Translations under genes and position numbers: made by a program | Notes under the pieces: generated by a model | What the model was told of the DNA's origin: nothing | The model's database searches: none | The model's input: the letters and a program-made list of their open reading frames with translations, nothing else | Assembly: GCA_002402965.1 (NCBI GenBank) | Contig: DHGW01000049.1 | Location: forward strand, 3,692 to 67,691 | Direction of reading: 5' to 3' | Origin: Bacteroidales bacterium UBA4788 | GTDB taxonomy: Bacteria; Bacteroidota; Bacteroidia; Bacteroidales; VadinHA17 | Length of the DNA stretch: 64,000 bases | Shown here: positions 1 through 64,000 of the stretch, piece after piece | Numbering within the stretch: position 1 is the first letter of the stretch | Layout: each line of letters opens with the position of its first letter

Positions 1-16
1 GTACAGGAAGTACCTT

Positions 17-1315
17 ATGAATCTGCCGTTAAAATCAATGCGAGTAATAGTTGCCATAGTCCTGGTATTGTTCCTGTTTGTGCCCAAGGTTGGCACTGAG
101 CAGGTTTCCGGACTGGCGGGTACATATCTTCCAGCGCATCTGCGAATTGACAACACTCTCCTTAAGGGCGAGATGTTTGATGGAGCGGATAAGGCGGTTG
201 AGTCGTTTTTGAAGACCTGGGACATTAAGGGGGCATCCATTGCCGTGGCAAAGAACGGTAAGCTGCTCTATGCCCGTGGCTTTGGCTATGCTTCAGTTCC
301 GGACTCTCTCCCGGTTGAGCCTTATCACCGTTTCCGTGTAGCAAGTGTCTCCAAGCTTGTCACGGCAGTGGCTGTGATGAAGCTACAGGAGCAGGGCAGA
401 CTCTCTGTGACCGAAAAGGTGTTCGGAGCGGGTGCAATACTGGATGATACGCTCTTTGCCAATCCGAAGGACACCCGGGTGTATGATATAACGGTAGGGC
501 ATTTGCTTTCGCATGAGGCAGGGTGGTCACAGCGATACGGTGATCAGATGTTCATGCCTGAAGTGATAGCCCGCTCACTTGACGTGCCGATGCCGGTAGA
601 CCTTAAGACCATCATCAGGTTTGCACTGAGTAAGAACCTGCATTTTGCTCCCGGTACAGGGCAGTCTTACAGTAATCTTGGATACAGCATCCTGGGCCTT
701 GTGATCGAAGAAGCCTCGGGTATGGATTATGAAACGTTCTGTCAGAAGGAGATACTTGAGCCGCTTGGTATTTATGACATGGCCATAGGGCATAATCTGC
801 CCGCGGACGCGCTTCCCCTCGAGGTATCCTACTACGAGGTGGAAAATGCCACTCCTAAACCCTCAATTTACGGTACCGGTGAGATGGTAATGGCCAGCAG
901 GGGAGGGAATGACATTGAGACCCTCGGTGCGGCAGGAGGATGGGTTGCCACAGCCCCTGACCTGATGAGACTCTTGCTGGCAATTGACGGTTTTGATTTG
1001 CCCAGAGATATTCTTGCACCTGAGAGCATCGAATTCATGACAGATGTCTATAACGGATATGCTCCTGTAGGATGGAGGGCAACTCTTCCCAACGGGACAT
1101 GGTGGCGGACGGGTTCATTCTCGGGCACCACTGCCATGTTGAAGAGAATGCCTGACGGTATTGCATGGGTCGTGCTGATGAATAGCAGTTCCTGGAACGG
1201 CCCCGAGCTGACAACAGAAATTGACCAGATGATGTATAAGTTCCTGCAGCGGGTCAATCAGTGGCCGGAAACTGATCTTTTCAGTTATTCTGCTCCGGTC
1301 GCACTTAGATTCTGA
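17..1315 (+). CDS. Secreted serine hydrolase of the beta-lactamase / penicillin-binding-protein-like family
   Basis: 432-aa ORF with a hydrophobic N-terminal signal. It has an SxxK motif (SVSK) and a downstream YxN motif (YSN), as in class C-type beta-lactamase-fold hydrolases. Confidence 0.8.
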   Translation: MNLPLKSMRVIVAIVLVLFLFVPKVGTEQVSGLAGTYLPAHLRIDNTLLKGEMFDGADKAVESFLKTWDIKGASIAVAKNGKLLYARGFGYASVPDSLPVEPYHRFRVASVSKLVTAVAVMKLQEQGRLSVTEKVFGAGAILDDTLFANPKDTRVYDITVGHLLSHEAGWSQRYGDQMFMPEVIARSLDVPMPVDLKTIIRFALSKNLHFAPGTGQSYSNLGYSILGLVIEEASGMDYETFCQKEILEPLGIYDMAIGHNLPADALPLEVSYYEVENATPKPSIYGTGEMVMASRGGNDIETLGAAGGWVATAPDLMRLLLAIDGFDLPRDILAPESIEFMTDVYNGYAPVGWRATLPNGTWWRTGSFSGTTAMLKRMPDGIAWVVLMNSSSWNGPELTTEIDQMMYKFLQRVNQWPETDLFSYSAPVALRF

Positions 1316-1352
1316 CTGCCGCTTTCACAGAAAGCATAAAGCTTGCACTTAA

Positions 1353-2075
1353 ATGTGTTTCACAGTTAATTTAAATATTGTCAGGGAAGAGCTAGAGGAG
1401 CGTTACGGCAGTGAGCTGATTGATCACGACAAGTACCGTCCGAGTTTCTACTATCATGCATACAGTTTGCCTTCAATGCCGGTTGTCTGTTCTGACCGCA
1501 GCGCAGGAATCAGGCTTTTCAGGTGGGGACTAATCCCATCCTGGGTTACCGGCGAAAATGAGGCCAACGAAATCATGCTCAAGACCTTTAATGCCCGTTC
1601 GGAAACCATTGCTTCCAAACCTGCATTCAGGGAATCGTTCGCATACAGGCGTTGCCTGGTTCCCGTGAGGGGCTTCTTCGAATGGCAGCACCTGGGGGGC
1701 AGAAAGATCCCGTGGTATATCACCCTCAGGGGAGAAGAGATCTTCTCACTGGCAGGTATCTGGGACTCATGGACCATGCAGGGAGGTATAACTCTTAACA
1801 CATTCTCAGTGGTTACCACCCGTGCCAACGAATTAATGGAGGAGATACACAACTCCAAAAAACGGATGCCGGTGATCCTCCCGGCTGCTGCGGAAAGCCT
1901 CTGGCTTAAGGAGGGAATTCCAGGAGATGTGCTTGCTGCACTTATGGAGCCTGCCGGATCAGACCTGCTTGCAGCACATACAGTAAGCCCGCTGATAACA
2001 AATTCACGCGCCGACCGCAACCGGCCGGAGCTGATCATGCCCTATAACTACCCGGTACAGGGCTCCCTTTTCTGA
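1353..2075 (+). CDS. SOS response-associated peptidase (SRAP / YedK-HMCES family, abasic-site processing)
   Basis: The protein begins with MC, so the catalytic Cys is at position 2. It has family-typical stretches (RWGLIPSW, FNARSET, RMPVIL) and a length of 240 aa. Confidence 0.85.
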   Translation: MCFTVNLNIVREELEERYGSELIDHDKYRPSFYYHAYSLPSMPVVCSDRSAGIRLFRWGLIPSWVTGENEANEIMLKTFNARSETIASKPAFRESFAYRRCLVPVRGFFEWQHLGGRKIPWYITLRGEEIFSLAGIWDSWTMQGGITLNTFSVVTTRANELMEEIHNSKKRMPVILPAAAESLWLKEGIPGDVLAALMEPAGSDLLAAHTVSPLITNSRADRNRPELIMPYNYPVQGSLF

Positions 2076-2081
2076 TTTATT

Positions 2082-2822
2082 TCAGTTCTGTGATACGAAA
2101 ACGAATGTGAGAAAGCCTCCCTGTTTTTCAGGAGCGTTCTGGTCCGAATTGAACCTTGATTTGTAAGCATGTTCAACTGCCGTCTCCGTGAGACATGGAT
2201 CTTTGGTGGATGAGAGTTTAGACGCTGGTTCAGCCTTGATTACCGAGCCGCTGCGATCCACCACTATGGCAAGAGTTATCTGTCCCGCACCTTCGCATTT
2301 ATAGATCGGAACCGGCAGGAATACATGCTGACGCCCGGCAAGGTCATAGAAAATACGTGTCGGGCCCCTGAAGGTTCCCTTTTCTGCAGGCTTCTCCTTC
2401 TGCTCAGTCACCTCGGGATTTACCTCCTCTTTCGGTATGGCAAGCTCCTCCATTCCGGCTTCCTCTTCAATCTTACGGTCATCAATGAAGTTTTTTTCAT
2501 TGAGCAGACCGCTCTTAATCATCTCCTCCTTGACCATGTTCTCGTACTCCCTGGGGTCAATATCCATGGGTTTGTCGGCTATATTCTTTATGATGTTTAC
2601 CAGCTCCTCTGCGCTTGCCCCCTGAAACTGGTCGCTCTTGGCCAGTTCGAGCGCCTTCTCCATGTCGGGATCGGGAAGCTCCTCCTCGAAGGATAATATG
2701 ATCTCGGCGGCTATCTCCCGATGCAGAGCCGAAATTTTTACGGACATAAAGACGACAGCCACAGTCAGGTGAATTATGATTGTGGCCATAATGGCCGTGA
2801 ATGTGATTTCAAACCTGTTCAT
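2082..2822 (-). CDS. Membrane-anchored protein with a Glu/Lys-rich linker and a TonB-C-like C-terminal domain
   Basis: A single N-terminal TM helix is followed by an acidic/basic low-complexity linker. The roughly 90-aa C-terminus resembles the TonB C-terminal fold. The gene lies directly downstream of a TonB-dependent receptor gene on the same strand. Confidence 0.45.
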   Translation of the reverse strand: MNRFEITFTAIMATIIIHLTVAVVFMSVKISALHREIAAEIILSFEEELPDPDMEKALELAKSDQFQGASAEELVNIIKNIADKPMDIDPREYENMVKEEMIKSGLLNEKNFIDDRKIEEEAGMEELAIPKEEVNPEVTEQKEKPAEKGTFRGPTRIFYDLAGRQHVFLPVPIYKCEGAGQITLAIVVDRSGSVIKAEPASKLSSTKDPCLTETAVEHAYKSRFNSDQNAPEKQGGFLTFVFVSQN

Positions 2823-2868
2823 CAGGGTACGAAATTAGGAATAAATGTAACTCTGAATACCTTATACG

Positions 2869-5292
2869 TCAGAATTGTGCTGTCAGTTTCAGATTGAGGC
2901 TTCTTCTCGTGAGATAGTTAGGTACAGCATACTCTCTTGTTTCTCCCTGGCTGTTTCTGACAGTACGGATCCAAGTATATGAGATCGTGTTCCTTATGTC
3001 GGACAGATTGAAGATCTCAAATCCGGCAACCAGCTCTTTCATGAACGACTCCTTCCTCTTTGCTGAACCACCTGAGAGCACCTTTGAGAAGCCTATATCA
3101 ATTCTTCTGTAGGGAGGCATCCTGAACCAGATGTCCCATTGATCAATTCCTGGTGGCGAAGTTGGAATGCCGGTACCGAATGCAAGATTTATGTGGGCTC
3201 TGAAATCAGGGTGAGAAGGGAGGTAATCCTGGAAGAAGATGCTGAAGTGTACCCTCTGATCAAAGGGAGAGGGAAAACGTGCCGTGGAAAGCGAGGGTAT
3301 CTGCATTTCCGATTTCATCAGGGAGAGGCTGAACCACGACTCAACACCGGGAACGAACTCTCCATTGACTCTCATATCTATTCCGGCCGAATAACCTCTG
3401 GCAATGTTGCCACCGTAGTACACAAGCCTGACATTGTCAACCAGGTATGGTACCAGGCGGTCAAAGTGTTTGCCCCATGCTTCTGCAGTGAATCTGAATG
3501 GTCTCTCCCATGCAATGAAATCGTAGCGTGCCCCTGCCGTCAGGTGGTATGAGCGTTGTGCCTTCAGGCGCCTTGCACCGGTTCCTTCTTCGAGCATCAG
3601 CTCTCGTCCTGCCGGAGGCTGATGGTAAGCACCTGCAGCGATATATAATAAGAAGCTCCTGCTCAGCTCCGTCCTGACAGAGATGCGGGGTGAGACCAGC
3701 AGCTCAGAGCTGTAGGTATCATATGACGTCCTTATCCCGGCATTGAGGTCGCTTGCCCTGTCTGCAATCATGAAACTGGCCCGGCTGATGATCCATCCCC
3801 CGGCGGTGAAGCTTCTGGCTGCAACTCTCAGCTCAGACCGTGAAGTGAGCACAAGTCCGTCACCTGTTCCTCCAAGTGTAAAGCCTGCGGAGTCTACCCT
3901 CAGCCATTCGTCACGGTGTGAGTCATTGCTCTTGTACCTTGCAGTCAAACCCCACTCCAGGCCGTTTCTTCCGGAGAGGATGGATCCCTGGTATGAAACA
4001 CCTGTCAATGTGCTCCGGAAAGAGTTGCGGGCGTGAGAGAGCCAACTTCCAACCCCGGCATTGATCAGAGTGTCGGGTTTGTTCTCACTGCCTATATTCT
4101 GGTCAAGCGAGAAGAGATTGTACGCACCCCTGATGTCATAGTTCTCATTTTCCCCTGCAATTTGAGCTGAGATAATGAATTTGGAGGCAAGGCGTTCATT
4201 GTGTTTGAGTTCGAGTGTGATAGCGCCTCCGCCGCTGTTATACCTGTCACGTTCCCCTCCTTCAAAGAAGGTATAGAGACGGTAAGCCTTCTCAAATGTC
4301 CCGAATGTAGTAGTCCGGCTTTGCGGTATAAAGATGTAGTTGTTTGATGAGCCCCAGAGAGAAAGGGTGAGTTTAGTGTTCATGTCAGGCTGATAACCGC
4401 CAATGGCCTGAATATCTGCAAAATGAGGCCGGTATGCGCCGCGGTCCTCAAGGCTGCCCAGGAGTATGGCATTGGAACGGTACCGTGCACCGGCAATGAA
4501 CCAGAGCCTTTCATCCCTGCTCCTCGCACCGGCATGTACCGAAGAGGTAAGAAGGCTCAGTGAGACTGATCCTTCTCTGTTCTCAGGCTCACGGTAGTTT
4601 ATATCGAGCACTGATGACATCCTGTCTCCGTATGATGCGCTGAATCCTCCGGGGGAGAAATTCACCGAGGCAGTCAGGTCGGGATTGATCCTGCTCAGAC
4701 CCTCCTGTTGCCCGGTCCGGATGAGGTAAGGCCGGTATACTTCGACACCATTGATATATACCAGGTTTTCGTCATAGCTGCCACCCCGGACCGAATAGCC
4801 TGAGCTAAGTTCACTGTATGAGGCAACTCCCGGCAGGGTTGCTATGGCAGCTTCAATACCCCCGGTTACTGATGGTATCACAGCTCCTGCTACCGACGGA
4901 ATACTTATGACTGTAATATTATCAGGCCTGGTGGCGGTCACTTTCACATCGCCAATGCTGATTACTTCCGGTAACAACTCTATCATGAGCTGGCCGGCCG
5001 GCTTTGCAGCAGCCATGTCCAGAGTGTCATTTATGTATCCTAAAGATGAGAAGATGAGAGTAATGCGGTCACCGGCGCCAGGGTCAAAAATCAGTCTGAA
5101 GGTGCCGTCTTCACCGGTAACGGTACCTTTGTTGAAGTCAGGCACAAAGACTGTGACTCCGGGGATATGAAACCCGGCTGTGTCAGTGACGGTACCTGAA
5201 ATAACCCGCTCCTGTGCCTGGACCAGGGAGGGGGCGAATATACCAGGCAAAGCAATAATAAGGGGGAGTATTTTTCTGGATGACCATGTCAT
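2869..5292 (-). CDS. TonB-dependent outer-membrane receptor with an N-terminal carboxypeptidase-regulatory-like domain
   Basis: The order of elements is signal peptide, CarboxypepD_reg-like stretch (ISGTVTD...GVTVFV...TGEDGTFRL), plug-like region (LPGV...SVRGG...VYINGVEV), then a long beta-barrel ending in a terminal Phe. Confidence 0.7.
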   Translation of the reverse strand: MTWSSRKILPLIIALPGIFAPSLVQAQERVISGTVTDTAGFHIPGVTVFVPDFNKGTVTGEDGTFRLIFDPGAGDRITLIFSSLGYINDTLDMAAAKPAGQLMIELLPEVISIGDVKVTATRPDNITVISIPSVAGAVIPSVTGGIEAAIATLPGVASYSELSSGYSVRGGSYDENLVYINGVEVYRPYLIRTGQQEGLSRINPDLTASVNFSPGGFSASYGDRMSSVLDINYREPENREGSVSLSLLTSSVHAGARSRDERLWFIAGARYRSNAILLGSLEDRGAYRPHFADIQAIGGYQPDMNTKLTLSLWGSSNNYIFIPQSRTTTFGTFEKAYRLYTFFEGGERDRYNSGGGAITLELKHNERLASKFIISAQIAGENENYDIRGAYNLFSLDQNIGSENKPDTLINAGVGSWLSHARNSFRSTLTGVSYQGSILSGRNGLEWGLTARYKSNDSHRDEWLRVDSAGFTLGGTGDGLVLTSRSELRVAARSFTAGGWIISRASFMIADRASDLNAGIRTSYDTYSSELLVSPRISVRTELSRSFLLYIAAGAYHQPPAGRELMLEEGTGARRLKAQRSYHLTAGARYDFIAWERPFRFTAEAWGKHFDRLVPYLVDNVRLVYYGGNIARGYSAGIDMRVNGEFVPGVESWFSLSLMKSEMQIPSLSTARFPSPFDQRVHFSIFFQDYLPSHPDFRAHINLAFGTGIPTSPPGIDQWDIWFRMPPYRRIDIGFSKVLSGGSAKRKESFMKELVAGFEIFNLSDIRNTISYTWIRTVRNSQGETREYAVPNYLTRRSLNLKLTAQF

Positions 5293-5972
5293 CAGTCATT
5301 CTTTTTCTTCTTGCGGCTCTTGCTCTTTTTTACCTTATTGGTCTTGGAGGGCTCGTTCTTCAGCATCCCGTCCTTGACTCCCTTTACGAATTTCTGCCAT
5401 GCAAAGGGGTTAAGCAGGTTATTGGCCGGCATCTGGCCTCTGGTATAGAGATTGTCAGACATCTGTTGCATGGTGTAGCGGTATGCCTGTCCGGGTGTCG
5501 GGGTCATGTCACTCCATATCTGTTGCTGAACCATTGCCAGGTTATATTCCATATTCTCCATCAGGGGATCAACCGGCTTATTTTCCAGAACTGCCCTCTT
5601 GAACTCTGAGTAGGTCTTCCATGGCAGCACAAGCACCTCGCCGATCCGGATGGTGTCAGTGACCATGAGTACGTCCGTAATGTAATGGTCTCCTGTTGTG
5701 GTGACGGGAACTGTCAGTAAGGTCGATTTGTAGCCTATTGCGCTGAAGAATACGGTATCGCCCGGGGCGCTTATTATTGAAAAGATACCACGGTGATCAC
5801 TGGCTGCTCCGCGACGCAGATGCTTAGAGTAAATGCTTACGTCGGGAACAATAAAACCGTTCTCGTCAGCTGTCAGTCCATCTATCTGTATATACCTTTT
5901 TTCTCCTGCCTGAGAATGGAGCCAGGACAACGGAAATGCCAGCATGACACAAATCACCAAAAACTTCTTCAA
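5292..5972 (-). CDS. Carboxypeptidase-regulatory-like domain protein, secreted, with a Lys-rich tail
   Basis: It has a signal peptide, a CarboxypepD_reg-like motif (DHRGIFSIISAPGDTVFFSAIGYKS) and the C-terminal tail KKSKSRKKKKND. Its stop overlaps the start of the downstream receptor gene by 1 nt (TGATG). Confidence 0.55.
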   Translation of the reverse strand: MKKFLVICVMLAFPLSWLHSQAGEKRYIQIDGLTADENGFIVPDVSIYSKHLRRGAASDHRGIFSIISAPGDTVFFSAIGYKSTLLTVPVTTTGDHYITDVLMVTDTIRIGEVLVLPWKTYSEFKRAVLENKPVDPLMENMEYNLAMVQQQIWSDMTPTPGQAYRYTMQQMSDNLYTRGQMPANNLLNPFAWQKFVKGVKDGMLKNEPSKTNKVKKSKSRKKKKND

Positions 5973-6088
5973 CGACAGATAATTTTGTGACGTAAAGTAA
6001 ACAATAATGACATTTACTTCTTGATTTTAACTTAACTTTAATGATCTTTACTGTCGCCGTAACGAAAACAAATAAATGCTAAATAAAT

Positions 6089-7708
6089 ATGCAGAAACTC
6101 TTATTACTTGGAGATGAGGCTATTGCACAGGCTGCCCTGGATGCTGGTCTGAGCGGCATGTATGCCTATCCGGGTACGCCATCAACAGAGATAATGGAGT
6201 ATATCCAGGCCTCCCAACAGGCAGCTTCGGACAGTGTGCACAGGGAGTGGTCTTCAAATGAGAAGACCGCCATGGAAGCTGCACTGGGTATGTCATATGC
6301 CGGCAAGAGGGCCATGGTGGCCATGAAGCATGTAGGGCTGAATGTTGCTGCCGATGCCTTTATCAACTCGGCTGTGACTGGTGTGAATGGAGGCCTGGTG
6401 GTTGTTGCGGCAGATGATCCTTCGATGCACTCTTCTCAGAACGAGCAGGACTCACGTTTTTACGGAAAGTTTGCACTGGTTCCCGTCATGGAGCCGCGAA
6501 ACCAGCAGGAGGCTTATGACATGATCTTTGATGCCTTCGCTTTATCTGAGAAATTCAGGCTGCCGGTCCTGTTCAGGATTACGACGCGCCTGGCTCACTC
6601 AAGGTCAGCAGTAGCCAGAAGGGAGAAGACCATGCAGAATACCCTCTCCCTGCCGGGCAATCCACGTCAGTTTGTACTTCTGCCGGCTATAGCACGGAAG
6701 CAATACAGGGCGCTTACGGGTATATACGAGACACTTCGAACTGATTCAGTGCTGGATGGTCATAACAGGCTCCTCGAGGGCAAAGGCAGAGGTACGGGTA
6801 TCATTGCGTGCGGTATTGCTTTCAACTACCTGATGGAGAACATAGGTGATAACTACGGTGATTATAATATACTTTCAGTCGGGACCTATCCCCTGAACAG
6901 GGATAAGGTGGCAGCCCTGGTCGGCAGGTGTGACAGGGTGCTGGTCCTTGAAGATGGCTATCCCATGATAGAGGAGCATCTGAGGGGTTTGCTAGACAGG
7001 GATGTCACTGTGCTCGGACGCCTGGATGGTACAGTGCCACGTGATGGTGAGCTGAATCCTGCAATCGTGGCGTCAGCCCTGGGCCTGAAATCCACCTGCG
7101 GCAGGGATGTGCCATCGCTGGTACGTCAACGTCCACCATCTTTCTGCAAGGGGTGCGGTCATGCGGATCTCTATTCCGCCCTGGCCGAGGTGATGGCTGA
7201 AGCAGGACCTGGGCGGGTATTCTCCGACATAGGTTGCTATACCCTTGGAGCACTGCCTCCTTACAATATGGTCAACTCCTGTGTTGACATGGGAGCCTCG
7301 GTCACAATGGCAGTAGGCGCTGCCGATGCCGGACTTTTTCCGGCAGTGGCAGTCATTGGCGACTCCACCTTTACCCACTCGGGAATGACCGGGCTGCTCG
7401 ACGCTGTGTTAAAAGACTCTCCCATAACACTCATCATTTCAGACAACTCCACCACCGGTATGACTGGCGGACAGAAGTCGCAGGCTACAGACAGGCTGGA
7501 AAGCATCTGTCTGGGAATCGGGGTTGATCCTGCTCATCTGAAGGTGATTGTGCCACTCAGGAAGAACCATGAGGAGAATAAGTCAGTTATCGGCGCCGAG
7601 CTGAAACATAATGGTCTTTCGGTAATACTTGCGAGGCGGGAGTGCATTCAAACAGCATCACGAAACAAAAAGGCCGAAGCGGCAGAGAAAAACAAATCCG
7701 GGGAATAA
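6089..7708 (+). CDS. iorA: Indolepyruvate:ferredoxin oxidoreductase alpha subunit (TPP-dependent)
   Basis: The N-terminus (LLGDEAIAQAALDAG...YPGTPSTEI) and the FCxGCGH TPP-domain motif are typical of IorA. It is immediately followed by an iorB-like gene. Confidence 0.8.
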   Translation: MQKLLLLGDEAIAQAALDAGLSGMYAYPGTPSTEIMEYIQASQQAASDSVHREWSSNEKTAMEAALGMSYAGKRAMVAMKHVGLNVAADAFINSAVTGVNGGLVVVAADDPSMHSSQNEQDSRFYGKFALVPVMEPRNQQEAYDMIFDAFALSEKFRLPVLFRITTRLAHSRSAVARREKTMQNTLSLPGNPRQFVLLPAIARKQYRALTGIYETLRTDSVLDGHNRLLEGKGRGTGIIACGIAFNYLMENIGDNYGDYNILSVGTYPLNRDKVAALVGRCDRVLVLEDGYPMIEEHLRGLLDRDVTVLGRLDGTVPRDGELNPAIVASALGLKSTCGRDVPSLVRQRPPSFCKGCGHADLYSALAEVMAEAGPGRVFSDIGCYTLGALPPYNMVNSCVDMGASVTMAVGAADAGLFPAVAVIGDSTFTHSGMTGLLDAVLKDSPITLIISDNSTTGMTGGQKSQATDRLESICLGIGVDPAHLKVIVPLRKNHEENKSVIGAELKHNGLSVILARRECIQTASRNKKAEAAEKNKSGE

Positions 7709-7709
7709 C

Positions 7710-8285
7710 ATGAAATGTGATATTATATTGGCAGGTGTAGGCGGACAGGGTATCCTCTCCATAGCCGCCACGATTGGTCTAGCAGCCGTTGAGCAGAATC
7801 TGTTTCTGAAGCAGGCCGAGGTACATGGCATGAGCCAGAGAGGTGGTGACGTGCAGTCACATCTGAGGCTCTCAGACAGGGAGATCTGGTCCGACCTGAT
7901 CCCGCATGGAGGGGCTGATCTGATCATCAGTGTTGAACCGATGGAGGCATTGCGTTACCTCCCGTGGCTCTCCTCAGGGGGCTGGATCGTAACCAGTTCT
8001 GTTCCCTATGTGAACATCCCCGACTACCCTGAGGCTGGCAAGGTGCTTGCGGAGCTTGACAGGGCTGGCAACACAATTGTACTTGATGCGGATGGCATTG
8101 CCAGGGATCTGGGATCGGCAAGATCTGGCAACATGGTAATCCTCGGTGCGGCATCATCATTCATCTCAATGCCGTTCACATCGTTGGAGAATGCCGTCAG
8201 AAAGATGTTCAGCCGCAAGGGTGAGGAGGTTGTGGCTGTCAATCTTAAGGCATTGCATGCCGGCAGGGATGCTACGGGCAGATAA
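7710..8285 (+). CDS. iorB: Indolepyruvate:ferredoxin oxidoreductase beta subunit
   Basis: The N-terminus is MKCDIILAGVGGQGIL... I chose the ATG at 7710, 2 nt after the iorA stop, rather than the longer track ORF starting at 7629, which overlaps iorA. Confidence 0.8.
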   Translation: MKCDIILAGVGGQGILSIAATIGLAAVEQNLFLKQAEVHGMSQRGGDVQSHLRLSDREIWSDLIPHGGADLIISVEPMEALRYLPWLSSGGWIVTSSVPYVNIPDYPEAGKVLAELDRAGNTIVLDADGIARDLGSARSGNMVILGAASSFISMPFTSLENAVRKMFSRKGEEVVAVNLKALHAGRDATGR

Positions 8286-8493
8286 CGGATGCTGGCACAA
8301 TTGCGTCCAAACCAACGACAGCAGACAGTTGACCGGGGGCCAGCTGATTATCCGGGCATCATTTCAGTCACCCGGGTTCCGCGGACAGCAAACAGGCCCC
8401 GGCACACTACCGGGACCTGCCAGCGAGACATCCATACATCACCACCCGACCCCACAGCCATTATGGTCTGCCTGAGACGGTCCCTGTACCGGC

Positions 8494-8934
8494 TTACTTG
8501 CCCCGTCCCTTACCTCCGCGACCGGCAGGATCGCTGCCGGTGACAGGTTCCACCTCATGATCCGGTTCAGGTTCACCGGTTATCAATTCCCGTGACCTGT
8601 TTCCCGAGCTGAGCATCACCAGGTCTGAAGCCACGATCTCTGTGACATTCTTCTGGTTGCCGTTCTTGTCTGTGTAGCTGCGGTAGCTTATCCGTCCCTC
8701 AATGCAGACCTCCCTTCCCTTGCTGAGAAACTTCGAGGAGAGCTCGGCAAGTCCGTTCCACGCTACGATGCTATGCCAGGTGGTCTCATCGATTTTGGCA
8801 CCGTCAGCATTCTTGTAACTCTCATTCGTTGCGAGATTGAAGTGAGCTACCTTCTTTCCGCTCTCAAGCGTTCTGATCTCCGGATCCTGTCCCAGGCGAC
8901 CGATCAGTTGTACCCTGTTTCTTAATGCATTCAT
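8494..8934 (-). CDS. ssb: Single-stranded DNA-binding protein (OB fold) lacking the canonical acidic C-terminal tip
   Basis: The N-terminal OB-fold sequence is NRVQLIGRLGQDPE...TTWHSIVAWN...GRISYRSY. The C-terminus ends ...GRGGKGRGK instead of a D-D-(I/L)-P-F-type tip. Confidence 0.85.
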   Translation of the reverse strand: MNALRNRVQLIGRLGQDPEIRTLESGKKVAHFNLATNESYKNADGAKIDETTWHSIVAWNGLAELSSKFLSKGREVCIEGRISYRSYTDKNGNQKNVTEIVASDLVMLSSGNRSRELITGEPEPDHEVEPVTGSDPAGRGGKGRGK

Positions 8935-9018
8935 GACCTTTTGTTTTTAGTTAATAATGCTGTTAACGGTACAAATTTGCACCCTCTCCGGCACATGATC
9001 CGGTTATTAATCATTTCT

Positions 9019-9057
9019 ATCCGTTTAGCAGTCGTTTATATCCGTTTGAAAACGGAT
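9019..9057. promoter_or_regulatory. Candidate operator: three phased CCGTTT-type direct repeats plus an 18-bp palindrome
   Basis: The cores are CCGTTT at 9021, TCGTTT at 9032 and CCGTTT at 9042, spaced 11 and 10 bp apart. The last core forms the perfect palindrome ATCCGTTT-GA-AAACGGAT at 9040-9057. The site lies in the divergent ssb / Zn-ribbon-gene intergenic region. Confidence 0.35.
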
Positions 9058-9114
9058 TACAGAATAAGAATCAGACTGATATGAGATCTTGAAATGTATA
9101 TTTTATTTATCTTT

Positions 9115-9507
9115 ATGAAAACATTCGCTGTGGAAAGAGTATGTCTTGACTGCGGAGCCAGGCTCCTTGGACGGTCTGATAAGAAATTCTGTTCCGATCA
9201 GTGCCGCAACAACTACAATAACCGTATTAACCGTGATCAGAACAATTATGTTCGCAATGTGCACGCCCAGCTCAGGCGCAACAGGAAAATTCTGTCCGAT
9301 CTGCTTGATGACGGCCATCACCGTATCCACCGCGATGCCCTGATAGCCCAGGGATACAATTTCACATTCTTTACGCACCTTGTGGAAACAAGGGAAGGAA
9401 CAAGGTGGTCATACTGCTTTGAGTATGGCTTCCATGAGACTGAAGAGGGCTATCTTGAGCTCCGGTTGTGCAGCAGTTACCTCGAGATGCCCGTGGAGGA
9501 GGAGTGA
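9115..9507 (+). CDS. Hypothetical protein with an N-terminal Zn-ribbon (CxxC...FCSDQC)
   Basis: The motif CLDCG...KKFCSDQCRNNYN resembles small Zn-ribbon proteins. The start is ambiguous between the ATG at 9094 and the ATG at 9115. Confidence 0.5.
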   Translation: MKTFAVERVCLDCGARLLGRSDKKFCSDQCRNNYNNRINRDQNNYVRNVHAQLRRNRKILSDLLDDGHHRIHRDALIAQGYNFTFFTHLVETREGTRWSYCFEYGFHETEEGYLELRLCSSYLEMPVEEE

Positions 9508-9632
9508 ACCGGGAACGGATACCAGGGGAAAAGTTATACTGTGTCCGGGATATCCTGAACATCCGAATGATATTTGACAACTGTTAAGTGTTACAGGATT
9601 TTTGTAGTTTTGGGGCTCAAACGAAACGGATT

Positions 9633-10163
9633 ATGAAAAGAACTGTTCTATTGGCAGCCATACTATTGTTGGGATTCACTGCAGGATTACACGGGCAAAA
9701 GGTATACGAACATAATTACTTTGTGAAGGTTGGTGATACCGCACCTGATTTCACCATAAAAGAGGCGGGAGGGACAAGCTATAAGCTTTCAGACCTCCGT
9801 GGTAAGGTTGTTATGCTGCAGTTCACTGCCAGCTGGTGCAGCGTCTGCCGCAAAGAGATGCCCTTCATTGAGGAGGAGATATGGATTCCAGGGAAGAAGC
9901 AGGGACTGGCAGTCATCGGCATAGATCGTGATGAGCCAGAGGCAACGGTGAAGAAGTTTGCCGCAGACATGAAGATAACATATCCGCTGGCTCTCGATCC
10001 GGGAGCAGATATTTTCGGCCTGTTTGCAGAAAAGCAGGCAGGTGTGACCCGCAATATAATTATAGACCGGAATGGCAAAATAGTATTCCTGACCCGCCTT
10101 TTCGAGCGCGAAGAGTTCGATAAAATGAAGGAAATCATCTTCTCGGAACTCGCTAAAAAGTAA
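9633..10163 (+). CDS. TlpA-family thiol:disulfide oxidoreductase (thioredoxin fold), exported
   Basis: A signal peptide starts at MKRTVLL. It has a WCSVC active-site motif in a thioredoxin-like context. I chose the internal ATG at 9633. Confidence 0.8.
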   Translation: MKRTVLLAAILLLGFTAGLHGQKVYEHNYFVKVGDTAPDFTIKEAGGTSYKLSDLRGKVVMLQFTASWCSVCRKEMPFIEEEIWIPGKKQGLAVIGIDRDEPEATVKKFAADMKITYPLALDPGADIFGLFAEKQAGVTRNIIIDRNGKIVFLTRLFEREEFDKMKEIIFSELAKK

Positions 10164-10260
10164 AAAAAAGAGCCTCTTTATCTGTTTCTGTGCAACCTTT
10201 GGCCTGTTTATTGCGTTTATCAGGACAGCAACTACTGTTCTTAAACTAAAACTGAGAGAA

Positions 10261-10881
10261 ATGAAAAAGTTCATTGTCATTGTTCTTGCACTTGTTCTTG
10301 CCGCACCGCTCTTTTCACAGGTAAAATTCGGCCTGAAGGCCGGGGCAAGTACTGACTTCACCTTTACCAGCCTCAATCTGTCCCAGGCAAATGTTGATGT
10401 AATTCTTCAGAATGCCAAAACTGCAGAATGGGGATTCCAGGGAGGCGCTTTCCTGAGAGTATCATTTGCTGGATTCTACCTTCAGCCTGAGTTTTTGCTG
10501 GCTACTGCAACAAACTCCATGACCTATGAAGGTGTGATTGATGGACAGCCTGTAGATGAGCTGCTCGAACAAAAATTTACAAAACTTAATATCCCGGTTC
10601 TCCTTGGTTTTAAACTGGGACCATTGAGGGTTAATGCAGGCCCGGCTGCTTCGATTCTGCTTTCCGAACCGTCGGATATGGCTGATATTGCTACCTACAA
10701 AACAGCTGCATTCGGTTACCAGGCAGGCGTTGGATTGGATATCTTCAAGAAGCTCACCCTTGATCTTCGCTACGAAGGAAATCTCAACCAGTTTGGAGAC
10801 GGGATTACAATAGGAGGAGAAGAATTCGAGTTTGACGACAGGACAGGTGCCATCCTGATCCATGTGGGGCTGATATTCTGA
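10261..10881 (+). CDS. Small outer-membrane beta-barrel (porin-family) protein
   Basis: It has a signal peptide, an alternating beta-strand pattern, and a C-terminus ending ...HVGLIF with a terminal Phe. Confidence 0.65.
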   Translation: MKKFIVIVLALVLAAPLFSQVKFGLKAGASTDFTFTSLNLSQANVDVILQNAKTAEWGFQGGAFLRVSFAGFYLQPEFLLATATNSMTYEGVIDGQPVDELLEQKFTKLNIPVLLGFKLGPLRVNAGPAASILLSEPSDMADIATYKTAAFGYQAGVGLDIFKKLTLDLRYEGNLNQFGDGITIGGEEFEFDDRTGAILIHVGLIF

Positions 10882-10900
10882 AGACTGCAACATCCATAAG

Positions 10901-10933
10901 AACTCTTCCGCTGTTTCCGGAAGAGTTTTTTTT
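10901..10933 (+). terminator. Rho-independent terminator
   Basis: A 10-bp perfect stem (AACTCTTCCG / CGGAAGAGTT) with a 7-nt loop is followed by a T-run. It lies 20 nt after the stop of the beta-barrel gene. Confidence 0.8.
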
Positions 10934-10964
10934 ATATTTACGGTAGCAAGTTTAAGGAGTATAA

Positions 10965-12431
10965 ATGATTCTGGCTGGGAATACCATTTTCGTTCTGAGG
11001 AATGTCCTGACGGTTGTCTACCTGATTTCGGTCTTTGTTATCTGTCTGATGATAGTTTTTGAGAACAGGAATCCGGTAAAGACCCTCTCATGGCTTCTGG
11101 TGGTCCTGTTTGTTCCCGTCATAGGTGTGATAGTTTATTTCTTTTTCGGCCGCAACTACCGCAAGCAGAAGATTTACAGCCGCAAAAGCATGGCTGACAG
11201 TGCCAGGCTGGCTGACCATGCCGATCGCCAGGTCAAGCTCCTCTCATCATTTCTTGCCGGTGAGAGCGAGGCCGTGAGGTCAAAGGCTCACCTTATTCAC
11301 TTGATGCTCAGGAATAACAGGTCGCTTTTAACCATTGACAACAGAATAGACCTCCTGGTCAACGGCCAGCAGACCTTCCCCGCCATGCTCGATGCCATTG
11401 CCTCGGCTACCCATTTCATTCACCTGGAGTTTTACCGCTTTGAGCCTGACAAACTGGGAATGGAGTTCAGTGACCTGATGAAGCGCAAGGCGAAGGAAGG
11501 AGTAAAAGTGAGGGTCATTTATGACGACGTGGGAAGCTGGAACATCCGAAAGCCTTATATCAAAATGATGCGCGAGGCCGGAGTGCAGATACACACCTTC
11601 CATCCTGTCCGTTTCCCGAGTTTCTCCAGCAAGATCAACTACCGTAACCACAGGAAGATACTTGTGGTTGACGGAAAGGTGGGCTTTGTAGGGGGACTTA
11701 ATATCGCAGACAAATACCTGCGCGGCCTGCCTGATCTTGGACCCTGGGTTGATACCCACCTGAGGCTGGAAGGAGAAGCCGTGGCCGCCCTTGACAGGGT
11801 ATTTATTGCGGACTGGGATTTTGTTACCGGTGAGGAGCTGCCGCCTGACGGCTCACTTGAGTATGTGGTGCGCACCGGCAACAAATGCCTCGTACAGGTA
11901 GCATCCAGCGGTCCGGATACAGACTGGGCAACAATTATGCAGGTCTACTTCTCTGCCATCTCCACAGCGAAATCGTCAATCTACCTCACTTCTCCATACT
12001 TCAGTCCCGACGAGAGCCTGCTGACGGCACTCAAAACAGCTGCCCTGAGCGGGGTTGATATCAGAATGATCTTTCCGGAGTATACCGATTCGATCATCGC
12101 AAACTGGAATACCAGGTCATACATCTCCGAGCTGCTCGAAGCCGGAGTCAGGGTATTTCTATACCGGGCCGGATTCATTCACTCCAAATATCTGCTTGTT
12201 GACAACATTTTCTCCTCGGTAGGATCACCCAATGTCGATGTCCGAAGTTTCGACCTCGATTTTGAAGTGACGGCTTTAATCTATGATGAAGATTTCGCAC
12301 TCAGACTTGGAGTGCTCTTCGCCGAAGACCTGAAGAAATGTTCCGAAGTGAAGAGGGAGGAGTGGATGAAAAGGCCGAAGCGGGTCCGGTACAAGGAGTC
12401 GATTGCGCGGATATTCGGCCCGCTTTATTAA
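10965..12431 (+). CDS. cls: Cardiolipin synthase (PLD superfamily)
   Basis: It has two N-terminal TM helices and two HKD motifs (HRKILVVDG and HSKYLLVDN). Confidence 0.9.
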   Translation: MILAGNTIFVLRNVLTVVYLISVFVICLMIVFENRNPVKTLSWLLVVLFVPVIGVIVYFFFGRNYRKQKIYSRKSMADSARLADHADRQVKLLSSFLAGESEAVRSKAHLIHLMLRNNRSLLTIDNRIDLLVNGQQTFPAMLDAIASATHFIHLEFYRFEPDKLGMEFSDLMKRKAKEGVKVRVIYDDVGSWNIRKPYIKMMREAGVQIHTFHPVRFPSFSSKINYRNHRKILVVDGKVGFVGGLNIADKYLRGLPDLGPWVDTHLRLEGEAVAALDRVFIADWDFVTGEELPPDGSLEYVVRTGNKCLVQVASSGPDTDWATIMQVYFSAISTAKSSIYLTSPYFSPDESLLTALKTAALSGVDIRMIFPEYTDSIIANWNTRSYISELLEAGVRVFLYRAGFIHSKYLLVDNIFSSVGSPNVDVRSFDLDFEVTALIYDEDFALRLGVLFAEDLKKCSEVKREEWMKRPKRVRYKESIARIFGPLY

Positions 12432-12442
12432 ATTCGCAGCCG

Positions 12443-13468
12443 ATGAAAAAACTGATACTGACACTTTTTTATATAATTCTTATCGCAGGAATCGCATTTA
12501 CAGTTTTTCTCTGGGCGATAGTTCTTAGGCAGAATGTGAAGGCTGAAGAGCCGGTGAGGATCTATGTTCCTTCCGGATCTGACTTCACGGCACTGACTGA
12601 CACACTGGAGAGCGCCGGAGTTCTTCGCAGCCGGAGCAGCTTTGTGCTGACCTCCCGACTGAAATCCTTCGGACGCAGTGTCAAACCCGGTTCTTACATT
12701 ATTGAGCCTGGCATGAGCAATAACAACATAGTCAATGTATTGCGTTCCGGACGGCAAGCACCCGTCAATGTCACCTTCAACAACATAAGAACCCTTGAGG
12801 AACTGGCCGGCAAGATTGGCCGGCAACTGGAAACTGACTCCGTTTCTATTTCCGCATTCTTCTCTGACGAGACCAACTATGCAGATGACGGATTCACGCG
12901 GAATACGCTCATTTCGGTCTTTATCCCTGACACATATCAGCTGTACTGGTCTGTTGACGCCCGGGGCTTCTACAGGCGTATGCTAAAGGAATACCGCGAC
13001 TTCTGGACTGAGGAGCGGAAGGTGCTGGCGGAGGAGCACGGGCTAACCCCGGCGGAAGTTTCCGTTCTCGCGTCTATTGTTGACGAGGAGGCATCGAGGG
13101 AGGATGAAAAACCGCGCATTGCAGGAGTTTACATCAACAGGCTCCGTCAGGGAATGCCATTGCAGGCAGACCCGACCGTGAAGTTCGCAGTCAATAATTT
13201 TTCCCTGCGGCGTATCCTTAACAAGCATCTTGAAGTGGATTCGCCTTACAATACCTACAAATATCCGGGCCTGCCACCGGGTCCCATCCGATGCCCCTCG
13301 CGCTCCGGTCTTGAGTCTGTACTTAAGGCGGAAAGCCATGAATATCTCTTTTTTGTTGCCAGATATGACGGCTCAGGGTATCATCATTTCTCACGCACCC
13401 TGGCGGAGCACAACAGATATGCCGCTGCCTACCGGCGGGAGCTTAACAGGAGAAGAATATACCAGTAA
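12443..13468 (+). CDS. mltG: Endolytic murein transglycosylase MltG (YceG family)
   Basis: It has an N-terminal TM anchor and the YceG core (ASIVDEEA...RIAGVYINRL...PLQADPTV...YNTY). I chose the ATG at 12443 over the track ORF start at 12338, which overlaps cls. Confidence 0.85.
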   Translation: MKKLILTLFYIILIAGIAFTVFLWAIVLRQNVKAEEPVRIYVPSGSDFTALTDTLESAGVLRSRSSFVLTSRLKSFGRSVKPGSYIIEPGMSNNNIVNVLRSGRQAPVNVTFNNIRTLEELAGKIGRQLETDSVSISAFFSDETNYADDGFTRNTLISVFIPDTYQLYWSVDARGFYRRMLKEYRDFWTEERKVLAEEHGLTPAEVSVLASIVDEEASREDEKPRIAGVYINRLRQGMPLQADPTVKFAVNNFSLRRILNKHLEVDSPYNTYKYPGLPPGPIRCPSRSGLESVLKAESHEYLFFVARYDGSGYHHFSRTLAEHNRYAAAYRRELNRRRIYQ

Positions 13469-13480
13469 GGCCAGGTACGC

Positions 13481-14629
13481 TTAGTTCTCAGGCGTGTAGC
13501 TATTCAGAGATTCGATAATTCTTCTGGCATTGATGGCATTGTCGGCCACTTCTGAAAGAAGGTGGCTGCGCTGTTTTATTTGCTCATCCGTAAACTTTTG
13601 CTTCATGAGCCTGTCAGTGATGGTGAGCCAGTCCTCCGGCTCAAGGGCGATGTTACAGAGACTCCCGAGGTTCGTTCCGGCGACAACTGCCGGTGATGCA
13701 ACTACGTGACGGCCATTGCATAGCGCATTGATCAGTTTTAGCTTCATCCCGGTGGGCTGTGATGCATTGAGCAGGCATACCTGTGCGTTGGCTATCAGCT
13801 CATTCATCTGGTTCATTGAGGGATTGGAAACCATCTTAACATGCCTGAGTGATGCGGCGACGCCTGACAACTCTGCTGAGGGTCTTTTGCCGGCAATGAC
13901 TGTTCTGTGCTTCCATTTTGGTGCCACCTCCTTCAGGATATAAAGGGCTGCGGCGTTATTCTCTGCTGTGGAGAAGTCGCCGTGCATCAGCACATAATCA
14001 CCAATACCTTCAATTGCACAGCACCCGTCACCCGGATGGAAAGGTCCGATAAAGACCGCATTGCCGTACCTTGAGCTGAAGTATTCCGTGTCTCCGGGAG
14101 AGATGGAAAGCAGGTAAGAGGCATCGGCAAGCCTGGGCTCATAACGCTCCAGTTTTCTGGCCTCTGAATTGTAATAGTATTTTCTGAAGGGGTTCTTTTC
14201 GGTCGAAGCCAGATTACGGTAGTAGACATGCTCGATATTGTGCGTCCTGACCATGGTTATCCTTCCTGCCAGGGCTGGATCATCAAGATAATGCGTAGTG
14301 TGCAGCCCCTCGAAAATGATTGGGTTATTATCGGTGCTCAGGTTTTTCAGAAGCAGGTTGTTCTTCCTGGAGAGGACGATGAATGGCTCCCTGCGGAAAA
14401 GATGAAAGAGGTTTAGCTCACGCCTGTAATAATGCACCCTGAGACATTCTCGCTCCAAAGTACGCGAACGGCTCCGGCCATAACTGAAGCAGTGAAGGAT
14501 CACACCGACACCCTGCTTCTTCAGTGCGGAGATCTTATAGAATACATCAATTATGCCGCCATAATCAGGCGGGTATGGAATATTGAAACTTACGAGGTGT
14601 ACTATCCTGTTGCCGGGGGTTTTGTCCAT
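13481..14629 (-). CDS. Glycosyltransferase (GT-B fold, family 1/4-like)
   Basis: The N-terminal motif is IVHLVSFNIPYPPDYGGIIDV. I chose the internal ATG at 14629; the longer alternative starts at 14707. Confidence 0.65.
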   Translation of the reverse strand: MDKTPGNRIVHLVSFNIPYPPDYGGIIDVFYKISALKKQGVGVILHCFSYGRSRSRTLERECLRVHYYRRELNLFHLFRREPFIVLSRKNNLLLKNLSTDNNPIIFEGLHTTHYLDDPALAGRITMVRTHNIEHVYYRNLASTEKNPFRKYYYNSEARKLERYEPRLADASYLLSISPGDTEYFSSRYGNAVFIGPFHPGDGCCAIEGIGDYVLMHGDFSTAENNAAALYILKEVAPKWKHRTVIAGKRPSAELSGVAASLRHVKMVSNPSMNQMNELIANAQVCLLNASQPTGMKLKLINALCNGRHVVASPAVVAGTNLGSLCNIALEPEDWLTITDRLMKQKFTDEQIKQRSHLLSEVADNAINARRIIESLNSYTPEN

Positions 14630-14733
14630 GAAGAGTAAAAACAATGTACAAACATAGCTAAAAAAAATTCTTTTGTATCTTTCATCCGTCCTGATAACCT
14701 GAAACATTCAGGAAGTATTCCAGCAAACAGACA

Positions 14734-15867
14734 ATGAAAGCAGTAATTGCCGTGATTAGCGACCTGTCGACCGACATGAGGGTCATGAAACTGGCACTGC
14801 TGATGGCTGAAGAAGGGATTGAGGTTACTGTTCTAGGACGGTCTTCCGTCACTTCCGTTCAGCCGCCTGGTATGCCCGGAGTGAAGGCAATCAGGATCAG
14901 GGTGCCCTTTAGAAAAGGTCCTGCGATGTATCTCCTGTTTAACCTCTTTCTTTTCTTCAGGCTTATCATCAGACGGTTCGATATCTGTGTGGCATCAGAC
15001 CTTGATACGCTGGTGCCCTGTTATTTAGTCTCCGGAATGTGCAGAAAAACCCTGGTTTATGACTCTCACGAATATTTCACCGGGCAGTACGGGCTTGAGA
15101 AGAGACGCTGCAAGCACTTTCTCTGGAAAAGTGCGGAACGGATGACGGTACCGCGGGTAAGGTACATGATAACGGTAAGCAACTCCATTGCGGAGCTTTA
15201 CAGGCACGAATACGGGGTTGAACCTGTGGTGGTCAGGAACGTCTCCCCGGATGTCAGTCACCTGCTGCCACATGACAGGAGTGAACTGGGTGTTGCTGAG
15301 CGGGAGTTGCTCGTTGTTTTCCAGGGCTCGGGGATTAATCCAGGAAGAGGAGCGGAAGAACTTCTGGCAGCAATCCCCCTGACTGAAAGGGTAAGGCTGA
15401 TGGTAATAGGTTCGGGAGATATCATTGAAAGCATTCGTGTTGCAGCTGCAGAGAGTGAGGCGTCAGAACGGATCATCTTCATCCCGAGGATGCCCTGGGA
15501 GGAGATGATGCGTTATACGATGTGCTGCGATGCAGGCCTCTCGCTTGACACAGACACATGCATCAACCAGCGTTTCAGTCTTCCCAACAAACTCTTTGAT
15601 TATATTGCAGCCGGAATCCCGGCAGTCGTATCACCACTGCCGGAAGTGACAGCGCTCGTTGACAGATACGGCTGCGGAATTGTGCTTGAGGAAGTGTCGC
15701 CGAAGGCTATAGCACAGCAGTTGCAAAGACTTGCTGACGACCGCCTGCTGCTACTGTCACTTAAGCAGCGGGCTGTGGCTGCCCGGAGGGAACTGAACTG
15801 GCAAAATGAGAAGGTAAGGGAACAAGAGCTGATCAGGAGTGTTATCAAGTCAAACCGAAATAAATGA
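14734..15867 (+). CDS. Glycosyltransferase family 4 (GT-B)
   Basis: The length and C-terminal Glycos_transf_1-like region (FIPRMPWEEM...SLPNKLFDYIAAGIPAV) fit this family. It is divergent from the neighbouring glycosyltransferase gene. Confidence 0.7.
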   Translation: MKAVIAVISDLSTDMRVMKLALLMAEEGIEVTVLGRSSVTSVQPPGMPGVKAIRIRVPFRKGPAMYLLFNLFLFFRLIIRRFDICVASDLDTLVPCYLVSGMCRKTLVYDSHEYFTGQYGLEKRRCKHFLWKSAERMTVPRVRYMITVSNSIAELYRHEYGVEPVVVRNVSPDVSHLLPHDRSELGVAERELLVVFQGSGINPGRGAEELLAAIPLTERVRLMVIGSGDIIESIRVAAAESEASERIIFIPRMPWEEMMRYTMCCDAGLSLDTDTCINQRFSLPNKLFDYIAAGIPAVVSPLPEVTALVDRYGCGIVLEEVSPKAIAQQLQRLADDRLLLLSLKQRAVAARRELNWQNEKVREQELIRSVIKSNRNK

Positions 15868-16097
15868 ACAAAGCATTTTTAAAGAAGTATTTGCCTGAAA
15901 TTATCGGAACGCTGCTGGGTGCAGTGGGAGGGTACATCTACTGGAAATTTGTTGGTTGCGTCTCGGGTACATGCACTATAAAGTCGAACTGGTACCTGAT
16001 GGTGCCATGGGCAGCTGTGCTCGGTTTTCTTGCAGGCTCGGTGGCAGGGGATATAATAAGGAAGAGGAAGAAGCCTGCCGGGTCCGGCGAAAACTGA
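15864..16097 (+). CDS. Small two-TM membrane protein
   Basis: The 77-aa protein has two hydrophobic helices and a basic tail. An ATGA overlap with the upstream glycosyltransferase gene suggests translational coupling. Confidence 0.5.
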   Translation: MNKAFLKKYLPEIIGTLLGAVGGYIYWKFVGCVSGTCTIKSNWYLMVPWAAVLGFLAGSVAGDIIRKRKKPAGSGEN

Positions 16098-16223
16098 TTC
16101 CTGCCTTTTACAGGCCTGGGACTATGCTTTTACAACACAAATAGTGTTGACGGTTACCGGTAAAAAGGAACCGGGGAAGTTTGTATATTGCATACATAAT
16201 ACCATATAAACTAACCCGTACCC

Positions 16224-17687
16224 ATGAAAACCAATCGCAGGAATTTCCTTCGTACTGCAGCAGTAGCCGGGGCCGGCACTATTACTGCAGCCTCTGTGGC
16301 CTCATGCTCCCGCCGTGATAAGCCGACTGAAGCCATGCCTTTTGTCAGTGAGGCAGTCAGGGCCAGACATACCCAGAGTTTCAACATGTCAGGTTACGCA
16401 GCACCGCCACTGGAGAAAGTGCGCACAGCTTTTATCGGACTCGGTATGAGGGGTCCTGGTGCCGTGGAGCGTATGGCCCACATCGAGGGTGTGGAGATAG
16501 GCGCACTGTGCGACAAGTATCCCGACAGGGTGGAAAAGGTTCAGGCGATTCTTGCCAAGTTCGGTCTCCCGCGGGCAAAGAGTTTCAGTGGAAGTGAGGA
16601 GGCATGGAAGGGAGTCTGCGATGACCCTGACATTGACCTGGTGTACATCTGCACACCGTGGGAGTGGCATACACCCATGGCGGTCTATGCCATGGAGGCT
16701 GGCAAGCATGTGGCGGTGGAAGTGCCGGCAGCAAAGACGGTTGATGAATGCTGGCAGCTGGTGGAGGTGTCAGAACGCACGAAGCGGCACTGCATGCAGT
16801 TGGAGAACTGTTGTTATGATTTCTTCGAACTGCTGACCCTGAATATGGCCCGGCAGGGGCTCTTCGGTGACATCGTCCACGGAGAAGGGGCATATATTCA
16901 TGACCTGCGCTGGGACTTCACCTATGACAAGAACGGCTATGCCGATATGTGGAGACTGAAAGAGAATGTGCGCAACGGGAATCTCTATCCGACCCACGGT
17001 CTGGGACCGGTATGCCAGGTAATGAATATCAACAGGGGCGACAGGATGGAATACCTTACATCGCTCTCCACAAACGACTTCGCCATGGGTCCGGATCTTG
17101 AGCAGTTAGCCAGGGAGGACCCGTTTTATACTCCTTTTGCAGGAAAGACATACCGTGGAAACATGAACACTACGCTCATCAAGACAAATCTCGGCAGGAG
17201 TATCATGATTCAGCATGACGTCTCCAGTCCGAGACCCTATTCGAGGATTCATCTGATAAGCGGCACCAAGGGATGCGCCAGGAAGTGGCCCTCGCCTGCC
17301 AGGATAGCCCTTGGCCACTCATGGCTGCCGGCAGAGAAAATGGCAGAGATTGAGGCACTGCACACACCGGAGATCGTAAAGAGGGTGGGAGAGATGGCAA
17401 AGGCTATCGGTGGTCATGGCGGTATGGATTTCATAATGGACTGGAGGCTGACCGATTGCCTGCGGAACGGCCTTCCGCTCGACCAGGATGTCTATGATGC
17501 CGCCCTCTGGAGCGTTATAACCCCGCTCAGCGAATGGTCCGTCGCCAACAGGTCAGCTTCGATCGATGTGCCCGACTTTACCTGCGGAGCATGGAAGGCT
17601 AATGCCCCCTTCGATCCGAATCTCCCGGCAGGAGGAAACACAAGGGTTCTTAAGCCGCAGGGAAGTGAATCCCAGCTTGAGGTTTAA
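16224..17687 (+). CDS. TAT-exported Gfo/Idh/MocA-family NAD-dependent oxidoreductase, GH109-like
   Basis: It has a twin-arginine signal (NRRNFLRTAAVAGAG), a Rossmann GxGxxG-like motif (GLGMRG), and a size and architecture typical of glycoside hydrolase family 109-like proteins. Confidence 0.7.
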   Translation: MKTNRRNFLRTAAVAGAGTITAASVASCSRRDKPTEAMPFVSEAVRARHTQSFNMSGYAAPPLEKVRTAFIGLGMRGPGAVERMAHIEGVEIGALCDKYPDRVEKVQAILAKFGLPRAKSFSGSEEAWKGVCDDPDIDLVYICTPWEWHTPMAVYAMEAGKHVAVEVPAAKTVDECWQLVEVSERTKRHCMQLENCCYDFFELLTLNMARQGLFGDIVHGEGAYIHDLRWDFTYDKNGYADMWRLKENVRNGNLYPTHGLGPVCQVMNINRGDRMEYLTSLSTNDFAMGPDLEQLAREDPFYTPFAGKTYRGNMNTTLIKTNLGRSIMIQHDVSSPRPYSRIHLISGTKGCARKWPSPARIALGHSWLPAEKMAEIEALHTPEIVKRVGEMAKAIGGHGGMDFIMDWRLTDCLRNGLPLDQDVYDAALWSVITPLSEWSVANRSASIDVPDFTCGAWKANAPFDPNLPAGGNTRVLKPQGSESQLEV

Positions 17688-17733
17688 ATCCACCTTTGCG
17701 GCAGATAAACTGATTTAAAGAATATTCAGGTAA

Positions 17734-17750
17734 TATATTTTTTACATTTG
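17734..17750 (+). promoter_or_regulatory. Candidate Bacteroidota sigma-A -7 box (TAcaTTTG) for the hyf-like operon
   Basis: The sequence is TATATTTTTTACATTTG. The TAnnTTTG match at 17743-17750 ends 20 nt before the ATG at 17771. I saw no clear -33 TTTG at the consensus spacing. Confidence 0.35.
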
Positions 17751-17770
17751 CGGGCAAATTCCCGCTTCAG

Positions 17771-19765
17771 ATGTTCAGCACCGTTACTTTTTTGATCATT
17801 TTGCTTTTAACGTTGCTGGTCTTCGCGATTCCTAAACCGCTGAAGTACCACTACACGCTGGGGTTGCTGGTTGCAGGAACGGCACTGACCACCGCCTGGA
17901 GCATCAGTGTGCTGACAGGGACGGAAATATTAAAGGAGATTCCCCTGTTCACGCCCGCTGCCGGCAGCCGTTTTGTTCTGGTAATCGATCCCCTGTCTGC
18001 ATTCTTCATTCTTGTAATCAATATTACAGTACTTATCGGGTTCCTCTATGCCAGAGGCTATCTCGCACCATATGGACAGAGGATGAATGCCCTCCGCTTT
18101 TCGATACATTACTTCTCATACCTGTGGCTCTGGCTGTCGATGCTGATGGTGGTAATGATACGCGACGGCCTTCCGTTCCTGATTGTATGGGAGATAATGG
18201 CCCTCTCATCCTTCTTCCTGGTAATCTTTGACGCGGAGGAGAGGAGTATCATGAAGACCGGCATAAGCTACCTGATCCAGATGCACGTCGGGATGTTCTT
18301 CATCCTGGTGGCCTTCCTGCTGCTTCAGAATGAGACCGGAAAGATGAGCTTCGATGCTCTGGGAGAATACTTCTCCGTGCATCGCAACCTGCCGCTCTTT
18401 CTTCTTTTCTTTGCCGGGTTTGCCATCAAGGCCGGTTTTATTCCGCTCCACACATGGCTTCCGGAGGCGCATCCCGCTGCCCCGTCACATGTCTCAGGGG
18501 TGATGTCGGGAGTGATGATCAAGATGGGAATTTACGGTATTTTACGGGTACTGATTCCGATGCAGTCTGACCTGCTGGAGACCGGTGTCATCATCCTTGT
18601 TGTCTCGTTAATCTCAGGTATTATGGGAGTGATGATGGCTATAGTGCAGCATGACCTGAAGAGGCTGCTGGCCTATCACAGCATAGAAAACATTGGCATC
18701 ATCGGCATCGGGTTAGGCCTGGGGGTGATAGGACAGGCCCTCGGTAATCCGGCGCTTGCCCTGCTGGGATTCTCAGGTGGAATCCTGCATATTCTGAATC
18801 ACTCCCTCTTCAAGTCACTGCTCTTTTTCAATGCCGGATCTGTGTATCATGCCACCCACACCCGCAATATGGAGCAGTTGGGAGGAGTGATGAAGAGGAT
18901 GCCGTGGACTGCCATGCTGTTCCTGACAGGTTCACTGGCCATATGCGGTCTGCCTCCCTTTAACGGCTTTATCTCGGAATACCTGATATATATGGGGATG
19001 TTTAACAGCCTCTCCGGAGCGACACTCTTTCACTCCATAATGATAGTGGGATCTGTTGCATCGTTGTCACTCATAGGAGGACTTGCCATCTTCTGCTTTA
19101 CCAAGGCCTTCGGGGTGGTCTTTCTCGGCGAGCCGCGGTCTGAGGCTGCAAGACATGCCGGCGAGGTCAGTGGCTCCATGATCATCCCACAGCTCTTTAC
19201 CGTGGCTCTGATACTGCTCATCGGGTTGGGCTCGCCATTGGTGGTGAAGCCGGTTTTTAACATCGTTACCCGGGCCTGGAACCTGGGCGGCCAGCCAATG
19301 ATCACCGGAGCCTTTACCTCCAACCTGTCACAGATAAGCATTGCCGGAGGAGTTTTTGTCGTCACCCTTGCAGTACTGCTGCTATACCGCAGGTACCACC
19401 TCAGCCGCAGGAACGTTACGGCCGGTCCTACATGGGGGTGCGGCTACACTGCTGTTACTGCCAAACAACAGTATACGGCCACCTCGTTCGCCTATAACTA
19501 CAACCACCTGGCCAAACCGGTGCTGCAAACACGGAAGGAAATTGACGAGATAGGGGAGAGCGAGATTTTTCCGCGGAGGAGGAAATTCGTTTCGCACAGC
19601 GATGACCTCTTCAGGAAGTATCTGATAGACAGGCCTGTGGATTTGGTCGCCGGGTTGCTCAAGAGAATCGCTGTGATGCAGACCGGGCAGATAAGGCATT
19701 ATATTCTCTATGCATTTGTATTCATGCTGCTGGTACTGCTGCTGGCAATGTTCAATATACTGTGA
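17771..19765 (+). CDS. HyfB / NuoL-like antiporter-type membrane subunit
   Basis: 664 aa and polytopic. It carries Mrp/NuoL-M-N family motifs: WEIMAL, AIKAGFIPLHTWLPEAHPAAPSHVS and HSLFKSLLF. Confidence 0.8.
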   Translation: MFSTVTFLIILLLTLLVFAIPKPLKYHYTLGLLVAGTALTTAWSISVLTGTEILKEIPLFTPAAGSRFVLVIDPLSAFFILVINITVLIGFLYARGYLAPYGQRMNALRFSIHYFSYLWLWLSMLMVVMIRDGLPFLIVWEIMALSSFFLVIFDAEERSIMKTGISYLIQMHVGMFFILVAFLLLQNETGKMSFDALGEYFSVHRNLPLFLLFFAGFAIKAGFIPLHTWLPEAHPAAPSHVSGVMSGVMIKMGIYGILRVLIPMQSDLLETGVIILVVSLISGIMGVMMAIVQHDLKRLLAYHSIENIGIIGIGLGLGVIGQALGNPALALLGFSGGILHILNHSLFKSLLFFNAGSVYHATHTRNMEQLGGVMKRMPWTAMLFLTGSLAICGLPPFNGFISEYLIYMGMFNSLSGATLFHSIMIVGSVASLSLIGGLAIFCFTKAFGVVFLGEPRSEAARHAGEVSGSMIIPQLFTVALILLIGLGSPLVVKPVFNIVTRAWNLGGQPMITGAFTSNLSQISIAGGVFVVTLAVLLLYRRYHLSRRNVTAGPTWGCGYTAVTAKQQYTATSFAYNYNHLAKPVLQTRKEIDEIGESEIFPRRRKFVSHSDDLFRKYLIDRPVDLVAGLLKRIAVMQTGQIRHYILYAFVFMLLVLLLAMFNIL

Positions 19766-20679
19766 CTATGGCAGGATTTATACTGATAGTGGTTGCAGCA
19801 TTCTTCTTCCCGGGGATCATCCTCAGGACGAAGAGCCTCGCTTCGGGGCGGAAGGGGCCGGGCATATTCCAGCCGCTGAAGGATATAGTCGTGCTCTTCA
19901 GAAAGGGAAGCGTCTTCAGCAATACCACCGGGATTATATTCCGCATAGCGCCTTCAGTAACGCTGGCAACAGTGTCAGGCGCCATGCTGCTGCTTCCCTT
20001 CGCAGAACAGAAGGCGGTGATCTCCTTCGAGGGCGACTTTATCTTTTTCGCATACCTGCTGGCTCTTGGGAAGTTCTTTACAATCATTGCCGCGCTGGAT
20101 ACGGGCAGCAGCTTTGAAGGTATGGGCGCAAGCCGTGAGGCTCTCTTCTCTATGCTCGTTGAACCGGCATTCTTTGTGCTGCTGGCAACCTTCGCCATGT
20201 TCACGGGGTATACGTCATTCTCCGTGATTTTCAACCACTTTTATGTCACTGGAAATGATTACGTATTGATTTATAGTATTATAGGTGCGTATCTTTTTGT
20301 GCAGATCGCCATGGTTGAAAACAGCCGGCTCCCGGTTGATGACCCGAAGACACACCTGGAGCTGACAATGATCCATGAGGTAATGATACTTGACTACAGC
20401 GGTTTCGACAAGGCTCTCATACACATTGGGACATACCTGAAATTTGCCATTTACGGATCTCTGATCTATAACCTGGTAGTACCGGCGGGGTGGAATATCA
20501 TGTTGCAGATCGGGCTTTTCGTGGCCGTTCAGGGTTTATTTGCCGTAGTGATTGGTTTTACGGAATCGTTCAGGGCAAGGAACAAGATGAACAAGAACCC
20601 GAAATTCATTTTAACCCTGTCGGCGATTGCACTCATAGCATTTATAGTGATACTGATACTGACTGATAAACTTGCCTGA
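19762..20679 (+). CDS. HyfC / HycD / NuoH-like membrane subunit
   Basis: 305 aa and polytopic. The loop ENSRLPVDDPKTHLEL...DYSG matches the NuoH/HycD ExxRxPxD...EL...EYSG pattern. The start is either the GTG at 19762, which overlaps the upstream stop, or the ATG at 19768. Confidence 0.8.
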   Translation: MTMAGFILIVVAAFFFPGIILRTKSLASGRKGPGIFQPLKDIVVLFRKGSVFSNTTGIIFRIAPSVTLATVSGAMLLLPFAEQKAVISFEGDFIFFAYLLALGKFFTIIAALDTGSSFEGMGASREALFSMLVEPAFFVLLATFAMFTGYTSFSVIFNHFYVTGNDYVLIYSIIGAYLFVQIAMVENSRLPVDDPKTHLELTMIHEVMILDYSGFDKALIHIGTYLKFAIYGSLIYNLVVPAGWNIMLQIGLFVAVQGLFAVVIGFTESFRARNKMNKNPKFILTLSAIALIAFIVILILTDKLA

Positions 20680-20686
20680 AAGCATT

Positions 20687-21301
20687 ATGGTAAACTATCT
20701 CATAGTACTGTTTGCAATCACACTGATGTACTTCGCTTCGGCAGAGAGGCTGACAACCTATGTCAGGCTCGTGGCGCTCCAGGGTCTTCTGCTCTGTGGC
20801 ATTGCTGTGTTTGAGCTGAAGGAGGTCAACCTGGCGAATCTGCTCTTCATCGTGGCAGAGACACTGCTCTTCAAAGCAGTGGTGCTGCCTTACCTTCTCA
20901 GCCGGATAATAAGAAAGTCGGGAGTGACGAAGGTGCACCGCCAGGCTGTCCCGGGCTTCTACCTTCTGCTGTTTTCAATTGCCGGGTTGGTTGTAAGCGT
21001 AATCCTTGCAACGATCCTGGTAAATCCATTCATCAACCCGATTTACCTGGCGATTGCTCTTTTCACACTATTCACCGGGCTTTTGCTGATTGTCACTCAT
21101 AAGCTGATCATTTCCCATTTGATCGGTTTCCTGGTTGTGGAAAACGCTGTATTTCTCTTTTCACTGGCGATAGGTAATGAGATGCCGATGCTCATCAACG
21201 TCGGCATCTTACTTGACCTTTTCGTGGGTGTTCTGATACTTGGTTTTTTCGGGTTAAGGCTCAAACCCCACACGAATGAGCTTACGATGTTAAAAGATTA
21301 G
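20687..21301 (+). CDS. HyfE / NuoK-like membrane subunit
   Basis: About 204 aa and polytopic, with a membrane-embedded Glu in VVENAVFLF. I preferred the ATG at 20687 over the TTG at 20672. Confidence 0.7.
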   Translation: MVNYLIVLFAITLMYFASAERLTTYVRLVALQGLLLCGIAVFELKEVNLANLLFIVAETLLFKAVVLPYLLSRIIRKSGVTKVHRQAVPGFYLLLFSIAGLVVSVILATILVNPFINPIYLAIALFTLFTGLLLIVTHKLIISHLIGFLVVENAVFLFSLAIGNEMPMLINVGILLDLFVGVLILGFFGLRLKPHTNELTMLKD

Positions 21302-21303
21302 CG

Positions 21304-22731
21304 ATGATGTTGTTGCTTTTCTTCATACTATCAATAGCGCTGAGTGGCGCGACGCTCCTTTCCCGTGACAGGACCGTCACGAAGGCTATTGCACTGGCCT
21401 TTGCAGCGATGCTCATCGCTGTCACGGTGCATGCCTGGATTAACACCGGCAAAACTGAACTGATATATTTTACTTATGACAGCACGGCTGTACTGCTTCT
21501 TTCGGTGCTGGCGCTGCTAACGATGCCCACAGTTTACCACGGGTTCATCTATACGCGTGACGATGCGGTAAAAAAATATAATATCTACCACTCCGGGCTG
21601 ATCGCGCTTATGACCTTCATGGCAGGAGCCTACCTGGCAAATACAATGACGGTCCTATGGATATTTGTGGAGGCCACCACCCTGGCGGTTGCTGTGCTCA
21701 TCTATCATGACCGGACAGAGATGTCCCTGGAAGCTACATGGAAGTACGTATTCATCTGTTCCACAGGTATTGCACTTGCCTATCTGGGCATACTCTTCCT
21801 CGGGTTCATCAATGGCAGGGGTGACGCACCCAACCTCTCCTTCTCATCATTCGGCCTTGTGATCAGCAACGCCGACCCGATGTACCTGAGGATAGCCTTC
21901 ATATTCGTGCTGGTGGGATTCAGCACAAAGATGGGTCTCTTTCCGATGCATACCGTCACAATAGACGCTCACTCTGTGGCGCCTCCGCCGGTGAGTGCCC
22001 TCATCTCAACCACCCTCATGAACGTCGGATTCCTGGCCATATACAGGGTTTATACACTCTTCTCATCCACCTCAGTGCTGCCCTTCATGAATCATGTGCT
22101 GGTGCTGGCGGGCCTGCTTTCACTTCTCGTCTCCGCGGGCTACATGCTCAAGGCGAAGCACCTGAAGCGCATGCTTGCCTACTCGAGTCTTGAGAATATG
22201 GGCCTGGTGGCCATAGCCCTCGGCACCGGGAAATATGGATATTATGCGGCGTTACTGCTGATCGTGCTGCATTCACTAGCCAAATCAAGCCTGTTTTACC
22301 AGATGGGGCAGCTTTCGAGGATACTGCACACCTTCAGGCTTGACGAGAGTGGCAGGTACATGAAGCTTTACCCGGCTGGAGCAATGGTCCTGCTGACGGG
22401 TATGATCTGCATCCTGGCCATCCCTCCGTCAGGGATGTTCATATCGGAATTCCTGATTTTCAAGGCTATGGTCAGTAACGGCCAGTGGTTCGTTCTGGCG
22501 ACAACCATTATCCTGCTCTGCTTCGTCATTTACGCAATGAGCACGAGGATAATGCATGTCAATTTCTCCTCCCCGCGAAACGGTACTGAGCTGAAGATGC
22601 CCGGCAAAGTAAGTCCCGCCGAGACTGTCAGCCAGTTCGTTCTGCTTACACTGGTAATCATGATCTGCTTTTACCAGCCGCCATTTCTGGTTACCCTGAT
22701 CAATAATAGTATAGCCCTGCTTCCCAGATAG
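21304..22731 (+). CDS. HyfF / NuoN(M)-like antiporter-type membrane subunit
   Basis: 475 aa. Its motifs are FVEATTLAV, FSTKMGLFPMH...DAHSVAPPPVSAL and HSLAKSSLF. Confidence 0.8.
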   Translation: MMLLLFFILSIALSGATLLSRDRTVTKAIALAFAAMLIAVTVHAWINTGKTELIYFTYDSTAVLLLSVLALLTMPTVYHGFIYTRDDAVKKYNIYHSGLIALMTFMAGAYLANTMTVLWIFVEATTLAVAVLIYHDRTEMSLEATWKYVFICSTGIALAYLGILFLGFINGRGDAPNLSFSSFGLVISNADPMYLRIAFIFVLVGFSTKMGLFPMHTVTIDAHSVAPPPVSALISTTLMNVGFLAIYRVYTLFSSTSVLPFMNHVLVLAGLLSLLVSAGYMLKAKHLKRMLAYSSLENMGLVAIALGTGKYGYYAALLLIVLHSLAKSSLFYQMGQLSRILHTFRLDESGRYMKLYPAGAMVLLTGMICILAIPPSGMFISEFLIFKAMVSNGQWFVLATTIILLCFVIYAMSTRIMHVNFSSPRNGTELKMPGKVSPAETVSQFVLLTLVIMICFYQPPFLVTLINNSIALLPR

Positions 22732-22736
22732 AAAAG

Positions 22737-24257
22737 ATGAGCAGCAACTTATATACAGAAGTAAGGAACGGATCAGGTCCGGTTGGGATCAGGGAGATCC
22801 CGGTACTTGATTACGGCCGTTTTTATGAAGAGGTCATAAGTCTGCTTGGCAATGAGCGATACCACTGTCTGACCTACTTTTGTTACCCTGCGGGACCGGT
22901 CCTGAAGTTTATCTGCTGTATCGCCGATGACGGATCCGGGACGATCAGGATACTGAGCCACGAAAAAAGTGATGACGGAGCCCCGCTGCGCTCACTGACA
23001 GAGTCATGTTACGCGATGCATATCTTTGAGCGTGAGATACATGAGAACCATGGCGTGAAGTATGATGGGCATCCCTGGCTGAAGCCGGTGAGGTATCCGC
23101 ACGACAGGGCTGACCGGCAGAATGTAATGGCCAACTATCCCTTTTATGAGATGGAGAGTGAGGAGCTTCACGAGGTGGGGGTGGGGCCCATTCATGCCGG
23201 TGTGATTGAGCCTGGTCACTTCAGATTCATCTGCAACGGAGAGAAGGTGCTGCATCTGGAGATACAGCTTGGTTACCAGCACCGGGGGATTGAAAAGCTC
23301 TTTGCTGATGAAGTTGATGGGCTGCGCCGTGCGATGCTGGCGGAAAATATTGCAGGTGACACAGCTGTTGGTCACGGGCTGGCCTATGCCCAGCTTGCTG
23401 AGTCGCTTGCCGGATACATGCCTTCCGGTTCACTGCAGGCGGAGAGGTGCATCGCACTTGAGCTGGAGCGTATCGCCGTACATATTGGAGATACAGCTGC
23501 ACTCTGTGGCGATGTGGCTTATCAGCTGGGTCAGGTGGCATCCGAGGCGCTGAGGACCGTGGTTATAAATACAACGCAGAGCTGGTGCGGTAACCGGTTC
23601 GGAAAAGGATTGATTCGCCCGGGCGGGACAAATTTTCCTCTCGATGAAGAGATAGCCGGAGAGTTACTCAGGAACCTTGAGGTGGTTGACAGACGGTTCG
23701 GTACCGTGACTGACTGCGTCTACACCCTGCCCAGCGTCCTGGGACGGTTTGAGGAGATAGGCACAGTCACACGTGCCCAGGCAATTGCAATTGGCGCCGT
23801 CGGAATGGTGGCGCGCACCTGCGGGGTGCCGAGGGACACACGTGCAACTCACCCCTTCCAGTATTACAGGCAAATGGCGATCACGCCGGCAATGCAGGAG
23901 AACGGAGATGTGCTGGCGCGGGGGATGCTGAGGGCACTTGAGGTAAAGGAATCGGTGAAGATCATCCGCAGGCTGCTGGATGAGTGGCGGGCAGGAGAAA
24001 AGACAAGCGGACGACCCCGCTATGACCTCAGCTTCACTCCTGATAGTCTGGCGATCTCTGTAACTGAGGGTTGGCGAGGGGAGATCTGTCATGTGGCAGT
24101 CACCGACGGCGACGGCCGACCGGTGCTGTGGAGGATCAAGGACCCTTCAATGCACAACTGGATGGCATTGGCCCTGGCAGTACGCAACCAGGAGATATCT
24201 GACTTCCCGGTATGCAACAAGAGCTTCAATCTTTCATATTGCGGCAATGATTTGTAA
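22737..24257 (+). CDS. NuoC-NuoD fusion / HyfG-HycE-like large subunit lacking the [NiFe] cysteine ligands
   Basis: The N-terminal 30-kDa (NuoC-like) part is fused to a NuoD/large-subunit core (VGPIHAGVIEPGHFRF...LEIQLGYQHRGIEKL). The position of the CGxCxxxH motif reads AGDTAVGH (23352-23375). The C-terminus reads DFPVCNKSFNLSYCGNDL, with no DPCxxC motif. Confidence 0.8.
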   Translation: MSSNLYTEVRNGSGPVGIREIPVLDYGRFYEEVISLLGNERYHCLTYFCYPAGPVLKFICCIADDGSGTIRILSHEKSDDGAPLRSLTESCYAMHIFEREIHENHGVKYDGHPWLKPVRYPHDRADRQNVMANYPFYEMESEELHEVGVGPIHAGVIEPGHFRFICNGEKVLHLEIQLGYQHRGIEKLFADEVDGLRRAMLAENIAGDTAVGHGLAYAQLAESLAGYMPSGSLQAERCIALELERIAVHIGDTAALCGDVAYQLGQVASEALRTVVINTTQSWCGNRFGKGLIRPGGTNFPLDEEIAGELLRNLEVVDRRFGTVTDCVYTLPSVLGRFEEIGTVTRAQAIAIGAVGMVARTCGVPRDTRATHPFQYYRQMAITPAMQENGDVLARGMLRALEVKESVKIIRRLLDEWRAGEKTSGRPRYDLSFTPDSLAISVTEGWRGEICHVAVTDGDGRPVLWRIKDPSMHNWMALALAVRNQEISDFPVCNKSFNLSYCGNDL

Positions 24258-24276
24258 ATAAACTAATTGCGGAGAA

Positions 24277-25029
24277 ATGCTAAAAGAAATCAAGATACTC
24301 GCCGATCACGGAAAACAGTTTGTGCCCGATCTCCGGAATCAGCCTGTCTCTGCCCGTTTCAGGGGAAGGCCGGTAATCTCCGAGGATATTACATCAGAGC
24401 AGGCGGAGAAGGCTGCGGCAATGTGTCCGGCTGGTGCAATTGACAGGCGCAGCGGCGCTACTGACCTTGGCAGGTGCACCTTCTGTAACGAGTGTGCACT
24501 GATGCTGCCCGGGGTGTACCGTTTTACAAATGACTACCGTATTGCTGCAACAAGAAGAGAAAGCCTCGTGGTTAAGCCGGGCCAGTCAGATCAGCTCAGG
24601 ATTGACGAGACCGCAGTAAGAAAAGAGATTCGCAGGCTCTTCAGAAGGTCTCTCAAACTGCGCCAGGTCTCTGCCGGAGGGGACAACTCTTGCGAGATGG
24701 AGCTTGGGGCAGCGGGAAACGTAAACTTTGATATGGGCAGGTACGGTATTGAGTTCGTGGCCTCGCCCCGTCATGCCGACGGCATTGTGATCACCGGACC
24801 GGTATCTGCCAATATGGCTGAAGCTCTTGAAATTTGCTACGACGCTACTCCTTCACCAAAGGTTATAATCCTCGTCGGCACCGATGCCATCAGCGGCGGG
24901 CTCTTTGCCGGCAGCCCTGCGGTGAAGAGGAATTTCATAGAAAATCATCACATTGATCTTTACTTGCCGGGCAACCCGGCTCATCCGCTGACATTTATCA
25001 ACGGGGTGATGGACCTGCTTAAGCTTTGA
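24277..25029 (+). CDS. Fusion of a one-cluster ferredoxin remnant with a NuoB/HycG-like subunit lacking most Fe-S ligands
   Basis: The N-terminal part has C50-P plus C67xxC70xxC73. The complementary cluster positions are S40, A43, A46 and L77. The NuoB-like core is FVASPRHADGIVITGPV, but its ligand positions read GGDNSCE, GTDAISGG and PGNP, where homologs have CxxC, GxCxxxGG and PGCP. Confidence 0.75.
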   Translation: MLKEIKILADHGKQFVPDLRNQPVSARFRGRPVISEDITSEQAEKAAAMCPAGAIDRRSGATDLGRCTFCNECALMLPGVYRFTNDYRIAATRRESLVVKPGQSDQLRIDETAVRKEIRRLFRRSLKLRQVSAGGDNSCEMELGAAGNVNFDMGRYGIEFVASPRHADGIVITGPVSANMAEALEICYDATPSPKVIILVGTDAISGGLFAGSPAVKRNFIENHHIDLYLPGNPAHPLTFINGVMDLLKL

Positions 25030-25143
25030 GTCTGCTGTCCTAAATATACTGATCGCAGGTTGGAATTGGGGAAAATATGGAATCTGCCTTCCTGAACGGG
25101 GCTTTTTACTACCTTAGTTACTTCATTGCAACAACACTGTAAT

Positions 25144-27195
25144 ATGAAAAAGTACTTATTAATCGGAACGATTGCATTTATGGGAACAGCTCTATTTACC
25201 TCATGCGGGAGGGCCGGAGAGAAGGCCGCACCTGAGGCGGAATTCACCTGGGAGGTTGACAGGTTTGAAGATATCAGTGTGCTCAAATACCGTCTGCCGG
25301 GGTTCGAACAGCTTACGGCAGGAGAGAAGGAGTTCATCTATTACCTGTCGGAGGCGGCACTCTGCGGCCGCGATATCCTGTGGGACCAGAACTTCAAACA
25401 TAACCTGGTCATCCGCAAGACCATCGAAGCTATTATCGATACCTATGCCGGTGACCGCGAAAGCGATGAGTTCAAGGCATTCATAACATACGCCAAGAGG
25501 GTCTTTTTCGCTAACGGCATTCATCATCATTATTCGAATGACAAGTTCGTTCCGGGATTCCCGGCTGACTATTTCGCCATCCTGGTGAGCGGAACAGACG
25601 AATCGCGCCTGCCGCTGGGAGAGGGTCAGGATGCTGCTGTACTGGCATCAATGCTTACGCCTGTGATGTTTGATCCGTCGCTTTATGCGAGGAAGATTGA
25701 CCAGTCGGAGGGGATTGACATGATCACCGCATCGGCCAATAACTTCTATGAAGGGGTGAACCAGGTCGAGGTGGAGGCCTATTACGCTTCTGTTGCTGAT
25801 CCCGCTGACCCCAGGCCGGTATCCTGGGGGCTGAATACCAAGGTGGTGAAGACGGACGGAAAGATGACTGAGATACCCTGGAAGAGCGGCGGCATGTACG
25901 GACTGGCCATCGACAGGATCATTTACTGGCTGGAAAAGGCCCGAGGCGTTGCGCTGAGCGAAACACAAAAGAATGAACTGGACCTGCTGATTAAGTATTA
26001 CAGGACAGCAGACCTCAAAACCTGGGATGAATACAATGTGGTCTGGGCCGGAAACACAGGCCTGTCTGTTGATTATATAAATGGATTTATAGAGACTTAC
26101 GGTGACCCCCTGGGCATGAAGGCCACATGGGAGGCAGTTGTTGACTACAAGGACATGGAGGCCTCGAAGAGAACAGGTAAGATTACTGAGAATGCGCAGT
26201 GGTTTGAGGATCATTCACCGGTAGATCCGCAGTATCGCAAGGAGAAGGTAACCGGAGTAGCAGCAAGTGTCATCAATGTTGCGATGCTGGGAGGCGACTG
26301 CTACCCTGCTTCACCCCTTGGCATCAACCTGCCCAACTCCAACTGGATCAGGACTGAAGCAGGCTCCAAGTCGGTCACCCTGGCAAACATAACGGATGCC
26401 AAGGATAATGTGGCAAGAGGCAGCGGATTCCTTGAGGAGTTCGCCTTTGACCAGGCAGAGATTGACAGGGCGGTGCAATGGGGATCACTCTCTGATGCAC
26501 TGCACACTGATATGCATGAGTGCATCGGTCATGCCAGCGGCAAGCTTGCCCCGGGAACCGATCCCAACGCGTTGAAGAACTATGCGTCACCCCTTGAAGA
26601 GATGAGAGCCGACCTTTTTGCCCTCTACTTCATGATGGACCCGAAGATGACCGAGATAGGACTTATGCAGTCAGACGAGCCGGCAAAGGCACAGTACGAC
26701 AACTATATACGTAATGGTTTCCTGACACAGGTAGTAAGGATACAGCCAGGCAAAGATATCGAACAGGCTCACATGAGATGCCGCTCGGCCATCGTTCACT
26801 GGGTGTACGAAAAGGGAAAGGCTGACAATGTCATCGAGGTGATAAGGCGCGACGACAAAACTTATGTCAGGATCAATGACTACCAGAAGTTGCGCACCCT
26901 GTTCGGGGAGATGCTGAAGGAGGTTCAGAGGATTAAGTCAGAGGGCGACTTTGAAGCCGGCAAGGGCATGATTGAGAACTATGGCGTTAAGATTGACCAG
27001 GATCTTCATACAGAGATGCTGGAACGGTATGCAAAACTGAATCTTGCTCCTTACAGCGGGTTCGTAAACCCGGTGATGACTCCCGTAAAGGACAGCAACG
27101 GCAGGATCACCGATGTGAAGATTGAATACTGCTCTGACTTCCTTGGCCAGATGATGGAATATGGCAGGAAATATGCCTTCCTGCCGGCATTGTGA
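25144..27195 (+). CDS. Dipeptidyl-peptidase III (M49 zinc metallopeptidase), lipoprotein
   Basis: It has a lipobox (LFTSCG), the HECIGH zinc motif and a second motif, EEMRADL, as in M49 DPP III. I chose the ATG at 25144. Confidence 0.8.
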   Translation: MKKYLLIGTIAFMGTALFTSCGRAGEKAAPEAEFTWEVDRFEDISVLKYRLPGFEQLTAGEKEFIYYLSEAALCGRDILWDQNFKHNLVIRKTIEAIIDTYAGDRESDEFKAFITYAKRVFFANGIHHHYSNDKFVPGFPADYFAILVSGTDESRLPLGEGQDAAVLASMLTPVMFDPSLYARKIDQSEGIDMITASANNFYEGVNQVEVEAYYASVADPADPRPVSWGLNTKVVKTDGKMTEIPWKSGGMYGLAIDRIIYWLEKARGVALSETQKNELDLLIKYYRTADLKTWDEYNVVWAGNTGLSVDYINGFIETYGDPLGMKATWEAVVDYKDMEASKRTGKITENAQWFEDHSPVDPQYRKEKVTGVAASVINVAMLGGDCYPASPLGINLPNSNWIRTEAGSKSVTLANITDAKDNVARGSGFLEEFAFDQAEIDRAVQWGSLSDALHTDMHECIGHASGKLAPGTDPNALKNYASPLEEMRADLFALYFMMDPKMTEIGLMQSDEPAKAQYDNYIRNGFLTQVVRIQPGKDIEQAHMRCRSAIVHWVYEKGKADNVIEVIRRDDKTYVRINDYQKLRTLFGEMLKEVQRIKSEGDFEAGKGMIENYGVKIDQDLHTEMLERYAKLNLAPYSGFVNPVMTPVKDSNGRITDVKIEYCSDFLGQMMEYGRKYAFLPAL

Positions 27196-27217
27196 GCTTA
27201 TTTATGAACGCTGAAGC

Positions 27218-28417
27218 CTATTCATAATATTTCTTGTTCATCCGTTCAGTCTTCTTATTTTCCGAGAGTACGAGGTAAACGAGGTATACTGCTGTTATCA
27301 CCAGTAATGCCGGTATGCTGTACCGGATGATGGTTGCTATGCTCACTCCGTCACCAGAAGCAGCAGGCGGATTGATAGAGTGACCGACATCAACACCGAA
27401 GAGGTTTTTGACAAAGAAAAGCATGAGGAATGCCAGCACACCGGCTGCAACCGGGGTGGTTATCCATCCTGAAGCGATGCCTCCAAGCACCTTGATGTTT
27501 ATGTTTCTGACCCCTTTATAGAGGCCGATGCCCAGCACGGAGCCCACTACCACCTGGGTGCTGGAGACGGGAACGAGGGGTATCGGCGGCAACCCTAACC
27601 TCACCATGAGACCAGAGAGTGAGGAGGATGAAAAAATGAACAGCACCAGCGCCTGGGACAAAACTACCACGAAAGCAGCCTCGGACGAGAGCTCCAGCAG
27701 GTTGTTGCCGACGGTCTGCATTACCTTTTTCGAGTAGGTGATAATTCCGGCAGCGATTGCTATGGCTCCCAGGAAGAAAAGCTGCTGGGCACCTGTAAGA
27801 CTGAATATGCCAAAATCAGTTGCTTCCAGCGGGATACTTGGAACGAATACCCCCATTACGTTTGCTATGTTGTTAGCTCCCAGACTGTAGGCTCCGAATG
27901 CCCCGGCGATCATCAATCCTTTCCTGAGCCATGACTCATATTTTATGAGGTGTACAGTTATTCTCCGTCTCGTGATCCTGACAAGGTGATAGAGGCCGTA
28001 GGCGAACAGTGCCCCGAGTACCGGACCTGTGATCCATGTGGTCACGATCTGGGTAAGTGCACGTGTGTCAACTGCATTGTTGGTAAAGAAGTTCCATCCG
28101 ATTATGGCACCCACTATTGCCTGTGTGGTGGAGACCGGCAGTCCGGCTCTGGTCATGAAATAGACCGTCAGCCCGGCGGCCAGTGCAACGGTGAATGCTC
28201 CCCCCATGGCGTTCACTGATCCGAGGCGGTCCAGCGTATCAGCGGCGCCTGATCCCTGCAGCACTGCTCCCAGTATTACAAAGGCGGATGCTATCACACC
28301 GGCCCTGGTGAATGAGACCATACGGGAGCCTACAGCCGAGCCGAACACGTTGGCTGCATCATTTGCGCCGAGTGTCCACCCCAGGAAGAGGCCGCTGGTG
28401 AGGAACAGGAAGATCAT
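27218..28417 (-). CDS. Inorganic phosphate transporter, PiT family
   Basis: Polytopic, with two PHO4 signature repeats (GANDAANVFG and GANNIANVMG). Confidence 0.85.
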   Translation of the reverse strand: MIFLFLTSGLFLGWTLGANDAANVFGSAVGSRMVSFTRAGVIASAFVILGAVLQGSGAADTLDRLGSVNAMGGAFTVALAAGLTVYFMTRAGLPVSTTQAIVGAIIGWNFFTNNAVDTRALTQIVTTWITGPVLGALFAYGLYHLVRITRRRITVHLIKYESWLRKGLMIAGAFGAYSLGANNIANVMGVFVPSIPLEATDFGIFSLTGAQQLFFLGAIAIAAGIITYSKKVMQTVGNNLLELSSEAAFVVVLSQALVLFIFSSSSLSGLMVRLGLPPIPLVPVSSTQVVVGSVLGIGLYKGVRNINIKVLGGIASGWITTPVAAGVLAFLMLFFVKNLFGVDVGHSINPPAASGDGVSIATIIRYSIPALLVITAVYLVYLVLSENKKTERMNKKYYE

Positions 28418-28419
28418 GA

Positions 28420-29070
28420 TCAGAGCATTTGCCTTATGGCCATCGATGCCAGGAGATCTGCCGCAGCCTGTGCGGAGTCTGAGATATTCTCAATGTGATG
28501 GGTGACGTATCTTATGTGAGCCTTCTCAGCCAGTGAGAGGTCATGCATTTCATGAAAGACTTTCTTCTTCATCTGGAAGGCAGCCTTATCGGTCTCCCTC
28601 TCGAAGAAGTAGACTCTGATTAATTTCTCACGGACCAGGTGCGGCTCGCGGAAAAAGGCTCTTGCAGCAGGCATCAGTTCCTCTGCGGCATTGCCGGAGA
28701 CCTCGGCCAGTGAGATGAAGTCGTGTGAAAGTGAAGCAGGCACGTAGGGCATCTCAACATAAAACTCGTTAAGTGATTTTTTGGCTGTGTCAATTATCTC
28801 GTCAAGCTGCCAGAGAAGCTTCACGATTTCACTCCGTTGCTGGGGCAGGATGGAGTGCACAATCATGTCATTCTCAATGCTTCGCTGAAGCTTATCAGCC
28901 TTACCTTCAAGGTCATCAATCTTGGAAATGTGATTCTGGAATGCATTGTTGTCACCGTTGACGTATGCCTTGATGCCCTCCTTGAAGATCAGTATCCCGA
29001 TCTCAATGGTATCAAAGAATTCATCAATTCTTACAGTGAGTTCCCTGGTTGTGCGGGTGAATAGCGACAT
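28420..29070 (-). CDS. DUF47-family (PhoU-like) protein, the usual partner of PiT transporters
   Basis: It is a helical protein of about 217 aa directly upstream of the PiT gene, with a 2-nt gap. I chose the ATG at 29070 because the longer track ORF (to 29283) would overlap the upstream exonuclease gene. Confidence 0.7.
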   Translation of the reverse strand: MSLFTRTTRELTVRIDEFFDTIEIGILIFKEGIKAYVNGDNNAFQNHISKIDDLEGKADKLQRSIENDMIVHSILPQQRSEIVKLLWQLDEIIDTAKKSLNEFYVEMPYVPASLSHDFISLAEVSGNAAEELMPAARAFFREPHLVREKLIRVYFFERETDKAAFQMKKKVFHEMHDLSLAEKAHIRYVTHHIENISDSAQAAADLLASMAIRQML

Positions 29071-29128
29071 CTGAGGGTCAGTGTTGGTTAGGGCAAATAT
29101 ATTAAGAAAAGAGCAGTGGCATGGCGTA

Positions 29129-30493
29129 TCAGAAATCAATAATTTTTTCCACCCTGTGATTCCTGAGGTAGCTCTTGATGATGACCTGAATGTCGCGATT
29201 ATCTGCTGCCGGTTTAATACATTCATGCACCGCCAGAAGCCCGAATCCCACATCGTTGATGCTAAAAAAGCCAAAGCCGGCATACTTGCCGTTGACGATT
29301 TTGACTGCTGACCGTTCCTCCACGTCGCGTCCGTGGTCTATGATAAAAAAGTTCCTTTCCCTGAAGATAAATTCATCGAGGGCCATTAGAGCTCGCTCAT
29401 TGTATGATTTCGGATCTTCCGTACCAGTGCATGCACCCCTGCAGAGGCCTACCTGGTGATGAAAACAGGCTCCTCCGGTCTCATACAGGCCGCAAAGTTT
29501 CTGGCAGAGGTTGTATGCGGTTATGATCTGCTCGAGCTTTCCCCGTGCCCTGTCGCGGGAGGTAAAAAGGGCAAGTGGCACCTCATCGTCGCTTACATTC
29601 CTGTAAGAAAACCTGATGTAGCCTTCTTTATCGGTATCGCTCCATATGCCCCAGCGGAATCCCGTTCGCCGCTGCGCCCTGTTGAAGCGCGGTTTTTTGC
29701 TTTTTATTTCGGCTGACTCCATCAGCAGGGCGATCAGCTCGCTGCCGGTCCTTTCCCAGGAAATGCCGGCTGTCATAGAGCGCATCTCCATCTCCCGGAC
29801 GGAAGTGTTGTTGGAGAGATGGGTGTTAATTCTCTGGCTCAGGTTTCGGCTTTTCCCCACGTAGAGAATGTCACCCTTTTCGTCGTGAAAGAAGTAGATG
29901 CCAGGCTCTTCCGGAATATCCTTCAGGCTTTCCGGATTGAGGTCGGGATGAAGCTTTGCCGCCTTCCTGTTCCTGATCAGGCTGCCCGACCTTAGCGAGT
30001 TGTCCTTTTCAATCAGCAGTTCCAGAAGCCTGACCGTGGCAAGAGCATCACCAGAGGCCCTGTGCCTTCCGTTGATCGTGATCCCGAGGTCCTTGCACAG
30101 GTTGCCCAGACCATACGACTTATGTCCAGGGAGGAGCTTTCTGCTCAGGGCTACGGTATCAAGCATCGGCCGTTTGAAATTATAGCCAAGCATGCTGAAC
30201 TCCTGCCTGATGAATGAGTAGTCAAACCTGGCATTGTGTGCCACAAAGACATGTTCCTCAGTGATCTCCACGATCCTGCGGGCCACCTCATAGAATTTCG
30301 GGGCATCCTCCACCATCTCGTTGGTGATGCCGGTCAGGGAGGTTATGAAGTATGGTATATTGCGTTCAGGATTGATGAGTGTTGAGTATTCCTCAACGAT
30401 GCGCTCACCGTCATGGATGTATACGGCAATCTCTGTTATCCTCTCAAGCCTGGCGCTTCCCCCTGTTGTCTCTATGTCGATGACAGCATACAT
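29129..30493 (-). CDS. DnaQ-like 3'-5' exonuclease (DEDDh) fused to a GIY-YIG nuclease domain
   Basis: The Exo motifs are VIDIETTG, HNARFDYSF and HRASGDA. These are followed by GIYFFHDEKGDILYVGKSRNLSQR (GIY-YIG) and a Cys-rich stretch, CFHHQVGLCRGAC. Confidence 0.8.
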   Translation of the reverse strand: MYAVIDIETTGGSARLERITEIAVYIHDGERIVEEYSTLINPERNIPYFITSLTGITNEMVEDAPKFYEVARRIVEITEEHVFVAHNARFDYSFIRQEFSMLGYNFKRPMLDTVALSRKLLPGHKSYGLGNLCKDLGITINGRHRASGDALATVRLLELLIEKDNSLRSGSLIRNRKAAKLHPDLNPESLKDIPEEPGIYFFHDEKGDILYVGKSRNLSQRINTHLSNNTSVREMEMRSMTAGISWERTGSELIALLMESAEIKSKKPRFNRAQRRTGFRWGIWSDTDKEGYIRFSYRNVSDDEVPLALFTSRDRARGKLEQIITAYNLCQKLCGLYETGGACFHHQVGLCRGACTGTEDPKSYNERALMALDEFIFRERNFFIIDHGRDVEERSAVKIVNGKYAGFGFFSINDVGFGLLAVHECIKPAADNRDIQVIIKSYLRNHRVEKIIDF

Positions 30494-30569
30494 CCCTTCA
30501 GGAAAGCACTAAGATAACTACTTTTCAGGATGCTCCGGATTATTTATAATTTTGAGAAAAATATGTGCT

Positions 30570-31397
30570 ATGGAGTGCTCTGGCCGCTTCTTCTTTCTTG
30601 ACGGGGACATTATGCCGGCAGGCAGCAATGACGAGATCGCTTCCGGTGATGCAGCCTTCTATGAGGTTATCAGAACCCGCAACGGCGTGCCGATTTTTTT
30701 TAATGATCACATGAACCGTCTCAGAGAGGGCATCTCCACCAGGTATGACCTTCAGTCAGATATTGCTGCTGATGTCAGGCGAGGGCTGAACACACTGATC
30801 AGTCATGATCTCCATGAGGAGATAAATGTGAGGGTGACCGTGACCTTTACCGGGCAGGATCAATCTCTTTGCATATGCTATATCCCATCTTCATATCCCT
30901 CTGAAGCGATGATCAGGGATGGAGTGCCGCTCATTTTGTATCATGCCGAGCGTCTTGACCCGGGGGTAAAGATGCTGAACAACAGGCTGCGCCTCTCGGT
31001 AAATGAAGAGCTGGCGAGAAGGAAGGTTTATGAAGCCCTCCTGGTTAACCGCGAAGGACAGATCACAGAGGGGAGCCGGTCAAATATTTTCTTCGTCACA
31101 AACGATGGGATCATACATACTGCTCCTGACAGCATGGTCCTTTCAGGCATCACCCGCAGGTATGTGACGGATATCATCAGGAGGGAAGGGATTCAACTGG
31201 TCTATGAAGCGGTGAGGGAGAAAGAGGCTGGCAGATTCAGGTCAGCCTTCATCACCGGAACCTCGCCAATGGTGCTGGCGGTACGGTCGGTAGAGGATCA
31301 GGCGTTTATTGTGTCAGATCCACTCATCGGGAGGCTTCGCGAGGTTTATTCCACAATGGTGGAGAGGAGCATCAATGACTATCTGAAAGAATACTAA
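30570..31397 (+). CDS. Class IV aminotransferase-fold protein (branched-chain aminotransferase / aminodeoxychorismate lyase-like)
   Basis: It shows the fold-type IV pattern (FFLDGDI..., ...EGSRSNIFFV..., ...GITR...). The start is uncertain between the TTG at 30552 and the ATG at 30570. Confidence 0.65.
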   Translation: MECSGRFFFLDGDIMPAGSNDEIASGDAAFYEVIRTRNGVPIFFNDHMNRLREGISTRYDLQSDIAADVRRGLNTLISHDLHEEINVRVTVTFTGQDQSLCICYIPSSYPSEAMIRDGVPLILYHAERLDPGVKMLNNRLRLSVNEELARRKVYEALLVNREGQITEGSRSNIFFVTNDGIIHTAPDSMVLSGITRRYVTDIIRREGIQLVYEAVREKEAGRFRSAFITGTSPMVLAVRSVEDQAFIVSDPLIGRLREVYSTMVERSINDYLKEY

Positions 31398-31409
31398 GGA
31401 GAAAATCTG

Positions 31410-31417
31410 TATATTTG
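31410..31417 (+). promoter_or_regulatory. Candidate -7 promoter box TATATTTG
   Basis: This is an exact TAnnTTTG match ending 17 nt upstream of the ATG at 31435. Confidence 0.3.
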
Positions 31418-31434
31418 TATCAAAATCAACACCA

Positions 31435-31722
31435 ATGGCCAGTATAAAAAGTCTCAAAAAGGATATCGACTACCTCTTCTTCGAATTGATTTCCGACTGT
31501 TTCATGTTCACCAGCCTTCATGACGGACCGAAGAAAACGGAGGTTCAGAATCTCATAGAGGAAGCGGTGGCTTCCCGCAATGAAATGATTGACAGGGCAA
31601 ATCACCCGGACGGAAAGGAGAATCCTGCAATTGTAAAAGCTTACTTCGCTTCCCTGCGAAAGGAGTTGCTTGAGAAGGTGGACGGCTATTTCGAGAGGCT
31701 GAGTACCATTTCGAAACAATAG
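31435..31722 (+). CDS. Hypothetical small helical protein
   Basis: The 95-aa ORF has coding-like composition and its own candidate -7 box. I recognised no domain. Confidence 0.4.
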   Translation: MASIKSLKKDIDYLFFELISDCFMFTSLHDGPKKTEVQNLIEEAVASRNEMIDRANHPDGKENPAIVKAYFASLRKELLEKVDGYFERLSTISKQ

Positions 31723-31742
31723 TCGGCAGTCGGCTGGCGTGT

Positions 31743-31975
31743 GGGGTAAAGCATAGATATACAATGCTTTATGGTCTACGACCAAAGTACCGGGGGTATG
31801 CTTTCTATACAATTCTTTATCCCCTACGGGGAATCATGTTGCGTATCACATCAGGCATTGTATCGACAAATAAATCCACAGGAGTTGCGCGTAGCGCATC
31901 AGGCAATTCATGTGACAGACAAGCTACGGTTGTTGCGCGTATCGCATTCAGCATTGTAGACGAGTGGTCAGGAGA
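31743..31975. repeat. Degenerate tandem repeat array, five units of about 46-49 nt
   Basis: Units start near 31743, 31792, 31838, 31884 and 31932. Units 1-2 share GGGG.TA..GC.T..TATACAAT.CTTTAT....CTACG. Units 3-5 share GTTGCG(C)GTA.C.CAT.CAGGCA.TT. Units 2 and 4 share CAATTC...CTACGG. Confidence 0.6.
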
Positions 31976-32960
31976 TTATTTTTTCACCGCATTTCTGGCA
32001 CTTGCCTTCATCAGTGAGCCCGGTTATACGTGTGGAATATCCTGATCTGCGGATCACCACCGACTGGCAGGAGGGGCACCGCGTGTCGCTGCCGCCATCC
32101 GTACCCGGCATATTTCCCGTATAGACGTAATCCAGGTACTCCTCAGCTATCTCCTTGAGTCTTAATATTGTCTCAGGCGGGGTCGCGGGATCGCTTCTGC
32201 GGTACATCGGAAAATACCGGCTCAGATGGAGGGGTACCCCTTTCCCGGCATTCACTGCTATCCATTCCGCCGCCTGCCTGATCTCATCAGGCGAATCATT
32301 CAGCCCGGGCAGTATCAGGGTGGTTATCTCCAGGTGCCGGCCCGAGGCAGAGATCATCTTGATCGCCTCCAGCACGGGCTTCAAAGTGGCACCGGTATAC
32401 CTCCTGTAGAATTCGTTGCTGAACGACTTCAGGTCAATGTTAAAAGCATCAATGAGTTCCGTCAGCTCCTTAAGCGGCTCGCTCCTGATATACCCGTTCG
32501 ACACCATCACATTCTTCAGCCCTTCAAGGGCCGCAAGCCTCGCACATTCAGCAATGTACTCATACCATATCACCGGCTCATTGTAGGTATATGCAATGCC
32601 TATATTTCCGCGCAGTTCCGATGCCTGGCGGACAAGTTCCTCAGGTTCAAGCCTGCGAGCCTCCCCTGAAGGGACATTCTGGGAGATGTGGTAGTTCTGA
32701 CAGAAGTCGCATTTGAGGTTACAGCCGTATGATCCCACCGAGAGGATTACCGATCCGGGGAAGAAATGATAAAGGGGTTTCTTTTCTATTGGATCGAGAG
32801 CATAGCCCGAGATGACACCTGAGGTCATGAGCTTTATTTCTCCTTCACAGTTCTCCCTTACGCCACAGATCCCCCTTCCTCCGGGAGTAATGAGACAAAG
32901 ATGGGGGCAGAGCAGGCATCTTATGTTCCCCTCGTTGTCATGTTTCTCCCATAGTCTCAT
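31968..32960 (-). CDS. amrS: AmmeMemoRadiSam-system radical SAM enzyme
   Basis: It has the N-terminal Cys-rich stretch (CLLCPHLCLI...GICGVR), the motif DPIEKKPLYHF, and the radical SAM motif CNLKCDFCQN. Confidence 0.75.
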   Translation of the reverse strand: MRLWEKHDNEGNIRCLLCPHLCLITPGGRGICGVRENCEGEIKLMTSGVISGYALDPIEKKPLYHFFPGSVILSVGSYGCNLKCDFCQNYHISQNVPSGEARRLEPEELVRQASELRGNIGIAYTYNEPVIWYEYIAECARLAALEGLKNVMVSNGYIRSEPLKELTELIDAFNIDLKSFSNEFYRRYTGATLKPVLEAIKMISASGRHLEITTLILPGLNDSPDEIRQAAEWIAVNAGKGVPLHLSRYFPMYRRSDPATPPETILRLKEIAEEYLDYVYTGNMPGTDGGSDTRCPSCQSVVIRRSGYSTRITGLTDEGKCQKCGEKIIS

Positions 32961-32971
32961 TGCTTTCTTCT

Positions 32972-33001
32972 TTTGATCTTATAAATTTAGTGTTAATTTT
33001 G
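32972..33001 (+). promoter_or_regulatory. Candidate Bacteroidota promoter (TTTG-N18-TAATTTTG)
   Basis: A -33-like TTTG at 32972-32975 and a -7 box TAATTTTG at 32994-33001 lie 65 nt upstream of the ATG at 33067. Confidence 0.4.
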
Positions 33002-33066
33002 TTTGCCTCCAGGTTCTGGATCAGCCGGGGATTGTTTTATAAACCGTTCAACCTAAACCTAACACC

Positions 33067-33918
33067 ATGAGTAACAGAAGAGACTTTCTCAAGAAATCAG
33101 TGTTTGTTGCGGCTGCCATTCCGCTTATTAACAGCGAGATGATCGCAGCTCCCAGACCCTCCGGGAGGACCGGGCTTGCACTTTACACCATCCGTGACGC
33201 CATGGGAAAGGATGCTTCAGGAGCACTGGCTTCGGCGGCGGAGATCGGATATGACTGGGTGGAAGCCGCAGCTCACTCTGACGGAAAGTTTTACGGGATG
33301 AAGCCTAAGGAGTTCGGGAAGCTGGTAAAGAAGAGCGGGATGGAGCCCCTGAGCTCGCACAGCGCTGTCAGAACGGAGAATTATGAACAGATGATTGATG
33401 ATGCGGCGGAGGCCGGAATGAGGTATATTATACTGCCATCACTGCCCGGTGAATGGACCGGCACCATAGACGGTTACCAGCGTGCGGCCGACTTCTTCAA
33501 CAAGGCTGGTGAACGCTGTAAAAAGGCAGGGATCAGGTTCGGGTTTCACAATCATCAGGTTGAGTTCATGGAGATTAACGGGCGTGTGCCTTATGATGTC
33601 CTGCTCGAGCTGACTGATCCGAAACTTGTGATCTTCGAACTTGACCTGGCATGGATAACCGCTGCCGGCAAGGACCCCGTGGCCTATTTCAGGAACTATC
33701 CCGGCAGGTTCGAGGTGTGGCATCTGAAGGATCTTACTCCTGAGAAGCAGGATGCCACCCTGGGCGAAGGCATCATCGATTTCAGGCCTATCCTTGCCGA
33801 AGCCCGCACGGCAGGAATGAAATACTGGTTCCTTGAGCAGGATGAATGCCGGACCCACACCCCGATGGAGAGCATAAAAATCAGCCGTGAATATTATCTG
33901 AAAAAGTTGCTGAAATAA
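33067..33918 (+). CDS. TAT-exported sugar phosphate isomerase/epimerase (xylose isomerase-like TIM barrel)
   Basis: It has a twin-arginine signal (SNRRDFLKKSVFVAAA) and a length and pattern typical of AP endonuclease 2 / xylose isomerase-like barrels. Confidence 0.75.
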   Translation: MSNRRDFLKKSVFVAAAIPLINSEMIAAPRPSGRTGLALYTIRDAMGKDASGALASAAEIGYDWVEAAAHSDGKFYGMKPKEFGKLVKKSGMEPLSSHSAVRTENYEQMIDDAAEAGMRYIILPSLPGEWTGTIDGYQRAADFFNKAGERCKKAGIRFGFHNHQVEFMEINGRVPYDVLLELTDPKLVIFELDLAWITAAGKDPVAYFRNYPGRFEVWHLKDLTPEKQDATLGEGIIDFRPILAEARTAGMKYWFLEQDECRTHTPMESIKISREYYLKKLLK

Positions 33919-33921
33919 TCT

Positions 33922-35076
33922 TTACAGGGCTGTTCTGAAAGATCCGTTCGCGGAGGAGGCAACAACAGCTTCAAGGAACTTCATTCCCCTGACACCTTCA
34001 TTTATGCCCGGGTAATCAGCCACTACGTCCGGATTCCTTCCCTCGTTCAGAGCTATAATGTGCATCATGAAATTTCTGTAGAGATTGGCGAAGGCTTCGA
34101 TGAATCCTTCGGGATGCCCAGCCGGGATTCTCGTATGCATCGCCGATGCCCTGCCTGTTCCCGTGAAGGAGGTTCCTGTACGGACAAGCTGTACAGGAGC
34201 GTCAGGCCAGAGGAGGGTGAGGGTGTTTGGTTCCATCTGCCTCCATATTAAACCACCCTTTTCACCGTAGATCCTGATGGAGAGGTTGTTCTCCTCACCC
34301 GTGGCGACCTGGCTGGCGAGGAGTGTCCCGTTCATGCCGTTGCCGAAGAGGAGGGAGACTGTTCCGTCATCATCCAGCACCCTGCCCTGAACCACTGACC
34401 TGAGACTGGCGGAGAGAGCTTTTACCTCCTGTCCGGTAATATATTCAGCCAGATTGAATGCATGAGTTCCGATGTCAGCCATTGCTCCTGCGATGCCTGC
34501 CTTAGAGGGATCCGATCTCCAGATGGCCTGTCTGTTGTCTGTTTTCTCAAGAGGGGTGGTAAGCCAACCCTGGAGATACTCAACTATAACCTTTCTTACG
34601 TCACCCAGTTCTCCGCCGAGCACCATCTCGCGCGCCCGCTTTACCATGGGGTAACCGGTGTAGTTATGGGTCAGGCAGAAAAGGCGGCCGGTGCGTTCCA
34701 CAGTTTCCTGCAGGTCTGCTGCTTCTGTCACGCTGATGCAGAGTGGCTTGTCACAAATGACATGAAATCCGGCCTCGAGGGCCATTTTTGCAGGTCCGTA
34801 ATGCAGATGGTTTGGGGTTACAATTGTGATAAAGTGAGGCCTGATATCGAATGGCAGTGCGCTCTCGCGGATGATCATCTCCTGCCAGTTGTCATAAATC
34901 CGGGCAGACGGAAGTCCATCCCTGGCGCCAGTAGAAGATGAAACGGCGGGGTCACTGCTAAAGGCACCACAGACCAGTTCGGCTAAGCCATCGAGGCGTG
35001 CCGCCATGCGATGCACCGGTCCTGTAAGAGAACCTTCGCCACCGCCTATCATTCCCATCCTGAGCTTCATCGTCAC
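33922..35076 (-). CDS. Gfo/Idh/MocA-family oxidoreductase (cytoplasmic)
   Basis: It has an N-terminal Rossmann motif (MGMIGGGEG) and the family-typical C-terminal alpha/beta domain. No signal peptide is present. Confidence 0.8.
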
Positions 35077-35552
35077 ACCCCGGTATCAGTTTTATTATCG
35101 CCCCTGATCTCAATGTTATTGCGCTTGCAGAACTCCTCCGCAGCTTGAAGTATCGTCGCCGTGTGTTCAGGATAATATGTTCCGAGTCTGAGGCTGATGC
35201 TGCCGGTTCTTGTATGAAATATTATTGTCAGGGGCCTGAACTCCACTGCCTTGAGCGATGTGGATGAGAAAATCAACGGAGGCCTGTAGAACTCCTGCCG
35301 GAGAATGATTTTATCATTGCCAATGGTTATGTACTTCCGTGTATAACCAAGTCCTGAGGCTATCATCCACAGTCCGAACAGCAGAAGGAAAGCGGTTGCT
35401 ATCCATGCTGATCCGGTTGAGGATACTGTGCCTCTGATGCTGTACATGTACCAGACGGATGCTGCAAGGCATGCAACACCGAAGATGATCCTCAGAAGTT
35501 TTCCTGCTTTGTTATCCTCATGCAGGTCTATGTTGTATCTTGTCTCTGCCAT
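35073..35552 (-). CDS. Hypothetical two-TM membrane protein
   Basis: The 159-aa protein has two hydrophobic helices followed by a soluble domain. It has a 4-nt overlap with the downstream oxidoreductase gene. Confidence 0.45.
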   Translation of the reverse strand: MAETRYNIDLHEDNKAGKLLRIIFGVACLAASVWYMYSIRGTVSSTGSAWIATAFLLLFGLWMIASGLGYTRKYITIGNDKIILRQEFYRPPLIFSSTSLKAVEFRPLTIIFHTRTGSISLRLGTYYPEHTATILQAAEEFCKRNNIEIRGDNKTDTGV

Positions 35553-35682
35553 ATCTTTTTCGCCTGATGCAATTTACTTATTTTTGGGCAGGGAGGATGA
35601 GATTTTAAAGAGCTCCGGGTTTTATTTTCCCGATGAAATATTTACTTTTAAGGTTTATATAGAACTTTTAACCACCTGTAAT

Positions 35683-37182
35683 ATGAAAGAGGACAAAAGA
35701 ACAATCACGAGGCGGTCATTTGTAGGCACTACTGGTGCCGCAATAGCCGGTCTTACCATCCTGCCATCCAATGTAGTCAGCGGTCTTGGCCACCGGGCCC
35801 CCAGCGATAAGCTGAACATTGCGGGCATAGGTATCGGCGGCGCAGGCGCCTCAAACATCAGGAACGTGGCATCGTCAGAAAACATAGTAGCGCTCTGTGA
35901 TGTTGACTGGGGCTATTCAAAGAGGGTCTTTGATGCATATCCTGCAGCGAAGAAGTTCTGGGACTTCAGAAAGATGTACGATGAGATGGGCAATTCTATT
36001 GATGCCGTCATCGTTGCCACAGCTGACCATACTCATGCTATCTCTGCCGCCCAGGCAATGACGATGGGCAAGCATGTCTACGTGCAGAAGCCTCTCACCC
36101 ACAGCGTATATGAGTCAAGGCTCCTGACGAAGCTTGCCGCGAAGCACAGGGTGGCCACCTCGATGGGCAACCAGGGTTCATCCGATGTCGGAGTGGACCT
36201 GGTACAGGAGTGGATACAGAACCGGGAGATAGGTGAGGTGACCAGGGTAGAGGCTTTCACTGACCGTCCTATCTGGCCACAGGGCCTGAACAGACCTGCA
36301 AAAGTAGATAAGGTGCCGAAGACACTGGACTGGGACCTCTTCCTGGGTCCTGCTCCCATCCGGCCTTACAATGCCATATATCATCCCTGGAACTGGAGAG
36401 GCTGGTGGGATTTCGGGACAGGTGCGCTGGGTGATATGGCATGCCATATCCTGCATCCGGTGTTCAAATCTCTCAAACTCACATACCCGACAAAAGTACA
36501 GGCAAGTTCTACACTGTTGCTGACCGACTGCGCACCAAATGCCCAGACCGTAAAGTATGTCTATCCGGCACGAACAGCACCATCACATTATAAGATTGAT
36601 CTTCCGGAAGTGGAAGTGATATGGTATGATGGAGGACTGCAGCCTATGAAACCAGAAGGGTGGCCAGCCGGAAAGGATATGAATGACAATGGCGGGGGAG
36701 TCATTTTCCACGGAACAAAAGATACGCTTATCTGCGGTTGCTACGGATTAAATCCATGGCTTCTTTCAGGCCGGGTGCCAAATGCTCCTCAAACCGAAAG
36801 ACGCATTGAGAACGCTACCCGTGGTGGACATGAGATGGATTGGGTGCGTGCCTGCAAGGAACCCGCAGAAAAGAGGATGATGACCAAATCGGACTTCTCC
36901 GAGGCAGGACCATTCAATGAGATGGTCGTTATGGGCGTGCTTGCCGTCAGGCTCCAGGGCCTTAACAAGACCCTCGAATGGGACGGTCAGAAGATGGAGT
37001 TTACAAATATTAATGACGAAGAAACGATAAAGATTTGCGTTGAGGATCATTTCAGCATCACCGATGGTCACCCGACCTTTAATAAGACGTGGACCGACCC
37101 GATCAATTCGAAGCAGTTTGCAGCAGAGATGATAAAGCATAATTACCGCAGCGGCTGGTCGCTTCCTGAAATGCCCGCATAA
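35683..37182 (+). CDS. TAT-exported Gfo/Idh/MocA-family oxidoreductase
   Basis: I chose the ATG at 35683, which gives MKEDKRTITRRSFVGTTGAAIAG (twin-arginine signal) followed by the Rossmann motif GIGIGGAG. The longer track ORF starting at 35428 overlaps the opposite-strand gene. Confidence 0.8.
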   Translation: MKEDKRTITRRSFVGTTGAAIAGLTILPSNVVSGLGHRAPSDKLNIAGIGIGGAGASNIRNVASSENIVALCDVDWGYSKRVFDAYPAAKKFWDFRKMYDEMGNSIDAVIVATADHTHAISAAQAMTMGKHVYVQKPLTHSVYESRLLTKLAAKHRVATSMGNQGSSDVGVDLVQEWIQNREIGEVTRVEAFTDRPIWPQGLNRPAKVDKVPKTLDWDLFLGPAPIRPYNAIYHPWNWRGWWDFGTGALGDMACHILHPVFKSLKLTYPTKVQASSTLLLTDCAPNAQTVKYVYPARTAPSHYKIDLPEVEVIWYDGGLQPMKPEGWPAGKDMNDNGGGVIFHGTKDTLICGCYGLNPWLLSGRVPNAPQTERRIENATRGGHEMDWVRACKEPAEKRMMTKSDFSEAGPFNEMVVMGVLAVRLQGLNKTLEWDGQKMEFTNINDEETIKICVEDHFSITDGHPTFNKTWTDPINSKQFAAEMIKHNYRSGWSLPEMPA

Positions 37183-37219
37183 ATTGTAACATAAACAAAT
37201 ACTTTAAAATTTACACCTT

Positions 37220-37963
37220 ATGAAACTGATTAAAACAATTTTTGTACTCCTTCTGGCTGCCTCGTTCGTCTCCTGCGGATCAGGAAAGGAAAAGAAGAGT
37301 GCCGAAAAGAAATCGACAGAAGCCGAGGTCTGGACCTTCCTCTTTGACGGAACAACCACACAGGGCTGGCGCAACTACAACAAGGCCACCTTCCCTGAAC
37401 AGGGATGGGAGATCGCTGACGGTACACTGCACTGCCAGGGCTCAGGCAGAGGTGAAGCCGGCGGTGGCGGCGGCGACATCATTTATGACAAGAAGTTTTC
37501 CAACTTCCACCTGAAGCTTGAGTGGAAGATATCTGAAGGTGGAAACAGCGGAATCTTCTATCTTGCTCAGGAAGTTCCTGAATGGGAGATATACAGGACA
37601 GCCCCTGAAATGCAGGTGCTTGACAATGCAAAACACCCCGATGCCCAGGCCGGAAAGGATGGCAACCGCCAGGCAGGTTCGCTATATGACCTGATTCCGG
37701 CAGTGCCCCAGAATGCAAAGCCGGCAGGTGAATGGAACACCGCTGAGATCAAGGTTTACAAGGGAACCGTATGGCACATCCAGAACGGAGAGACCGTACT
37801 TGAATACCACCTTTGGACTCCGGAATGGAATACCCTCGTTGCCGGCAGCAAATTTCCGGGACTTAATCCGAATTGGGCCAATGTTGCTGCGGAGGGCTAC
37901 ATAGGTGTTCAGGACCATGGCGATGATGTCTGGTACAGGAATATCCAGATCAGGGAGTTGTAA
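37220..37963 (+). CDS. DUF1080-domain (3-keto-disaccharide hydrolase-like) lipoprotein
   Basis: It has a lipobox (FVSCG) and the family pattern W...GW......G.L......GDIIY...F.NF.L..EW......NSGI...IG.QDHG..V.YRNI.I. Confidence 0.8.
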   Translation: MKLIKTIFVLLLAASFVSCGSGKEKKSAEKKSTEAEVWTFLFDGTTTQGWRNYNKATFPEQGWEIADGTLHCQGSGRGEAGGGGGDIIYDKKFSNFHLKLEWKISEGGNSGIFYLAQEVPEWEIYRTAPEMQVLDNAKHPDAQAGKDGNRQAGSLYDLIPAVPQNAKPAGEWNTAEIKVYKGTVWHIQNGETVLEYHLWTPEWNTLVAGSKFPGLNPNWANVAAEGYIGVQDHGDDVWYRNIQIREL

Positions 37964-38003
37964 TTCATTCATAATACCAGATTATCTGGTATACATGCAC
38001 GTG

Positions 38004-38034
38004 GCGGCAGGTCTCAGACCTGCCGCTGTGTGTT
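38004..38034 (+). terminator. Probable rho-independent terminator
   Basis: A 10-bp GC-rich stem (GCGGCAGGTC / GACCTGCCGC) with loop TCA is followed by TGTGTGTT. It lies downstream of the DUF1080 gene. Confidence 0.6.
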
Positions 38035-38152
38035 ATGGCCACAATCAATCGCCGCGATGCCGTAACGCATTATAACCAACGTCTCGCTTTGTGATACCGA
38101 AAGCGGGAGGTCTCAGGCCTCCAGCTACGTGATATTATAACATATATCCGGG

Positions 38153-38737
38153 TTACAGGGCAGGATTGCCCTTTAATCCGATCTCCTCCGCCACCTCCCG
38201 CATGCCCATAATTGTGTCAGTGATGAGATCATTAAGATCAGCACCAAGCATTGCAGCTCCCTTTTCGATCACGCTGCGGTCAACCCCGGCAGCAAACCTC
38301 TTATCGGTCCATTTTTTGCGAACCGACTTGGACTCCATGTCAAGCACGCTTCGCGAAGGCCTTACAAGGGCGCTGGTAGTCACCAGTCCGGTCAGCTCGT
38401 CGATGGCGAAGAGAGTCTTCTCAAGCAGGGTCTGAGGTTCAGTATCAGAACAGATACCATATCCGTGGCTGATCACCGCCCTGATATACTCTTCAGGCCA
38501 TCCCTCCTCACGCATGATCTTTTCGGTCATCGTGCAGTGCTGATCAGGGTACATCTCGTAATCAAGGTCATGTATCAATCCAATAACACCCCACATCTCT
38601 TCATCCTCACCGCTTTTTCGTGCCATGTACCTCATGACCGCCTCTACCGAGAGGGCATGTTTGCAGAGGCTGTCCGACTTGTTGTACCGGAGGAACAGTT
38701 CGAGTGCATCTTTACGTGTTGGTCTGGCGCTTGTCAT
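38153..38737 (-). CDS. HD-domain metal-dependent phosphohydrolase
   Basis: It has an H...HD signature (KHALSVEAV...GLIHDLDYE) in a protein of about 190 aa. Confidence 0.7.
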   Translation of the reverse strand: MTSARPTRKDALELFLRYNKSDSLCKHALSVEAVMRYMARKSGEDEEMWGVIGLIHDLDYEMYPDQHCTMTEKIMREEGWPEEYIRAVISHGYGICSDTEPQTLLEKTLFAIDELTGLVTTSALVRPSRSVLDMESKSVRKKWTDKRFAAGVDRSVIEKGAAMLGADLNDLITDTIMGMREVAEEIGLKGNPAL

Positions 38738-38743
38738 GTCGTG

Positions 38744-41700
38744 TTATTGCTTTACAATTTTCAGGTTTATGCTCCTGGATTCCCGGGTGAGACGGAGAGT
38801 ATATACCCCGGCAGCGAGATGGCGGCAGTTGAAAGGTATCCTGTTATTTCCAGGTGATAGCTCTGCTTCGAATCGCATTACGACCCTTCCTCCAGTATCA
38901 ATGAGCTCGACGGTGGCACGGTCACTGCCCTCATAATCGAGTTCGAGGGTGAAGCTCTCCCTGAATGGGTTGGGATGTACGGTCACTTTCCCTTCTGTTA
39001 TGTCAGTCCCGGTGCCTGACAGCACGAATGAGACCATCGCCGTATCATTGCCTGCATATCCATCTTCGGGAAGGCGGTTGAAGATATAAATCCGGTTCAG
39101 TACGTCTTTCTGAAGGCTTATCTTCTGAGAGAAGGCTACATCAATCGTGTCTCCCGGGTCGATCTTTCTGTAGAAGGTCTCATTGACCAGATCACCTTCA
39201 TTAACCTTATATGCCAGGGGGAAGCTGGTGAGGGCGTTCCTGCCGAAGTTAATCACTCTGCCTTTTACCGTAACGTCTGTAAGCAACGTTGTGACCTGCG
39301 GGGTGTATACCGAATCTATGTGCAGGTCAGCTTCGAGGAAGGCTATATCGGGGAAGGTCACCTGGTCAAGCCATGCTGCATCCATACCTCCGGAAAGAGA
39401 GACATCCTTGGCATAGGCCCATTCAAGCAGGTGAACGCCAGGCTTGAGCACCTTTTTCCTCAGCGCCCACGGTGTGTCACCGGATATCTGCATGTCAACC
39501 ACACTGTCAACCCTGAAGGTGAGCTGGTCATAGATGGGTTCCGAGGAGACCCTGACATAGAAAGAGAGGGTGTCGGTCACAGGGTTATTGACATAAACCG
39601 AAAGGACTGACTCCGTCTTGTCAGGGATAGCAGCGGATCTCGCTGAATTGACATTTTCATATGACGATGAGGAGGTAATTATCCATGGATAGTCACCCTT
39701 CTGTATCCACGGGAAGACGTCGAACCGGTTGTATTCCCACGTCTCCCGTGTCTTACCGGTGCTGAGTGACCACCTGCCCGAGGCCTTATATTGTCCGCAG
39801 ACGAAGCTGACATCATACGGGATCACCCTGCCTGATCCGGTAAGGATTGAAATTGAAGTTTTGAAGTAAATATCCTTTTCCTCGCCAGGCATCAGGGTAT
39901 CGGTAGCCAGTTGCGGCTCCTCCACATTGAGCCAGGTTCCAGCCGGAGTTACAGTCACTGTGCCGCTGGCAGCAGAAGAACCTTCATTTTTGACCCTGAT
40001 CCTCAGATGGAGAGTCTCGCCGGGATCCGGAAGGAAGTTCGAGTTGCCCAGTGAGGAGTCGTCATGCAGAGATGACACTATTTTCAGAACCGGGGCACGG
40101 AGGGTCATATCGATGCCGAACCTGTACTCATTATCGTTGTCTTTCACGATCAGCAGCAGAGATGCAAGTTCGCCATCCTCCACCTTGTCCGAGACGGTGA
40201 AGGTGAACTTCCCTGAGATGGTTCGTGATTCACCCGGCAAGAGAATACCAATGGGTGCCGTATTTGCCCCAACGGTAATCATGCCTGAGGCTACTGTGAT
40301 CTGTGCGGTCAGATCAGCGGTGCTGACCTGGCCGATGTTCTTCAACGTGACCTTCAGGTTAATGGATTCGCCGTAATCGGGAATACCGTCTCCGTTGCCT
40401 GCAGAGTCATCGAACACTATATTCCCCGCTGTCACAAAGGGCTCAGAGACATTTCCGAAGTGGATGGTTTTATAGAACGGCAGCATATTCTGCCCGGTGA
40501 CAATGAGGAGACAGGAGTCCTTCACGCCGGAAGGAATTGTCAGTGAGACATTTCCTGATGGACTGAGGTGGCTGGCGTCCCAGAGCGTATCAAAATCGGA
40601 GAGAGCAGCGTAAGCAAAGGGTTTCGCGAAGAAGCTTAGTGATGTCAGAGCTCCCGGAACCTTGTCAGGCAGGTCTATTTTAAAGGTATCTGGTCTGCCT
40701 ATCACGGGAGAGAGGGAAGGATCACCCAGCAGGATGTAGGTTTCCCAGTAGTATTTTTTTCGTGGACTGGTACTGGCTGATACAGACATGTTACCAGAAA
40801 AGTTAATCTGCCCCATGGTGTGAAACCACTCCCCCGGAGGCTCATAATGTGTATGAAAAAGTCTGTCAAAAGCTCCTGCTCCGGTCGCTTCCCAGGTGAG
40901 ATCAGGTCCGGGTGTTCCAGGCCCCACGGACCAGAAGAAGTCATCGCTCCAGTAGGAGTCGTTTGTGCAGCCGATAAAGCCTATTGCACCCTTTTCCGGG
41001 GTGGCAACCATAGTGGTGCCGAAGCAGGATGCGACATTAATCTGGGCAGTGCGGCATGCGTTGGCAATAATCAACGGGTATTCATTCTTATTAACCAGGT
41101 CTTTGACCATTGAAGATTTGAAAACCGGATCACTGAATCCCGTTGCCTCTCCATGACCGGTATAGTTCAGGAAGCTGAGGCCCTGATTGAAGACGGTCTT
41201 AAGTGAATCATCTTTCAGTGGTGAATCCGGATAGAGCCACCTGATGGCATTGAGTGAGGTGTCCTGTCCGAGGTAGTTGTTGAAGAGGTAAGATATCTGG
41301 CCGTTCATATAAAGCTCGAACCCGGGAGCGTTGCCGGCCGTTGCCAGGGCTCCGGACCAGAAATCGTTTTCCGGTGCGTACGTGAATGTCTCGTAATCAA
41401 TTATCTTCTTTACCATGCCCTTCAGCTGGGTGGTGTCAATTGCAGGCAGCCTTCCGATGAAGAGTTCAGGTATGTAATCGCCCTCTCCGTCAAACTCACC
41501 GTAGTACAGGTCGGAGACATTTAAAGTTCCGCGTGAAGTGGGTATAACGTCCGGACCACCTGCTATAAGCAGGTAGTTTACAGGTACTCCCCGTGCCTGC
41601 AGGTTGAAATAGAGGTCGGATATCCTCTTTTTCAAGTCTTTGTAAACTGTATCTGCCGGTCCCGCTCCCTTGAAGATCACCGTTGTCTCAATGCCCTTCA

Positions 41701-42502
41701 GCATCTTCCACCGGATCAGCGGGGTCAGATGCTTTTTGAAGAGTGAATCAGTCACAACAATCATGTGCACCGGGCGGTCAGCATATCCGGGCACATATGA
41801 ATCCGAAGCATAACCACCCTTGTTGAACTCCAGGTCGACCTCCTCTTCCCCCTTTGTGGCGGAGGGTTCAAACCGTATATTGAGTTTCATTGATGTTATC
41901 AGGTCCACATATCTTCCCTTCGGGTTGTAGAAGGCAGGATAGACTGCGATGTTGGCTATCCTTCGTCCTCTGAAGATTCCTGCATGGGTGATCGTGACAG
42001 TGTCATGCATGAGGATACCATCGGCCTCGTATGCCTTTCTGTCCTTGACAGTTACTTTTTCCTCCGGTGGCTCATTCTTTGTCCTGGCAGGCTGGACCGG
42101 GAAGATCTCGGCATCAGGTGCTCCGTGGTCGGCAAACCTGATTCTTTTTGATGATACGCCGGAGAGAGTGACAATCAGGCTCATTCCGTCAGGCACCTCA
42201 ACCAGCCTGCTGTAAACAGGCAGCTCAGGCTTGCCTGTCTCATGGGTATGGTGGTGTCCCTGCAGCAGTATCCTGAAGTACCGGCCAGAAGGGTCACTGA
42301 CAGTCATCAAACGTGGATCATCGGAACGGTACTGGATATCTGAAGGCTGACGAGATGGCCTGCCGGCGGGAATATCACCCGCAGACCTGCCGGCGTACGC
42401 CTGGGACTCTGCTTCGGGCAGGTTAACCAACATCAAAACCGCCGCCAGCATTATTGCGGTTGCCCACTGATTTACCCTCATAACCTGAATATGCGAAGCC
42501 AA
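38744..42502 (-). CDS. Gingipain-like cysteine peptidase (C25 family) with Ig/CARDB-like repeats and a T9SS C-terminal sorting domain
   Basis: It has a signal peptide, a propeptide-like region, and a C25 core with a candidate catalytic His (NYTGHGE) and Cys (IIANACRTAQ). The C-terminal roughly 80 aa (VTVHPNPFRESFTLEL...YTLRL...LKIVKQ) look like a T9SS type A sorting domain. Confidence 0.8.
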   Translation of the reverse strand: MASHIQVMRVNQWATAIMLAAVLMLVNLPEAESQAYAGRSAGDIPAGRPSRQPSDIQYRSDDPRLMTVSDPSGRYFRILLQGHHHTHETGKPELPVYSRLVEVPDGMSLIVTLSGVSSKRIRFADHGAPDAEIFPVQPARTKNEPPEEKVTVKDRKAYEADGILMHDTVTITHAGIFRGRRIANIAVYPAFYNPKGRYVDLITSMKLNIRFEPSATKGEEEVDLEFNKGGYASDSYVPGYADRPVHMIVVTDSLFKKHLTPLIRWKMLKGIETTVIFKGAGPADTVYKDLKKRISDLYFNLQARGVPVNYLLIAGGPDVIPTSRGTLNVSDLYYGEFDGEGDYIPELFIGRLPAIDTTQLKGMVKKIIDYETFTYAPENDFWSGALATAGNAPGFELYMNGQISYLFNNYLGQDTSLNAIRWLYPDSPLKDDSLKTVFNQGLSFLNYTGHGEATGFSDPVFKSSMVKDLVNKNEYPLIIANACRTAQINVASCFGTTMVATPEKGAIGFIGCTNDSYWSDDFFWSVGPGTPGPDLTWEATGAGAFDRLFHTHYEPPGEWFHTMGQINFSGNMSVSASTSPRKKYYWETYILLGDPSLSPVIGRPDTFKIDLPDKVPGALTSLSFFAKPFAYAALSDFDTLWDASHLSPSGNVSLTIPSGVKDSCLLIVTGQNMLPFYKTIHFGNVSEPFVTAGNIVFDDSAGNGDGIPDYGESINLKVTLKNIGQVSTADLTAQITVASGMITVGANTAPIGILLPGESRTISGKFTFTVSDKVEDGELASLLLIVKDNDNEYRFGIDMTLRAPVLKIVSSLHDDSSLGNSNFLPDPGETLHLRIRVKNEGSSAASGTVTVTPAGTWLNVEEPQLATDTLMPGEEKDIYFKTSISILTGSGRVIPYDVSFVCGQYKASGRWSLSTGKTRETWEYNRFDVFPWIQKGDYPWIITSSSSYENVNSARSAAIPDKTESVLSVYVNNPVTDTLSFYVRVSSEPIYDQLTFRVDSVVDMQISGDTPWALRKKVLKPGVHLLEWAYAKDVSLSGGMDAAWLDQVTFPDIAFLEADLHIDSVYTPQVTTLLTDVTVKGRVINFGRNALTSFPLAYKVNEGDLVNETFYRKIDPGDTIDVAFSQKISLQKDVLNRIYIFNRLPEDGYAGNDTAMVSFVLSGTGTDITEGKVTVHPNPFRESFTLELDYEGSDRATVELIDTGGRVVMRFEAELSPGNNRIPFNCRHLAAGVYTLRLTRESRSINLKIVKQ

Positions 42503-42604
42503 GATAACTAAAATTACTTCAATTTATATGCCGGATGCTCTTCCTGCCGTTATATAAATTGAATTTGTATATTTAACCATTAATCCAGGGAGATTGTTCA
42601 GGGT

Positions 42605-45600
42605 ATGAAGAAGGGGCTTCAGCTTTTAATATGCCTTTTATTTTATTCATTGTCAATAAATTCGCAGATCAACAGGCATGGTACGCCGATGATCAGCTGG
42701 TTTGATGCTGCTGAAACCCCCGGTGAGCTCACAAACCTGAGTATTACAATGGATGGCAGGGGTGTAATGTACTTTGGCAATGAGGGCGGAGGAATCCTGA
42801 CCTATAACGGCAGCTCCTGGAACCTGATACGTACCCCCGGTACCGGCAGGATTACTGCCCTTGCCACTGATACCCGCGGGGTAGTCTTTGCAGGGGGCGA
42901 GAACGACTTTGGTTTTCTTCAGCCTGATCTGTCAGGAAGGCTGACTTGGTGTTCCCTTAAGGGAATGATAAGCGACTCCGTTGCTGCAGCGGGCACAGGT
43001 TCCATTATGTCAATAGCGGCTGACAGCAATGTCGTATGTCTGACTGATGGGAAAAAGATATACACACTGGTAACGGGCAGCGACTCCGTCCAGGTGATCG
43101 ATATGGAAAGCGGATACGGCATAAGTGCCGTTTCAAGCCTCGTTGCCTTTGACAAGAGAATCATCATTGCAGATAACAGGGAGGGTCTCTTTGCATACAG
43201 TGAAGGCAAGATAAGCCGTATTCCTGAAAGAGAGAAGACCAAAAACACACGGTTTGTAAAAATTGTGCCATATGACAGGGATAACCTGCTCATCGCAGCT
43301 GCAGGTAAGGGTCTGATGCTGTTCAATGTCAGGACCGGTGTGCTCAATAATAACTTTACGGACAGGAGAGCAGATGCCATCCTGAGGAATGGGACCCTGA
43401 CAGACCTGGTCATTCTTCCCGGCAATATGATTGCCGCAGGCCTTGAAGACAGGGGAGGGGTATACATTTTCAGCCATGAGGGGACACTTCTGCAGCACAT
43501 ATCTGAGAGGACGACCTCACTCAGGGAATCGTCCGTAACGTCTATGTACTGCGACCATTCCTCCAACTCCCAGCTCTGGTTCTGCACCAGGGGATTTATA
43601 AACATGGCCTATGTGTCACTTCCGGCAGGTGAGTTCGGAAACGCTGCCGGACTAACGTCAGGTGCAGGCTCTGTCATCGGATTTGCCGATTCAGTATTTG
43701 TCGGCGCAAATGACGGCCTCTATAAGAACCATGCTGACAAATCGGGTGTGATGTGTTTCAGAAGGGTCAGGAATCAAGGCTCAAGGGTAAACGACATAAT
43801 AACATGCGATCTGTCTGACGGGAAGGTCCTTATCGCAGCCACGCCCAACGGTCTTCTTCAGGTTGACGCCGAAGGAGATGCAACCCGTTTCCTCAGCCGT
43901 ATTGCTCTGACAACCATCAGAACTGACCGGGAAAATCCCTCAAGCATGATTGCAGGATCGGATGACGGAACAATCAGAACCCTGTGGTATGATGATTACG
44001 AGTGGCTGGTCAGCAACACCCTCAGAGGAAGTGTTGCCGGTACTGTTAAGGATATTGAACAGTCGGCACCGGGAGAGTGGTGGATAGTTACGGCTGCCCC
44101 CTCGTCACTGATTCGCATGCATTGTGAAGCAAATGATACAACATTCATCAGGTATGGAAGAGAGAAGGGTTTACTGTGTGACACAATCAACAGCCTTTCA
44201 GTCATTAACGACAGGCTTTACCTGGGTACAGGAAAGGGTATCTATCGCTATAACCGGCAGGATGATTCATATGAGAAGGACCATGACCTTGCCGGTGCCA
44301 ACTTTGACAATGCCAGTGTAAGCATACTCTTTGGCACACCTGAAGGTGAGACAGTTCTTTCGGGATTTGATACCCGAAATTTCGATGCACTGGTCACAAC
44401 GACGCGCCAGGGGCAGATCGTTTTCAGGCGGCAGTTCGATTTCCTGCCGGATATTGCCACCCAATGCATGGCATGGATTGACGGATCAATCTGGCTTGCC
44501 AAGGGGCGAAGCCTCTTCGTCCTTGACAAGTCGAAGCTCGCTTTCAGATACGGAACCTTCAAAACAATCTTTACGAGGATCACCTCGGGGAATAACGTAC
44601 TGATGGACGGCACATTCTACACTGATACCCCGGAAGGAATCAGGGTTCCCACGGCTACTCAGCCGGACAAGCCACTGGTCAGGCTCATGCACCGTAACAA
44701 CGATATTACTTTCAGATGGTCCACCACTTCATATGTGGGTGAGAGAAAGACTGAATACAAGTACAAGCTTGAAGGTTATGATGGTGATTGGTCAGGCTGG
44801 GAGGGCCGGACCTCCAGGGATTATACCAATTTGCCGGCAGGGAATTATGTCTTTCTGCTGAAAGCCAGGACCATCACCGGCCTTGAAGATGAGGATCTGA
44901 GGTATGCATTTACCATTTGGAAGCCATGGTATGTTTCGTTGATTGCACGACTGCTTTACGCAGCCCTGGCAGTCTGGCTGCTATACAGGCTCATCAGGCT
45001 CTATGCCAGGAGACTGCACATCAGGAACAGGCGGCTCGAAAACCTCCTCAAACAGAGGAACGAGGCCACGGCAAAGGGAAGGGATGAGGTTGCCGGACTT
45101 GAGAAGTATGCAGGAATTATCCAGCAGGCATTGCAGCCTTCTGACAGCAGACTCAGTGAGGCAATGCCTAACAGTTTCATTCTGAACAGGCCCATGGGTA
45201 TTGTCAGCGGTGATTTTTTCTGGATGACGAACAGGGGAGATAAAACCATTCTGGCGGTGGGTGACTGTACCGGACACGGGGTACAGTCAGCCCTGAGAAC
45301 TGTCATGGCACACTCATTTCTGGATGAGATTTGCGCCGGACCGGAAGCTGTCAGCACCTCAGCCGTTTTAAGAGAGTTCCGCAGGAAACTTTCTGAGACA
45401 TTCGGATCGCTTACTGAACCAGAGGTAAAACAGGAAGGGATTGATATCTCTGTGCTGGCGATTGACCGTGCAAAGAAAACTGTCGAATACTCTGGAGCTG
45501 CATCTCAATGCTTCAGGGTCAGAGAGATGAGCGACCAGGAACTTGCCAGGTGGGAAAACGGTGAGTTCAAACCCAATGAGGGAACACTTGTCATTGGCAA

Positions 45601-45916
45601 ACACCTGCTTGAGACAGTCTACGGAGACAGAATACCTCTGGGGATGCACCTCGATGGTGTTCATGAGTTTACCCAGCACACCTGGAAGCTTGAAAGGGAG
45701 TCGTCATACTATCTCTTTACGGATGGCTACTCCGATCAGTTCAACGGAGTCACAGGAAGAAAATTTCTTAAGAAGAACCTGAGGAAACTGATACTGGATA
45801 TAAGGAACTTCCCGATGAGCAAGCAGAAGGAGATTCTGGTGGAACGTCTCGGGAGCTGGATGGGCAAATCTCCCCAAACCGATGACATATTGGTTGTCGG
45901 GTTAAAGATTGAGTAA
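42605..45916 (+). CDS. Periplasmic beta-propeller / Y_Y_Y sensor fused through one TM helix to a PP2C (SpoIIE-type) phosphatase
   Basis: It has a signal peptide, about 700 aa of two-component-regulator-propeller-like repeats, and a Y_Y_Y motif (YKYKLEGYDGDWSGW...LPAGNYVFLLKA). These are followed by a TM helix (LLYAALAVWLLYRLIRLY) and a PP2C core (GDFFW...VGDCTGHGVQSAL...FTDGYSDQ...TDDILVVG). Confidence 0.8.
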   Translation: MKKGLQLLICLLFYSLSINSQINRHGTPMISWFDAAETPGELTNLSITMDGRGVMYFGNEGGGILTYNGSSWNLIRTPGTGRITALATDTRGVVFAGGENDFGFLQPDLSGRLTWCSLKGMISDSVAAAGTGSIMSIAADSNVVCLTDGKKIYTLVTGSDSVQVIDMESGYGISAVSSLVAFDKRIIIADNREGLFAYSEGKISRIPEREKTKNTRFVKIVPYDRDNLLIAAAGKGLMLFNVRTGVLNNNFTDRRADAILRNGTLTDLVILPGNMIAAGLEDRGGVYIFSHEGTLLQHISERTTSLRESSVTSMYCDHSSNSQLWFCTRGFINMAYVSLPAGEFGNAAGLTSGAGSVIGFADSVFVGANDGLYKNHADKSGVMCFRRVRNQGSRVNDIITCDLSDGKVLIAATPNGLLQVDAEGDATRFLSRIALTTIRTDRENPSSMIAGSDDGTIRTLWYDDYEWLVSNTLRGSVAGTVKDIEQSAPGEWWIVTAAPSSLIRMHCEANDTTFIRYGREKGLLCDTINSLSVINDRLYLGTGKGIYRYNRQDDSYEKDHDLAGANFDNASVSILFGTPEGETVLSGFDTRNFDALVTTTRQGQIVFRRQFDFLPDIATQCMAWIDGSIWLAKGRSLFVLDKSKLAFRYGTFKTIFTRITSGNNVLMDGTFYTDTPEGIRVPTATQPDKPLVRLMHRNNDITFRWSTTSYVGERKTEYKYKLEGYDGDWSGWEGRTSRDYTNLPAGNYVFLLKARTITGLEDEDLRYAFTIWKPWYVSLIARLLYAALAVWLLYRLIRLYARRLHIRNRRLENLLKQRNEATAKGRDEVAGLEKYAGIIQQALQPSDSRLSEAMPNSFILNRPMGIVSGDFFWMTNRGDKTILAVGDCTGHGVQSALRTVMAHSFLDEICAGPEAVSTSAVLREFRRKLSETFGSLTEPEVKQEGIDISVLAIDRAKKTVEYSGAASQCFRVREMSDQELARWENGEFKPNEGTLVIGKHLLETVYGDRIPLGMHLDGVHEFTQHTWKLERESSYYLFTDGYSDQFNGVTGRKFLKKNLRKLILDIRNFPMSKQKEILVERLGSWMGKSPQTDDILVVGLKIE

Positions 45917-46561
45917 AGGCACAGCTCCGAATTCATTGCTGAGAAGGTAAAAAATCCCGTTTTCATTCGCCTCATAGACTATCAGCCCGCATAGTATAAA
46001 ATCGCTCAGAATCTTTTCCGCTCTTCGTGAATTTATTCCTGCCAGCTCACGGAATTCAGCAACGGTGATCCTTTCGTAGCTTCGGAGATGGTTGAGGAGG
46101 ATGTTTTCAGTCTCCTCGAATCGCAGCAGAAGTCCGCGCGATTTACCGGTGCGCCTCCACACCTGAAGAATCACCCTGTCAGCCATGAAGTTCTGGTCGT
46201 GCTGCCTGAAGTAAGCCTTCCATCTCCCGTGTTCGTCCTTCGCCCTTACTGGTATTATTTCACTTTTGGGCACCACTACTTCGAGAATATTCTTGCCGTT
46301 GATAGTGTGATTCATGGTACTGATTGAAACTTCAGGGTCACAGTGAAGGGTGGCGGCAGAATCGATCATATAGTACTCCTCGTCTGACCTGACACCGGCA
46401 ATAGAACCGTTGTCCCTGACACCGATGAGCAATTTTCCTCCTGCTGTATTTGAAAATGCAGAGAGTGTTCGGGCAATCTTCTGCGGGTCAGAGATGCAGT
46501 ACTTGAAATCAAGTTTCAACCCCTCACCGCCGGAGATCAGGTTGTGGATATATCGCCCCAT
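45902..46561 (-). CDS. AlbA_2 (Schlafen-like) putative DNA-binding domain protein with a C-terminal wHTH-like region
   Basis: The N-terminal motif GEGLKLDFKY...IARTLSAFSNTAGGKLLIGVRDNGSI.GV is typical of the AlbA_2 divergent-AAA family. Confidence 0.6.
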   Translation of the reverse strand: MGRYIHNLISGGEGLKLDFKYCISDPQKIARTLSAFSNTAGGKLLIGVRDNGSIAGVRSDEEYYMIDSAATLHCDPEVSISTMNHTINGKNILEVVVPKSEIIPVRAKDEHGRWKAYFRQHDQNFMADRVILQVWRRTGKSRGLLLRFEETENILLNHLRSYERITVAEFRELAGINSRRAEKILSDFILCGLIVYEANENGIFYLLSNEFGAVPLLNL

Positions 46562-46727
46562 GTTTGCCTGATTTATTGCTGCGGGACAGCTCCACTAAAA
46601 TAAGATAAAATATTTGTATATTGGCTCATTCACCTTAGGCTGCTGTCAGAAGAATAAAGGTTATTTATCAACATCCGCAGCCGGGGAAAATCAGAAGCAA
46701 TCAAAACAAAACGCCAAGACTTAATTT

Positions 46728-47909
46728 ATGAAGCGCAGAACATTTTTCAGATCGGGCCTCGCAGGAGCAGCCGGTATAACCATGTTGGGTACTCCTGCAC
46801 TGGCCGGGAACGGCAACAGTGCTGAGGGTGATATAGTTTACAGAACCCTGGGCAAGACAGGCCTGAAGTTGCCTGTGGTCAGCTTTGGCGTAATGAGGTC
46901 TGACAACAATTCCCTCGTCAAGGCTGCCTACGAGGCGGGGATGAAGATGTTTGACACCGCCCATGGCTACATGAACGGAAGGAATGAGGAGATGCTTGGG
47001 GGATTTTTCAGCCAGGTTCCCCGCGACTCATTCGTGATTGCGACCAAAGTCAAGCCTGCGGGTGTTGACCGTGCCGGCCTGCCAACGAAGGAGACAACCG
47101 CAGCCGGCTTCATCGAACAGTTCGATCTCAGCCTCACCAGGCTGAAGATGGATTATGTTGATATACTATACATGCATGCGGCTGATACTGTCGAGATGGT
47201 CAGACATAAGGAGATTGTCAATGCAATGCTCGATCTGAAGAAGAAGGGGAGGGTGAGGTTCATCGGCATATCGACGCATAAGAATGAACCACTGGTGATC
47301 AACACGATGGCTGAAGACGGCATCTGGGATGTGGTGCTCGCTTCCTACAATTACCGCCAGACTTACCTGCCTGAGTTGAACAGCGCCATCGACAAGGCAG
47401 CATCAGCCGGAATGGGCATAGTCGGGATGAAGACGCTGGCAGGAGGATGGCTTGACAGGGAGAGAACCCGGCCGGTTAATGTGCAGGCAGCACTCCGCTG
47501 GGTCATCTCAAATCCCAATGTGCATACTACCATTCCCGGGATAACAGCATTTGATCAGCTTGAGACCGACCTGAAAATAATGAAGGATGTTATGCTGACC
47601 GATCAGGATAAGGCAGAACTCATTGCTGAATCCGACTGCCCCGGGCTTTACTGCAACGCCTGCAGCAACTGCGTGCCGGGCTGTCCGAACAACCTGCCCA
47701 TACCTGAGCTGATGAGGGCTTATATGTACGCCTACGGGTACCGTAACGCGGCCATGGCCTCCGAATTGCTCAGTGAGATATCGGTTAAAGCTGATCCGTG
47801 CGCCGGTTGTGAGAGCTGTACTTCCACCTGTGTCAGGGGATTTGATCTCAGGGGGAAGATTGCGGATATTTCAAGGCTTGTGAATGTGCCTTACGATCTA
47901 CTTGCATAA
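46728..47909 (+). CDS. TAT-exported aldo/keto reductase with a C-terminal Fe-S (ferredoxin-like) extension
   Basis: It has a twin-arginine signal (KRRTFFRSGLAGAAG), an AKR core (FDTAHGY...), and the C-terminal motifs CNACSNCVPGCP and CAGCESCTSTC. Confidence 0.8.
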   Translation: MKRRTFFRSGLAGAAGITMLGTPALAGNGNSAEGDIVYRTLGKTGLKLPVVSFGVMRSDNNSLVKAAYEAGMKMFDTAHGYMNGRNEEMLGGFFSQVPRDSFVIATKVKPAGVDRAGLPTKETTAAGFIEQFDLSLTRLKMDYVDILYMHAADTVEMVRHKEIVNAMLDLKKKGRVRFIGISTHKNEPLVINTMAEDGIWDVVLASYNYRQTYLPELNSAIDKAASAGMGIVGMKTLAGGWLDRERTRPVNVQAALRWVISNPNVHTTIPGITAFDQLETDLKIMKDVMLTDQDKAELIAESDCPGLYCNACSNCVPGCPNNLPIPELMRAYMYAYGYRNAAMASELLSEISVKADPCAGCESCTSTCVRGFDLRGKIADISRLVNVPYDLLA

Positions 47910-47923
47910 AAAGTAATAAAATC

Positions 47924-48766
47924 ATGATTAGAAGGTATATTCTTTCGGCTATCCTGCTCACCGTCACAGTTTCTTTCCTGGGCGGGCAGCAGCTCTTCCC
48001 GGAGCTGAAAAAATTCAGGTCCGTCAGTGATTATCCGGTTTATACACCTGATGATCTGTGGAATTATATTAACGGAGCCGCTGATGCCTATCTGGCGTTG
48101 GGATTCATTGACCTGAACATCATGGAATACGTCAGGGGAAAGACCAGCATCAAGGCTGAGCTGTACCGGTTTGGCGATGATTCCAGGGCATTCGGGATCT
48201 ATTCCATGGAACGTTCACCAGGTTATAATTTCATACCGGCAGGAGTGCAGGGATACAATGAGGAGGGAGTGGTTCACTTCTACAAAGACAGATACTATGT
48301 CAAGATTATGAGCAACTCGCGTTCGAAGAAGGTGAATGCCTCCATGCTTGAGCTTGGCGGCCTTATCTCGTCGCGGATAGAGGGCAGCACGGAATTCCCG
48401 GCTCTACTGAAACTTTTTCCTGCTGAGGGATTGCTGAAAAATCAGGAGACCTATCTCCTTGAGAGCATCCTGGGACACGAGTTTCTCAGGGGCGCTTTCA
48501 GGGCTTCATATGAGATTGAAGGTGACCGGTTTGACATCTACCTGTTCAACCGTGACGATCCGGCTGAAACGGCAGTGATGGCAGAAAGGCTTGCCGGCGA
48601 TGCATGGTCACCTAATGAGGAAGTATTCAAATATGCTTTTGAGGACGGCTACAATGGTGTTCTTCATATTGCAAGGAATGGAGGGAGGCTGGTCCTGGTG
48701 AGCGGCCTGAGTTTTGAAAAGAGTGACCTGGCCGAGCGATACATCACGAAGATGATTGATCGTTGA
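47924..48766 (+). CDS. Hypothetical exported protein
   Basis: The 280-aa ORF has an N-terminal signal and starts 14 nt after the AKR gene. I recognised no domain with confidence. Confidence 0.45.
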   Translation: MIRRYILSAILLTVTVSFLGGQQLFPELKKFRSVSDYPVYTPDDLWNYINGAADAYLALGFIDLNIMEYVRGKTSIKAELYRFGDDSRAFGIYSMERSPGYNFIPAGVQGYNEEGVVHFYKDRYYVKIMSNSRSKKVNASMLELGGLISSRIEGSTEFPALLKLFPAEGLLKNQETYLLESILGHEFLRGAFRASYEIEGDRFDIYLFNRDDPAETAVMAERLAGDAWSPNEEVFKYAFEDGYNGVLHIARNGGRLVLVSGLSFEKSDLAERYITKMIDR

Positions 48767-48801
48767 CATCCTGCGCCGGCAGACTAATAACAGCAGCAGA
48801 T

Positions 48802-48836
48802 AAAAAAAGGTGTCCCTTGAGAGACACCTTTTTTTT
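48802..48836. terminator. Bidirectional rho-independent terminator
   Basis: An A7 run, GGTGTC, an 8-nt loop, GACACC and a T8 run lie between convergent genes. The A and T runs flank the stem on both strands. Confidence 0.75.
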
Positions 48837-48853
48837 AATCTGTTCAGTTCCGC

Positions 48854-49630
48854 TTACTTGAGCTGGAAGCTGATAGGCACGCTGTACCAGACGTTCACGG
48901 GCTTACCACCCTGTTTACCTGGTTTCCACAGCGGGAGCATCTTGATGACCCTTATGGCTTCCTCATCGAGAGACGGGTCAACGCCCCTGACGATTGATAC
49001 CTGGTCAACGGTTCCCTTGTAGGTCACACAGAATCGGAGTATCACCTTGCCCTGGATGTTGTTTTCCTTGGCCAGTTCGGGATACTTGATGTTGTCATAG
49101 ATGAATTTGAAGAGCTCAACGTCCCCACCGGGGAATGAAGGCATCTCCTCTACAACAAGAAACACTTCCTGCGGGGCTTCTTCCTGAACCTCTTCCTGTA
49201 CCTGTTCGATCACTTCCACAACCGTTTCGTCAACAACAGTCTCTGCCACGTCGTCTGCGGTCATAAACTGGCTGGCTTCCTCGGGTTTGATAGTGTCAAC
49301 AATGACTGGAGCCACATACTTCACCACAGTCTGCTGTTCAGTCGGGGGTGGGGGTGGCGGCGGTGGAGGAGGAGCGGCCTCTTCCTGGTTGATGTCATTA
49401 GCCATCTCGGCTATAACCTCATTGGCGTCCCTTTGCTTGATCTGAGCAATATTCTTGGCCTTGATATAGGGAACAATTGCAGCTGTGAAAACCACGATTA
49501 TACCAATTATAATGGACATTGCCATTGTGCGTCCATATTTTTTGCGGATCTCGTATGCGCCATATTCCTTGTTACGGCCTTCGAATACTATATCATCGAA
49601 GCTTGGGTATCGTTTCTTTTCGTTTGCCAT
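48854..49630 (-). CDS. tonB: Energy transducer TonB
   Basis: It has an N-terminal TM anchor, a poly-Pro segment (10 consecutive prolines within AAPPPPPPPPPPTEQQ), and a C-terminal TonB domain (PSFPGG...YPELAKENNIQGKV...V...G). Confidence 0.8.
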   Translation of the reverse strand: MANEKKRYPSFDDIVFEGRNKEYGAYEIRKKYGRTMAMSIIIGIIVVFTAAIVPYIKAKNIAQIKQRDANEVIAEMANDINQEEAAPPPPPPPPPPTEQQTVVKYVAPVIVDTIKPEEASQFMTADDVAETVVDETVVEVIEQVQEEVQEEAPQEVFLVVEEMPSFPGGDVELFKFIYDNIKYPELAKENNIQGKVILRFCVTYKGTVDQVSIVRGVDPSLDEEAIRVIKMLPLWKPGKQGGKPVNVWYSVPISFQLK

Positions 49631-49642
49631 AGTTTATCCCTC

Positions 49643-50302
49643 CTATTGTGCTGAACCGGAAGGAGTGGCTTCTGCCCTGTTGATGGCATCAACAACCAGC
49701 TTCTCCTCGACCCAGTCTATATCAGTAAATATGTAACGGGCAATGCCTACGATTGACATCTCATCGATAATATCGACGAAATTCCTGTATTTTGATGTTT
49801 TGTAGGCTTTGATAAGAACGATAGGCCCTGTATCATCATCCTTTTTCAGCTGGCTTATTGCATTACGCATTGAATCCTGCTTGATATTGATTTTGCCAGA
49901 GATAACATCTTTCTCAAACTGGTCAATCTTACGGAACAGAGCCCTGTTCCTGTCAAGCAGCACCTGGCGTATACCTGTTGCGCTGAAGTCGGTCTCCTGA
50001 AGTATTGTCACTTCCGGGTCGGCTTTGCCGGGGTACCAGTAGACTTTGTCATCAGGACCCAGGATGATATTAAGAGTACGGCTGTCAGCAATTTTTGGCG
50101 GTTCAACTTTTTCATTCTTCCTGACTTTTTCGGGGAGAATGATTTCCATGACCTTAGGTTTGCTGAAAGCTGCTGTGAGCATGAAGAACGTGATGAGCAG
50201 ACTCATGAGGTCCACCATCGGCGTCATATCTACGCGGGCGTCACCTTTTTTTGGTTTCTTTTTCCCGCCCTTATTTTTTTCCTCGACTTGAATGTCTGCC
50301 AT
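49643..50302 (-). CDS. exbD: Biopolymer transport protein ExbD/TolR
   Basis: The motif MTPMVDLMSLLITFFML is followed by a periplasmic domain. It forms part of an exbB-exbD-exbD-tonB run. Confidence 0.8.
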   Translation of the reverse strand: MADIQVEEKNKGGKKKPKKGDARVDMTPMVDLMSLLITFFMLTAAFSKPKVMEIILPEKVRKNEKVEPPKIADSRTLNIILGPDDKVYWYPGKADPEVTILQETDFSATGIRQVLLDRNRALFRKIDQFEKDVISGKINIKQDSMRNAISQLKKDDDTGPIVLIKAYKTSKYRNFVDIIDEMSIVGIARYIFTDIDWVEEKLVVDAINRAEATPSGSAQ

Positions 50303-50303
50303 C

Positions 50304-50942
50304 TTACTCTGCTATTTGTTCTTCAGTTACTTCAACTGCACGAAGACTGGTGATCAGGTTGAACCTGTTCACGTTTTTATCCTGCAGAATGTCAAGTACT
50401 TCTCTTACGATCGGGAAATCAACGTCAGCATCGCCCTTGATCATCGCGTCCACGGCAGGGTTAATCTGGCGTGAAAAGAGAATCCAGAGTGCGAGCTGGT
50501 TGTCCACGGAGTCGATAGGAATGCCCTTTTCGAGGGCTGTTCTTTCATCCGAGTCTTTAGCGGCGAGGTACTTCTTCATATCCTGTATCGGAACGCCCAC
50601 TGCGGTGCCGGTTCTTTCGAAGAGGCGAAGTTCATCGTCGGTAAATTCAATGTTATAGCGCTTGCCCATTTCGGCAAGGATTTTCGGACGGAATTTAAGA
50701 ATTGTATCCGGTCCGTTGTCAACATTGAAAAACACGCGGTTGTCCTTCGCTATGAGTACCGTCATTACGTTGGCATCCATCATCGGTTTCTCCGATACGG
50801 AAAAAGGTGTATCAACAGGAGCTGATTCCGTAGGCCTGAACGTTGCTGTCAGAATGAAGAATGTGAGCAGCAGTGTGAACAGGTCCACCATCGGCGTCAT
50901 GTCGATTCGTGGCGATTTGGCTCCTAATTTAATCTTTGGCAT
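50304..50942 (-). CDS. exbD: Biopolymer transport protein ExbD/TolR (second copy)
   Basis: It has the motif MTPMVDLFTLLLTFFIL and a 1-nt gap to the next exbD gene. Confidence 0.8.
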   Translation of the reverse strand: MPKIKLGAKSPRIDMTPMVDLFTLLLTFFILTATFRPTESAPVDTPFSVSEKPMMDANVMTVLIAKDNRVFFNVDNGPDTILKFRPKILAEMGKRYNIEFTDDELRLFERTGTAVGVPIQDMKKYLAAKDSDERTALEKGIPIDSVDNQLALWILFSRQINPAVDAMIKGDADVDFPIVREVLDILQDKNVNRFNLITSLRAVEVTEEQIAE

Positions 50943-50988
50943 CTTTAAATTCCTTTCTTTTTTTGACCAAAAGAATAAATTCGGCTGG

Positions 50989-51804
50989 TTATTTTCTGAT
51001 AGAAGCGGCGAAGGTCTGGGTCAGACTAAAGCCAGCCTCATCGATTTTGAAGACATAGCCGTCAATCATTGTTGAGAACCAGTTGAAGAAAATGATTGCC
51101 AGGGTTGAGCCTGTGATACCGAATGCCGTGTTAACAAGGGCTTCGGAGATACCTGTTGAGAGGGCGAGTGCATCAGGAGCGCCTGACTGAGCCAGGGCTG
51201 CGAATGCGCGGATCATCCCGATAACCGTTCCGATAAGACCGATAAGCACGGAGATCGAAGCAATTGTTGAGAGAATGACCATGTTCCTTGAAAGCGTCGG
51301 AAGCTCGAGAGCTGTAGCCTCTTCAATAGCCTGTTTCATTGATGTGATCTTCTGGTCTTTTTCCAGTTCCTTGTCATTCTCAAGAGCACGGTAGCGTGAC
51401 AGACCTGCTTTGAGCACGTTGGCAAGTGAACCCTTCTGCTTGTCACAGGCTACAAGTGCATCCTCTATCCTGTCTTCTGCTAGCATCTGCTGGACGTTGG
51501 CAACAAAGACATTGAGTCTCTGCTTTCCTTTAACCCTTTGCAGAGTGATAAGCCTTTCAACAACATAGATGAGAAGTGTAATCACAATAGTGATAAGGAC
51601 CGGCACAATTATACCGCCCTTATACATAAGACCGAGAAGGTTACCCTGCAGGGGATGGCCTTTTGGGTTTCCGCCTTCAAAGTTAACCGGGTTACCGAGA
51701 ACCCTGGTAAAAATCAAATATGCAACAATAAATGCAAGAATGATTGCAAGAGGTGCAAAGATAGACTGCCATACACCGCTGGACGACTTAGTTGTTTTGC
51801 TCAT
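50989..51804 (-). CDS. exbB: MotA/TolQ/ExbB proton-channel protein
   Basis: It has three TM helices and the conserved C-terminal channel region (GLIGTVIGMIRAF...ISEALVNTAFG). I preferred the ATG at 51804 over the start at 51843. Confidence 0.85.
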   Translation of the reverse strand: MSKTTKSSSGVWQSIFAPLAIILAFIVAYLIFTRVLGNPVNFEGGNPKGHPLQGNLLGLMYKGGIIVPVLITIVITLLIYVVERLITLQRVKGKQRLNVFVANVQQMLAEDRIEDALVACDKQKGSLANVLKAGLSRYRALENDKELEKDQKITSMKQAIEEATALELPTLSRNMVILSTIASISVLIGLIGTVIGMIRAFAALAQSGAPDALALSTGISEALVNTAFGITGSTLAIIFFNWFSTMIDGYVFKIDEAGFSLTQTFAASIRK

Positions 51805-51919
51805 TTTAGTATTCTTTAGTTGGTTAAAGTAAACAGTTGGCAAAAATAATTATTCTCAAGTTCTTTTACAATAGTCAAATCCAAATAGATCAATTTTTTA
51901 TGTTGTTTGTCAGCACCTT

Positions 51920-54121
51920 TTACTTGTCAAGAGAGGCGTTGTAAATTCTTCTTTTTGAGACGGTTACCTCAATTGACCTGTATCCTTTGGCGCTGATGAC
52001 AAGTGTCTCCGATGCCTCCGGCATCACAAACTTGTATTCACCCCTCGCATTGGTCCATGCCTCAGCTGCAGTGTCCTTGACCCTGACAGATGCGCCGGGG
52101 ATGGGTTCACCGGAAGAATCCGATATGACGCCGGTGATCTCGTTCGGATGTGCTTTAGGCTGGGCACTCCTCTGCAACTGTACGATGTACTGGTTGGCAG
52201 ACTTTGCAGCCTCATTACCCGGTTCAATTGCCAGGATTTTATTGTTCTCCTCAGTTGCCTTGGCATAATCACCCATTGTCATGTACATTGTGCTGAGTGA
52301 GCTGTGAGCCCTGATCCTGTATACAGGCGAGAGGTTCATCATCCTGTTGTAGTATGCTTTTGCCTCATCATACCTTTTGTCCTGCAGTGCCTCATAGCCC
52401 AGGTAACGGAGAGCGTCATAGATTTCCTTGACGTTCCTGACAGAGTCAACAGCTGCCTTCTGCAGAAGAGACTGAAATCTCGGCTTAGCAAGTCCAAGTT
52501 CGGAGTCGGGATCCTTTGCGGAAGCAATGTTGGCCATCCAGAGGTAACCCTGAAGGTTATCGGGGTATTTTGAGATCATTTTCGTGAAGACTGCATCTGC
52601 CTTGTCAAATGCCTTATCCTGGTAGAAAGCGCGTCCTACCTGTACATAGTCGTTCTCGCTGTCACGTCCCTTTTCCAGCAGGTGTGACCATGTCGAGGCG
52701 GCATCGGCATAGAGGTGAGCTCCGTACTGAATAGTTCCCTTCTCATAGACGAGGTTCAGGTCCTCCTCTTCATCGAAATTGATCGCCTTGTCATAAGCTT
52801 CGAATGCTTTTGCAAATTCGGCTTCAGCATTTTTGACCTGGGCGTGGCCTGCTTCAACCTTGGACTGCAGTGTATCAATTGATGCCTTTGCCTTCTCTTT
52901 TGCCGGGCTCTTCAGTGTAGCATACCTTGCCTGCAGCTTGCTCAGTTCGTCAGCATCGTTGTCGACATCGATTACAAGCTTCGAATAGTTCTGGTTCTTT
53001 CTGGCAAGTATTCTTGCATAATAGATATAGTCCTTCTTGATGATACGGTCAGCTTCAAGGTTGGCAAAGAGCTTGTCCATATACTGCTTTGCAAGCTCAA
53101 AATTGCCCTCCTCATATGCTGAGTATCCTGCAATACGGTTCATGTAGGTTCTTGACTGGTCTACGGCAAATATCTCCTCAACAGTCTTGATGACCTCGTC
53201 ATATTCCTTGGCATAGAAGAGTGCGTTGACGTACCTGATCTTGGCGGGGATGTTTCCCTGGGTCAGTTCGAGGTACTTCTCAAAGTACTTTTTGGAGTCA
53301 TTGAACCTGCCAGCACTGGAGTAAAGCTGTCCCAGTTCCCTGTATGCTGGGGCATAGTTCTGGTCGAGAGCTATTGCCTGTTCATAGTAAGGGATGGCAG
53401 CCATCAGGTTACGGCCTTTGACATAGACGCTTCCGATCTTCATGTTGGCGGCAGGTGACTGGAGGTCCCAGTCCTGGGCCAGGTTGTAATTTTTGATAGC
53501 CTTGGATCCGTCATTGATAAGGATGTATATATCACCTGCAATGATGTAGACCTCACTGTTCCTGGGGTCTATTGTCAGTGCCTCCCTGATAAAGGGCAGG
53601 GCCTTGCTGGTGTCAACCTGCTCAAAACGGATATAGGATTCTGCAATCTTCGCCAGTGCATATGCATATGGTTTAGGCTCCTTGATCTTTGTAACCTTCT
53701 TGTAGGGAGGAAGGAGGCTTTTGGCCTTTACCCTGAGTTCCTCGGCCTTTGCTTCCTGAGAGTTCAGGAAGGCAACCTTGGCAAGTCCTATATAATTGAG
53801 AGGATCAGCAGCATTGGCCGCAACACCCTTGTCGAAAATATCGGCAGCCTCCTTCGTCGCAATATTGATCGAGTTGGAGATGGTGTCAGCAAAATAGTTC
53901 AAAAGCGTGTTCTCACCGTAATGGAAATAGAGTGCGCTGTTGGCAGGCTCTTTCTGAATCAGTTGCTGGAACAGTGCCTCTGCCTTATCATACTGTTCGT
54001 TCTTCGTAAAGGTCCTTGCTTCCTCGAGGGTCTGAGCCTTGAGCCCCGTGCCAAAGACCATGCAAAATACCGCTGCGGGCAGCAACGCGAGTTTAAAGCT
54101 TCTCTTAATCATTGTCATCAA
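51920..54121 (-). CDS. Exported TPR-repeat protein with a C-terminal carboxypeptidase-regulatory-like domain
   Basis: It has a signal peptide, many TPR-like repeats (A..Y...G......A), and a C-terminal ITGVISDSSGEPIPGASVRV...GEYKF segment. Confidence 0.7.
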   Translation of the reverse strand: MMTMIKRSFKLALLPAAVFCMVFGTGLKAQTLEEARTFTKNEQYDKAEALFQQLIQKEPANSALYFHYGENTLLNYFADTISNSINIATKEAADIFDKGVAANAADPLNYIGLAKVAFLNSQEAKAEELRVKAKSLLPPYKKVTKIKEPKPYAYALAKIAESYIRFEQVDTSKALPFIREALTIDPRNSEVYIIAGDIYILINDGSKAIKNYNLAQDWDLQSPAANMKIGSVYVKGRNLMAAIPYYEQAIALDQNYAPAYRELGQLYSSAGRFNDSKKYFEKYLELTQGNIPAKIRYVNALFYAKEYDEVIKTVEEIFAVDQSRTYMNRIAGYSAYEEGNFELAKQYMDKLFANLEADRIIKKDYIYYARILARKNQNYSKLVIDVDNDADELSKLQARYATLKSPAKEKAKASIDTLQSKVEAGHAQVKNAEAEFAKAFEAYDKAINFDEEEDLNLVYEKGTIQYGAHLYADAASTWSHLLEKGRDSENDYVQVGRAFYQDKAFDKADAVFTKMISKYPDNLQGYLWMANIASAKDPDSELGLAKPRFQSLLQKAAVDSVRNVKEIYDALRYLGYEALQDKRYDEAKAYYNRMMNLSPVYRIRAHSSLSTMYMTMGDYAKATEENNKILAIEPGNEAAKSANQYIVQLQRSAQPKAHPNEITGVISDSSGEPIPGASVRVKDTAAEAWTNARGEYKFVMPEASETLVISAKGYRSIEVTVSKRRIYNASLDK

Positions 54122-54127
54122 GTTTAG

Positions 54128-55087
54128 TTACTCATTTTTTGTCTGTATAATCCGGATCGGCATCGTTGCCGGAACAAGACCCGACTTAAGTATTATCCTT
54201 TGTCCCTTTTCTCCTGCAACAAAACTTACAAATCCCGAGCCAAGACCTGCGAACGATTCCCTGGTATGCATAATCATCTCACGTACAAATGGATAGGATT
54301 TGTTGTATATATGCCCCTGCAGGGGAAGGTAATAGGAGCCCTTGTCAAGATAGGGCTGTGACACAGCTGCGACCTTAATCTTGCTGAGCATGCTGAAGCT
54401 CAGCGGATCATCCTCATCGCTGATCCAGTTGACGCTTACAATTCCAAGTGCTCCCGGGCTGTTCGAAACGTAGTCTATCACCTCGGGGTTGGTTTTCACG
54501 GCATAAAAGTTCGAACCCAGATCTTCAGGGAGTTCAAACAGTTCCCTGAAGTATCTTATGTTGCCTGACCGGACGTTGTCAAATACGATATTGATCTGTC
54601 CCAGCCTGGAGGCAGGATTGATCTGCTTCCAGTCTGTCACCGTCCCGCTGAAGATATCCTTCACGTTCTGATAAGTGAGAAGCGAATCTGCGTTGCTTCG
54701 GTGCATCACCAGGGCAATGGCGTCATATGCCACAACGGTACTGCGCACCACGGTCTGGAGGTCGAGCAACAACTGTCTCTGGTCATCTGTGGGAGTCCAT
54801 GAAGAAGCGATGACTTTTACGGAATCATTCAGGAAGAAGGCCACGAGCTCATTCTCAGGCATATAAAGAGGTGTGATCTCTGCATAGTTATAGAGTGCGG
54901 TGAAGGTATCAAGCTCCGCTTTAATGATCGGCTGAAACGAGTCATCCGCGGCGATCCTGATTTTACCCGAGGTTGGGGTTTCCTTCAGAGCTGCTGTTCC
55001 CCTGTTTCCGCAGCCTGTCATGGAAATCAGGAGGACTGATACGAGCATAACGGCAAGAGCTGCCGCCGGGCTTTTCTGTCTGTTCAT
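54128..55087 (-). CDS. PstS-like periplasmic substrate-binding lipoprotein (PBP-like 2 fold)
   Basis: It has a lipobox (SMTGCG) and PBP-type segments (GKIRIAADDSF...GALGIVSVNW...). It is the first gene of the TonB-system operon. I chose the ATG at 55087 over the GTG at 55120. Confidence 0.6.
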   Translation of the reverse strand: MNRQKSPAAALAVMLVSVLLISMTGCGNRGTAALKETPTSGKIRIAADDSFQPIIKAELDTFTALYNYAEITPLYMPENELVAFFLNDSVKVIASSWTPTDDQRQLLLDLQTVVRSTVVAYDAIALVMHRSNADSLLTYQNVKDIFSGTVTDWKQINPASRLGQINIVFDNVRSGNIRYFRELFELPEDLGSNFYAVKTNPEVIDYVSNSPGALGIVSVNWISDEDDPLSFSMLSKIKVAAVSQPYLDKGSYYLPLQGHIYNKSYPFVREMIMHTRESFAGLGSGFVSFVAGEKGQRIILKSGLVPATMPIRIIQTKNE

Positions 55088-55260
55088 CGTTCCTCTAGTT
55101 TTCAACTTGCTATGAGCCACAATATTAATAATTATCTCTTTATCTTCGCATCTGTAAGGCTCTAAATTTCATGCCTTACCTTCATTATCCCTTTCAAAGT
55201 CTGTGCCACCAATTTAATATGACCGCCCGGGAGTGCCTTTACCCTTTGCTGATCAGTACA

Positions 55261-55500
55261 TTATTCGTTACTTTCATCCTTGCTGAAAAAACTGTCCCTG
55301 ATCTTTTCATACGAAACAAAGACTCTGTAGATCGCATAGATGAACAGGGGGACTGCCAGGATGATCCTCATTGCCCTGTCAATATCAAAGATTTCGGTGG
55401 TGAGAAGGAATAGCGCCAGGCCGAAATAGAAGAAGACCATCACGGTTCCGAAGATTGCAAAAACCTTGTCATACATTTTGTTGCTGTTCATTTTAATCAT
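55261..55500 (-). CDS. Hypothetical small two-TM membrane protein
   Basis: The 79-aa ORF has two clear hydrophobic helices. I found no homology I can name. Confidence 0.4.
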   Translation of the reverse strand: MIKMNSNKMYDKVFAIFGTVMVFFYFGLALFLLTTEIFDIDRAMRIILAVPLFIYAIYRVFVSYEKIRDSFFSKDESNE

Positions 55501-55562
55501 GTTAAGCGGACAAATATATTATTTATATCTTTTTTTGTTGCTGACATAGCTTATTAATTGGC

Positions 55563-55594
55563 AAAAAAAAAGAGAGCCGTGTGTACGGCTCTCT
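55563..55594 (-). terminator. Rho-independent terminator of the POT transporter gene
   Basis: A 9-bp stem (AGAGAGCCG / CGGCTCTCT) with a 6-nt loop is followed, on the minus strand, by a T-run (A9 on the plus strand). It lies 23 nt after the stop. Confidence 0.8.
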
Positions 55595-55616
55595 CTTGAT
55601 CCGGTTTGAGTTCCGG

Positions 55617-57401
55617 TTATTTTGTGGCGTTTTCGAGTCTCTTCATGAGAGTGAAAATAAATGCTGCGGCAACCAGGCAGCAGGCAATGAAAACAAGCCA
55701 TAACTGCCATATTTCTATTTTGTCATAGAGCTTTCCGGGAACGCTCAGGAGCTTGTTGCCAATCGCGGTGGCGAGCAGCCAGCCGCCCTGCATCAGGCCC
55801 TGGAACCTTGAAGGTGCTACCTTTGATACAAATGATAACCCCATCGGGCTGAGAAACAGCTCGGCTACAGTAAGAATCAGGTATGTCCCGATAAGCCAAT
55901 AGGGGGTTACTCTCAGTGTTTCAGACACCGGTGAGCCTGCAAGTTCAGGCTGGGATGGAAGTGAAACTGATGAGAGGAGCATTACCACGAAACCAATTGC
56001 GGCAAGTATCATCCCAAACCCGATCTTTTTCGGTGTGGAAGGTTCGATATTCTTTTTATTAAGCCATGCGAAGAATCCCATCACGGGAAAGGTCAGCGAT
56101 ACAACAAACAGCGGGTTGAAGCTCTGGAAGACCTCCGGGGCTATCGGATTCATATCGTTTCTTCCTGTAAGCCAGAAATAGCCAAAAGTCAGGGCAGCTG
56201 CAAACAGGGCACCACCGATGATTCTTGTCCTTGCAGGGCTTGTTTTTTTGACAAGGAGCACAAGGCCAAGCACTGAAAAAACCACAGCCAGCAAAGAAGG
56301 CAGGGTGAAGAAGATATATGTAAGTCGGCTAACTTCCTTTACCGTATAGTCACGCGCAAACCAGGTGAGCGTAAGGCCGTTCTGATGGAATGACATCCAG
56401 AAGAAGATTACAACGAAGAAAACCATTATAAGTGCAGAAACCCTGCTCATCTCTTCCCTCTTTGCACTTACAAGTATCCAAACCACAAAACCAGCAAACA
56501 GTCCGTAGGCGAGGGCGTCCTTGTAATTAACGAGGAATGAAAGGGCAAACGCGGTAAGACCCATGGCAAGAGCAGCGCCGATGAATGCCCATGGCTTGAA
56601 TTCCATTTTCGGGCCGGCAGATTCCTTTGCAACCTTCTCCTTATTGGGAAGCAGGTGCTTGAAGATTACGAATACAAGCAGGGAAATTACCATTGCACCT
56701 GCAGCAATACCAAAGGCATAGTTGTAACCCTTTGAAAAGACTTCCAGGTAGCTGGTTGCAAATGCGCCAAGATCAGTTACGGGTCCTGAAATGCTTGCCT
56801 TGTCAGCCAGTTGCTGGAAGGTGGAAGTGTCTGTCAGTATATTGTTGTTATACTGGTGACAGAGCGCCGGGAGGCTTCCGTCATGCAGGAATCCGTTTGT
56901 CTTCAGCCACCAGTTCCTGATGCCCGTTGCTGCATAGGGGGCAAAAACCGCACCTATGTTTATACCCATATAAAAAATCATGAAGGCTGAATCCCTCAGC
57001 TTTGAATACTTTGGGTCATCATACATCTGTCCTACAACTGCCTGCAGGTTCCCCTTGAAAAGTCCGTTCCCGAAAGCGATTGTGAAGAGGGCTATCACAG
57101 TGAGAGTCTGTGACATGCCGGGAATCGCCATGAAGATGTACCCGCCGAACATGATGATAATGCCGGTAAGTATAACAGCCTTGTATTTGCTTGTGGCATC
57201 TGCCAGGATACCTCCGAACAGGGCGAGGGCATAGATGGCAAAATAGAACCAGCTGTAAATCTCGGAGGAATTCTCGGCTGACAGGCCGTATCTCGCCTGC
57301 AGGAAAAGAACCAGGATTGCCATCATTGTGTAAAAGCCGAACCTTTCACCCATGTTGGCGAAGAAGGCAACAATGAGACCCTTTGGATGATTTTTGAGCA
57401 T
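55617..57401 (-). CDS. Proton-dependent oligopeptide transporter (POT/PTR2 family MFS)
   Basis: It has the PTR2 signature near the N-terminus (FANMGERFGFYTMMAILVLFL), 594 aa, and about 14 TM helices. Confidence 0.85.
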   Translation of the reverse strand: MLKNHPKGLIVAFFANMGERFGFYTMMAILVLFLQARYGLSAENSSEIYSWFYFAIYALALFGGILADATSKYKAVILTGIIIMFGGYIFMAIPGMSQTLTVIALFTIAFGNGLFKGNLQAVVGQMYDDPKYSKLRDSAFMIFYMGINIGAVFAPYAATGIRNWWLKTNGFLHDGSLPALCHQYNNNILTDTSTFQQLADKASISGPVTDLGAFATSYLEVFSKGYNYAFGIAAGAMVISLLVFVIFKHLLPNKEKVAKESAGPKMEFKPWAFIGAALAMGLTAFALSFLVNYKDALAYGLFAGFVVWILVSAKREEMSRVSALIMVFFVVIFFWMSFHQNGLTLTWFARDYTVKEVSRLTYIFFTLPSLLAVVFSVLGLVLLVKKTSPARTRIIGGALFAAALTFGYFWLTGRNDMNPIAPEVFQSFNPLFVVSLTFPVMGFFAWLNKKNIEPSTPKKIGFGMILAAIGFVVMLLSSVSLPSQPELAGSPVSETLRVTPYWLIGTYLILTVAELFLSPMGLSFVSKVAPSRFQGLMQGGWLLATAIGNKLLSVPGKLYDKIEIWQLWLVFIACCLVAAAFIFTLMKRLENATK

Positions 57402-57496
57402 AGTTTTCTGTATTAGTTGGTTTAGTTTATTCTGATGGTGACAAATATATTAATCTTTTTAATCTGCAGATATGCATAATATCTTATAGAAATTAT

Positions 57497-57523
57497 TTTG
57501 CATCGTCTATATTTTTACATTTG
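57497..57523 (+). promoter_or_regulatory. Candidate Bacteroidota promoter for nnr
   Basis: TTTG at 57497-57500 and TAcaTTTG at 57516-57523 are separated by 15 nt, which is shorter than consensus. The -7 box ends 24 nt before the ATG at 57548. Confidence 0.35.
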
Positions 57524-57547
57524 TAACCTCAGTACAAGCGCTATAGT

Positions 57548-59077
57548 ATGAAGATTTTCACATCCGCAGAGATACGGGAAATTGATGCAGCAACAATCCG
57601 TCTCGAGCCTGTGACGCCGGCAGGGCTGATGGAACGTGCTGCCACCACACTCTTTCAACGCATCAAGGACATTGTTGCACCAGAAAGGAAGATTAATGTT
57701 TTTGCCGGGCCCGGAAACAACGGCGGTGACGGGCTGGTTCTTGCAAAGCTTATGCATGAGGACGGTTATTTTGTCAGGGTCTTTGTTGTTGAGACCGGTT
57801 CTGCCCGCAGCAATGAATTCCGGTTGAATTCAGACCGTCTTGAAAGGAGTGGTATCATTCCGTTCCTTCTTGCTGACACTGCGCAGTTTCCGGCCATCGG
57901 GAGGGATGAGGTGATCATTGATGCCATCTTCGGTACCGGTCTCCGTAAACCGCCGGCAGGCATTGCTGCGGAGGTAATCCGCCGGATAAATGAGACATGC
58001 GCCTTTATAATCTCAGTGGATGTACCCTCCGGGCTATTCTGTGAAGATAACTCCTCCTCCGACAGAGACTCTGTTGTCAGGGCCACACAAACGATTACCT
58101 TCCAGTTCCCTAAGCTGGCATTCTTGTTTGCAGGATACGGAATATATACCGGCACATGGGAGGTTATTGACATCGGGCTTCATTCAGAGACCATCTCGGC
58201 GATGAAAACACCTTACCATTATATTTTACGTGAGAATGTAAGGCCCTTGCTGAAGACGAGGTGCAAGTTTGACCATAAGGGCACCTTTGGTCATGCTCTG
58301 CTCGTTGCCGGCAGCTACGGCAAGGCTGGTGCTGCCATTCTCTCTGCAGGTGCTGCGCTGCGTACCGGCTCCGGCCTGGTGACGGTACACACTCCCGCAT
58401 CATCTGTGCTTGCCCTTCAGGCTGCCCTCCCGGAGGCAATGGTATCACCTGATCCTGGCAGCAGCAATGTGACAGCCCTCCCGGACCTGACGCAGTATGA
58501 CGCCATAGGAGCAGGGCCCGGACTGGGTACCGATCCTGACACCGCCACGGTCCTGAAGAGCTTGCTCGAGAGAGCGGCTGTGCCTGTGGTGTTAGACGCC
58601 GACGCACTGAATATCCTGTCACAGCACCGTGAATGGTTTGACCTGCTTTCCCCGCGCACCATCCTGACTCCCCATCCGGGCGAGTTTCGCAGGCTGACCG
58701 GGACTGAGAGCAGCGACTTCCGGCTGATGGAGGAACAGAGGGACTTCGCCGTAAGGCACAGGTGCGTTGTGGTACTTAAAGGCGCTTACACTTCCGTTGC
58801 ACTGCCTGACGGCATGGTCTATTTCAACAGCACCGGAAACCCTGGAATGGCAACCGGGGGAAGCGGTGACGTGCTTACAGGAATGATCACTTCCCTGCTT
58901 GCCCAGGGCTACGAACCTGCCGATGCAGCCATCACCGGGGTATATCTTCACGGACTTTCAGGTGATATTGCCCTCAGAATCCATTCGGAAGAATCGGTCA
59001 TCGCCGGGGACATCCTGATGAACATCGGACGCGCGTTCCGTGAAACTCATTTTACTAACTTCAGTGTCTATCTATAA
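57548..59077 (+). CDS. nnr: Bifunctional NAD(P)H-hydrate repair enzyme (epimerase / ADP-dependent dehydratase)
   Basis: The N-terminal YjeF_N part (GPGNNGGDG) is fused to a carbohydrate-kinase-like C-terminal part (KGTFGHALLVAGS...GGSGDVLTG). Confidence 0.85.
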   Translation: MKIFTSAEIREIDAATIRLEPVTPAGLMERAATTLFQRIKDIVAPERKINVFAGPGNNGGDGLVLAKLMHEDGYFVRVFVVETGSARSNEFRLNSDRLERSGIIPFLLADTAQFPAIGRDEVIIDAIFGTGLRKPPAGIAAEVIRRINETCAFIISVDVPSGLFCEDNSSSDRDSVVRATQTITFQFPKLAFLFAGYGIYTGTWEVIDIGLHSETISAMKTPYHYILRENVRPLLKTRCKFDHKGTFGHALLVAGSYGKAGAAILSAGAALRTGSGLVTVHTPASSVLALQAALPEAMVSPDPGSSNVTALPDLTQYDAIGAGPGLGTDPDTATVLKSLLERAAVPVVLDADALNILSQHREWFDLLSPRTILTPHPGEFRRLTGTESSDFRLMEEQRDFAVRHRCVVVLKGAYTSVALPDGMVYFNSTGNPGMATGGSGDVLTGMITSLLAQGYEPADAAITGVYLHGLSGDIALRIHSEESVIAGDILMNIGRAFRETHFTNFSVYL

Positions 59078-60216
59078 TGGTTGAAATGAAAAGAAGAACT
59101 GCCTTATTGCTGCCTTTAGTTGCCGTTATGGCCGTTATGGCCGCAGGCTGCTCCGTAATCGGGGGGAAAACCACAGGAGATATTGTAGTATTGCCGCTCG
59201 GTGATGAGGTAAGGGTGACGGAGGGAAGTGTTGTTTATGCACTGCCTCTCACTGTGTTTGAAATCGATGTCACCGCTGAGAAGCGGATTGAGATACCCGG
59301 CCCCTATGCCCGCTACGCGGAAGAGATGACAGGACTTGACAAGGTCATAACGGCCGAAGATGAATCATGGAGCCTTGTAGATGTAAGCCTTAATACCATC
59401 GAGGAGCTTGACCCGTCACAGTTCTACGTCATCCAGGGGACAACCCTGATGCAGACTAATATGCTTGCGCTAAGGAAGAACGGGCTTGTGCTTGACATCA
59501 ACCCGAACCTGTATGACCATGCGGCATATAGCCACCTGCAAAATGGCACCGACTATGCCGGACCGCTTTTTCCTGACAGGGGAGCTTATGAATATGTATC
59601 AACAAAGACTGACACTGCCTACCGCCTGGTCAAGGCTGACACAGCATTCATCAGAGTGCCATACCTGGTCCAGAAGAAGCAGGGCATGACAGTGGAGACG
59701 GAGGCCCGCGAGGCTGCCGACAGGCTGCTTGAGCTCCGGGAGGGAAGGCACATGATCCTGACGGGCGAGACAAACATCTTCCCTCAGGACGGAGCCGCCA
59801 TTGACGAGATCAACAGGCTCGAGAGAGAATACATGGCACTTTTTGCCGGTAAGACATGGACAGAGAGAAAACACTTCCGCATCTGGGTCACCCCTGACCT
59901 CTCCATGGCCGGGAGTAAGACCACCATCTTTACCTTCTCGGAGAACCTCGGGGTGAATACCTCTGCCGGAGGTCCGGGAGAGCCGGTGCAGATGGAGATT
60001 ATCCCCTCGGGCAAGACCAGGGAGCTTAACCTGATCATGACGCCGGTCTCCTCACAGAAAGAGCTGTCAGCAACGGACAAGCTGTACTACAGGGTGCCTG
60101 ATGTGGCAGAGATTACTCTCACAATAGGTGAGGAGAGGCTCTGCACTGCCCGCAAACTGATCTATCAGTTTGGCAACACGGTCACACTTCCCTCTAACTT
60201 CATTATAGGGAAATAA
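59077..60216 (+). CDS. Hypothetical lipoprotein
   Basis: It has a lipobox (MAAGCS) and a 1-nt overlap with the nnr stop (TAATG). It may belong to an uncharacterised Bacteroidota DUF family, but I cannot confirm which one. Confidence 0.5.
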   Translation: MVEMKRRTALLLPLVAVMAVMAAGCSVIGGKTTGDIVVLPLGDEVRVTEGSVVYALPLTVFEIDVTAEKRIEIPGPYARYAEEMTGLDKVITAEDESWSLVDVSLNTIEELDPSQFYVIQGTTLMQTNMLALRKNGLVLDINPNLYDHAAYSHLQNGTDYAGPLFPDRGAYEYVSTKTDTAYRLVKADTAFIRVPYLVQKKQGMTVETEAREAADRLLELREGRHMILTGETNIFPQDGAAIDEINRLEREYMALFAGKTWTERKHFRIWVTPDLSMAGSKTTIFTFSENLGVNTSAGGPGEPVQMEIIPSGKTRELNLIMTPVSSQKELSATDKLYYRVPDVAEITLTIGEERLCTARKLIYQFGNTVTLPSNFIIGK

Positions 60217-60302
60217 AGGCGGGGACCATTGACTCGGCCTCCAATAAAAACCATGGAAGTACTGGCCGGAAAATTATGGTTTGGGAAATCAGCGAGTGTG
60301 AT

Positions 60303-61367
60303 CTACTGTTGCTCCAGGAGTTCCAGGAATGCTTTTTCTCTGCGTGAAATGTGGAACCTTTCTGAAATCCTCTCCCTGGCTTTCAACCCCAGCTGACGGC
60401 GGACATCCGGTCCGGTGCGAAGTATCTCTTCAAACCTCGCTTCAAGATAATCCTTCTCCGGGCTGCTCATTATAAATCCCGTGTCACCGATGATGGCAGG
60501 TATTGCCCCGACTGAGGAACCAACCGGGATACAGTGGCACAGCATCGCTTCGCAGAGTGCATTGGGGAATCCTTCAGATACTGAAAGCTGAAGCACGAAC
60601 CGGCTTTCTGCCAGCAGGCCGATGAACTTCTCCTTCGGAAGAAAGGGATAGAGGTTCAGGTTGGAGGGGAGAGGGGTCAATCGGGCAGCCACGGCGTCGG
60701 AGATGCCCACCAGGGTAAAGTTGCAGTGACTGAATCGCTCTGCGAGGTGAATTATGAGATCAACACCCTTCACCCTCACGCGCATCATGTTGCTGACAGG
60801 GGCAACAGCTATGAAGCTGTTCTCCTTCTTGACAGCCGGGTCACTGTTGAAGAATTCAGGATCAAAACCGTTGTGTATCACCCGGTAAGGGGTTCTGAGG
60901 CGCGGGAAGAAGTATTTGAAGCCCTGTTTTGGATAATCCGCCTTTTCAAGCCAGGTGTAGTCTGAAAGCGCCAGTGACCCATCCACGGGCAGCAGTTCTG
61001 TGCAGAGCTGAAACGACCACCTGATAAAGGTTCGCATCAGCGGCTTGCGCAGGCTTCCGTAATTAAGTGAGGGAAATGAGACACAGTCAGTCCCGCCTGG
61101 TATGATATAGACAGGCCTTCCGGCAACCTTACCGAATATTGCCGGGAGGAAGGACCAGTAACCGCCGAACATTACGAAAATTGCCTTGCATGAACGAATA
61201 TGCCCGGCAAGAAAAAAGAACTGTCTGATAAAATGGAGTGGTGTGCCGCTTTTGTTTCTCCAGGTATGCGCCGGTGTGACTACAATATATTTACGCGAAA
61301 GGAAGGCAATGTCTTTTTGAATGAATGTCGAATTGTCAGGAAATATATATAGGATCTTTTCCTTCAT
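60303..61367 (-). CDS. Glycosyltransferase family 4 (GT-B)
   Basis: Its C-terminal Glycos_transf_1-type motif is SVSEGFPNALCEAMLCHCIPVGSSVGAIP. Confidence 0.7.
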   Translation of the reverse strand: MKEKILYIFPDNSTFIQKDIAFLSRKYIVVTPAHTWRNKSGTPLHFIRQFFFLAGHIRSCKAIFVMFGGYWSFLPAIFGKVAGRPVYIIPGGTDCVSFPSLNYGSLRKPLMRTFIRWSFQLCTELLPVDGSLALSDYTWLEKADYPKQGFKYFFPRLRTPYRVIHNGFDPEFFNSDPAVKKENSFIAVAPVSNMMRVRVKGVDLIIHLAERFSHCNFTLVGISDAVAARLTPLPSNLNLYPFLPKEKFIGLLAESRFVLQLSVSEGFPNALCEAMLCHCIPVGSSVGAIPAIIGDTGFIMSSPEKDYLEARFEEILRTGPDVRRQLGLKARERISERFHISRREKAFLELLEQQ

Positions 61368-61381
61368 CCGGGTTGGTAAGG

Positions 61382-61936
61382 TTACCGCTTTAACCTTACT
61401 TCATAATATGCATTGTACTCTAGAAAAAGTCTCAGGACAGGTTTGAAGCCAGTGAGGTAGAAATACCAGGGTCTCCAAGCCTTGTGCATTTCCAGGCTTA
61501 CTACATCAAGACCGGCACGCTCAAGCAACAGGCTCATCCTGTAAGCGTCTATCTCATGGAAGTGCCCCTTGCACCAGAGGAGTTTACCTCTCCGGGGAAG
61601 GATAATGAACATCAGGGTTTTATCAGTCATCACCTTTTTCAGCTCCAGGAGGGTGTGGAGCGGATTGAACTGGTGCTCGATAGTATGACTGTATAGAATG
61701 TAGTCATACTTGATGTCATCCTTGATGGTGAAGACATCGAGGTCTCCTTCAGTATTGGTAATGTCCGGCTTAAGATTCCCGTTTATGAGTAATTCAGTTA
61801 ATGGATTTACCTGCCCTACATCCAGAATGGTTGAGTTTGGTTTAACCTTTCGCCGGAGGTATTTTAATGTGGTACCCATTGCATCCTCAAGCTGTGGAGT
61901 AATCTGGTAGGGTGTCTGGGCTAACTCGGGTATCAT
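61382..61936 (-). CDS. Class I methyltransferase-like protein with an atypical motif I
   Basis: The motif ILDVGQVNP sits where the DxGxGxG motif is expected. The post-I/II pattern (YDYILYSHTIEH...LLELKKVM....LMFIILP) resembles Methyltransf_11/23. Confidence 0.5.
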   Translation of the reverse strand: MIPELAQTPYQITPQLEDAMGTTLKYLRRKVKPNSTILDVGQVNPLTELLINGNLKPDITNTEGDLDVFTIKDDIKYDYILYSHTIEHQFNPLHTLLELKKVMTDKTLMFIILPRRGKLLWCKGHFHEIDAYRMSLLLERAGLDVVSLEMHKAWRPWYFYLTGFKPVLRLFLEYNAYYEVRLKR

Positions 61937-62008
61937 TTTTGTGCTCCCTTCTTTGTGTTTATCCTATGCATTATATACTCTTATATGAGCCGTAAGGCGT
62001 CAATATGA

Positions 62009-62557
62009 CTATTGCGCCTTACCCTTGAAGGTCTTCATGAAATCCTCGTAGCTCTGTTTCTGCCAGCTGGTGCCGGCAAAATAGTTCAGCATGGGTTCTA
62101 TCTGGGCCGGGGTTTTGTATCCTGATACCGGTGTTATCAGTTCGCCGCTGGCGGTAAGGAAGACCACCGTGGGAAATCCAAGCTTGCCCTGCAGCAGTGC
62201 ATATGCAAGCTGGTGAGTCTTACCGAGGCTCCCGTCGTTAACGAATTTCCTTCCCTGGAAAGTTACCGGTTCCTTGCCTTCGGCATCGAACTTGACAGCG
62301 TAGTATTTTGTGTTGAGTATCTCTGCAATCACGGGATTGGAGAAGGTGTCCTTGTCAAGCTTCTTGCACCACCCGCACCAGTCGGTGTAGGCATCTACGA
62401 ATATGGGTTTCGGGGTAGTCTTCGCGAGAGCAACGGCCTCCTCGATTGAATACCATTTCACGTCAGTGCCCTGTGCGGAAACAAACAGGGCGGGAACGGC
62501 AAGCAGCAGAATAAATAACAGTCTCTTCATATCAGTCTTTAATTCTAATCGTTTCAA
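62009..62557 (-). CDS. Exported thioredoxin-fold protein
   Basis: It has a signal peptide and a WCGWC active-site motif in a thioredoxin-like context. Confidence 0.8.
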   Translation of the reverse strand: MKRLELKTDMKRLLFILLLAVPALFVSAQGTDVKWYSIEEAVALAKTTPKPIFVDAYTDWCGWCKKLDKDTFSNPVIAEILNTKYYAVKFDAEGKEPVTFQGRKFVNDGSLGKTHQLAYALLQGKLGFPTVVFLTASGELITPVSGYKTPAQIEPMLNYFAGTSWQKQSYEDFMKTFKGKAQ

Positions 62558-62711
62558 TTGGTTACAAATAAGTGCACAAATTTAGTGATTCAGATCAATA
62601 ACCAAAATTATGCCACAAAGTTCAATACAGATGTTTTACGACTCTTTTTTTGGAATGTTTTTTTTATACATTTACACACCACGTAATTCTTTATAAACAC
62701 GAAATCTGAAA

Positions 62712-64000
62712 ATGGAAAAGATTAGAAAGACACTTGCCGAATCGAAAGCGGCGAGATGGACTGCCCTTGGGGTAGTGGCATTTACGATGCTGTGCGGTTA
62801 CTACCTGACTGACGTTATGGCTCCCCTGAAGACGATGCTTGAGCAGCAGCTCTCATGGTCCAGCAGTGAATACGGGACTTTCACCGGCGCCTATGGCTGG
62901 TTTAATGTATTCCTGATTATGCTTATTCTGGGAGGCATTATCCTTGACAAGATGGGTGTCCGTTTCACGGGAAAAATGGCAACTCTTCTGATGGTGGCAG
63001 GAACCGCAATCAAATACTGGGCGGTATCAACCAACATGTTTGACGGTCAGATGCTCTTCGGAATTAAGACCCAGGTGCTGGTGGCCGCCCTTGGTTTTGC
63101 ACTGTTTGGTGTGGGTGTTGAAACGGCAGGTATCACAGTTTCAAAAATTATAGTGAAATGGTTCAGGGGCAAGGAACTGGCCCTTGCCATGGGACTTGAG
63201 ATGGCTACCGCCAGGCTCGGTACCATGCTGGCACTCCAGACCTCAGCACCGATTGCAAAGGCTTTAGGGCATGTTTCCATGCCGATACTGATAGCGCTGA
63301 TACTTCTGTGCATTGGCATGATAGCATTCTTTATCTACTGCGGGATGGACAAGCGCCTGGATGCTTCCATTGCTGAAGCGGACAAGGATCTGGTCCGGGA
63401 ACCGGAGGAGAGCTTCAAACTCAAGGACATCGGGTTCATCCTCAAAAACAGGGGCTGGTGGTACATAGCCATTCTCTGCGTTCTCTTCTATTCAGCTGTC
63501 TTTCCGTTCCTCAAGTATGCTTCTGACCTGATGGTCAATAAATTTGGAGTTGATCCGGCAACCGCAGGGACAATACCCTCTTTGCTTCCTCTGGGCACGA
63601 TGGTGCTGACACCGTTCTTCGGTAACCTGTATGACAGAAAAGGCAAGGGTGCAACGATCATGATAATCGGAGCCATACTGCTCATCTTCGTTCATACAAT
63701 GTTTTCAATCCCTGTCTTCAACAAGCCATGGCAAGCCGTGATGCTGATCATCATCCTTGGCATCGGCTTTTCGCTTGTACCGTCAGCAATGTGGCCATCG
63801 GTGCCCAAGATTATACCTATGAAGCAGCTGGGAACAGCGTATGCGCTTATCTTCTGGGTACAGAACTGGGGGTTAATGGGTGTGCCAATGCTTATCGGCT
63901 GGGTGCTTGACAAGTATTGCATAACCGGGACACGTATGATCGACGGAATCTCCGTTCCGACATACAACTACCAGATCCCGATGATGATTTTCACCTCCCT
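62712..64000 (+). CDS. MFS transporter, 3' end truncated by the window edge
   Basis: This ORF is not in the supplied track because no stop codon occurs before the window end. I translated it by hand from the ATG at 62712 (MEKIRKTLAESKAARWTALGVVAFTMLCGYY...). It stays open to position 64000, with many TM helices and an MFS-like loop (LYDRKGKGA). Confidence 0.7.
   Translation, partial: MEKIRKTLAESKAARWTALGVVAFTMLCGYYLTDVMAPLKTMLEQQLSWSSSEYGTFTGAYGWFNVFLIMLILGGIILDKMGVRFTGKMATLLMVAGTAIKYWAVSTNMFDGQMLFGIKTQVLVAALGFALFGVGVETAGITVSKIIVKWFRGKELALAMGLEMATARLGTMLALQTSAPIAKALGHVSMPILIALILLCIGMIAFFIYCGMDKRLDASIAEADKDLVREPEESFKLKDIGFILKNRGWWYIAILCVLFYSAVFPFLKYASDLMVNKFGVDPATAGTIPSLLPLGTMVLTPFFGNLYDRKGKGATIMIIGAILLIFVHTMFSIPVFNKPWQAVMLIIILGIGFSLVPSAMWPSVPKIIPMKQLGTAYALIFWVQNWGLMGVPMLIGWVLDKYCITGTRMIDGISVPTYNYQIPMMIFTS

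Follow-up and report, generated by a model that had tools for sequence, protein, structure and literature searches.

A six-gene Ehr-type operon of an uncultured Bacteroidales bacterium without NiFe ligands and with a substituted proximal cluster site

Gene content and maintenance of the operon

The region studied (17771-25029, + strand) lies in a window of 64 kb, the whole stretch of DNA analysed, from an uncultured Bacteroidales bacterium, and is filled by six tightly packed + strand open reading frames (ORFs), g1 to g6 (Table 1). The gene junctions comprised overlaps of 4 and 8 nt and gaps of 2, 5, and 19 nt, or gaps of 2, 7, 2-5, 5, and 19 nt if the genes begin at the ATG codons assigned in identical public contigs. 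ORF calls together with Pfam and NCBIfam searches bore out an initial annotation of the locus, which had described packed same-strand genes in the order HyfB-like, HyfC-like, HyfE-like, HyfF-like, large subunit, and small subunit, and every NCBIfam match fell below its curated cut-off. The encoded complex has its origin in hydrogen-producing enzymes and respiratory complex I. With its six subunits complete and maintained by selection, it belongs to the Ehr (energy-converting-hydrogenase-related) class, which is already known and functionally uncharacterised.

Table 1. Genes and sequence features of the operon (positions in the window)
Feature	Position	Strand	Description
g1	17771-19765	+	664 aa, HyfB/NuoL-like antiporter-type membrane subunit (EhrA-like)
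g2	19762-20679	+	305 aa (303 aa from ATG at 19768), HyfC/HycD/NuoH-like peripheral-arm membrane anchor (EhrB-like)
g2 TM5-6 coupling loop	20329-20403	+	'LPVDDPKTHLELTMIHEVMILDYSG', near-invariant in family
g3	20672-21301	+	209 aa (204 aa from ATG at 20687), HyfE-like small membrane subunit (EhrC-like)
g4	21304-22731	+	475 aa, HyfF/NuoN-like antiporter-type membrane subunit (EhrD-like)
g5	22737-24257	+	506 aa, NuoC-NuoD fused large subunit, HycE/HyfG-like (EhrL-like), without NiFe ligands
g5 beta1-beta2 loop (coupling loop 2)	23178-23228	+	'GVGPIHAGVIEPGHFRF', 15/17 residues invariant in 56 homologues
g5 former N-terminal NiFe motif	23352-23363	+	'AGDT', by alignment with HycE C241-G-I-C244
g5 C-terminal signature and stop	24201-24257	+	'DFPVCNKSFNLSYCGNDL', former DPCxxC region, invariant
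g6	24277-25029	+	250 aa, HycF/NuoI remnant::HycG/NuoB-like fusion (EhrS-like)
g6 ferredoxin-like domain	24358-24576	+	one 4-Cys site; aligns to HycF, HyfH, NuoI
g6 4-Cys site	C50 24424-24426, C67 24475-24477, C70 24484-24486, C73 24493-24495	+	
g6 former proximal [4Fe-4S] site	D136 24682-24684, C139 24691-24693, D203 24883-24885, N233 24973-24975	+	by alignment

The operon is real and maintained. Synteny was kept in every related Bacteroidales MAG locus long enough to span the six genes, the six reading frames were intact here and in most of 80 related loci, and dN/dS ranged from 0.05 to 0.11 (0.088, 0.057, 0.048, 0.069, 0.113, and 0.084 for g1 to g6, respectively), indicating purifying selection. 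In addition, relatives were encoded in 328 species-representative genomes, more than 120 clusters (90% identity) shared at least 73% identity with g6, and 134 positions of g5 and 73 of g6 were conserved and common to relatives only ~40-50% identical. These values contradict the view of the locus as the functionless remains of a hydrogenase or Ehr operon in decay, which is very improbable, even though two of the cofactor sites that define its relatives have been lost and genes were truncated or split in a few related loci (L029, L043, L068, and L073), where long-read MAG assembly errors may be responsible.

In the membrane arm, g1 (PF00361, 4.6e-53) matched the NCBIfam model of HyfB best (562 bits against a cut-off of 667) and shared with E. 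coli HyfB 35.5% identity and the E-K-K-E pattern (TM5 Glu, TM7 Lys, central Lys, and TM12 Glu), which was invariant in 54/54 orthologues. Similarly, g4 (PF00361, 7.6e-41; top NCBIfam model, HyfF) was 37.5% identical to HyfF and had its charged-residue pattern in all 66 orthologues. For g3, no Pfam match was obtained and the HyfE model NF008556 matched at 2.2e-12, under its cut-off, while a membrane Glu and Asp aligned with HyfE were invariant. Moreover, g2 (PF00146, 8.3e-29) retained the motifs DTGSSFEGMGASRE, VEP, and DYSG. All canonical charged proton-pathway residues are present in the HyfB-, HyfC-, HyfE-, and HyfF-like subunits. The g2 coupling loop stands in place of the canonical 'PFDxxEAEQEL' of HyfC, HycD, and NuoH, with Lys and His each substituting for a Glu. 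Because relatives bearing the proximal cluster have this loop too, it marks the clade and does not result from loss of the cluster.

Ligand sites of the large and small subunits

The initial annotation had proposed that the ligand columns of subunits 5 and 6 be checked by alignment. This was done pairwise with HMMER against HycE, MbhL, MbhJ, and HycG, and with MAFFT using E. coli HycE/HyfG/NuoCD and HycG/HyfI/NuoB together with 70-80 orthologues; no Cys was found in the NiFe columns, and the proximal columns read D-C-D-N.

The large subunit g5 (PF00329 and PF00346) has the HycE fold without the NiFe ligands. Its top PDB profile matches were HycE (7z0s_E, 141 bits) and MbhL (130 bits), with complex I behind, and the AF2 model (pLDDT 82, pTM 0.87) retrieved 7z0s_E first in Foldseek (TM 0.78). 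The columns of HycE C241, C244, C531, and C534 correspond to A206, T209, S500, and G503, and all four were non-Cys in each of the 70 orthologues, with A/V/S and T/S in the two N-terminal columns, in agreement with the earlier view of an Ehr-type complex that is not a hydrogenase. Within the former N-terminal motif, Gly207 and Asp208 were invariant, and 'AGD' also occurs in cluster-containing relatives. The same holds for Cys493 and Cys502 (invariant in 56 homologues), of which the latter lies one column before HycE C534 and the former nine residues upstream of it, whereas His213 in the former NiFe pocket was mostly conserved. The invariant C-terminus, DFPVCNKSFNLSYCGNDL, which the initial annotation overlooked, ends at the column of HycE Arg537, i.e., where mature HycE ends after HycI cleavage. 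The beta1-beta2 loop is hydrogenase-like, its HycE counterpart being GPLHVTSDEPGHFRL, while Tyr87 of complex I corresponds to Gly in g5 and the quinone ligand His38 of T. thermophilus Nqo4 to Ile157.

Public annotations such as 'Ni,Fe-hydrogenase III large/small subunit' and 'NADH:ubiquinone oxidoreductase' would fit a true [NiFe] hydrogenase of group 4, or a variant of complex I, whose ligand columns had been misaligned. This reading is extremely improbable and is contradicted by three concurring independent alignments, anchored on the flanking GGxNxCExE, GxxxxSGG, and PGxP motifs, with no CxxC near either motif. Furthermore, NuoA/J/I/E/F/G and the Tyr/His quinone ligands of complex I are absent, NCBIfam scores remained below the cut-offs throughout, and hyp and hycI were absent from the 64 kb. 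Specifically, tblastn of the window with E. coli HypA-E, HycI, HycB, HyfA, and NuoE/F/G returned nothing credible, and a Pfam search of 40 flanking ORFs (positions 17-59077) detected no maturation, formate/CO dehydrogenase, or NuoEFG-type genes, as had been noted for maturation, endopeptidase, dehydrogenase, and input-module genes.

The small subunit g6 (PF01058, 1.2e-19; Fer4_13 and Fer4_15; top PDB matches, MbhJ and HycG) fuses a HycF remnant to a HycG-like domain. At the proximal site, HycG C48/C51/C115/C145, and likewise the four MbhJ ligands, align to D136/C139/D203/N233. Loss of this NuoB-type site, already suspected, was confirmed across orthologues, with D-C-D-N in 72 of 80 and D-T-D-N, D-A-D-N, or D-C-E-N in the rest. 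Against relatives that keep the cluster, g6 showed just three group-specific substitutions that are non-conservative, two of C to D and one of C to N, so that the predicted removal of the proximal cluster is clean, which is the new feature of this complex. In the ferredoxin-like domain, motif 1 retains its fourth Cys and motif 2 its first three, corresponding to a single cluster, as the initial annotation also held from a one-cluster remnant. By motif position, under the MbsN ligand assignment (PMC8165549), the surviving cluster is predicted to be the "medial" one. Its ligands were CCCC in 80/80 Bacteroidales orthologues and kept in 119 of 120 actinobacterial sequences. Although the AF2 model of g6 was poor overall (pLDDT 56), this domain was its confident part (pLDDT 85-94). 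Because the proximal Cys are replaced by Asp, Asp, and Asn, g6 is expected from its sequence to bind only the medial ferredoxin-type [4Fe-4S] cluster. Taken as a whole, the operon very probably encodes a functional Ehr-type complex with neither a NiFe site nor a proximal cluster.

Relatives with and without the proximal cluster

The HycF-remnant::NuoB fusion, the gene order, and the large-subunit and NuoH-loop signatures all recur in relatives with four proximal Cys, e.g., from Cloacimonadota, Wallbacteria, Nannocystis, Nitrospirota, and archaea (Methanomassiliicoccales). The fusion, previously regarded as distinctive, therefore does not set this complex apart. Nor does the Bacteroidota host, since the cluster has also been lost in Actinomycetota, where the proximal columns were D-E-D-S in 98 of 120 matches with no Cys left at the site, and in Chloroflexota. 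These losses are independent of that in Bacteroidales and nearly always leave 2-3 carboxylates: of 22 cluster-less representatives, 18 had two or three Asp/Glu in the four proximal columns (background probability, ~0.06). The lone proximal-site Cys was not conserved in sister lineages either (DTDN, DNDH, and DVEA). Neither here nor in the cluster-containing relatives or the actinobacterial form did the operon have a partner oxidoreductase as its neighbour.

Possible modes of action

H2 would be neither a product nor a substrate of the complex. In the absence of the proximal cluster, the medial one that survives would lie two hops from the substrate pocket, a distance drawn from homologous structures and not from a model of the present complex, which would leave no iron-sulfur chain to carry electrons there. 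The pocket (Asp208, Cys493, and Cys502), the beta1-beta2 loop, and the NuoH-type loop are near-invariant, suggesting that the apparatus coupling pocket and membrane is still used. In the reading preferred here, the complex may be an ion-translocating machine (most likely for H+) whose conformational cycle is not powered by electron transfer from ferredoxin to substrate, possibly a secondary device coupled to an ion gradient, in which the medial cluster could be a structural or redox-gating cofactor and the two or three replacing carboxylates might preserve the negative charge of the cluster, or bind a cation, at the coupling site. Such a mechanism is proposed tentatively, and the variable lone Cys of the proximal site, absent from the D-E-D-S form, seems to speak for it. 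The overall explanation, which blends the identity of the complex with this mechanism, is about evenly balanced between right and wrong. Against it, a proton-only device without energy input would be a leak, and without a MrpB/C/E/F/G-type Na+ module, which the complex lacks, simple Mrp-like Na+/H+ exchange is not obviously possible. In addition, the same pocket in relatives with a two-cluster wire argues for redox chemistry there, which might persist here by another route, and electrons could still matter, given that two independent cluster-less lineages have strictly kept the medial cluster.

These last points favour a pump that is still redox-driven, a possible but rather unlikely reading, in which the conserved pocket would receive electrons by one of two routes that bypass the missing proximal cluster. 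In the first, the Asp/Cys/Asp/Asn site would bind another redox-active metal, e.g., mononuclear Fe, and two or three carboxylates plus Asn, Ser, or His do form a plausible cation-binding set; but the site Cys is replaced by Thr, Ala, Val, Ile, Asn, or Glu across sister and parallel lineages, so that there is no conserved redox ligand set. In the second, two diffusible redox partners would meet in the pocket, for example menaquinol entering via the NuoH-type channel and a disulfide, polysulfide, or thiol substrate on Cys493/Cys502. MBS provides a precedent, showing that S-S bond reduction is possible in the superfamily without a NiFe site (PMC8165549), and Asp208, both Cys, and the two coupling loops are identical in relatives with the two-cluster wire. 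However, the equivalents of the complex I quinone ligands Tyr87 and His38 are Gly and Ile, genes for a nearby partner enzyme are absent, and the sequence by itself points to no particular metal or substrate.

A further reading, in which the ion gradient powers non-redox chemistry in the pocket, analogous to the vectorial CO2 hydration of DabAB or cyanobacterial CupA, is improbable. Here the Cys, Asp, and His at the place once occupied by NiFe would make up a new catalytic or Zn site, for which the Cys2-Asp-His sites of beta-carbonic anhydrase and DabA might offer an analogue, and the (near-)invariance of Asp208, Cys502, Cys493, and His213, the intact coupling loops, and an intact membrane arm without an electron wire are consistent with it. 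Nevertheless, the occurrence of the same pocket in proximal-cluster-bearing relatives fits redox chemistry better, similarity to carbonic anhydrase is absent in sequence and fold, and the Cys-bearing tail (residues 490-506) had a pLDDT <50 and no confident placement.

The earlier proposal of a mechanistically distinct machine, redox-independent or driven through the single remaining cluster, is a reasonable but tentative one. All characterised complex I-like enzymes possess a three-cluster chain with edge distances <12 Å (PMC8165549). With both the NiFe site and the last link of the electron wire lost, the working mode of the Ehr-type complex described here would differ from that of every relative studied.

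Gene content and neighbourhood of the operon

The operon consists of six plus-strand ORFs (g1 to g6), neighbours of which either overlap (by 4 or 8 nt) or are separated by 2, 5 or 19 nt, and the same six genes were called in identical public contigs, with ATG starts at 19768, 20687 and 21304/21307. All operon matches scored far under the curated NCBIfam cut-offs (HyfB, 562 vs 667; NuoD, 153 vs 360; NuoB, 83 vs 116), and no curated family covers these six proteins. Identities to the Escherichia coli proteins (tblastn) were 35.5% for HyfB, 37.5% for HyfF, 31.5% for HyfC, 32% for HyfI, and 25% for HycE. In profile comparison with the PDB, the large subunit g5 matched HycE (7Z0S_E, 141 bits) and MbhL (6CFW_L, 130 bits) better than it matched NuoD of complex I (at most 108 bits). 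Moreover, its AF2 model (pLDDT 82, pTM 0.87) superposed best on HycE (TM 0.78), confirming the NuoC-NuoD fusion fold, with the C-terminal tail 490-506 and residues 135-157 at pLDDT <50. The AF2 model of the small subunit g6, built from a 56-sequence alignment, was confident in the ferredoxin domain only and, at pLDDT 56, is unusable for distances.

Positions of the operon, its genes and other features in the window
Feature	Position (nt)	Strand	Description
Two-gene 2-oxoacid:ferredoxin oxidoreductase	6089-8285	+	indolepyruvate (IorA/IorB) type
SusC-like receptors	2869-5292		flanking ORFs
HypC tblastn match	13665-13781	-	E = 5e-4, 40 aa; within glycosyltransferase ORF 13481-14707; judged chance
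GH109-like protein	16224-17687	+	directly 5' of operon; TAT signal, GFO/IDH/MocA + GH109_C (alpha-N-acetylgalactosaminidase-like)
TTTGCGG copies	17694-17704 / 17746-17757	+	two, about 50 nt apart, in spacer upstream of g1
TACATTTG	17743-17750	+	in 83-nt spacer 5' of g1
Operon, g1 to g6	17771-25029	+	six ORFs
g1		+	HyfB-like; PF00361; best NCBIfam model HyfB
g2		+	PF00146 (NuoH/HyfC)
g3		+	HyfE model only; Pfam match absent
g4		+	HyfF-like; PF00361; best NCBIfam model HyfF
g5		+	large subunit; PF00329 + PF00346 (NuoC-NuoD)
g6		+	small subunit; single-cluster Fer4 + PF01058 (NuoB/HycG); stop at 25029
Terminator-like hairpin, then T-run	25086-25102	+	between g6 stop and M49 peptidase
M49 peptidase, start	25126		downstream of operon
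C25 (gingipain-like) peptidase	38744-42502	-	1252 aa; CARDB + T9SS Por_Secre_tail sorting domain
NuoI match	46709-46819		E = 0.002; judged chance
Aldo/keto reductase, then DUF6599 protein	46728-48766	+	reductase with fused C-terminal 4Fe-4S dicluster domain

In the spacer upstream of g1, TACATTTG fits the Bacteroides -7 promoter consensus TAnnTTTG, and this element or the TTTGCGG copies may represent an operon promoter or operator. The hairpin and T-run downstream of g6 are consistent with the end of the operon. A promoter and terminator scan of the region returned counts not above those of shuffles, and the sigma-70 model is unsuited to Bacteroidota.

The initial annotation had described the 64 kb as free of hyp genes, a maturation endopeptidase and a NuoEFG-type input module, which was confirmed: tblastn with HypA-E, HycI, HycB, HyfA, and NuoE/F/G found nothing credible within the 64-kb window, and Pfam scans of 40 flanking ORFs revealed ordinary Bacteroidota housekeeping genes and no maturation genes. 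In addition, tblastn with the E. coli Nuo proteins retrieved only B-, CD-, H-, and L/M/N-type matches from the window, and among the operon proteins there were just two PF00361 subunits and no MrpB/C/E/F/G-type Pfam matches. The flanking ORFs include SusC-like receptors, a T9SS-tailed C25 peptidase, ExbBD/TonB, PHO4, and glycosyltransferases, the peptidase and the SusC-like receptors supporting a Bacteroidota origin of the window. A homologue of the upstream GH109-like protein (58-89% identity) precedes the operon in most related loci, an unusually persistent association that is probably plain synteny because the enzyme is periplasmic. Both this protein and the downstream M49 peptidase were rejected as partners, being syntenic but periplasmic or unrelated. 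Elsewhere in the window, the IorA/IorB-type genes, 9.5 kb upstream of the operon, constitute a nearby source of reduced ferredoxin, and the aldo/keto reductase represents an unusual redox fusion.

Ligand columns and relatives of the complex

The ligand columns were read from pairwise HMMER alignments against HycE, MbhL, Nqo4, MbhJ, and HycG and, by a second route, from MAFFT alignments with E. coli HycE, HyfG, NuoCD, HycG, HyfI, and NuoB together with 70-80 orthologues. The two routes agreed, with the columns anchored by the flanking motifs GGxNxCExE, GxxxxSGG, and PGxP, which excludes a misaligned true hydrogenase. The HycE NiFe cysteines C241, C244, C531, and C534 correspond to A206, T209, S500, and G503 in g5, and these columns were non-Cys in 70/70 orthologues. 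The quinone ligands of complex I are also absent from g5 (Gly in the Tyr87 column, Ile in the His38 column), and the protein stops exactly at the end of mature HycE, leaving no C-terminal extension to cleave. In the small subunit, the HycG proximal-cluster cysteines C48, C51, C115, and C145 correspond to D136, C139, D203, and N233, a D-C-D-N pattern found in 72 of the 80 orthologues (variants, D-T-D-N, D-A-D-N, and D-C-E-N), and the remaining cysteine is replaced in two of the 80 as well as in sister lineages. Over its first 100 residues, g6 aligns with HycF, HyfH, and NuoI; of the two CxxCxxCxxxCP motifs, the first retains its fourth cysteine alone and the second its cysteines one to three. 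According to the MbsN ligand assignment in a JBC review (PMC8165549), these four are the medial-cluster ligands; they were kept in 80/80 orthologues, and the HycF-like domain has no distal cluster. With an N-terminus of HycF/HyfH/NuoI type and the site lost in its HycG-type part, g6 is a fusion of neighbouring hycF- and hycG-type genes, with one predicted cluster left of three. The alignments to the HycE/HyfG/NuoD and HycG/NuoB references, with no cysteine in the NiFe columns and one of four in the proximal columns, thus bear out what had initially been read from the DNA, namely the loss of the [NiFe] cysteines, the replacement of three of the four proximal [4Fe-4S] cysteines, and the persistence of a one-cluster ferredoxin remnant only.

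We infer that the proximal cluster cannot form in g6, because a single cysteine is left, this cysteine is replaceable, and to our knowledge there is no precedent for a 1-Cys/2-Asp/1-Asn iron-sulfur site. Re-ligation of the cluster across subunits by g5 cysteines was rejected, as the same cysteines are equally conserved in relatives with their own four ligands. Only C44 and C269 are lineage-specific cysteines, and the window protein does not have the two together.

A search of 1.84 billion representatives at 50% identity yielded 3864 matches, and the ligand columns were scored for the best 150. Among these 150, the full-length relatives closest outside the family had D-T-D-N (52-55% identity) or C-C-C-C (44-51% identity) in the proximal columns. 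The C-C-C-C relatives, termed cluster-containing here, have the same fused ferredoxin::NuoB architecture, and named members belong to Cloacimonadota, Wallbacteria, Nannocystis, Nitrospirota, and Methanomassiliicoccales. Fifteen metagenomic loci of the C-C-C-C type show the gene order of the window, large subunits bearing its 'AGD' and 'CNKSFxLSYCGNDL' signatures, and the same 'DDPxTHLELTMxHE' loop in the NuoH-like subunit. The shared architecture and signatures mark the window operon as an apparently derived form within a NiFe-less clade that is widespread. This whole clade, and not this operon alone, has the fusion and a single ferredoxin cluster, so the initial view of the fusion as distinctive did not hold. 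These cluster-containing sister complexes (metagenomic loci L087-L098) have the HycF-remnant::NuoB fusion with one ferredoxin-type cluster, but they keep all four proximal cysteines, and thus a two-cluster wire, where the window has Asp, Cys, Asp, and Asn. When 80 cluster-less small subunits were compared with 13 cluster-containing ones, the only non-conservative group-specific changes were C to D136, C to D203, and C to N233, with 73 positions conserved and shared. The change of the NuoH-type loop (Glu to Lys/His) was rejected as a result of cluster loss, as the cluster-containing relatives have the same loop.

A profile of a second cluster-less group retrieved 120 proteins, with named members from Streptosporangiaceae and Acidimicrobiales, D-E-D-S in 98/120, cysteine in the four proximal columns in 0/120, and the medial-cluster cysteines kept in 119/120. 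Two Actinomycetota loci, L102 (operon at 5249-12948) and L103 (5290-12825), share with the window the six subunit types, the fused small subunit, the kept medial cluster and the lost proximal one, but differ in their circularly permuted order (NuoH-, HyfE-, HyfF-like, large, small, HyfB-like; H-E-F-L-S-B) and in the NiFe-less motif of the large subunit, 'ER(T/V)EGxASVAH', with no C-terminal cysteines. In a rough NJ tree, cluster-containing lineages lie between the actinobacterial-type and Bacteroidales cluster-less groups, which suggests that the actinobacterial loss was independent of the Bacteroidales loss. In addition, an unfused D-A-A-D form occurs in Chloroflexota; with loss also in Actinomycetota and Chloroflexota, the Bacteroidota host is not the distinguishing trait that the initial annotation took it for. 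Two or three Asp/Glu occupied the four former ligand columns in 18/22 cluster-less representatives (column 1, Asp in 18; column 3, Asp or Glu in 16), and background composition would give at least two acidic residues about 6% of the time. No oxidoreductase partner was found beside a cluster-containing operon or the actinobacterial operons. The Mycobacterium tuberculosis 'EHR' genes Rv0082-Rv0087, said to be related to the actinobacterial Ehr-like group (PMC6728331), may belong to the D-E-D-S group.

Conservation and a candidate mechanism

The small subunit forms more than 120 clusters at 90% identity, each at least 73% identical to g6, and relatives are encoded in 328 species-representative genomes, the best 80 of which, from soils, fens, sediments, and digesters, are without exception uncultured Bacteroidales or Rikenellaceae-labelled MAGs. 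All loci long enough to show it keep the six-gene order, and pairwise dN/dS (dS about 1) for g1 to g6 was 0.088, 0.057, 0.048, 0.069, 0.113, and 0.084, respectively. In the membrane arm, g1 has the TM5 Glu, TM7 Lys, central Lys, and TM12 Glu pattern of HyfB in 54/54 orthologues, g4 has the HyfF charged-residue pattern in 66/66, g3 retains the HyfE membrane carboxylates, and g2 retains the DTGSxFxGxGASRE, VEP, and DYSG motifs together with a nearly invariant NuoH-type TM5-6 loop, PVDDPKTHLELTMIHE in place of PFDxxEAEQEL. In g5, the hydrogenase-like beta1-beta2 loop GVGPIHAGVIEPGHFRF has 15 of its 17 residues invariant, and Gly207-Asp208 in the former NiFe pocket is invariant, as is the C-terminal DFPVCNKSFNLSYCGNDL over its full length, including Cys493 and Cys502, the latter one column before HycE C534. 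The dN/dS values, the kept gene order and this conserved machinery exclude a decaying relic.

Four of the related loci (L029, L043, L068, and L073) lack g1 or have a split or truncated g5 or g3, which may reflect real pseudogenisation or frameshift errors in long-read MAG assemblies. Another six (L036, L038, L043, L046, L076, and L078; operon at about 3500-10750) encode g5 and g6 54-58% and 67-72% identical to those of the window, respectively, and four membrane genes 41-58% identical, compared with 62-80% in loci of similar g5/g6 divergence; this sub-lineage looks like a case of mosaic evolution or membrane-module exchange.

Physiological electron tunnelling is usually regarded as limited to about 14 Å, and by analogy with related enzymes the surviving cluster would lie two hops from the pocket, beyond this distance, which makes a ferredoxin-to-pocket wire very unlikely in the window complex. 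In all characterised complex I-like enzymes, three clusters less than 12 Å apart lead electrons to a pocket that lies beneath the proximal one (PMC8165549). Conservation within the complex is highest in the pocket, both coupling loops and the proton pathways, and given this and the improbable wire, we favour a machine not powered by iron-sulfur electron transfer. Pocket-to-membrane coupling would still work, and the complex would translocate ions as a secondary device coupled to the gradient. The remaining cluster could be structural or a redox gate, and the carboxylates might replace the -2/-3 charge of the cluster or bind a cation. According to the main rival, the pocket still carries out redox chemistry, by means of a new metal at the Asp site or a diffusible quinol/thiol acting on Cys493/Cys502; in its favour, an identical pocket is found in relatives with a two-cluster wire, and sequence alone does not decide between it and the gradient-coupled reading.

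A bolder reading, which we consider possible but doubtful, goes further: the electron wire was dropped two or more times (once in Bacteroidales and once in Actinomycetota, Chloroflexota adding another cluster-less form), the proximal cluster being swapped each time for two or three carboxylates and the proton pathways, coupling loops and Cys-Asp pocket remaining under strong selection, and the resulting 'unplugged' cycle is run by an ion gradient, a bound cation or a diffusible pocket substrate, with the surviving cluster as a redox gate. If true, such complexes would represent a new functional class, intermediate between Mrp antiporters and pumps driven by redox chemistry, as well as a natural experiment on the share of the N2/proximal cluster in coupling. 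For complex I and the related hydrogenases, the central unsolved question is how pocket chemistry in the peripheral arm drives distant ion translocation in the membrane, and the role of Ehr has been unsolved since 2005. The operon, its Bacteroidales orthologues and the parallel actinobacterial clade offer matched natural pairs, with near-identical signatures and either the proximal cluster or carboxylates, and a comparison of cluster-containing and cluster-less forms would reveal if an electron wire is needed for the membrane arm and coupling loops to work; such a comparison is feasible, as Nannocystis, which has the cluster-containing form, is cultured. Furthermore, public annotations name these genes 'Ni,Fe-hydrogenase III' or 'NADH:ubiquinone oxidoreductase' subunits, and H2 evolution or an extra complex I may thus be wrongly inferred when the metabolism of Bacteroidales from sediment, peat, and digesters is reconstructed.

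Comparison with known systems

The founding descriptions of Ehr complexes are reportedly those of Coppi in 2005 and Marreiros et al. in 2013, and outside these two papers no mention of proximal-cluster loss in Ehr was found in the accessible literature. PMC6349859, PMC10284858, PMC7894505, and PMC5037454 define Ehr as related to group 4 hydrogenases, with the NiFe cysteines missing and the function unknown; an example is Geobacter sulfurreducens EhrA-B-C-D-L-S (GSU0739-0745; cited in the first three). Like Ehr, the window operon combines NuoL-like, HyfE-like, large, and small subunits, has no CxxC NiFe motifs, and contains no maturation genes or partner enzyme. Its genes, by Pfam, NCBIfam, PDB and tblastn, are contiguous and of group 4 membrane-bound [NiFe] hydrogenase type, including antiporter-like subunits, and the large subunit is without N- and C-terminal CxxC. 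Compared by names only, as given in PMC7894505, the Geobacter subunits (NuoL-like EhrA, HyfE-like EhrC, EhrL, and EhrS) match the window order. The clade of this complex fits the published Ehr definition, and the initial identification as Ehr-like and not a hydrogenase was well founded in subunit set, non-Cys NiFe columns and definition alike. In contrast to Ehr as described, the proximal [4Fe-4S] ligands of the small subunit are additionally lost; the Ehr class is already known, and the removal of this cluster is the new element, with provisional priority. The PDB copy searched held no Ehr structure.

The closest characterised relatives are E. coli hydrogenase-4/FHL-2 (HyfA-J) and FHL-1 (HycB-G, PDB 7Z0S), whose shared genes are in the same order and whose HycE is the best match of g5 in sequence and fold. 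Unlike these, the window has no HyfA/HycB, HyfD, separate HyfH/HycF, or HyfJ/HycH, no FdhF, hyp, or hycI within the 64 kb, and neither NiFe ligands nor proximal and distal clusters. It therefore falls outside the group 4 [NiFe] hydrogenases (Hyc/Hyf/Ech/Coo/Mbh), having neither their four NiFe cysteines (RxCGxC...DPCxxC) nor their four-Cys proximal [4Fe-4S] site. The peripheral-arm modules of Pyrococcus furiosus MBH (6CFW) and MBS/Mbx (6U8Y) are homologous to those of the window; MbhJ was the best PDB match of g6, and MbsL and MbsJ were weak matches to the large and small subunits (64.5 and 45.8 bits). Both MBH and MBS possess a chain of three clusters and a Na+ module of Mrp type, and MBS/Mbx, a sulfane-sulfur reductase, has a three-Cys proximal cluster as catalytic site and two vestigial NiFe cysteines (PMC8165549), whereas the window complex has one cluster site and no Mrp B/C/E/F/G-like genes. 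MBS sets the precedent that a member without NiFe can still conserve energy.

Complex I/NDH-1 shares NuoB, C, D, H, and L/M/N homologues, a NuoK-like element and Glu/Lys proton pathways with the window, which in turn has no NuoA, J, I, E, F, or G and a hydrogenase-like beta1-beta2 loop; the core set of NuoA, J, K, and I (with E, F, and G in the 14-subunit form) is incomplete, and the N2 cluster with its tandem-Cys motif and the NuoD Tyr/His quinone ligands are absent. Mrp (Mnh/Pha) antiporters, defined by an MrpA-G set without a peripheral arm, have MrpB, C, E, F, and G but no NuoH, NuoD, or NuoB homologues, and the window has the opposite set, with a NuoH/NuoD/NuoB-type module present. As redox-independent members of the same superfamily with NuoL/M/N-like subunits, they provide the functional analogy for the favoured reading of a complex not powered by iron-sulfur electron transfer.

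Follow-up and report, generated by a model that had tools for sequence, protein, structure and literature searches.

The window analyzed here, a 64,000-nucleotide stretch of contig DHGW01000049.1 from Bacteroidales bacterium UBA4788, carries a self-contained six-gene operon, ehrA-B-C-D-L-S (17771-25029, forward strand; Table 1), whose six reading frames are all intact. Four membrane genes precede the large-subunit gene ehrL, which an earlier note made from the DNA letters had flagged, and the small-subunit gene ehrS. EhrC counts 209 amino acids from TTG 20672, or 204 from ATG 20687, the start called on the public contig. No NuoA, NuoJ, NuoK, NuoI or N-module gene lies within the operon, and the Pfam gene tables, which extend over about 50 kb of the 64 kb, list no formate dehydrogenase, NuoEF, hyp or nickel genes.

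Table 1. Genes, motifs and candidate signals of the ehr operon, numbered by position in the window.
Feature	Position	Strand	Description
TACATTTG	17743-17750	+	Fits the Bacteroidetes -7 promoter consensus TAnnTTTG; ehrA starts 20 nt downstream
ehrA	17771-19765	+	HyfB/HycC/NuoL-like antiporter-type subunit, 664 aa, C-terminal ND3-like loop
ehrB	19762-20679	+	NuoH/HycD-like subunit with E-channel, 305 aa
ehrC	20672-21301	+	HyfE-like small membrane subunit; NCBIfam 'hydrogenase 4 membrane subunit' 2.2e-12
ehrD	21304-22731	+	HyfF/NuoN-like antiporter-type subunit, 475 aa
ehrL	22737-24257	+	Flagged gene, 506 aa; NuoC-like domain (about aa 1-125) fused to a NuoD/HycE-like domain
beta1-beta2 loop, HAGVIEPGH	23193-23219	+	aa 153-161 of EhrL; hydrogenase-type, not the NuoD HGVLRL loop (alignment)
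C166	23232-23234	+	Sole cysteine invariant across the entire EhrL family
L1 equivalent, AGDTAVGH	23352-23375	+	aa 206-213 of EhrL; aligned under HycE CGICGFAH and MbhL CGICSFSH
L2 equivalent, NLSYCG	24228-24245	+	aa 498-503 of EhrL; aligned under DPCxxC (HycE DPCYSC)
ehrS	24277-25029	+	Ferredoxin-like N-terminal domain fused to a NuoB/HycG-like domain, 250 aa
Fe-S ligands C50, C67, C70, C73	24424-24495	+	Retained set in EhrS, the sole complete one left in the operon
DNSC	24682-24693	+	aa 136-139 of EhrS; replaces CxxC, the first two proximal/N2-type ligands (MbhJ/HycG alignment)
D203	24883-24885	+	EhrS; at the site of the third proximal-cluster Cys (GTDAISGG versus GACAISGG)
N233	24973-24975	+	EhrS; at the site of the fourth proximal-cluster Cys (PGNPAHP versus PGCPPHP)
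Hairpin with T run	25086-25110	+	Terminator-like, 57 nt after the ehrS stop codon

The -7 match lies in the 83-nt gap that follows the preceding gene, a position which is by itself weakly suggestive of an ehrA promoter; its consensus occurs 30 times in the window, for 27 expected by chance. Terminator-like sites are likewise found in the region at chance expectation, and the hairpin downstream of ehrS is singled out by position alone. Scans of the operon for sigma-70 promoters and terminators returned the same counts as shuffled controls.

At the domain level, EhrL matched Pfam Complex1_49kDa (1.5e-37) and, weakly, Complex1_30kDa. Phmmer searches against PDB chains retrieved E. coli HycE (2e-32), P. 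furiosus MbhL (2e-29) and T. thermophilus Nqo4 (2e-27), MbsL being a weaker match than HycE (8e-15). The top NCBIfam models were those of NuoD, but with 152.8 bits for NF004739 (cut-off 360) and 123.8 bits for TIGR01962 (cut-off 459), and no NuoD equivalog cut-off was reached. An AlphaFold2 monomer model, built from a 21-sequence alignment with a mean pLDDT of 72.9, was used for a fold search alone; Foldseek returned HycE (7z0s_E, 5.8e-19) as the best hit, followed by E. coli NuoCD (TM-score about 0.7). The pLDDT of this model falls below 50 at residues 117-183, 201-206 and 485-506, which correspond to the beta1-beta2 loop, the L1 region and the C-terminus.

The earlier note had read AGDTAVGH as an L1 motif deprived of both its cysteines, and the alignment to HycE and MbhL places this segment exactly under the motif. 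The HycE Ni-Fe ligands C241 and C244 are replaced by A206 and T209; this numbering was checked against seven residues given in PMC9474812, the PDB chain running at +12 relative to the paper. The C-terminus is just as the note described it, devoid of DPCxxC and carrying two cysteines, C493 and C502, spaced C-x8-C, the second followed by only four residues. With SFNLSYCGNDL and the stop aligned under SLDPCYSCTDR, HycE D529, C531 and C534 become N498, S500 and G503, and C502 falls between two former L2 ligand positions. A scan of the whole 506-residue protein found no CxxC anywhere. The absence of a protease-cleaved maturation extension is also borne out, since the end of EhrL coincides with a NuoD/MbhL-type C-terminus.

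These substitutions are fixed in 77 homologues from about ten phyla, and the loss of the Ni-Fe motifs is therefore not a chance peculiarity of this sequence. Among the 77 EhrL sequences, the four former ligand positions hold A/C, T/S, S and G, while G207, D208, S500, Y501 and G503 are invariant. C493 and C502, which are kept in most Bacteroidales, are themselves replaceable in the family (12 of the 77 sequences have N or S for C493, and 9 have S or A for C502), and are thus not obligatory metal ligands; nickel binding by the C-x8-C pair, which the note had named as an outcome that would overturn its reading, is unlikely, and we rejected this pair as Ni ligands. HycE, MbhL and Nqo4 have V or L where EhrL has the invariant C166.

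On the quinone side, the two NuoD ligands that the note had proposed to look for are both missing, Nqo4 His38 and Tyr87 being aligned with I157 and G207 of EhrL, while D259 aligns with Nqo4 D139. The beta1-beta2 loop continues as EPGHFRF, of the hydrogenase type, with E158 and H153 corresponding to HycE E193 and H188, and H153, I157 and E158 are invariant in the 77 sequences. The roles of the HycE loop and proton-path residues are taken from PMC9474812. That path (E193, H284, R395, E437 and R478 in HycE) is represented in EhrL by E158, H249, R360, E402 and R447, all invariant or nearly so, as are 79 EhrL positions across about ten phyla. EhrL descends from a large subunit of Hyf/Hyc-type group 4 [NiFe]-hydrogenases and never gained the NuoD quinone His/Tyr pair. 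With the Ni-Fe ligands replaced and the quinone ligands absent, it is neither a hydrogenase nor a quinone reductase of a known type, which agrees with the note's description of a NuoC-NuoD fusion that is canonical in neither sense: all four Ni-Fe cysteines are gone, together with the quinone His and Tyr, and the NuoD cut-offs lie out of reach.

The small subunit has undergone losses of its own. EhrS matched Pfam Oxidored_q6 (1.2e-19) and Fer4_13, and its best PDB matches were MbhJ (3.6e-22) and HycG (2.8e-17). In its ferredoxin-like domain, C50 is the 'CP' cysteine of motif 1 and C67, C70 and C73 form the CxxCxxC of motif 2, while the first three cysteines of motif 1 and the fourth of motif 2 are absent. 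By comparison with the ligation of Nqo9, the retained cluster is tentatively taken to be the equivalent of N6b, which adjoins N2. In the NuoB-like domain, the first proximal-cluster cysteine is replaced by D136, and the second, kept here as C139, gives way to A, V, T, Y, H or D in 8 of the 28 members of the clade.

Two types of EhrS could be distinguished among 66 sequences: CCCC (38 sequences) and xxDN (28 sequences), the latter comprising this window and 27 other loci, nearly all from Bacteroidota MAGs. All 28 sequences of the xxDN type also lack the first three cysteines of ferredoxin motif 1, and in a neighbor-joining tree all 28 fall within the Bacteroidota part, the smallest clade that holds them including a single Cys-type sequence (L016). 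Of the 66 sequences, 65 keep one [4Fe-4S] site (L078 does not), and most Ehr complexes outside the Bacteroidota retain the full proximal cluster and one or two ferredoxin clusters. At least three types of carboxylate-for-cysteine replacement exist in EhrS, namely Asp/Asp/Asn (Bacteroidota), Asp/Glu/Ala and Asp/Asp/Ser; these come from a representative-library search with many fragments or frameshifted entries and mostly unnamed organisms, whose counts are not frequencies. Within the full-text literature covered, which did not include Coppi 2005 and Marreiros et al. 2013, we found no account of Ehr in Bacteroidota or of Fe-S loss in EhrS.

The membrane subunits are well preserved. EhrA matched Pfam Proton_antipo_M (4.6e-53), HycC as its best PDB chain (1.3e-63) and the NCBIfam model 'hydrogenase 4 subunit B' (1.8e-168, under the model's cut-off); its residues E141, K220, H227, K251, K348 and E403 and the ND3-loop cysteine C557 are kept in 61 to 63 of the 63 family members. 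For EhrB (Pfam NADHdh, 8.3e-29; best PDB match HycD, 1.6e-23, with MbhM also significant), E126, E134, E186, D194, E200 and E206 hold in all 66 sequences, D193 and F118 in 65 and Y98 in 61, and position 104 is always K or R (K104 here). EhrD (Pfam Proton_antipo_M, 7.6e-41; NCBIfam 'hydrogenase 4 subunit F', 6.1e-71; best PDB matches MbsH and MbhH) has invariant K209 and K327, and E123 and E297 in 66 of the 67 family members, the TM8 lysine of MbhH/MrpD being replaced by Asn (N240) in 59 of 67. Neither EhrS clade conserves the key residues of EhrA, EhrB and EhrD better than the other. Measured against the nearest relative, the membrane subunits have dN/dS values of 0.03-0.07, EhrL has 0.118 and EhrS 0.092, compared with 0.03-0.06 for flanking housekeeping genes. 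The ion-moving and arm-coupling residues, namely the antiporter Glu/Lys/His, the E-channel Glu, the ND3-loop Cys, the beta1-beta2 Glu and the HycE-type relay, are conserved and under strong purifying selection.

Relatives occur in more than 600 species, the best 80 belonging to Bacteroidota, Spirochaetota, Melainabacteria, Planctomycetota, Desulfobacterota, Verrucomicrobiota, Elusimicrobiota and Omnitrophota. The genes run A(-A2)-B-C-D-L-S almost throughout the 80 loci. Geomonas limicola (Geobacteraceae, locus L062), whose EhrL is 43% identical over its full length, has seven genes in the order A-A-B-C-D-L-S, the layout of GSU0739-45, which is the Geobacter Ehr cluster (PMC7894505). An association of Ehr with formate dehydrogenase has been put forward (PMC6349859); when all non-Ehr ORFs within +/-7 kb of the 80 loci were clustered in a hunt for redox partners, no recurrent formate dehydrogenase or NuoE/F family emerged. 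Only an HTH_17-PTS_EIIA_2 regulator and anion transporters of the SulP family recurred as neighbors. In 18 of the non-Bacteroidota loci examined, the operon begins with an EIIA(Ntr)-like regulator, and a SulP gene adjoins the operon on the same strand in five loci, all from MAGs: L012 (Saprospiraceae), L010 (unclassified), L057 (Planctomycetaceae, the transporter being fused to a P-II domain), L078 (Omnitrophota) and L082 (Verrucomicrobia). A sixth SulP match, in L023, lies some 1 kb upstream of its operon, on the other strand. In a related Ehr-like locus devoid of clusters, the flanking genes are P-II-like DUF190 genes.

Taken together, these data make it almost certain that the flagged protein is the EhrL of an Ehr (energy-converting / Ech-hydrogenase-related) complex. 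Ehr designates group 4-like proteins without RxCGxCxxxH and DPCxxC (PMC4378227, PMC6349859, PMC7304191, PMC10284858, PMC5037454), and the window offers a group 4-like large subunit without Ni-Fe cysteines, six syntenic genes and orthology with Geobacteraceae via Geomonas. The exact combination of features noticed earlier from the sequence is hence the defining mark of an already named family, a correct re-discovery. The other assignments do not fit: L1, L2 and the four-cysteine proximal cluster of group 4 [NiFe]-hydrogenases are missing; a NuoD would bring the quinone His/Tyr, equivalog-level scores and a Nuo operon, instead of which HyfB-, HyfC-, HyfE- and HyfF-like genes are present; and MBS/MBX, the type of the sulfane or ferredoxin:NADP oxidoreductase complexes with an intact Fe-S chain, is set apart by the presence here of only four membrane genes, with no Mrp-type multi-subunit module, and by the lost proximal cluster. 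As EhrS has no proximal cluster and a single ferredoxin cluster, where the Geobacteraceae type has the proximal and two ferredoxin clusters, we call the window's complex an Ehr variant.

What such a complex does is a matter of probabilities. Our preferred reading, to which we give a probability of roughly 55%, is that the window's Ehr is a redox-stripped, complex-I-like ion translocator. A canonical electron path to EhrL is in all probability lacking: the proximal cluster being absent, an electron-transfer chain should be unable to reach the EhrL pocket, and most likely no redox turnover takes place there. The complex would then be a secondary cation/proton translocator, working by Mrp-like antiport or as a gradient-driven conformational machine, with the peripheral arm as its cap and gate. 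The buried carboxylates E158 and D208 of EhrL and D136 and D203 of EhrS would serve as putative proton/cation loading sites feeding the E-channel, although the model is of low confidence at the EhrL pocket (pLDDT <50) and gives these sites no geometric support. An antiporter-type mechanism in particular is proposed tentatively; it leaves unexplained the [4Fe-4S] site that nearly all EhrS sequences retain, and canonical Mrp antiporters need no NuoH/NuoD/NuoB module, yet Ehr keeps one under selection. Further points weigh against a redox-stripped complex: its EhrL pocket is equally invariant in relatives that keep three Fe-S clusters, so that the ancestral function may be redox-linked; the Bacteroidota form might use an unrecognised cofactor; and, since Asp and Asn can ligate metals, D136, C139, D203 and N233 might hold a non-canonical cluster or a mononuclear metal.

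A bolder proposal, which we consider rather unlikely, is that of a complex-I-type coupling machine without electron transfer at the junction, in which a non-redox ligand or ion would occupy the pocket and which would act as a ligand- or ion-gated transporter or perform vectorial non-redox chemistry. Here the carboxylates at the positions of the lost cluster would mimic its charge or bind a cation, and the invariant EhrL pocket (E158, C166, D208, H213, R447, S500 and Y501) would bind the non-redox ligand or ion. The SulP, P-II and EIIA(Ntr) genes that adjoin related operons would be in keeping with this role.

Alternatively, the complex may still be a redox-driven pump, which would pass electrons from ferredoxin through the C50/C67/C70/C73 cluster and a non-cysteinyl Fe-S cluster or redox metal at D136/C139/D203/N233 to an acceptor in an EhrL pocket lined by E158, C166, D208, H213 and Y501. 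Most non-Bacteroidota Ehr keep the full proximal cluster along with ferredoxin clusters, so that electrons plausibly passed through the ancestral complex; the pocket residues do not differ between the EhrS types, and the near-universal retention of one cluster in EhrS points the same way, as does the greater abundance of Ehr proteins in formate-grown Geobacter (PMC7894505). This pump is nonetheless improbable in the Bacteroidota form, where one proximal cysteine is left and even this one is replaceable, where the quinone ligands are absent, and where no conserved electron-input partner stands beside the operon in the 80 loci. To our knowledge, moreover, no Fe-S cluster is held by Asp/Asp/Asn ligation alone.

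The genomic neighborhood bears on a third possibility, in which the pocket would bind a small molecule or ion coupled to ion flow, either for vectorial chemistry of a non-redox kind or for ligand-driven transport. The ligand could be imagined as inorganic carbon or some other anion, by analogy with complex-I-like CO2-uptake modules and with the DabAB/MpsAB systems. The same-strand SulP genes, one of them P-II-fused, the DUF190 flanks of the cluster-less locus and the EIIA(Ntr)-like regulator of 18 non-Bacteroidota loci speak for this view, but the SulP association concerns a small minority of loci and is not seen in the roughly 50 kb of this window covered by Pfam gene tables, and no zinc or carbonic-anhydrase-like motif was found; we regard it as quite unlikely.

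A divergent NuoD, belonging to a complex-I-like menaquinone reductase with other quinone-binding residues, is very improbable. NuoD models do head the NCBIfam results, D259 does align with Nqo4 D139 and Bacteroidota do use menaquinone, but the scores lie far under the cut-offs, I157 and G207 stand in for the quinone ligands next to a hydrogenase-type EPGHFRF loop, the membrane subunits are Hyf-type rather than Nuo-type, and there is no N2 cluster to deliver electrons. A cryptic hydrogenase holding nickel-iron or another metal by C493 and C502, perhaps with C166, is scarcely credible: two cysteines near the former L2 that most Bacteroidales keep and an invariant C166 are set against the replaceability of the former two, the missing proximal cluster as electron supply, the missing C-terminal extension and the absence of hyp and maturation-protease genes from the Pfam gene tables (about 50 kb of the window), and HydDB deliberately leaves out Ehr as non-hydrogenases. 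That the operon is a decaying relic without function, as the loss of every recognisable catalytic ligand might suggest, is effectively refuted by dN/dS values of 0.03-0.12 in all six genes, comparable to neighboring housekeeping genes, by the intact frames and by the conservation of transport residues and of the 79 EhrL positions.

Beyond the re-discovery of Ehr, this locus reveals a Bacteroidota lineage whose EhrS has no proximal cluster and retains one ferredoxin-type cluster. How a local event at the NuoB/NuoD/NuoH junction leads to long-range ion translocation is a long-standing question for complex-I-type machines, and a natural member with the coupling hardware but without the redox chemistry would lend itself well to testing it. 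If electron transfer is indeed absent at the junction, Ehr would be a natural experiment parting conformational coupling from the redox chemistry of complex I. Ehr operons occur in hundreds of species from many phyla, including gut and wastewater Bacteroidales, and are routinely labelled, wrongly, 'Ni,Fe-hydrogenase III' or 'NADH-quinone oxidoreductase', an error that distorts metagenome-based metabolic reconstructions.

Compared with known systems, the complex is nearest to the Ehr of Geobacter and Geomonas, with which it shares the subunit set, the gene order, the A-G-D-T and N-L-S-Y-C-G segments, the EPGHFRF loop and the fusion of a ferredoxin domain to a NuoB-like domain in EhrS. The G. 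sulfurreducens complex is reportedly made of EhrA-1/A-2/B/C/D/L/S (GSU0739-0745), as Coppi in 2005 and Marreiros et al. in 2013 are said to have described. The Geobacteraceae type differs by its four proximal cysteines and two full ferredoxin motifs, hence three clusters where the window's EhrS has D/C/D/N and one, and by two ehrA copies and an upstream HTH-EIIA gene, whereas in the window ehrA is single and that upstream gene is missing.

E. coli Hyf/Hyc (7Z0S) provides the closest solved relatives of EhrL, EhrA, EhrB and EhrS. The NuoC-NuoD fusion, the beta1-beta2 Glu, the proton relay, the E-channel and the ND3-loop Cys are common to both, whereas the Ni-Fe ligands, the proximal cluster and the maturation peptide are absent from the window's complex, the canopy Asp D529 has become N498, and neither HycB/FdhF partners nor hyp genes were found nearby. 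MBH and MBS/MBX of P. furiosus (6CFW, 6U8Y) are, like Ehr, hydrogenase-derived respiratory complexes, and MbhL, MbhJ, MbhM and MbhH were all significant matches. In MBS/MBX there is a precedent for a large subunit that has no Ni-Fe chemistry in a complex that is still functional. MBS, however, is said by its authors to retain its Fe-S chain and to reduce polysulfide at a cluster. MBH and MBS also have a full Mrp-type Na+/H+ module, which was not found in the window operon. With complex I (NuoCD/NuoB of E. coli and T. thermophilus) the window's complex shares the fold, the C-terminus at the NuoD position and the coupling architecture, but neither the quinone His/Tyr nor the N2 cluster, and its membrane subunits are Hyf-type. 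Finally, EhrA and EhrD have the MrpA/MrpD fold with its TM5 Glu, TM7 Lys and TM12 Lys in common with Mrp antiporters; these have no NuoH-, NuoD- or NuoB-like subunits, whereas Ehr keeps all three under strong selection.

The Ehr complex encoded in the window can be neither a [NiFe] hydrogenase nor a canonical quinone reductase. Its large subunit, EhrL, matches the Pfam family Complex1_49kDa strongly (1.5e-37) and Complex1_30kDa weakly (residues 79-123), and is therefore a NuoC-NuoD fusion of the HycE type, as the earlier note had proposed with coordinates and a sequence description that proved accurate to the nucleotide. The best structural matches of its AlphaFold model (pTM 0.78) were HycE (7z0s_E, 5.8e-19), then E. 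coli NuoCD, and its closest solved relatives in a phmmer search of all PDB chains were E. coli HycE at 2e-32, P. furiosus MbhL at 2e-29 and T. thermophilus Nqo4 at 2e-27. HycE numbering was calibrated on the FHL structure paper (PMC9474812; PDB chain +12, seven named residues in register). The segment AGDTAVGH (residues 206-213) aligns under CGICGFAH of HycE and CGICSFSH of MbhL, and the C-terminus SFNLSYCGNDL* under SLDPCYSCTDR of HycE; the Ni-Fe ligands C241, C244, C531 and C534 of HycE correspond to A206, T209, S500 and G503. The alignment thus bears out the earlier claims that the L1 motif has lost both cysteines and kept its Gly and His, and that DPCxxC and a maturation-protease extension are missing: NLSYCG lies under DPCYSC, no CxxC occurs anywhere in the whole protein, and there is no protease-cleaved extension because EhrL stops where NuoD and MbhL stop.

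These replacements extend across the family. Among 77 EhrL sequences, the position of HycE C241 (EhrL 206) is occupied by A in 65, C in 8 and other residues in 4, that of C244 (EhrL 209) always by T or S, that of C531 (EhrL 500) always by S and that of C534 (EhrL 503) always by G. The proton-handling residues E193, H284, R395, E437 and R478 of HycE are kept as E158, H249, R360, E402 and R447, and H153 stands at the place of H188. The HycE canopy aspartate D529, described as 'strictly conserved' (PMC9474812), is Asn in 70 EhrL and Asp in 6. The sole cysteine invariant in all 77 is C166, where HycE, MbhL and Nqo4 have V or L; it lies on the strand following the beta1-beta2 loop. Six EhrL from Melainabacteria/Gastranaerophilales and one unclassified gut MAG (L042, L045, L046, L048, L059 and L077) read CGDS at L1, with the first hydrogenase cysteine kept and Tyr replacing the L1 His. 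The accompanying small subunits (EhrS) keep the proximal cluster, the distal ferredoxin cluster being lost in L042, L045, L048 and L059, and these complexes may represent an intermediate state.

In EhrS of the window, alignment to MbhJ, HycG and NuoB/PSST chains places D136, C139, D203 and N233 at the four ligand positions of the proximal (N2-type) [4Fe-4S] cluster. Four cysteines are found there in 38 of 66 EhrS (Cys-type), from non-Bacteroidota loci and two MAGs labelled Bacteroidota/Bacteroidetes (L016 and L044), and x-x-D-N in the other 28, namely the window and 27 loci that are nearly all Bacteroidota MAGs. The first position of this xxDN-type is usually D, and the second is C in 20 sequences, otherwise A, V, T, Y, H or D. 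A proximal cluster with cysteine ligation is absent from Ehr in this Bacteroidota lineage. All 28 also lack the first three cysteines of ferredoxin motif 1, and most lack the fourth of motif 2. By the cross-ligation usual in 2x[4Fe-4S] ferredoxins, these four cysteines form one whole cluster; the ligands of the other (C50 with C67, C70 and C73) are present in 65 of the 66. The window EhrS retains ligands for one ferredoxin-type cluster only, presumably the N6b equivalent, which would lie more than 20 Å from the EhrL pocket. Because this single isolated Fe-S cluster is all that is left, we infer that electrons are unable to reach the pocket.

A neighbour-joining tree of EhrL places all 28 xxDN-type sequences in its Bacteroidota part, with the Cys-type L016 nested among them, so that one or several cluster losses are possible; the position of L016 could mean that clusters were lost more than once independently, that genes were transferred or that the branching is an artefact. 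EhrS of this Bacteroidota MAG has four proximal cysteines and both ferredoxin motifs. Further cluster-less EhrS patterns (D-x-E-A, D-x-D-S and others) were found in a 50%-identity representative library, rich in fragments, whose pattern counts are not trustworthy as frequencies. Two were traced to more distant Ehr-like operons, in L091 (Chloroflexota) and L089. The L089 small subunit carries D-V-D-S at the four former ligand positions, and its large subunit is even more degenerate, the EPGHFRF loop (see below) being gone too; P-II-like DUF190 genes and a Usp gene flank this operon. Cluster loss with acidic replacement appears to be recurrent, as far as a library full of fragments can tell.

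The functional residues of the membrane subunits EhrA, EhrB and EhrD are equally conserved in xxDN-type and Cys-type clades. They comprise, in EhrA, the TM5 Glu, TM7 Lys and His, TM8 Lys, TM12 Lys, the HycC-E391 equivalent and the ND3-loop Cys; in EhrD, the TM5 Glu, TM7 Lys and TM12 Lys; and in EhrB, the E-channel (Y98, K104, E126, E134, E186), the acidic residues of the TM5-6 loop (D193, D194, E200, E206) and F118, equivalent to HycD F122, which touches the ND3-loop Cys in FHL. EhrD has Asn (N240) in 59 of 67 sequences where MbhH, MbsH and MrpD have the central TM8 lysine, and this one of the two antiporter-like modules may work differently. Against the nearest relative (EhrL 87% identical), dN/dS was 0.030 and 0.057 for two flanking housekeeping genes (see the table for ehr genes), and constraint on the peripheral-arm subunits is only slightly weaker than on those of the membrane. 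Since transport and coupling residues are intact and under selection, we favour a redox-independent cation or proton translocator as the most likely function, with a probability of about 0.35. The peripheral arm would serve as a cap and gate, with buried carboxylates in it as loading sites.

In EhrL, G207, D208, Y501 and D505 are invariant in all 77 sequences, indicating that the former active site is constrained rather than decaying. Among the alternatives, a still-redox enzyme using a non-canonical cofactor is conceivable, if unlikely. Non-redox chemistry, ligand-coupled or vectorial, we consider improbable. A divergent quinone reductase is very doubtful: the NuoD quinone-site His and Tyr singled out in the earlier note are absent (Nqo4 His38 is I157 and Tyr87 is G207). 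The beta1-beta2 loop is hydrogenase-type (EPGHFRF; EPGHFRL in HycE). A cryptic hydrogenase with the C-x8-C pair as metal ligands is barely credible, as both C-terminal cysteines are replaceable: of the 77 EhrL, 12 have N or S for C493 and 9 have S or A for C502. A relic operon, just as implausible, is ruled out by low dN/dS and intact functional residues. The remaining probability falls to a function not yet imagined.

Around the operon, the Pfam gene tables, which span about 50 kb of the 64-kb window, contain no hyp genes, nickel transporter, formate dehydrogenase or NuoE/F. The flanking genes encode a GH109-like oxidoreductase and an M49 peptidase and only the three closest relatives (L005, L031 and L087) share this synteny, so the GH109/GFO_IDH_MocA-type gene, which ends 83 nt upstream of ehrA, probably lies outside the operon. 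About 10 kb upstream of ehr are two genes for a 2-oxoacid:ferredoxin oxidoreductase, a potential source of reduced ferredoxin; elsewhere such genes show no synteny with ehr. The window also encodes a C25 gingipain-type peptidase, as suits DNA of Bacteroidales origin. When all neighbouring ORFs of 80 loci were clustered, only two families recurred, both absent from the window. In 18 non-Bacteroidota loci, one of which (L071) carries it twice, an HTH_17-PTS_EIIA_2 (EIIA-Ntr-like) fusion gene precedes ehrA in the same orientation, in most of them directly; it looks like a seventh, regulatory operon member outside the xxDN-type Bacteroidota clade. Five loci have a SulP-family anion transporter gene adjoining the ehr operon in the same orientation, which may suggest a connection with the transport of anions or bicarbonate; a sixth match is on the other strand, about 1 kb upstream of its operon. 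Both families point toward ion/anion homeostasis and regulation rather than an electron donor.

Features of the window and of related loci (L-numbers), with dN/dS for ehr genes
Feature	Location	Strand	Description
2-oxoacid:ferredoxin oxidoreductase	6089-8300		POR_N/TPP_enzyme_C, then POR gamma
GH109-type oxidoreductase	16224-17687	+	TAT signal
ehr operon	17771-25029	+	six genes
ehrA			HyfB/HycC/NuoL-like, 664 aa; 0.073
ehrB			NuoH/HycD-like, 305 aa; 0.033
ehrC			HyfE-like, about 205 aa; 0.049
ehrD	21304-22731		HyfF/NuoN-like, 475 aa; 0.054
ehrL	22737-24257	+	506 aa, fifth gene; 0.118
EhrL C166 codon	23232-23234	+	invariant Cys
EhrL AGDTAVGH	23352-23375	+	former L1
ehrS	24277-25029		N-terminal ferredoxin-like domain fused to NuoB/HycG-like domain, 250 aa; 0.092
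EhrS proximal-ligand codons	24682-24693, 24883-24885, 24973-24975	+	Asp, Asp, Asn replace three of four Cys
C25 peptidase	38744-42502	-	about 1250 aa, Por (type IX) secretion tail
L016 ehrS	6914-7663		Cys-type
L089 Ehr-like operon	3958-11720		B-C-D-L-S-A, cluster-less small subunit
L091 Ehr-like operon	9001-16536		S-A-B-C-D-L, cluster-less small subunit
HTH_17-PTS_EIIA_2	L062:2121-2795, L072:4265-4972		examples; 16 further non-Bacteroidota loci
SulP	L010:17968-20280		unclassified MAG
SulP	L012:12393-14063		Saprospiraceae MAG
SulP	L057:10383-12368		Planctomycetaceae; fused to C-terminal P-II domain
SulP	L078:2570-4366		Omnitrophota MAG
SulP	L082:2351-4255		Verrucomicrobia MAG
Lone ehrL	L013:6405-7907		Prevotellaceae MAG
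Lone ehrL	L037:9950-11470		Cytophagales MAG

The co-oriented, tightly packed genes have the ehrA-B-C-D-L-S layout of Ehr complexes, first named in Geobacter (GSU0739-45; PMC7894505) and defined as group-4-like, with a large subunit devoid of RxCGxCxxxH and DPCxxC, six syntenic genes and unknown function (PMC4378227, PMC6349859, PMC7304191, PMC10284858, PMC10432482); the HydDB classifier was trained to exclude them as non-hydrogenases. Loss of the Ni-Fe motifs is an already-known hallmark of Ehr, and the flagged feature on its own is an ordinary re-discovery. The window EhrL is already in public databases, mis-annotated: an identical protein is held by NCBI, JGI and ENA, under the JGI name 'Ni,Fe-hydrogenase III large subunit', and among named genomes that of an uncultured Rikenella MAG is nearest. 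We found no description of Bacteroidota Ehr with a cluster-less EhrS and a single Fe-S site in the literature outside the two founding papers, and the redox-stripped reading, if true, would be of real interest for bioenergetics.

Two loci have a lone ehrL among housekeeping genes (FKBP isomerase, peroxiredoxin, RimP, EF-G), with no other ehr gene in 6-10 kb upstream or in 1.2 kb (L013) and 10 kb (L037) downstream; either some lineages have a split operon or EhrL may function apart from it. Scanning a single genome per species turned up relatives in more than 600 species. The best 80 include Bacteroidota (48-67% identity), Spirochaetota, Melainabacteria, Planctomycetota, Desulfobacterota, Verrucomicrobiota, Elusimicrobiota and Omnitrophota, and nearly all of these 80 keep the gene order, ehrA often being present twice. 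EhrL of Geomonas limicola is 43% identical to the window protein over its full length.

Follow-up and report, generated by a model that had tools for sequence, protein, structure and literature searches.

The window analysed here, a stretch of 64,000 nucleotides from Bacteroidales bacterium UBA4788, holds an operon of six close-set genes on the forward strand (positions 17771-25029), the last of which, ehrS (24277-25029), starts with ATG and encodes 250 amino acids with no internal stop codon. The intergenic spacings are -4, -8, 2, 5 and 19 nt, with ehrA and ehrB overlapping by 4 nt, and the neighbouring frames are all open, in line with the first-pass annotation, which had described ehrS and its operon neighbours as intact. 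The genes were assigned to subunits as follows, each with backing from alignments to Pfam, NCBIfam and PDB entries:

17771..19765, + strand: ehrA, 664 aa, HyfB/NuoL-like antiporter-type membrane subunit (Pfam PF00361, 4.6e-53)
19762..20679, + strand: ehrB, 305 aa, HycD/NuoH-like subunit that anchors the peripheral arm in the membrane (Pfam PF00146 NADHdh, 8.3e-29)
20672..21301, + strand: ehrC, 209 aa, HyfE-like small membrane subunit (NCBIfam 'hydrogenase 4 membrane subunit', 2.2e-12, under the cut-off)
21304..22731, + strand: ehrD, 475 aa, HyfF/MbhH/NuoN-like antiporter-type subunit (Pfam PF00361, 7.6e-41)
22737..24257, + strand: ehrL, 506 aa, fused NuoC-like and HycE/NuoD-like large subunit without NiFe ligands (Pfam PF00346, PF00329)
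24277..25029, + strand: ehrS, 250 aa, small subunit, NuoI-like domain fused to a NuoB-like domain

EhrA also matches the NCBIfam family 'hydrogenase 4 subunit B' (1.8e-168), under the family cut-off. Canonical charged residues of the membrane arm are retained in EhrD, with a Glu ('FVEAT') and two Lys ('STKMGLFPMH' and 'HSLAKSS') identified by alignment to MbsH (6u8y_H) and MbhH (6cfw_H). Related loci were searched for with an alignment of six sequences as query, and all six ehr genes were present in every such locus with enough upstream contig, almost always in unchanged order; ehrA is the first gene in these loci too, and ehrB and ehrC are syntenic. When all ORFs of 80 related loci were clustered, only the six ehr genes recurred, with no conserved partner (formate dehydrogenase, NuoEF, Hyp proteins or regulator) beside the operon, and NiFe maturation genes (hyp, endopeptidase) were found neither among the genes shared around these 80 loci nor in the immediate flanks within the window. 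The genes that flank the operon in the window bear no relation to it; they encode a GH109-like oxidoreductase, an M49 peptidase and a PiT phosphate transporter. A promoter and terminator scan of the operon gave the same counts as shuffled sequence, and tRNA and Rfam scans of the whole window gave no matches. The sole terminator-like hairpin in the operon scan, at 25086-25102, is weak.

By content and order the operon is ehrABCDLS, predicted to encode an Ehr ('energy-converting hydrogenase-related') complex; the first-pass annotation had missed this identity, which belongs to a class that already had a name. Coppi is said to have named it in 2005, for Geobacter sulfurreducens GSU0739-45, and Marreiros et al. 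reportedly surveyed it in 2013. The gene names used here follow PMC6688271 and PMC7894505. Published accounts describe Ehr complexes as group-4-like, without the NiFe Cys and of unknown function (PMC6688271, PMC4378227, PMC6349859, PMC10284858). A position linking the group 4 hydrogenases to complex I has also been suggested for them.

Cluster and NiFe ligand positions in EhrS and EhrL

The positions at which metal ligands are found in related small and large subunits were located as follows, with residue counts from Bacteroidota orthologs:

24277..24606, + strand: EhrS residues 1-110, NuoI/HycF-like N-terminal domain, a predicted N-terminal helix (2-14) followed by a one-cluster ferredoxin core
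24424..24429, + strand: EhrS C50-P51, surviving 'CP' of motif 1 (NuoI C70); C50 in 79/80 genomes (1 gap) and 121/121 database homologs
24475..24495, + strand: EhrS C67-T-F-C70-N-E-C73, intact motif 2 (NuoI C99, C102, C105); each Cys in 80/80 genomes
24628..25026, + strand: EhrS residues 118-250, NuoB/HycG/MbhJ-like domain (PF01058, 1.2e-19; MbhJ, 3.6e-22)
24682..24693, + strand: EhrS D136-N-S-C139, at the first two N2 ligand Cys, nucleotides GACAACTCTTGC; D136 in 80/80 genomes (GAC 41, GAT 39), C139 in 74/80 (otherwise Ala 4, Thr 1, Ser 1)
24883..24885, + strand: EhrS D203, at the third N2 ligand Cys (GxCxxxGG), codon GAT; Asp in 78/80 genomes, Glu in 1, Ala in 1
24973..24975, + strand: EhrS N233, at the fourth N2 ligand Cys (PGCP), codon AAC; Asn in 80/80 genomes (AAT 44, AAC 36)
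23352..23363, + strand: EhrL A206-G-D-T209, former N-terminal NiFe CxxC; 206 is A/S/V/T, 209 is T/S/A/M, G207 and D208 are invariant
24234..24245, + strand: EhrL S500-Y-C-G503, former C-terminal NiFe CxxC; S500 and G503 in 67/67

The kinship of the N-terminal domain of EhrS to NuoI and HycF is weak yet specific. Residues 25-100 align to residues 41-133 of E. coli NuoI, including the RYRGR and TPDF...R..LV flanks (E about 0.02-0.04), and the models PRK12387 (HycF family, 2.5e-4) and TIGR01971 (3.9e-3) are matched, both under the NCBIfam cut-off, while two single-cluster Pfam models narrowly pass their gathering scores (Fer4_13, 26.3 vs 24.5 bits; Fer4_15, 23.4 vs 22.4 bits). Counted back from C50, the CxxCxxC positions of the first motif are occupied by S40, A43 and A46, and the second motif ends in L77-P78 (24505-24510); a direct codon check bore out the first-pass reading of both motifs. 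Positions 40, 43, 46 and 77 drift freely among orthologs and C50, C67, C70 and C73 are essentially invariant, which upholds the earlier claim that one cluster of a dicluster ferredoxin has been removed and the other preserved. EhrS does not have the pair of full CxxCxxCxxxCP motifs (eight Cys for two clusters) of a 2x[4Fe-4S] subunit; it has six Cys in total (50, 67, 70, 73, 139 and 187) and is predicted to ligate one [4Fe-4S] cluster only, via C50/C67/C70/C73.

In the NuoB-like domain, HMMER residue alignments to the solved structures of MbhJ (6cfw_J) and HycG (7z0s_G) assign D136 and C139 to the N-terminal pair of ligand Cys, D203 to the Cys of GxCxxxGG and N233 to that of PGCP, as had been proposed, and the codons at the nucleotide positions given for these residues agree. 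The four-Cys N2 ligand set thus reads D136, C139, D203 and N233, and EhrS no longer has the proximal (N2-type) cluster site. The NCBIfam NuoB models are matched under their cut-off (82.8 vs 116 bits), and the stretch FVASPRHADGIVITGPV begins at residue 160. The NuoB fold appears to be kept despite the ligand loss, as the AlphaFold2 model of EhrS (pLDDT 89, pTM 0.87) is matched by Foldseek to HycG, MbhJ and NDUFS7 with an rmsd of 1.7-2.5 A over 127-141 columns (probability 1.00).

C139 was considered as a surviving functional ligand and rejected, as six of the 80 orthologs have Ala, Thr or Ser there and most of the other N2-less clades have a residue other than Cys. That it is the least constrained position had escaped the first-pass annotation, as had the absence of NiFe ligands from EhrL.

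The closest solved relative of EhrL is HycE (7z0s_E, 2e-32), whose 'RVCGICGFAH' aligns to 'NIAGDTAVGH' and 'DPCYSCTDR' to 'NLSYCGNDL' of EhrL. All four NiFe-Cys positions are non-Cys in EhrL (A206, T209, S500 and G503) and likewise, among 70 aligned large subunits, in every one of the 67-68 Bacteroidota sequences that cover these columns. The former active-site region is strongly conserved (AGD(T/S)..GH and the tail NKSFNLSYCG(H/N)DL). The Tyr of Thermus Nqo4 'MDY', which we take to be Y87, aligns to EhrL G207, and the beta1-beta2 loop is hydrogenase-like (GPIHAGVIEPGHFRF), without a His at the position taken as Nqo4 H38; on these alignments EhrL would lack the quinone-binding Tyr and His of NuoD. 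Missing are thus both the NiFe Cys and the proximal cluster ligands of a functional group 4 [NiFe]-hydrogenase, and the NuoD Tyr/His and tandem-Cys N2 site of a complex I/NDH-1 quinone reductase.

Conservation of the substituted positions within and across clades

Orthologs were surveyed in 80 species-level Bacteroidota genomes and in 120 close database homologs, and the D/C/D/N pattern is conserved in the latter too. The first-pass annotation had held that random substitutions at these columns would indicate decay; those found are conserved, with both synonymous codons in use at D136, D203 and N233, and the dN/dS of ehrS (0.06-0.10) reflects strong purifying selection. Together with the invariance of D136 and N233 (80/80 each) and the near-invariance of D203 (78/80), this supports the earlier argument for an evolved function. 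The single-cluster, N2-less and NiFe-less states, and the lack of the NuoD Tyr/His, are all held under strong purifying selection. Ehr complexes are widespread, with relatives encoded in at least 527 species-level genomes and matched database proteins numbering in the thousands.

In a neighbour-joining tree of about 120 columns, with the ligand columns masked, each N2-less clade groups with its own Cys-containing sisters in 100/100 bootstraps. The tree indicates that N2 was lost at least twice independently, in the Bacteroidota and in the Actinomycetota/Chloroflexota; in some other Ehr relatives the N2 site is intact. The ligand signature reads D-C-D-N in the Bacteroidota clade, D-E-D-S in Actinomycetota and D/E-x-E-D in Chloroflexota-type loci. 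Within the second clade (Actinomycetota/Chloroflexota) position 1 is Asp, position 3 is Asp or Glu in 120/124 and position 4 is Ser or Asp, with three carboxylates (D-E-D-S) in 79/124. Across clades, position 2 varies (C, T, N, V, I, E, D, A), as does position 4 (N, S, D, H, A). A change from Cys to Asp requires two nucleotide changes, and since the first and third Cys have become Asp in both losses, the convergence argues for selection for carboxylates. In two Chloroflexota-type loci (L086 and L088) an N2-less small subunit is encoded beside a large subunit with both NiFe motifs, and an aldehyde:ferredoxin oxidoreductase gene lies directly downstream in L088.

The Fe-S content of the small subunit is unmentioned in PMC6688271, PMC4378227, PMC10284858 and PMC6349859, where Ehr is defined by the large subunit only. 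Relative to these four papers, the double independent loss of N2, with Asp at the first and third positions both times, is new.

The surviving cluster and the function of the complex

The cluster left in EhrS would be the medial one, the N6b equivalent, because many relatives pair N2 with exactly the EhrS-type ferredoxin cluster (pattern xxxC-CCCx-CCCC) and none pairs it with the other. Two such N2-keeping relatives occur in NiFe-less ehr operons, L082/L083 having the full six-gene operon; on the 2.6-kb fragment L081 the small subunit is accompanied only by genes for the large subunit and one antiporter-like protein. The medial placement also leans on the ligand table of Thermus Nqo9, which we take to assign these motifs in the same way. 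No written table relating N6a and N6b to the NuoI motifs was found in the literature consulted. If the cluster spacings are those we assume for complex I, the surviving cluster lies an estimated ~14 A from the D136/D203/N233 pocket and ~23-25 A from the large-subunit pocket. Without N2 the latter gap would exceed the physiological range of an electron wire, and the complex would therefore be neither a hydrogenase nor a quinone reductase.

The reading we favour, with somewhat better than even confidence, is that EhrS has a single, probably medial [4Fe-4S] cluster and a broken wire, within a probable ion-translocating complex without hydrogenase or quinone reductase activity. D136, D203 and N233 may have been selected as filling for the former cluster pocket. 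An [Fe4S4(Cys)4] cluster has a charge of -2/-3, and the pocket Asp residues could retain the buried negative charge, and thereby the NuoB fold and the contacts it makes with large subunit and NuoH-like anchor. The intact antiporter-like arm most likely still moves ions or protons; the peripheral arm would be a conformational or regulatory head and the cluster a structural or redox-sensing cofactor, not a wire.

The strict Cys conservation of the surviving cluster would also fit electron transfer, as a structural or sensing role need not demand invariance across two phyla. Likewise, the conserved former active-site region of EhrL is a hint that a genuine site for a substrate or reaction exists there, and not just a passive lid, and the NiFe-motif large subunits beside N2-less small subunits in L086 and L088 are hard to reconcile with a simply broken wire. 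These three observations, together with the aldehyde:ferredoxin oxidoreductase gene of L088, the convergent Cys to Asp changes at the same two positions and the three carboxylates in 79/124 members of the distant clade, speak for a complex that is still an oxidoreductase, in which the D136/(C139)/D203/N233 pocket would bind a carboxylate-ligated metal (Fe, Mn) or other cofactor as a relay or catalytic centre in place of N2, fed by the surviving [4Fe-4S] cluster, itself reduced by ferredoxin or flavodoxin. We consider this unlikely: the residue at ligand position 2 differs widely between clades, that at position 4 varies too, and the operon has neither an electron-input module nor maturation genes as conserved neighbours. 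To our knowledge, the superfamily offers no precedent for a [4Fe-4S] cluster or redox relay with Asp/Asp/Asn ligation. Among solved structures, complex I, NDH, MBH and MBS (reviewed in PMC8165549) and FHL (PMC9474812) keep a Cys-ligated proximal cluster.

It is quite improbable that the complex works as a redox-independent, Mrp-like cation/proton antiporter, with the peripheral arm as an assembly scaffold, a purely structural cluster and space-filling Asp/Asn residues. Space filling leaves unexplained the appearance of Asp, two nucleotide changes away from Cys, in two independent lineages, and accounts neither for the invariance of N233 nor for the very strong conservation of the EhrL pocket. 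Such an antiporter would agree with a wire broken at two points (N2 and NiFe both absent), with the intact antiporter-like subunits, with the absence of a partner dehydrogenase from the conserved neighbourhood and with the inclusion of Ehr among pH-homeostasis candidates in an acidophile (PMC6688271). The idea that ehrS is a relic in decay, or a pseudogene, derived from the small subunit of a hydrogenase, as the absence of 7/12 canonical Fe-S ligand Cys might suggest, is almost certainly wrong and was rejected on the ortholog conservation and dN/dS given above, with further evidence in the open frame within a tight operon, the relatives in at least 527 genomes and the confident predicted fold (AlphaFold2).

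A large Bacteroidota branch and, independently, an Actinomycetota/Chloroflexota branch retain the coupling machinery whole, with NiFe and the proximal cluster gone and conserved carboxylates in place. These branches cannot use an Fe-S relay to a large-subunit site as their solved relatives do, and they narrow the possible Ehr mechanisms. A more speculative reading, to which we attach little credence, makes the carboxylate-rich pocket more than filler, namely a functional site new to the complex I superfamily. It would be either a non-cysteinyl metal centre that takes over from the proximal cluster as relay or catalyst, or a built-in fixed charge or proton relay by which ion translocation is driven or gated with no electron transfer. 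A metal or a fixed charge in the pocket, if borne out, would be relevant to complex I as well, for the coupling between charge at the N2/quinone site and ion pumping.

Comparison with known systems

The operon of the window represents a Bacteroidota (Rikenellaceae-like) member of Ehr. It has the six subunit types and the A-B-C-D-L-S order of Ehr complexes, and EhrL, like the Ehr large subunit, lacks the cysteines of RxCGxCxxxH and DPCxxCxxR. The 'hyc' genes Rv0081-87 of Mycobacterium tuberculosis are likewise said to be homologous to Ehr (PMC6728331).

EhrS shares the PF01058 fold and the ASPRHAD, GxxAxSGG and PGxP scaffolding motifs with HycG/MbhJ/EchC and with NuoB (NDUFS7/Nqo6), but has Asp, Asp and Asn at three of the four proximal-cluster Cys, the remaining Cys being dispensable in orthologs, and carries an N-terminal NuoI-like domain that those proteins lack. 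A Cys-ligated proximal cluster is kept in the solved complex I, NDH, MBH and MBS (PMC8165549) and in FHL (PMC9474812). With the 2x[4Fe-4S] subunits NuoI, HycF and MbhN the N-terminus of EhrS has motif 2 and family-specific flanks in common. Whereas these are separate proteins with two clusters, their counterpart in EhrS is fused to the NuoB-like subunit, has a short inter-motif loop (17 residues, C50 to C67) and keeps one composite cluster, made up of the motif-2 CxxCxxC and the motif-1 CP.

MBS of Pyrococcus furiosus, a group-4-hydrogenase descendant in which NiFe was lost and the proximal ligation remodelled, shows that the module can be repurposed (PMC8165549). However, three Fe-S clusters remain in MBS, among them a proximal one held by three Cys and proposed to be catalytic, whereas EhrS has no proximal cluster at all. 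The Mrp Na+/H+ antiporters share MrpA/MrpD-type antiporter-like subunits with Ehr and would be a plausible functional analogue if redox chemistry is not the driver; they lack the NuoH-, NuoD- and NuoB-like module, which Ehr keeps under strong selection.

Cluster ligands of the small subunit EhrS

The gene ehrS encodes the small subunit (EhrS) of the energy-converting hydrogenase-related (Ehr) complex, in which a NuoI/HycF-like domain is fused to a NuoB/HycG-like domain. Its reading frame is intact, as the first-pass annotation had stated, and each of the substituted ligand residues named there was recovered when residues and codons were checked individually:

24277-25029, + strand: ehrS, intact open reading frame of 250 residues
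24682-24693, + strand: D136-N-S-C139 of ehrS, codons GACAACTCTTGC
24883-24885, + strand: D203 of ehrS, codon GAT
24973-24975, + strand: N233 of ehrS, codon AAC

Only six cysteines occur in EhrS (residues 50, 67, 70, 73, 139 and 187). S40, A43 and A46 occupy the CxxCxxC positions ahead of C50-P51 in the first ferredoxin motif, and the second motif reads C67-T-F-C70-N-E-C73, followed by L77-P78 in place of its last Cys. HMMER alignment to solved structures pairs the two N-terminal ligand Cys of MbhJ (6cfw_J, E 3.6e-22) and HycG (7z0s_G) with D136 and C139, the GxCxxxGG Cys with D203 and the PGCP Cys with N233, in agreement with the proposed replacements at the four ligand positions of the proximal [4Fe-4S] cluster (N2). 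The NuoB/HycG/MbhJ domain spans residues ~118-250 (Pfam PF01058, 1.2e-19), and the NCBIfam NuoB models match below their curated cut-offs. In an AlphaFold2 model computed from 55 input sequences (mean pLDDT 89, pTM 0.87), HycG, MbhJ and NDUFS7 superpose on the C-terminal half with an rmsd of 1.7-2.5 Å over 127-141 columns; as modelled, the NuoB-type fold is retained despite the loss of ligands.

Residues 25-100 align with residues 41-133 of E. coli NuoI and share NuoI-specific flanks (RFRGRP vs RYRGR; FTNDYRIAATRRESLV vs LTPDFEMGEYKRQDLV), and a HycF-family NCBIfam model matches the N-terminal domain at 2.5e-4, so that this stretch appears NuoI-like rather than a generic ferredoxin. C50 matches NuoI C70, in the CP of motif 1; C67, C70 and C73 match C99, C102 and C105, and L77 matches C109. 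In dicluster ferredoxins each cluster is bound by three Cys of one motif and the CP Cys of the other; with the Cys that remain, exactly one cluster can therefore form in this domain, as had been proposed.

Conservation of ehrS and its operon

The six-gene content and order are those of ehrABCDLS, and identity as an Ehr small subunit and complex is very probable. The genes neighbouring ehrS have intact frames, bearing out the earlier annotation, and are tightly packed (gaps of -4, -8, 2, 5 and 19 nt), with ehrS last:

17771-25029, + strand: operon, in the order HyfB/NuoL-like antiporter-type subunit, HycD/NuoH-like anchor, HyfE-like subunit, HyfF/MbhH-like antiporter-type subunit, large subunit, small subunit
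22737-24257, + strand: ehrL, NuoC plus HycE/NuoD-like large subunit, 506 aa

The flanking genes (GH109-like oxidoreductase, M49 peptidase and PiT transporter) are all unrelated. The GH109-like Gfo/Idh/MocA oxidoreductase upstream (16224-17687), with a twin-arginine signal and lipoprotein-like Cys, is found mainly in closer relatives (roughly 20 of 80 loci) and lies outside the conserved unit. On the minus strand, the listed ORFs at 28420-29283 and 29129-30493 overlap by 155 nt; the real start of the 287-aa PhoU_div/DUF47 ORF probably lies downstream of that listed, since the domain match spans residues 97-282 only.

A protein search returned at least 8,000 matches; in the best 120 (at least 73 % identical) together with the query, D136, N233, C50, C67 and C70 are invariant (121/121), C73 and C139 are each present in 120/121, and positions 40, 43, 46 and 77 are variable. 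Relatives occur in at least 527 genomes (one genome scanned per species), the best 80 of which all carry the label Bacteroidota or that of a lower taxon in this phylum. Rikenella/Rikenellaceae come closest (77-86 % identity), and Lentimicrobiaceae, Lutibacter, Flavobacteriales, Chitinophagaceae and Saprospirales are also represented.

Table. Residue states at species level in 80 sequences (79 orthologs from the best 80 loci plus the window protein)
D136: 80/80 (GAC 41, GAT 39); other states none
N233: 80/80 (AAT 44, AAC 36); other states none
D203: 78/80; other states E, A
C139: 74/80; other states A (four), T, S
C50: 79/80; other state one gap
C67, C70, C73: 80/80 each; other states none

In both EhrS domains, pairwise dN/dS is 0.06-0.10 when computed with the five closest orthologs whose dS is not saturated. 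The six-gene set is present in every locus with enough contig, its order kept in nearly all, and among the best 80 related loci its neighbourhood holds no further conserved gene family. Pseudogenisation of ehrS is excluded by the invariant substitutions in orthologs, the low dN/dS and the conserved synteny; the D/D/N columns are conserved rather than randomly substituted, which upholds the initial reading of evolved, not decayed, residues. Four more distant Bacteroidota loci (L059, L062, L066 and L074; locus coordinates ~3000-5200) carry ~2 kb between the ehrA and ehrB matches, absent from the window. This points to an additional gene, whose product may be a third subunit of antiporter-like type; across 70 loci, that family numbers 154 members.

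All four NiFe Cys are gone from the large subunit EhrL (A206, T209, S500 and G503), where NIAGDTAVGH aligns with RVCGICGFAH, and NLSYCGNDL with DPCYSCTDR, of HycE. Cys is absent from the four positions in all 67-68 EhrL orthologs that are ungapped at these columns, and the replacement motifs AGD(T/S)..GH and NKSFNLSYCG(H/N)DL are highly conserved among them, which suggests that a new conserved pocket may have formed at the former NiFe motifs. D208, between two of the former NiFe Cys, is invariant in the same orthologs. EhrL has Gly at the Tyr position of the Thermus Nqo4 MDY motif, a Tyr which we take to be the quinone-binding Y87. In the antiporter-type subunit EhrD, the charged residues are intact in comparison with MbsH and MbhH (Glu of FVEAT, Lys of STKMGLFPMH and Lys of HSLAKSS).

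Recurrence and possible order of cluster loss

A HMMER search identified 3,864 relatives among 50 %-identity representatives. The best 150 form a graded series, from fusions that retain the full twelve Cys, enough for N2 and both ferredoxin clusters, through forms combining the single ferredoxin cluster of EhrS with an intact N2 (xxxC-CCCx-CCCC; ferredoxin motifs 1 and 2 and N2 positions, x being non-Cys), to N2-less forms; no sequence among these 150 keeps N2 with only the other ferredoxin cluster. Since a two-cluster wire needs neighbouring clusters, these patterns indicate that the surviving cluster is probably the neighbour of N2, the medial (N6b) equivalent. This agrees with the N6b ligands of Thermus Nqo9, presumably C63, C98, C101 and C104. 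Two N2-containing relatives branch next to the Bacteroidota clade: P0128 (loci L082 and L083), with a full ehrABCDLS operon and a NiFe-less large subunit, and P0126, on a 2.6-kb fragment (L081) also encoding a NiFe-less large subunit. The series is consistent with stepwise loss, of the NiFe site and distal cluster first and of N2 later in some lineages. In L082 and L083 the N2-containing ehrS is followed by a gene for an Rrf2-family regulator (10976-11410 in both), a family in which Fe-S cluster binding is frequent.

When distant N2-less sequences served as seeds for a profile search, a second large N2-less clade emerged (31-35 % identity to the query); the source names given for it, few in number, are Gaiellaceae, Acidimicrobiales, Streptosporangiaceae and Chloroflexota. 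The one-cluster ferredoxin pattern of EhrS occurs in 107/124 members, and the N2 positions read D-E-D-S in 79/124 (minor forms DVDD, DVDS, DDDS and DIDS); position 1 is held by Asp, and position 3 by an acidic residue (Asp/Glu), in 120/124 each. On the 2.87-Mb actinobacterial-type contig of L084 (8411-10001), the gene call covers no more than a 227-aa piece of the large subunit and is preceded by an opposite-strand ORF; a frameshift, a misassembly or a genuinely truncated gene could account for this.

The four ligand columns of the NuoB-like domain were masked and a neighbour-joining tree was built from the remainder. In this tree, both N2-less clades cluster with Cys-containing sisters of their own, and the split between the Bacteroidota clade plus P0126/P0128 and the second clade plus P0207/P0177 is recovered in 100/100 bootstrap replicates. 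As regain of a four-Cys site is implausible, this grouping requires at least two independent losses of N2. Both losses share an endpoint, Asp at position 1 and Asp/Glu at position 3, and Cys (TGY) to Asp (GAY) takes two nucleotide changes, from which we read probable selection for carboxylates in the old cluster pocket. A [Fe4S4(Cys)4] cluster is negatively charged overall (-2 or -3); the buried pocket would have evolved to stabilise that charge, and two or three carboxylates may act as a replacement, restoring the charge and filling the volume.

Cofactor content and possible working of the complex

EhrS and EhrL together likely offer one ligatable [4Fe-4S] cluster; ligands for N2 and for NiFe are missing, as is a quinone Tyr of the NuoD type. 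Strong selection acts on all parts of the complex. In complex I, N6b and N2 lie ~14 Å apart, centre to centre. The distance from N2 to the quinone site is about 12 Å (PMC8577454). Without N2, the medial cluster would by our estimate lie ~23-25 Å from the EhrL pocket, beyond physiological electron tunnelling, and the complex would therefore be neither a hydrogenase nor a quinone reductase.

Tentatively, it may be pictured as a complex-I-like machine translocating ions or protons, its peripheral arm retained as a conformational or regulatory head, with D136, D203 and N233 preserving both charge and architecture where N2 once sat and the single cluster acting as a structural or redox-sensing cofactor. 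Counting against this picture, conservation of the EhrL pocket is higher than a passive lid would need, and no phylum departs from the cluster Cys. So do two loci of Chloroflexota type (one labelled Chloroflexota):

L086, 8395-10798: ehr-like operon with N2-less small subunit (N2 positions D-T-E-D)
L088, 5820-8109: ehr-like operon with N2-less small subunit (N2 positions E-C-E-D)

Both have two-cluster ferredoxin domains and large subunits in which both NiFe motifs are retained (RLCGVC..H or RVCGAC..H, plus ELCYSCLDR), and so appear to pair a NiFe-competent large subunit with a small subunit without a Cys-ligated proximal cluster. Activity at these NiFe sites would demand an electron carrier of some kind within the carboxylate pocket, which leaves room for a non-cysteinyl metal bound there, an explanation we consider unlikely. 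An Mrp-like antiporter that works without any redox input, its head inert, would explain the convergent Asp poorly and is improbable. Directly downstream of the L088 small subunit, on the same strand, lies an aldehyde:ferredoxin oxidoreductase gene (8303-10186; AFOR_N/AFOR_C), and ferredoxin is a possible redox partner in this lineage.

The Ehr class itself is already known, reportedly named for Geobacter sulfurreducens in 2005 and later surveyed across prokaryotes. It is defined by the absent NiFe Cys, with its function stated as unknown, and the Fe-S ligands of its small subunit are not remarked upon in these seven papers (PMC6688271, PMC7894505, PMC4378227, PMC6349859, PMC10284858, PMC7304191, PMC6728331). 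The small-subunit cofactor map, in which the NuoI domain is halved, D/x/D/N stands in for N2 and the change recurs convergently, was not found in the accessible Ehr literature, founding papers excepted. Nothing is overturned by this map, and the question of the role of Ehr becomes a short list of concrete tests. The window operon shares with Ehr its gene content, gene order and NiFe-less large subunit. The solved complex I, NDH, MBH, MBS and FHL, in contrast to EhrS with its missing N2 ligand set, all have a proximal cluster bound by Cys (PMC8165549, PMC9474812), and their Fe-S relay mechanism would not be usable by the complex described here.
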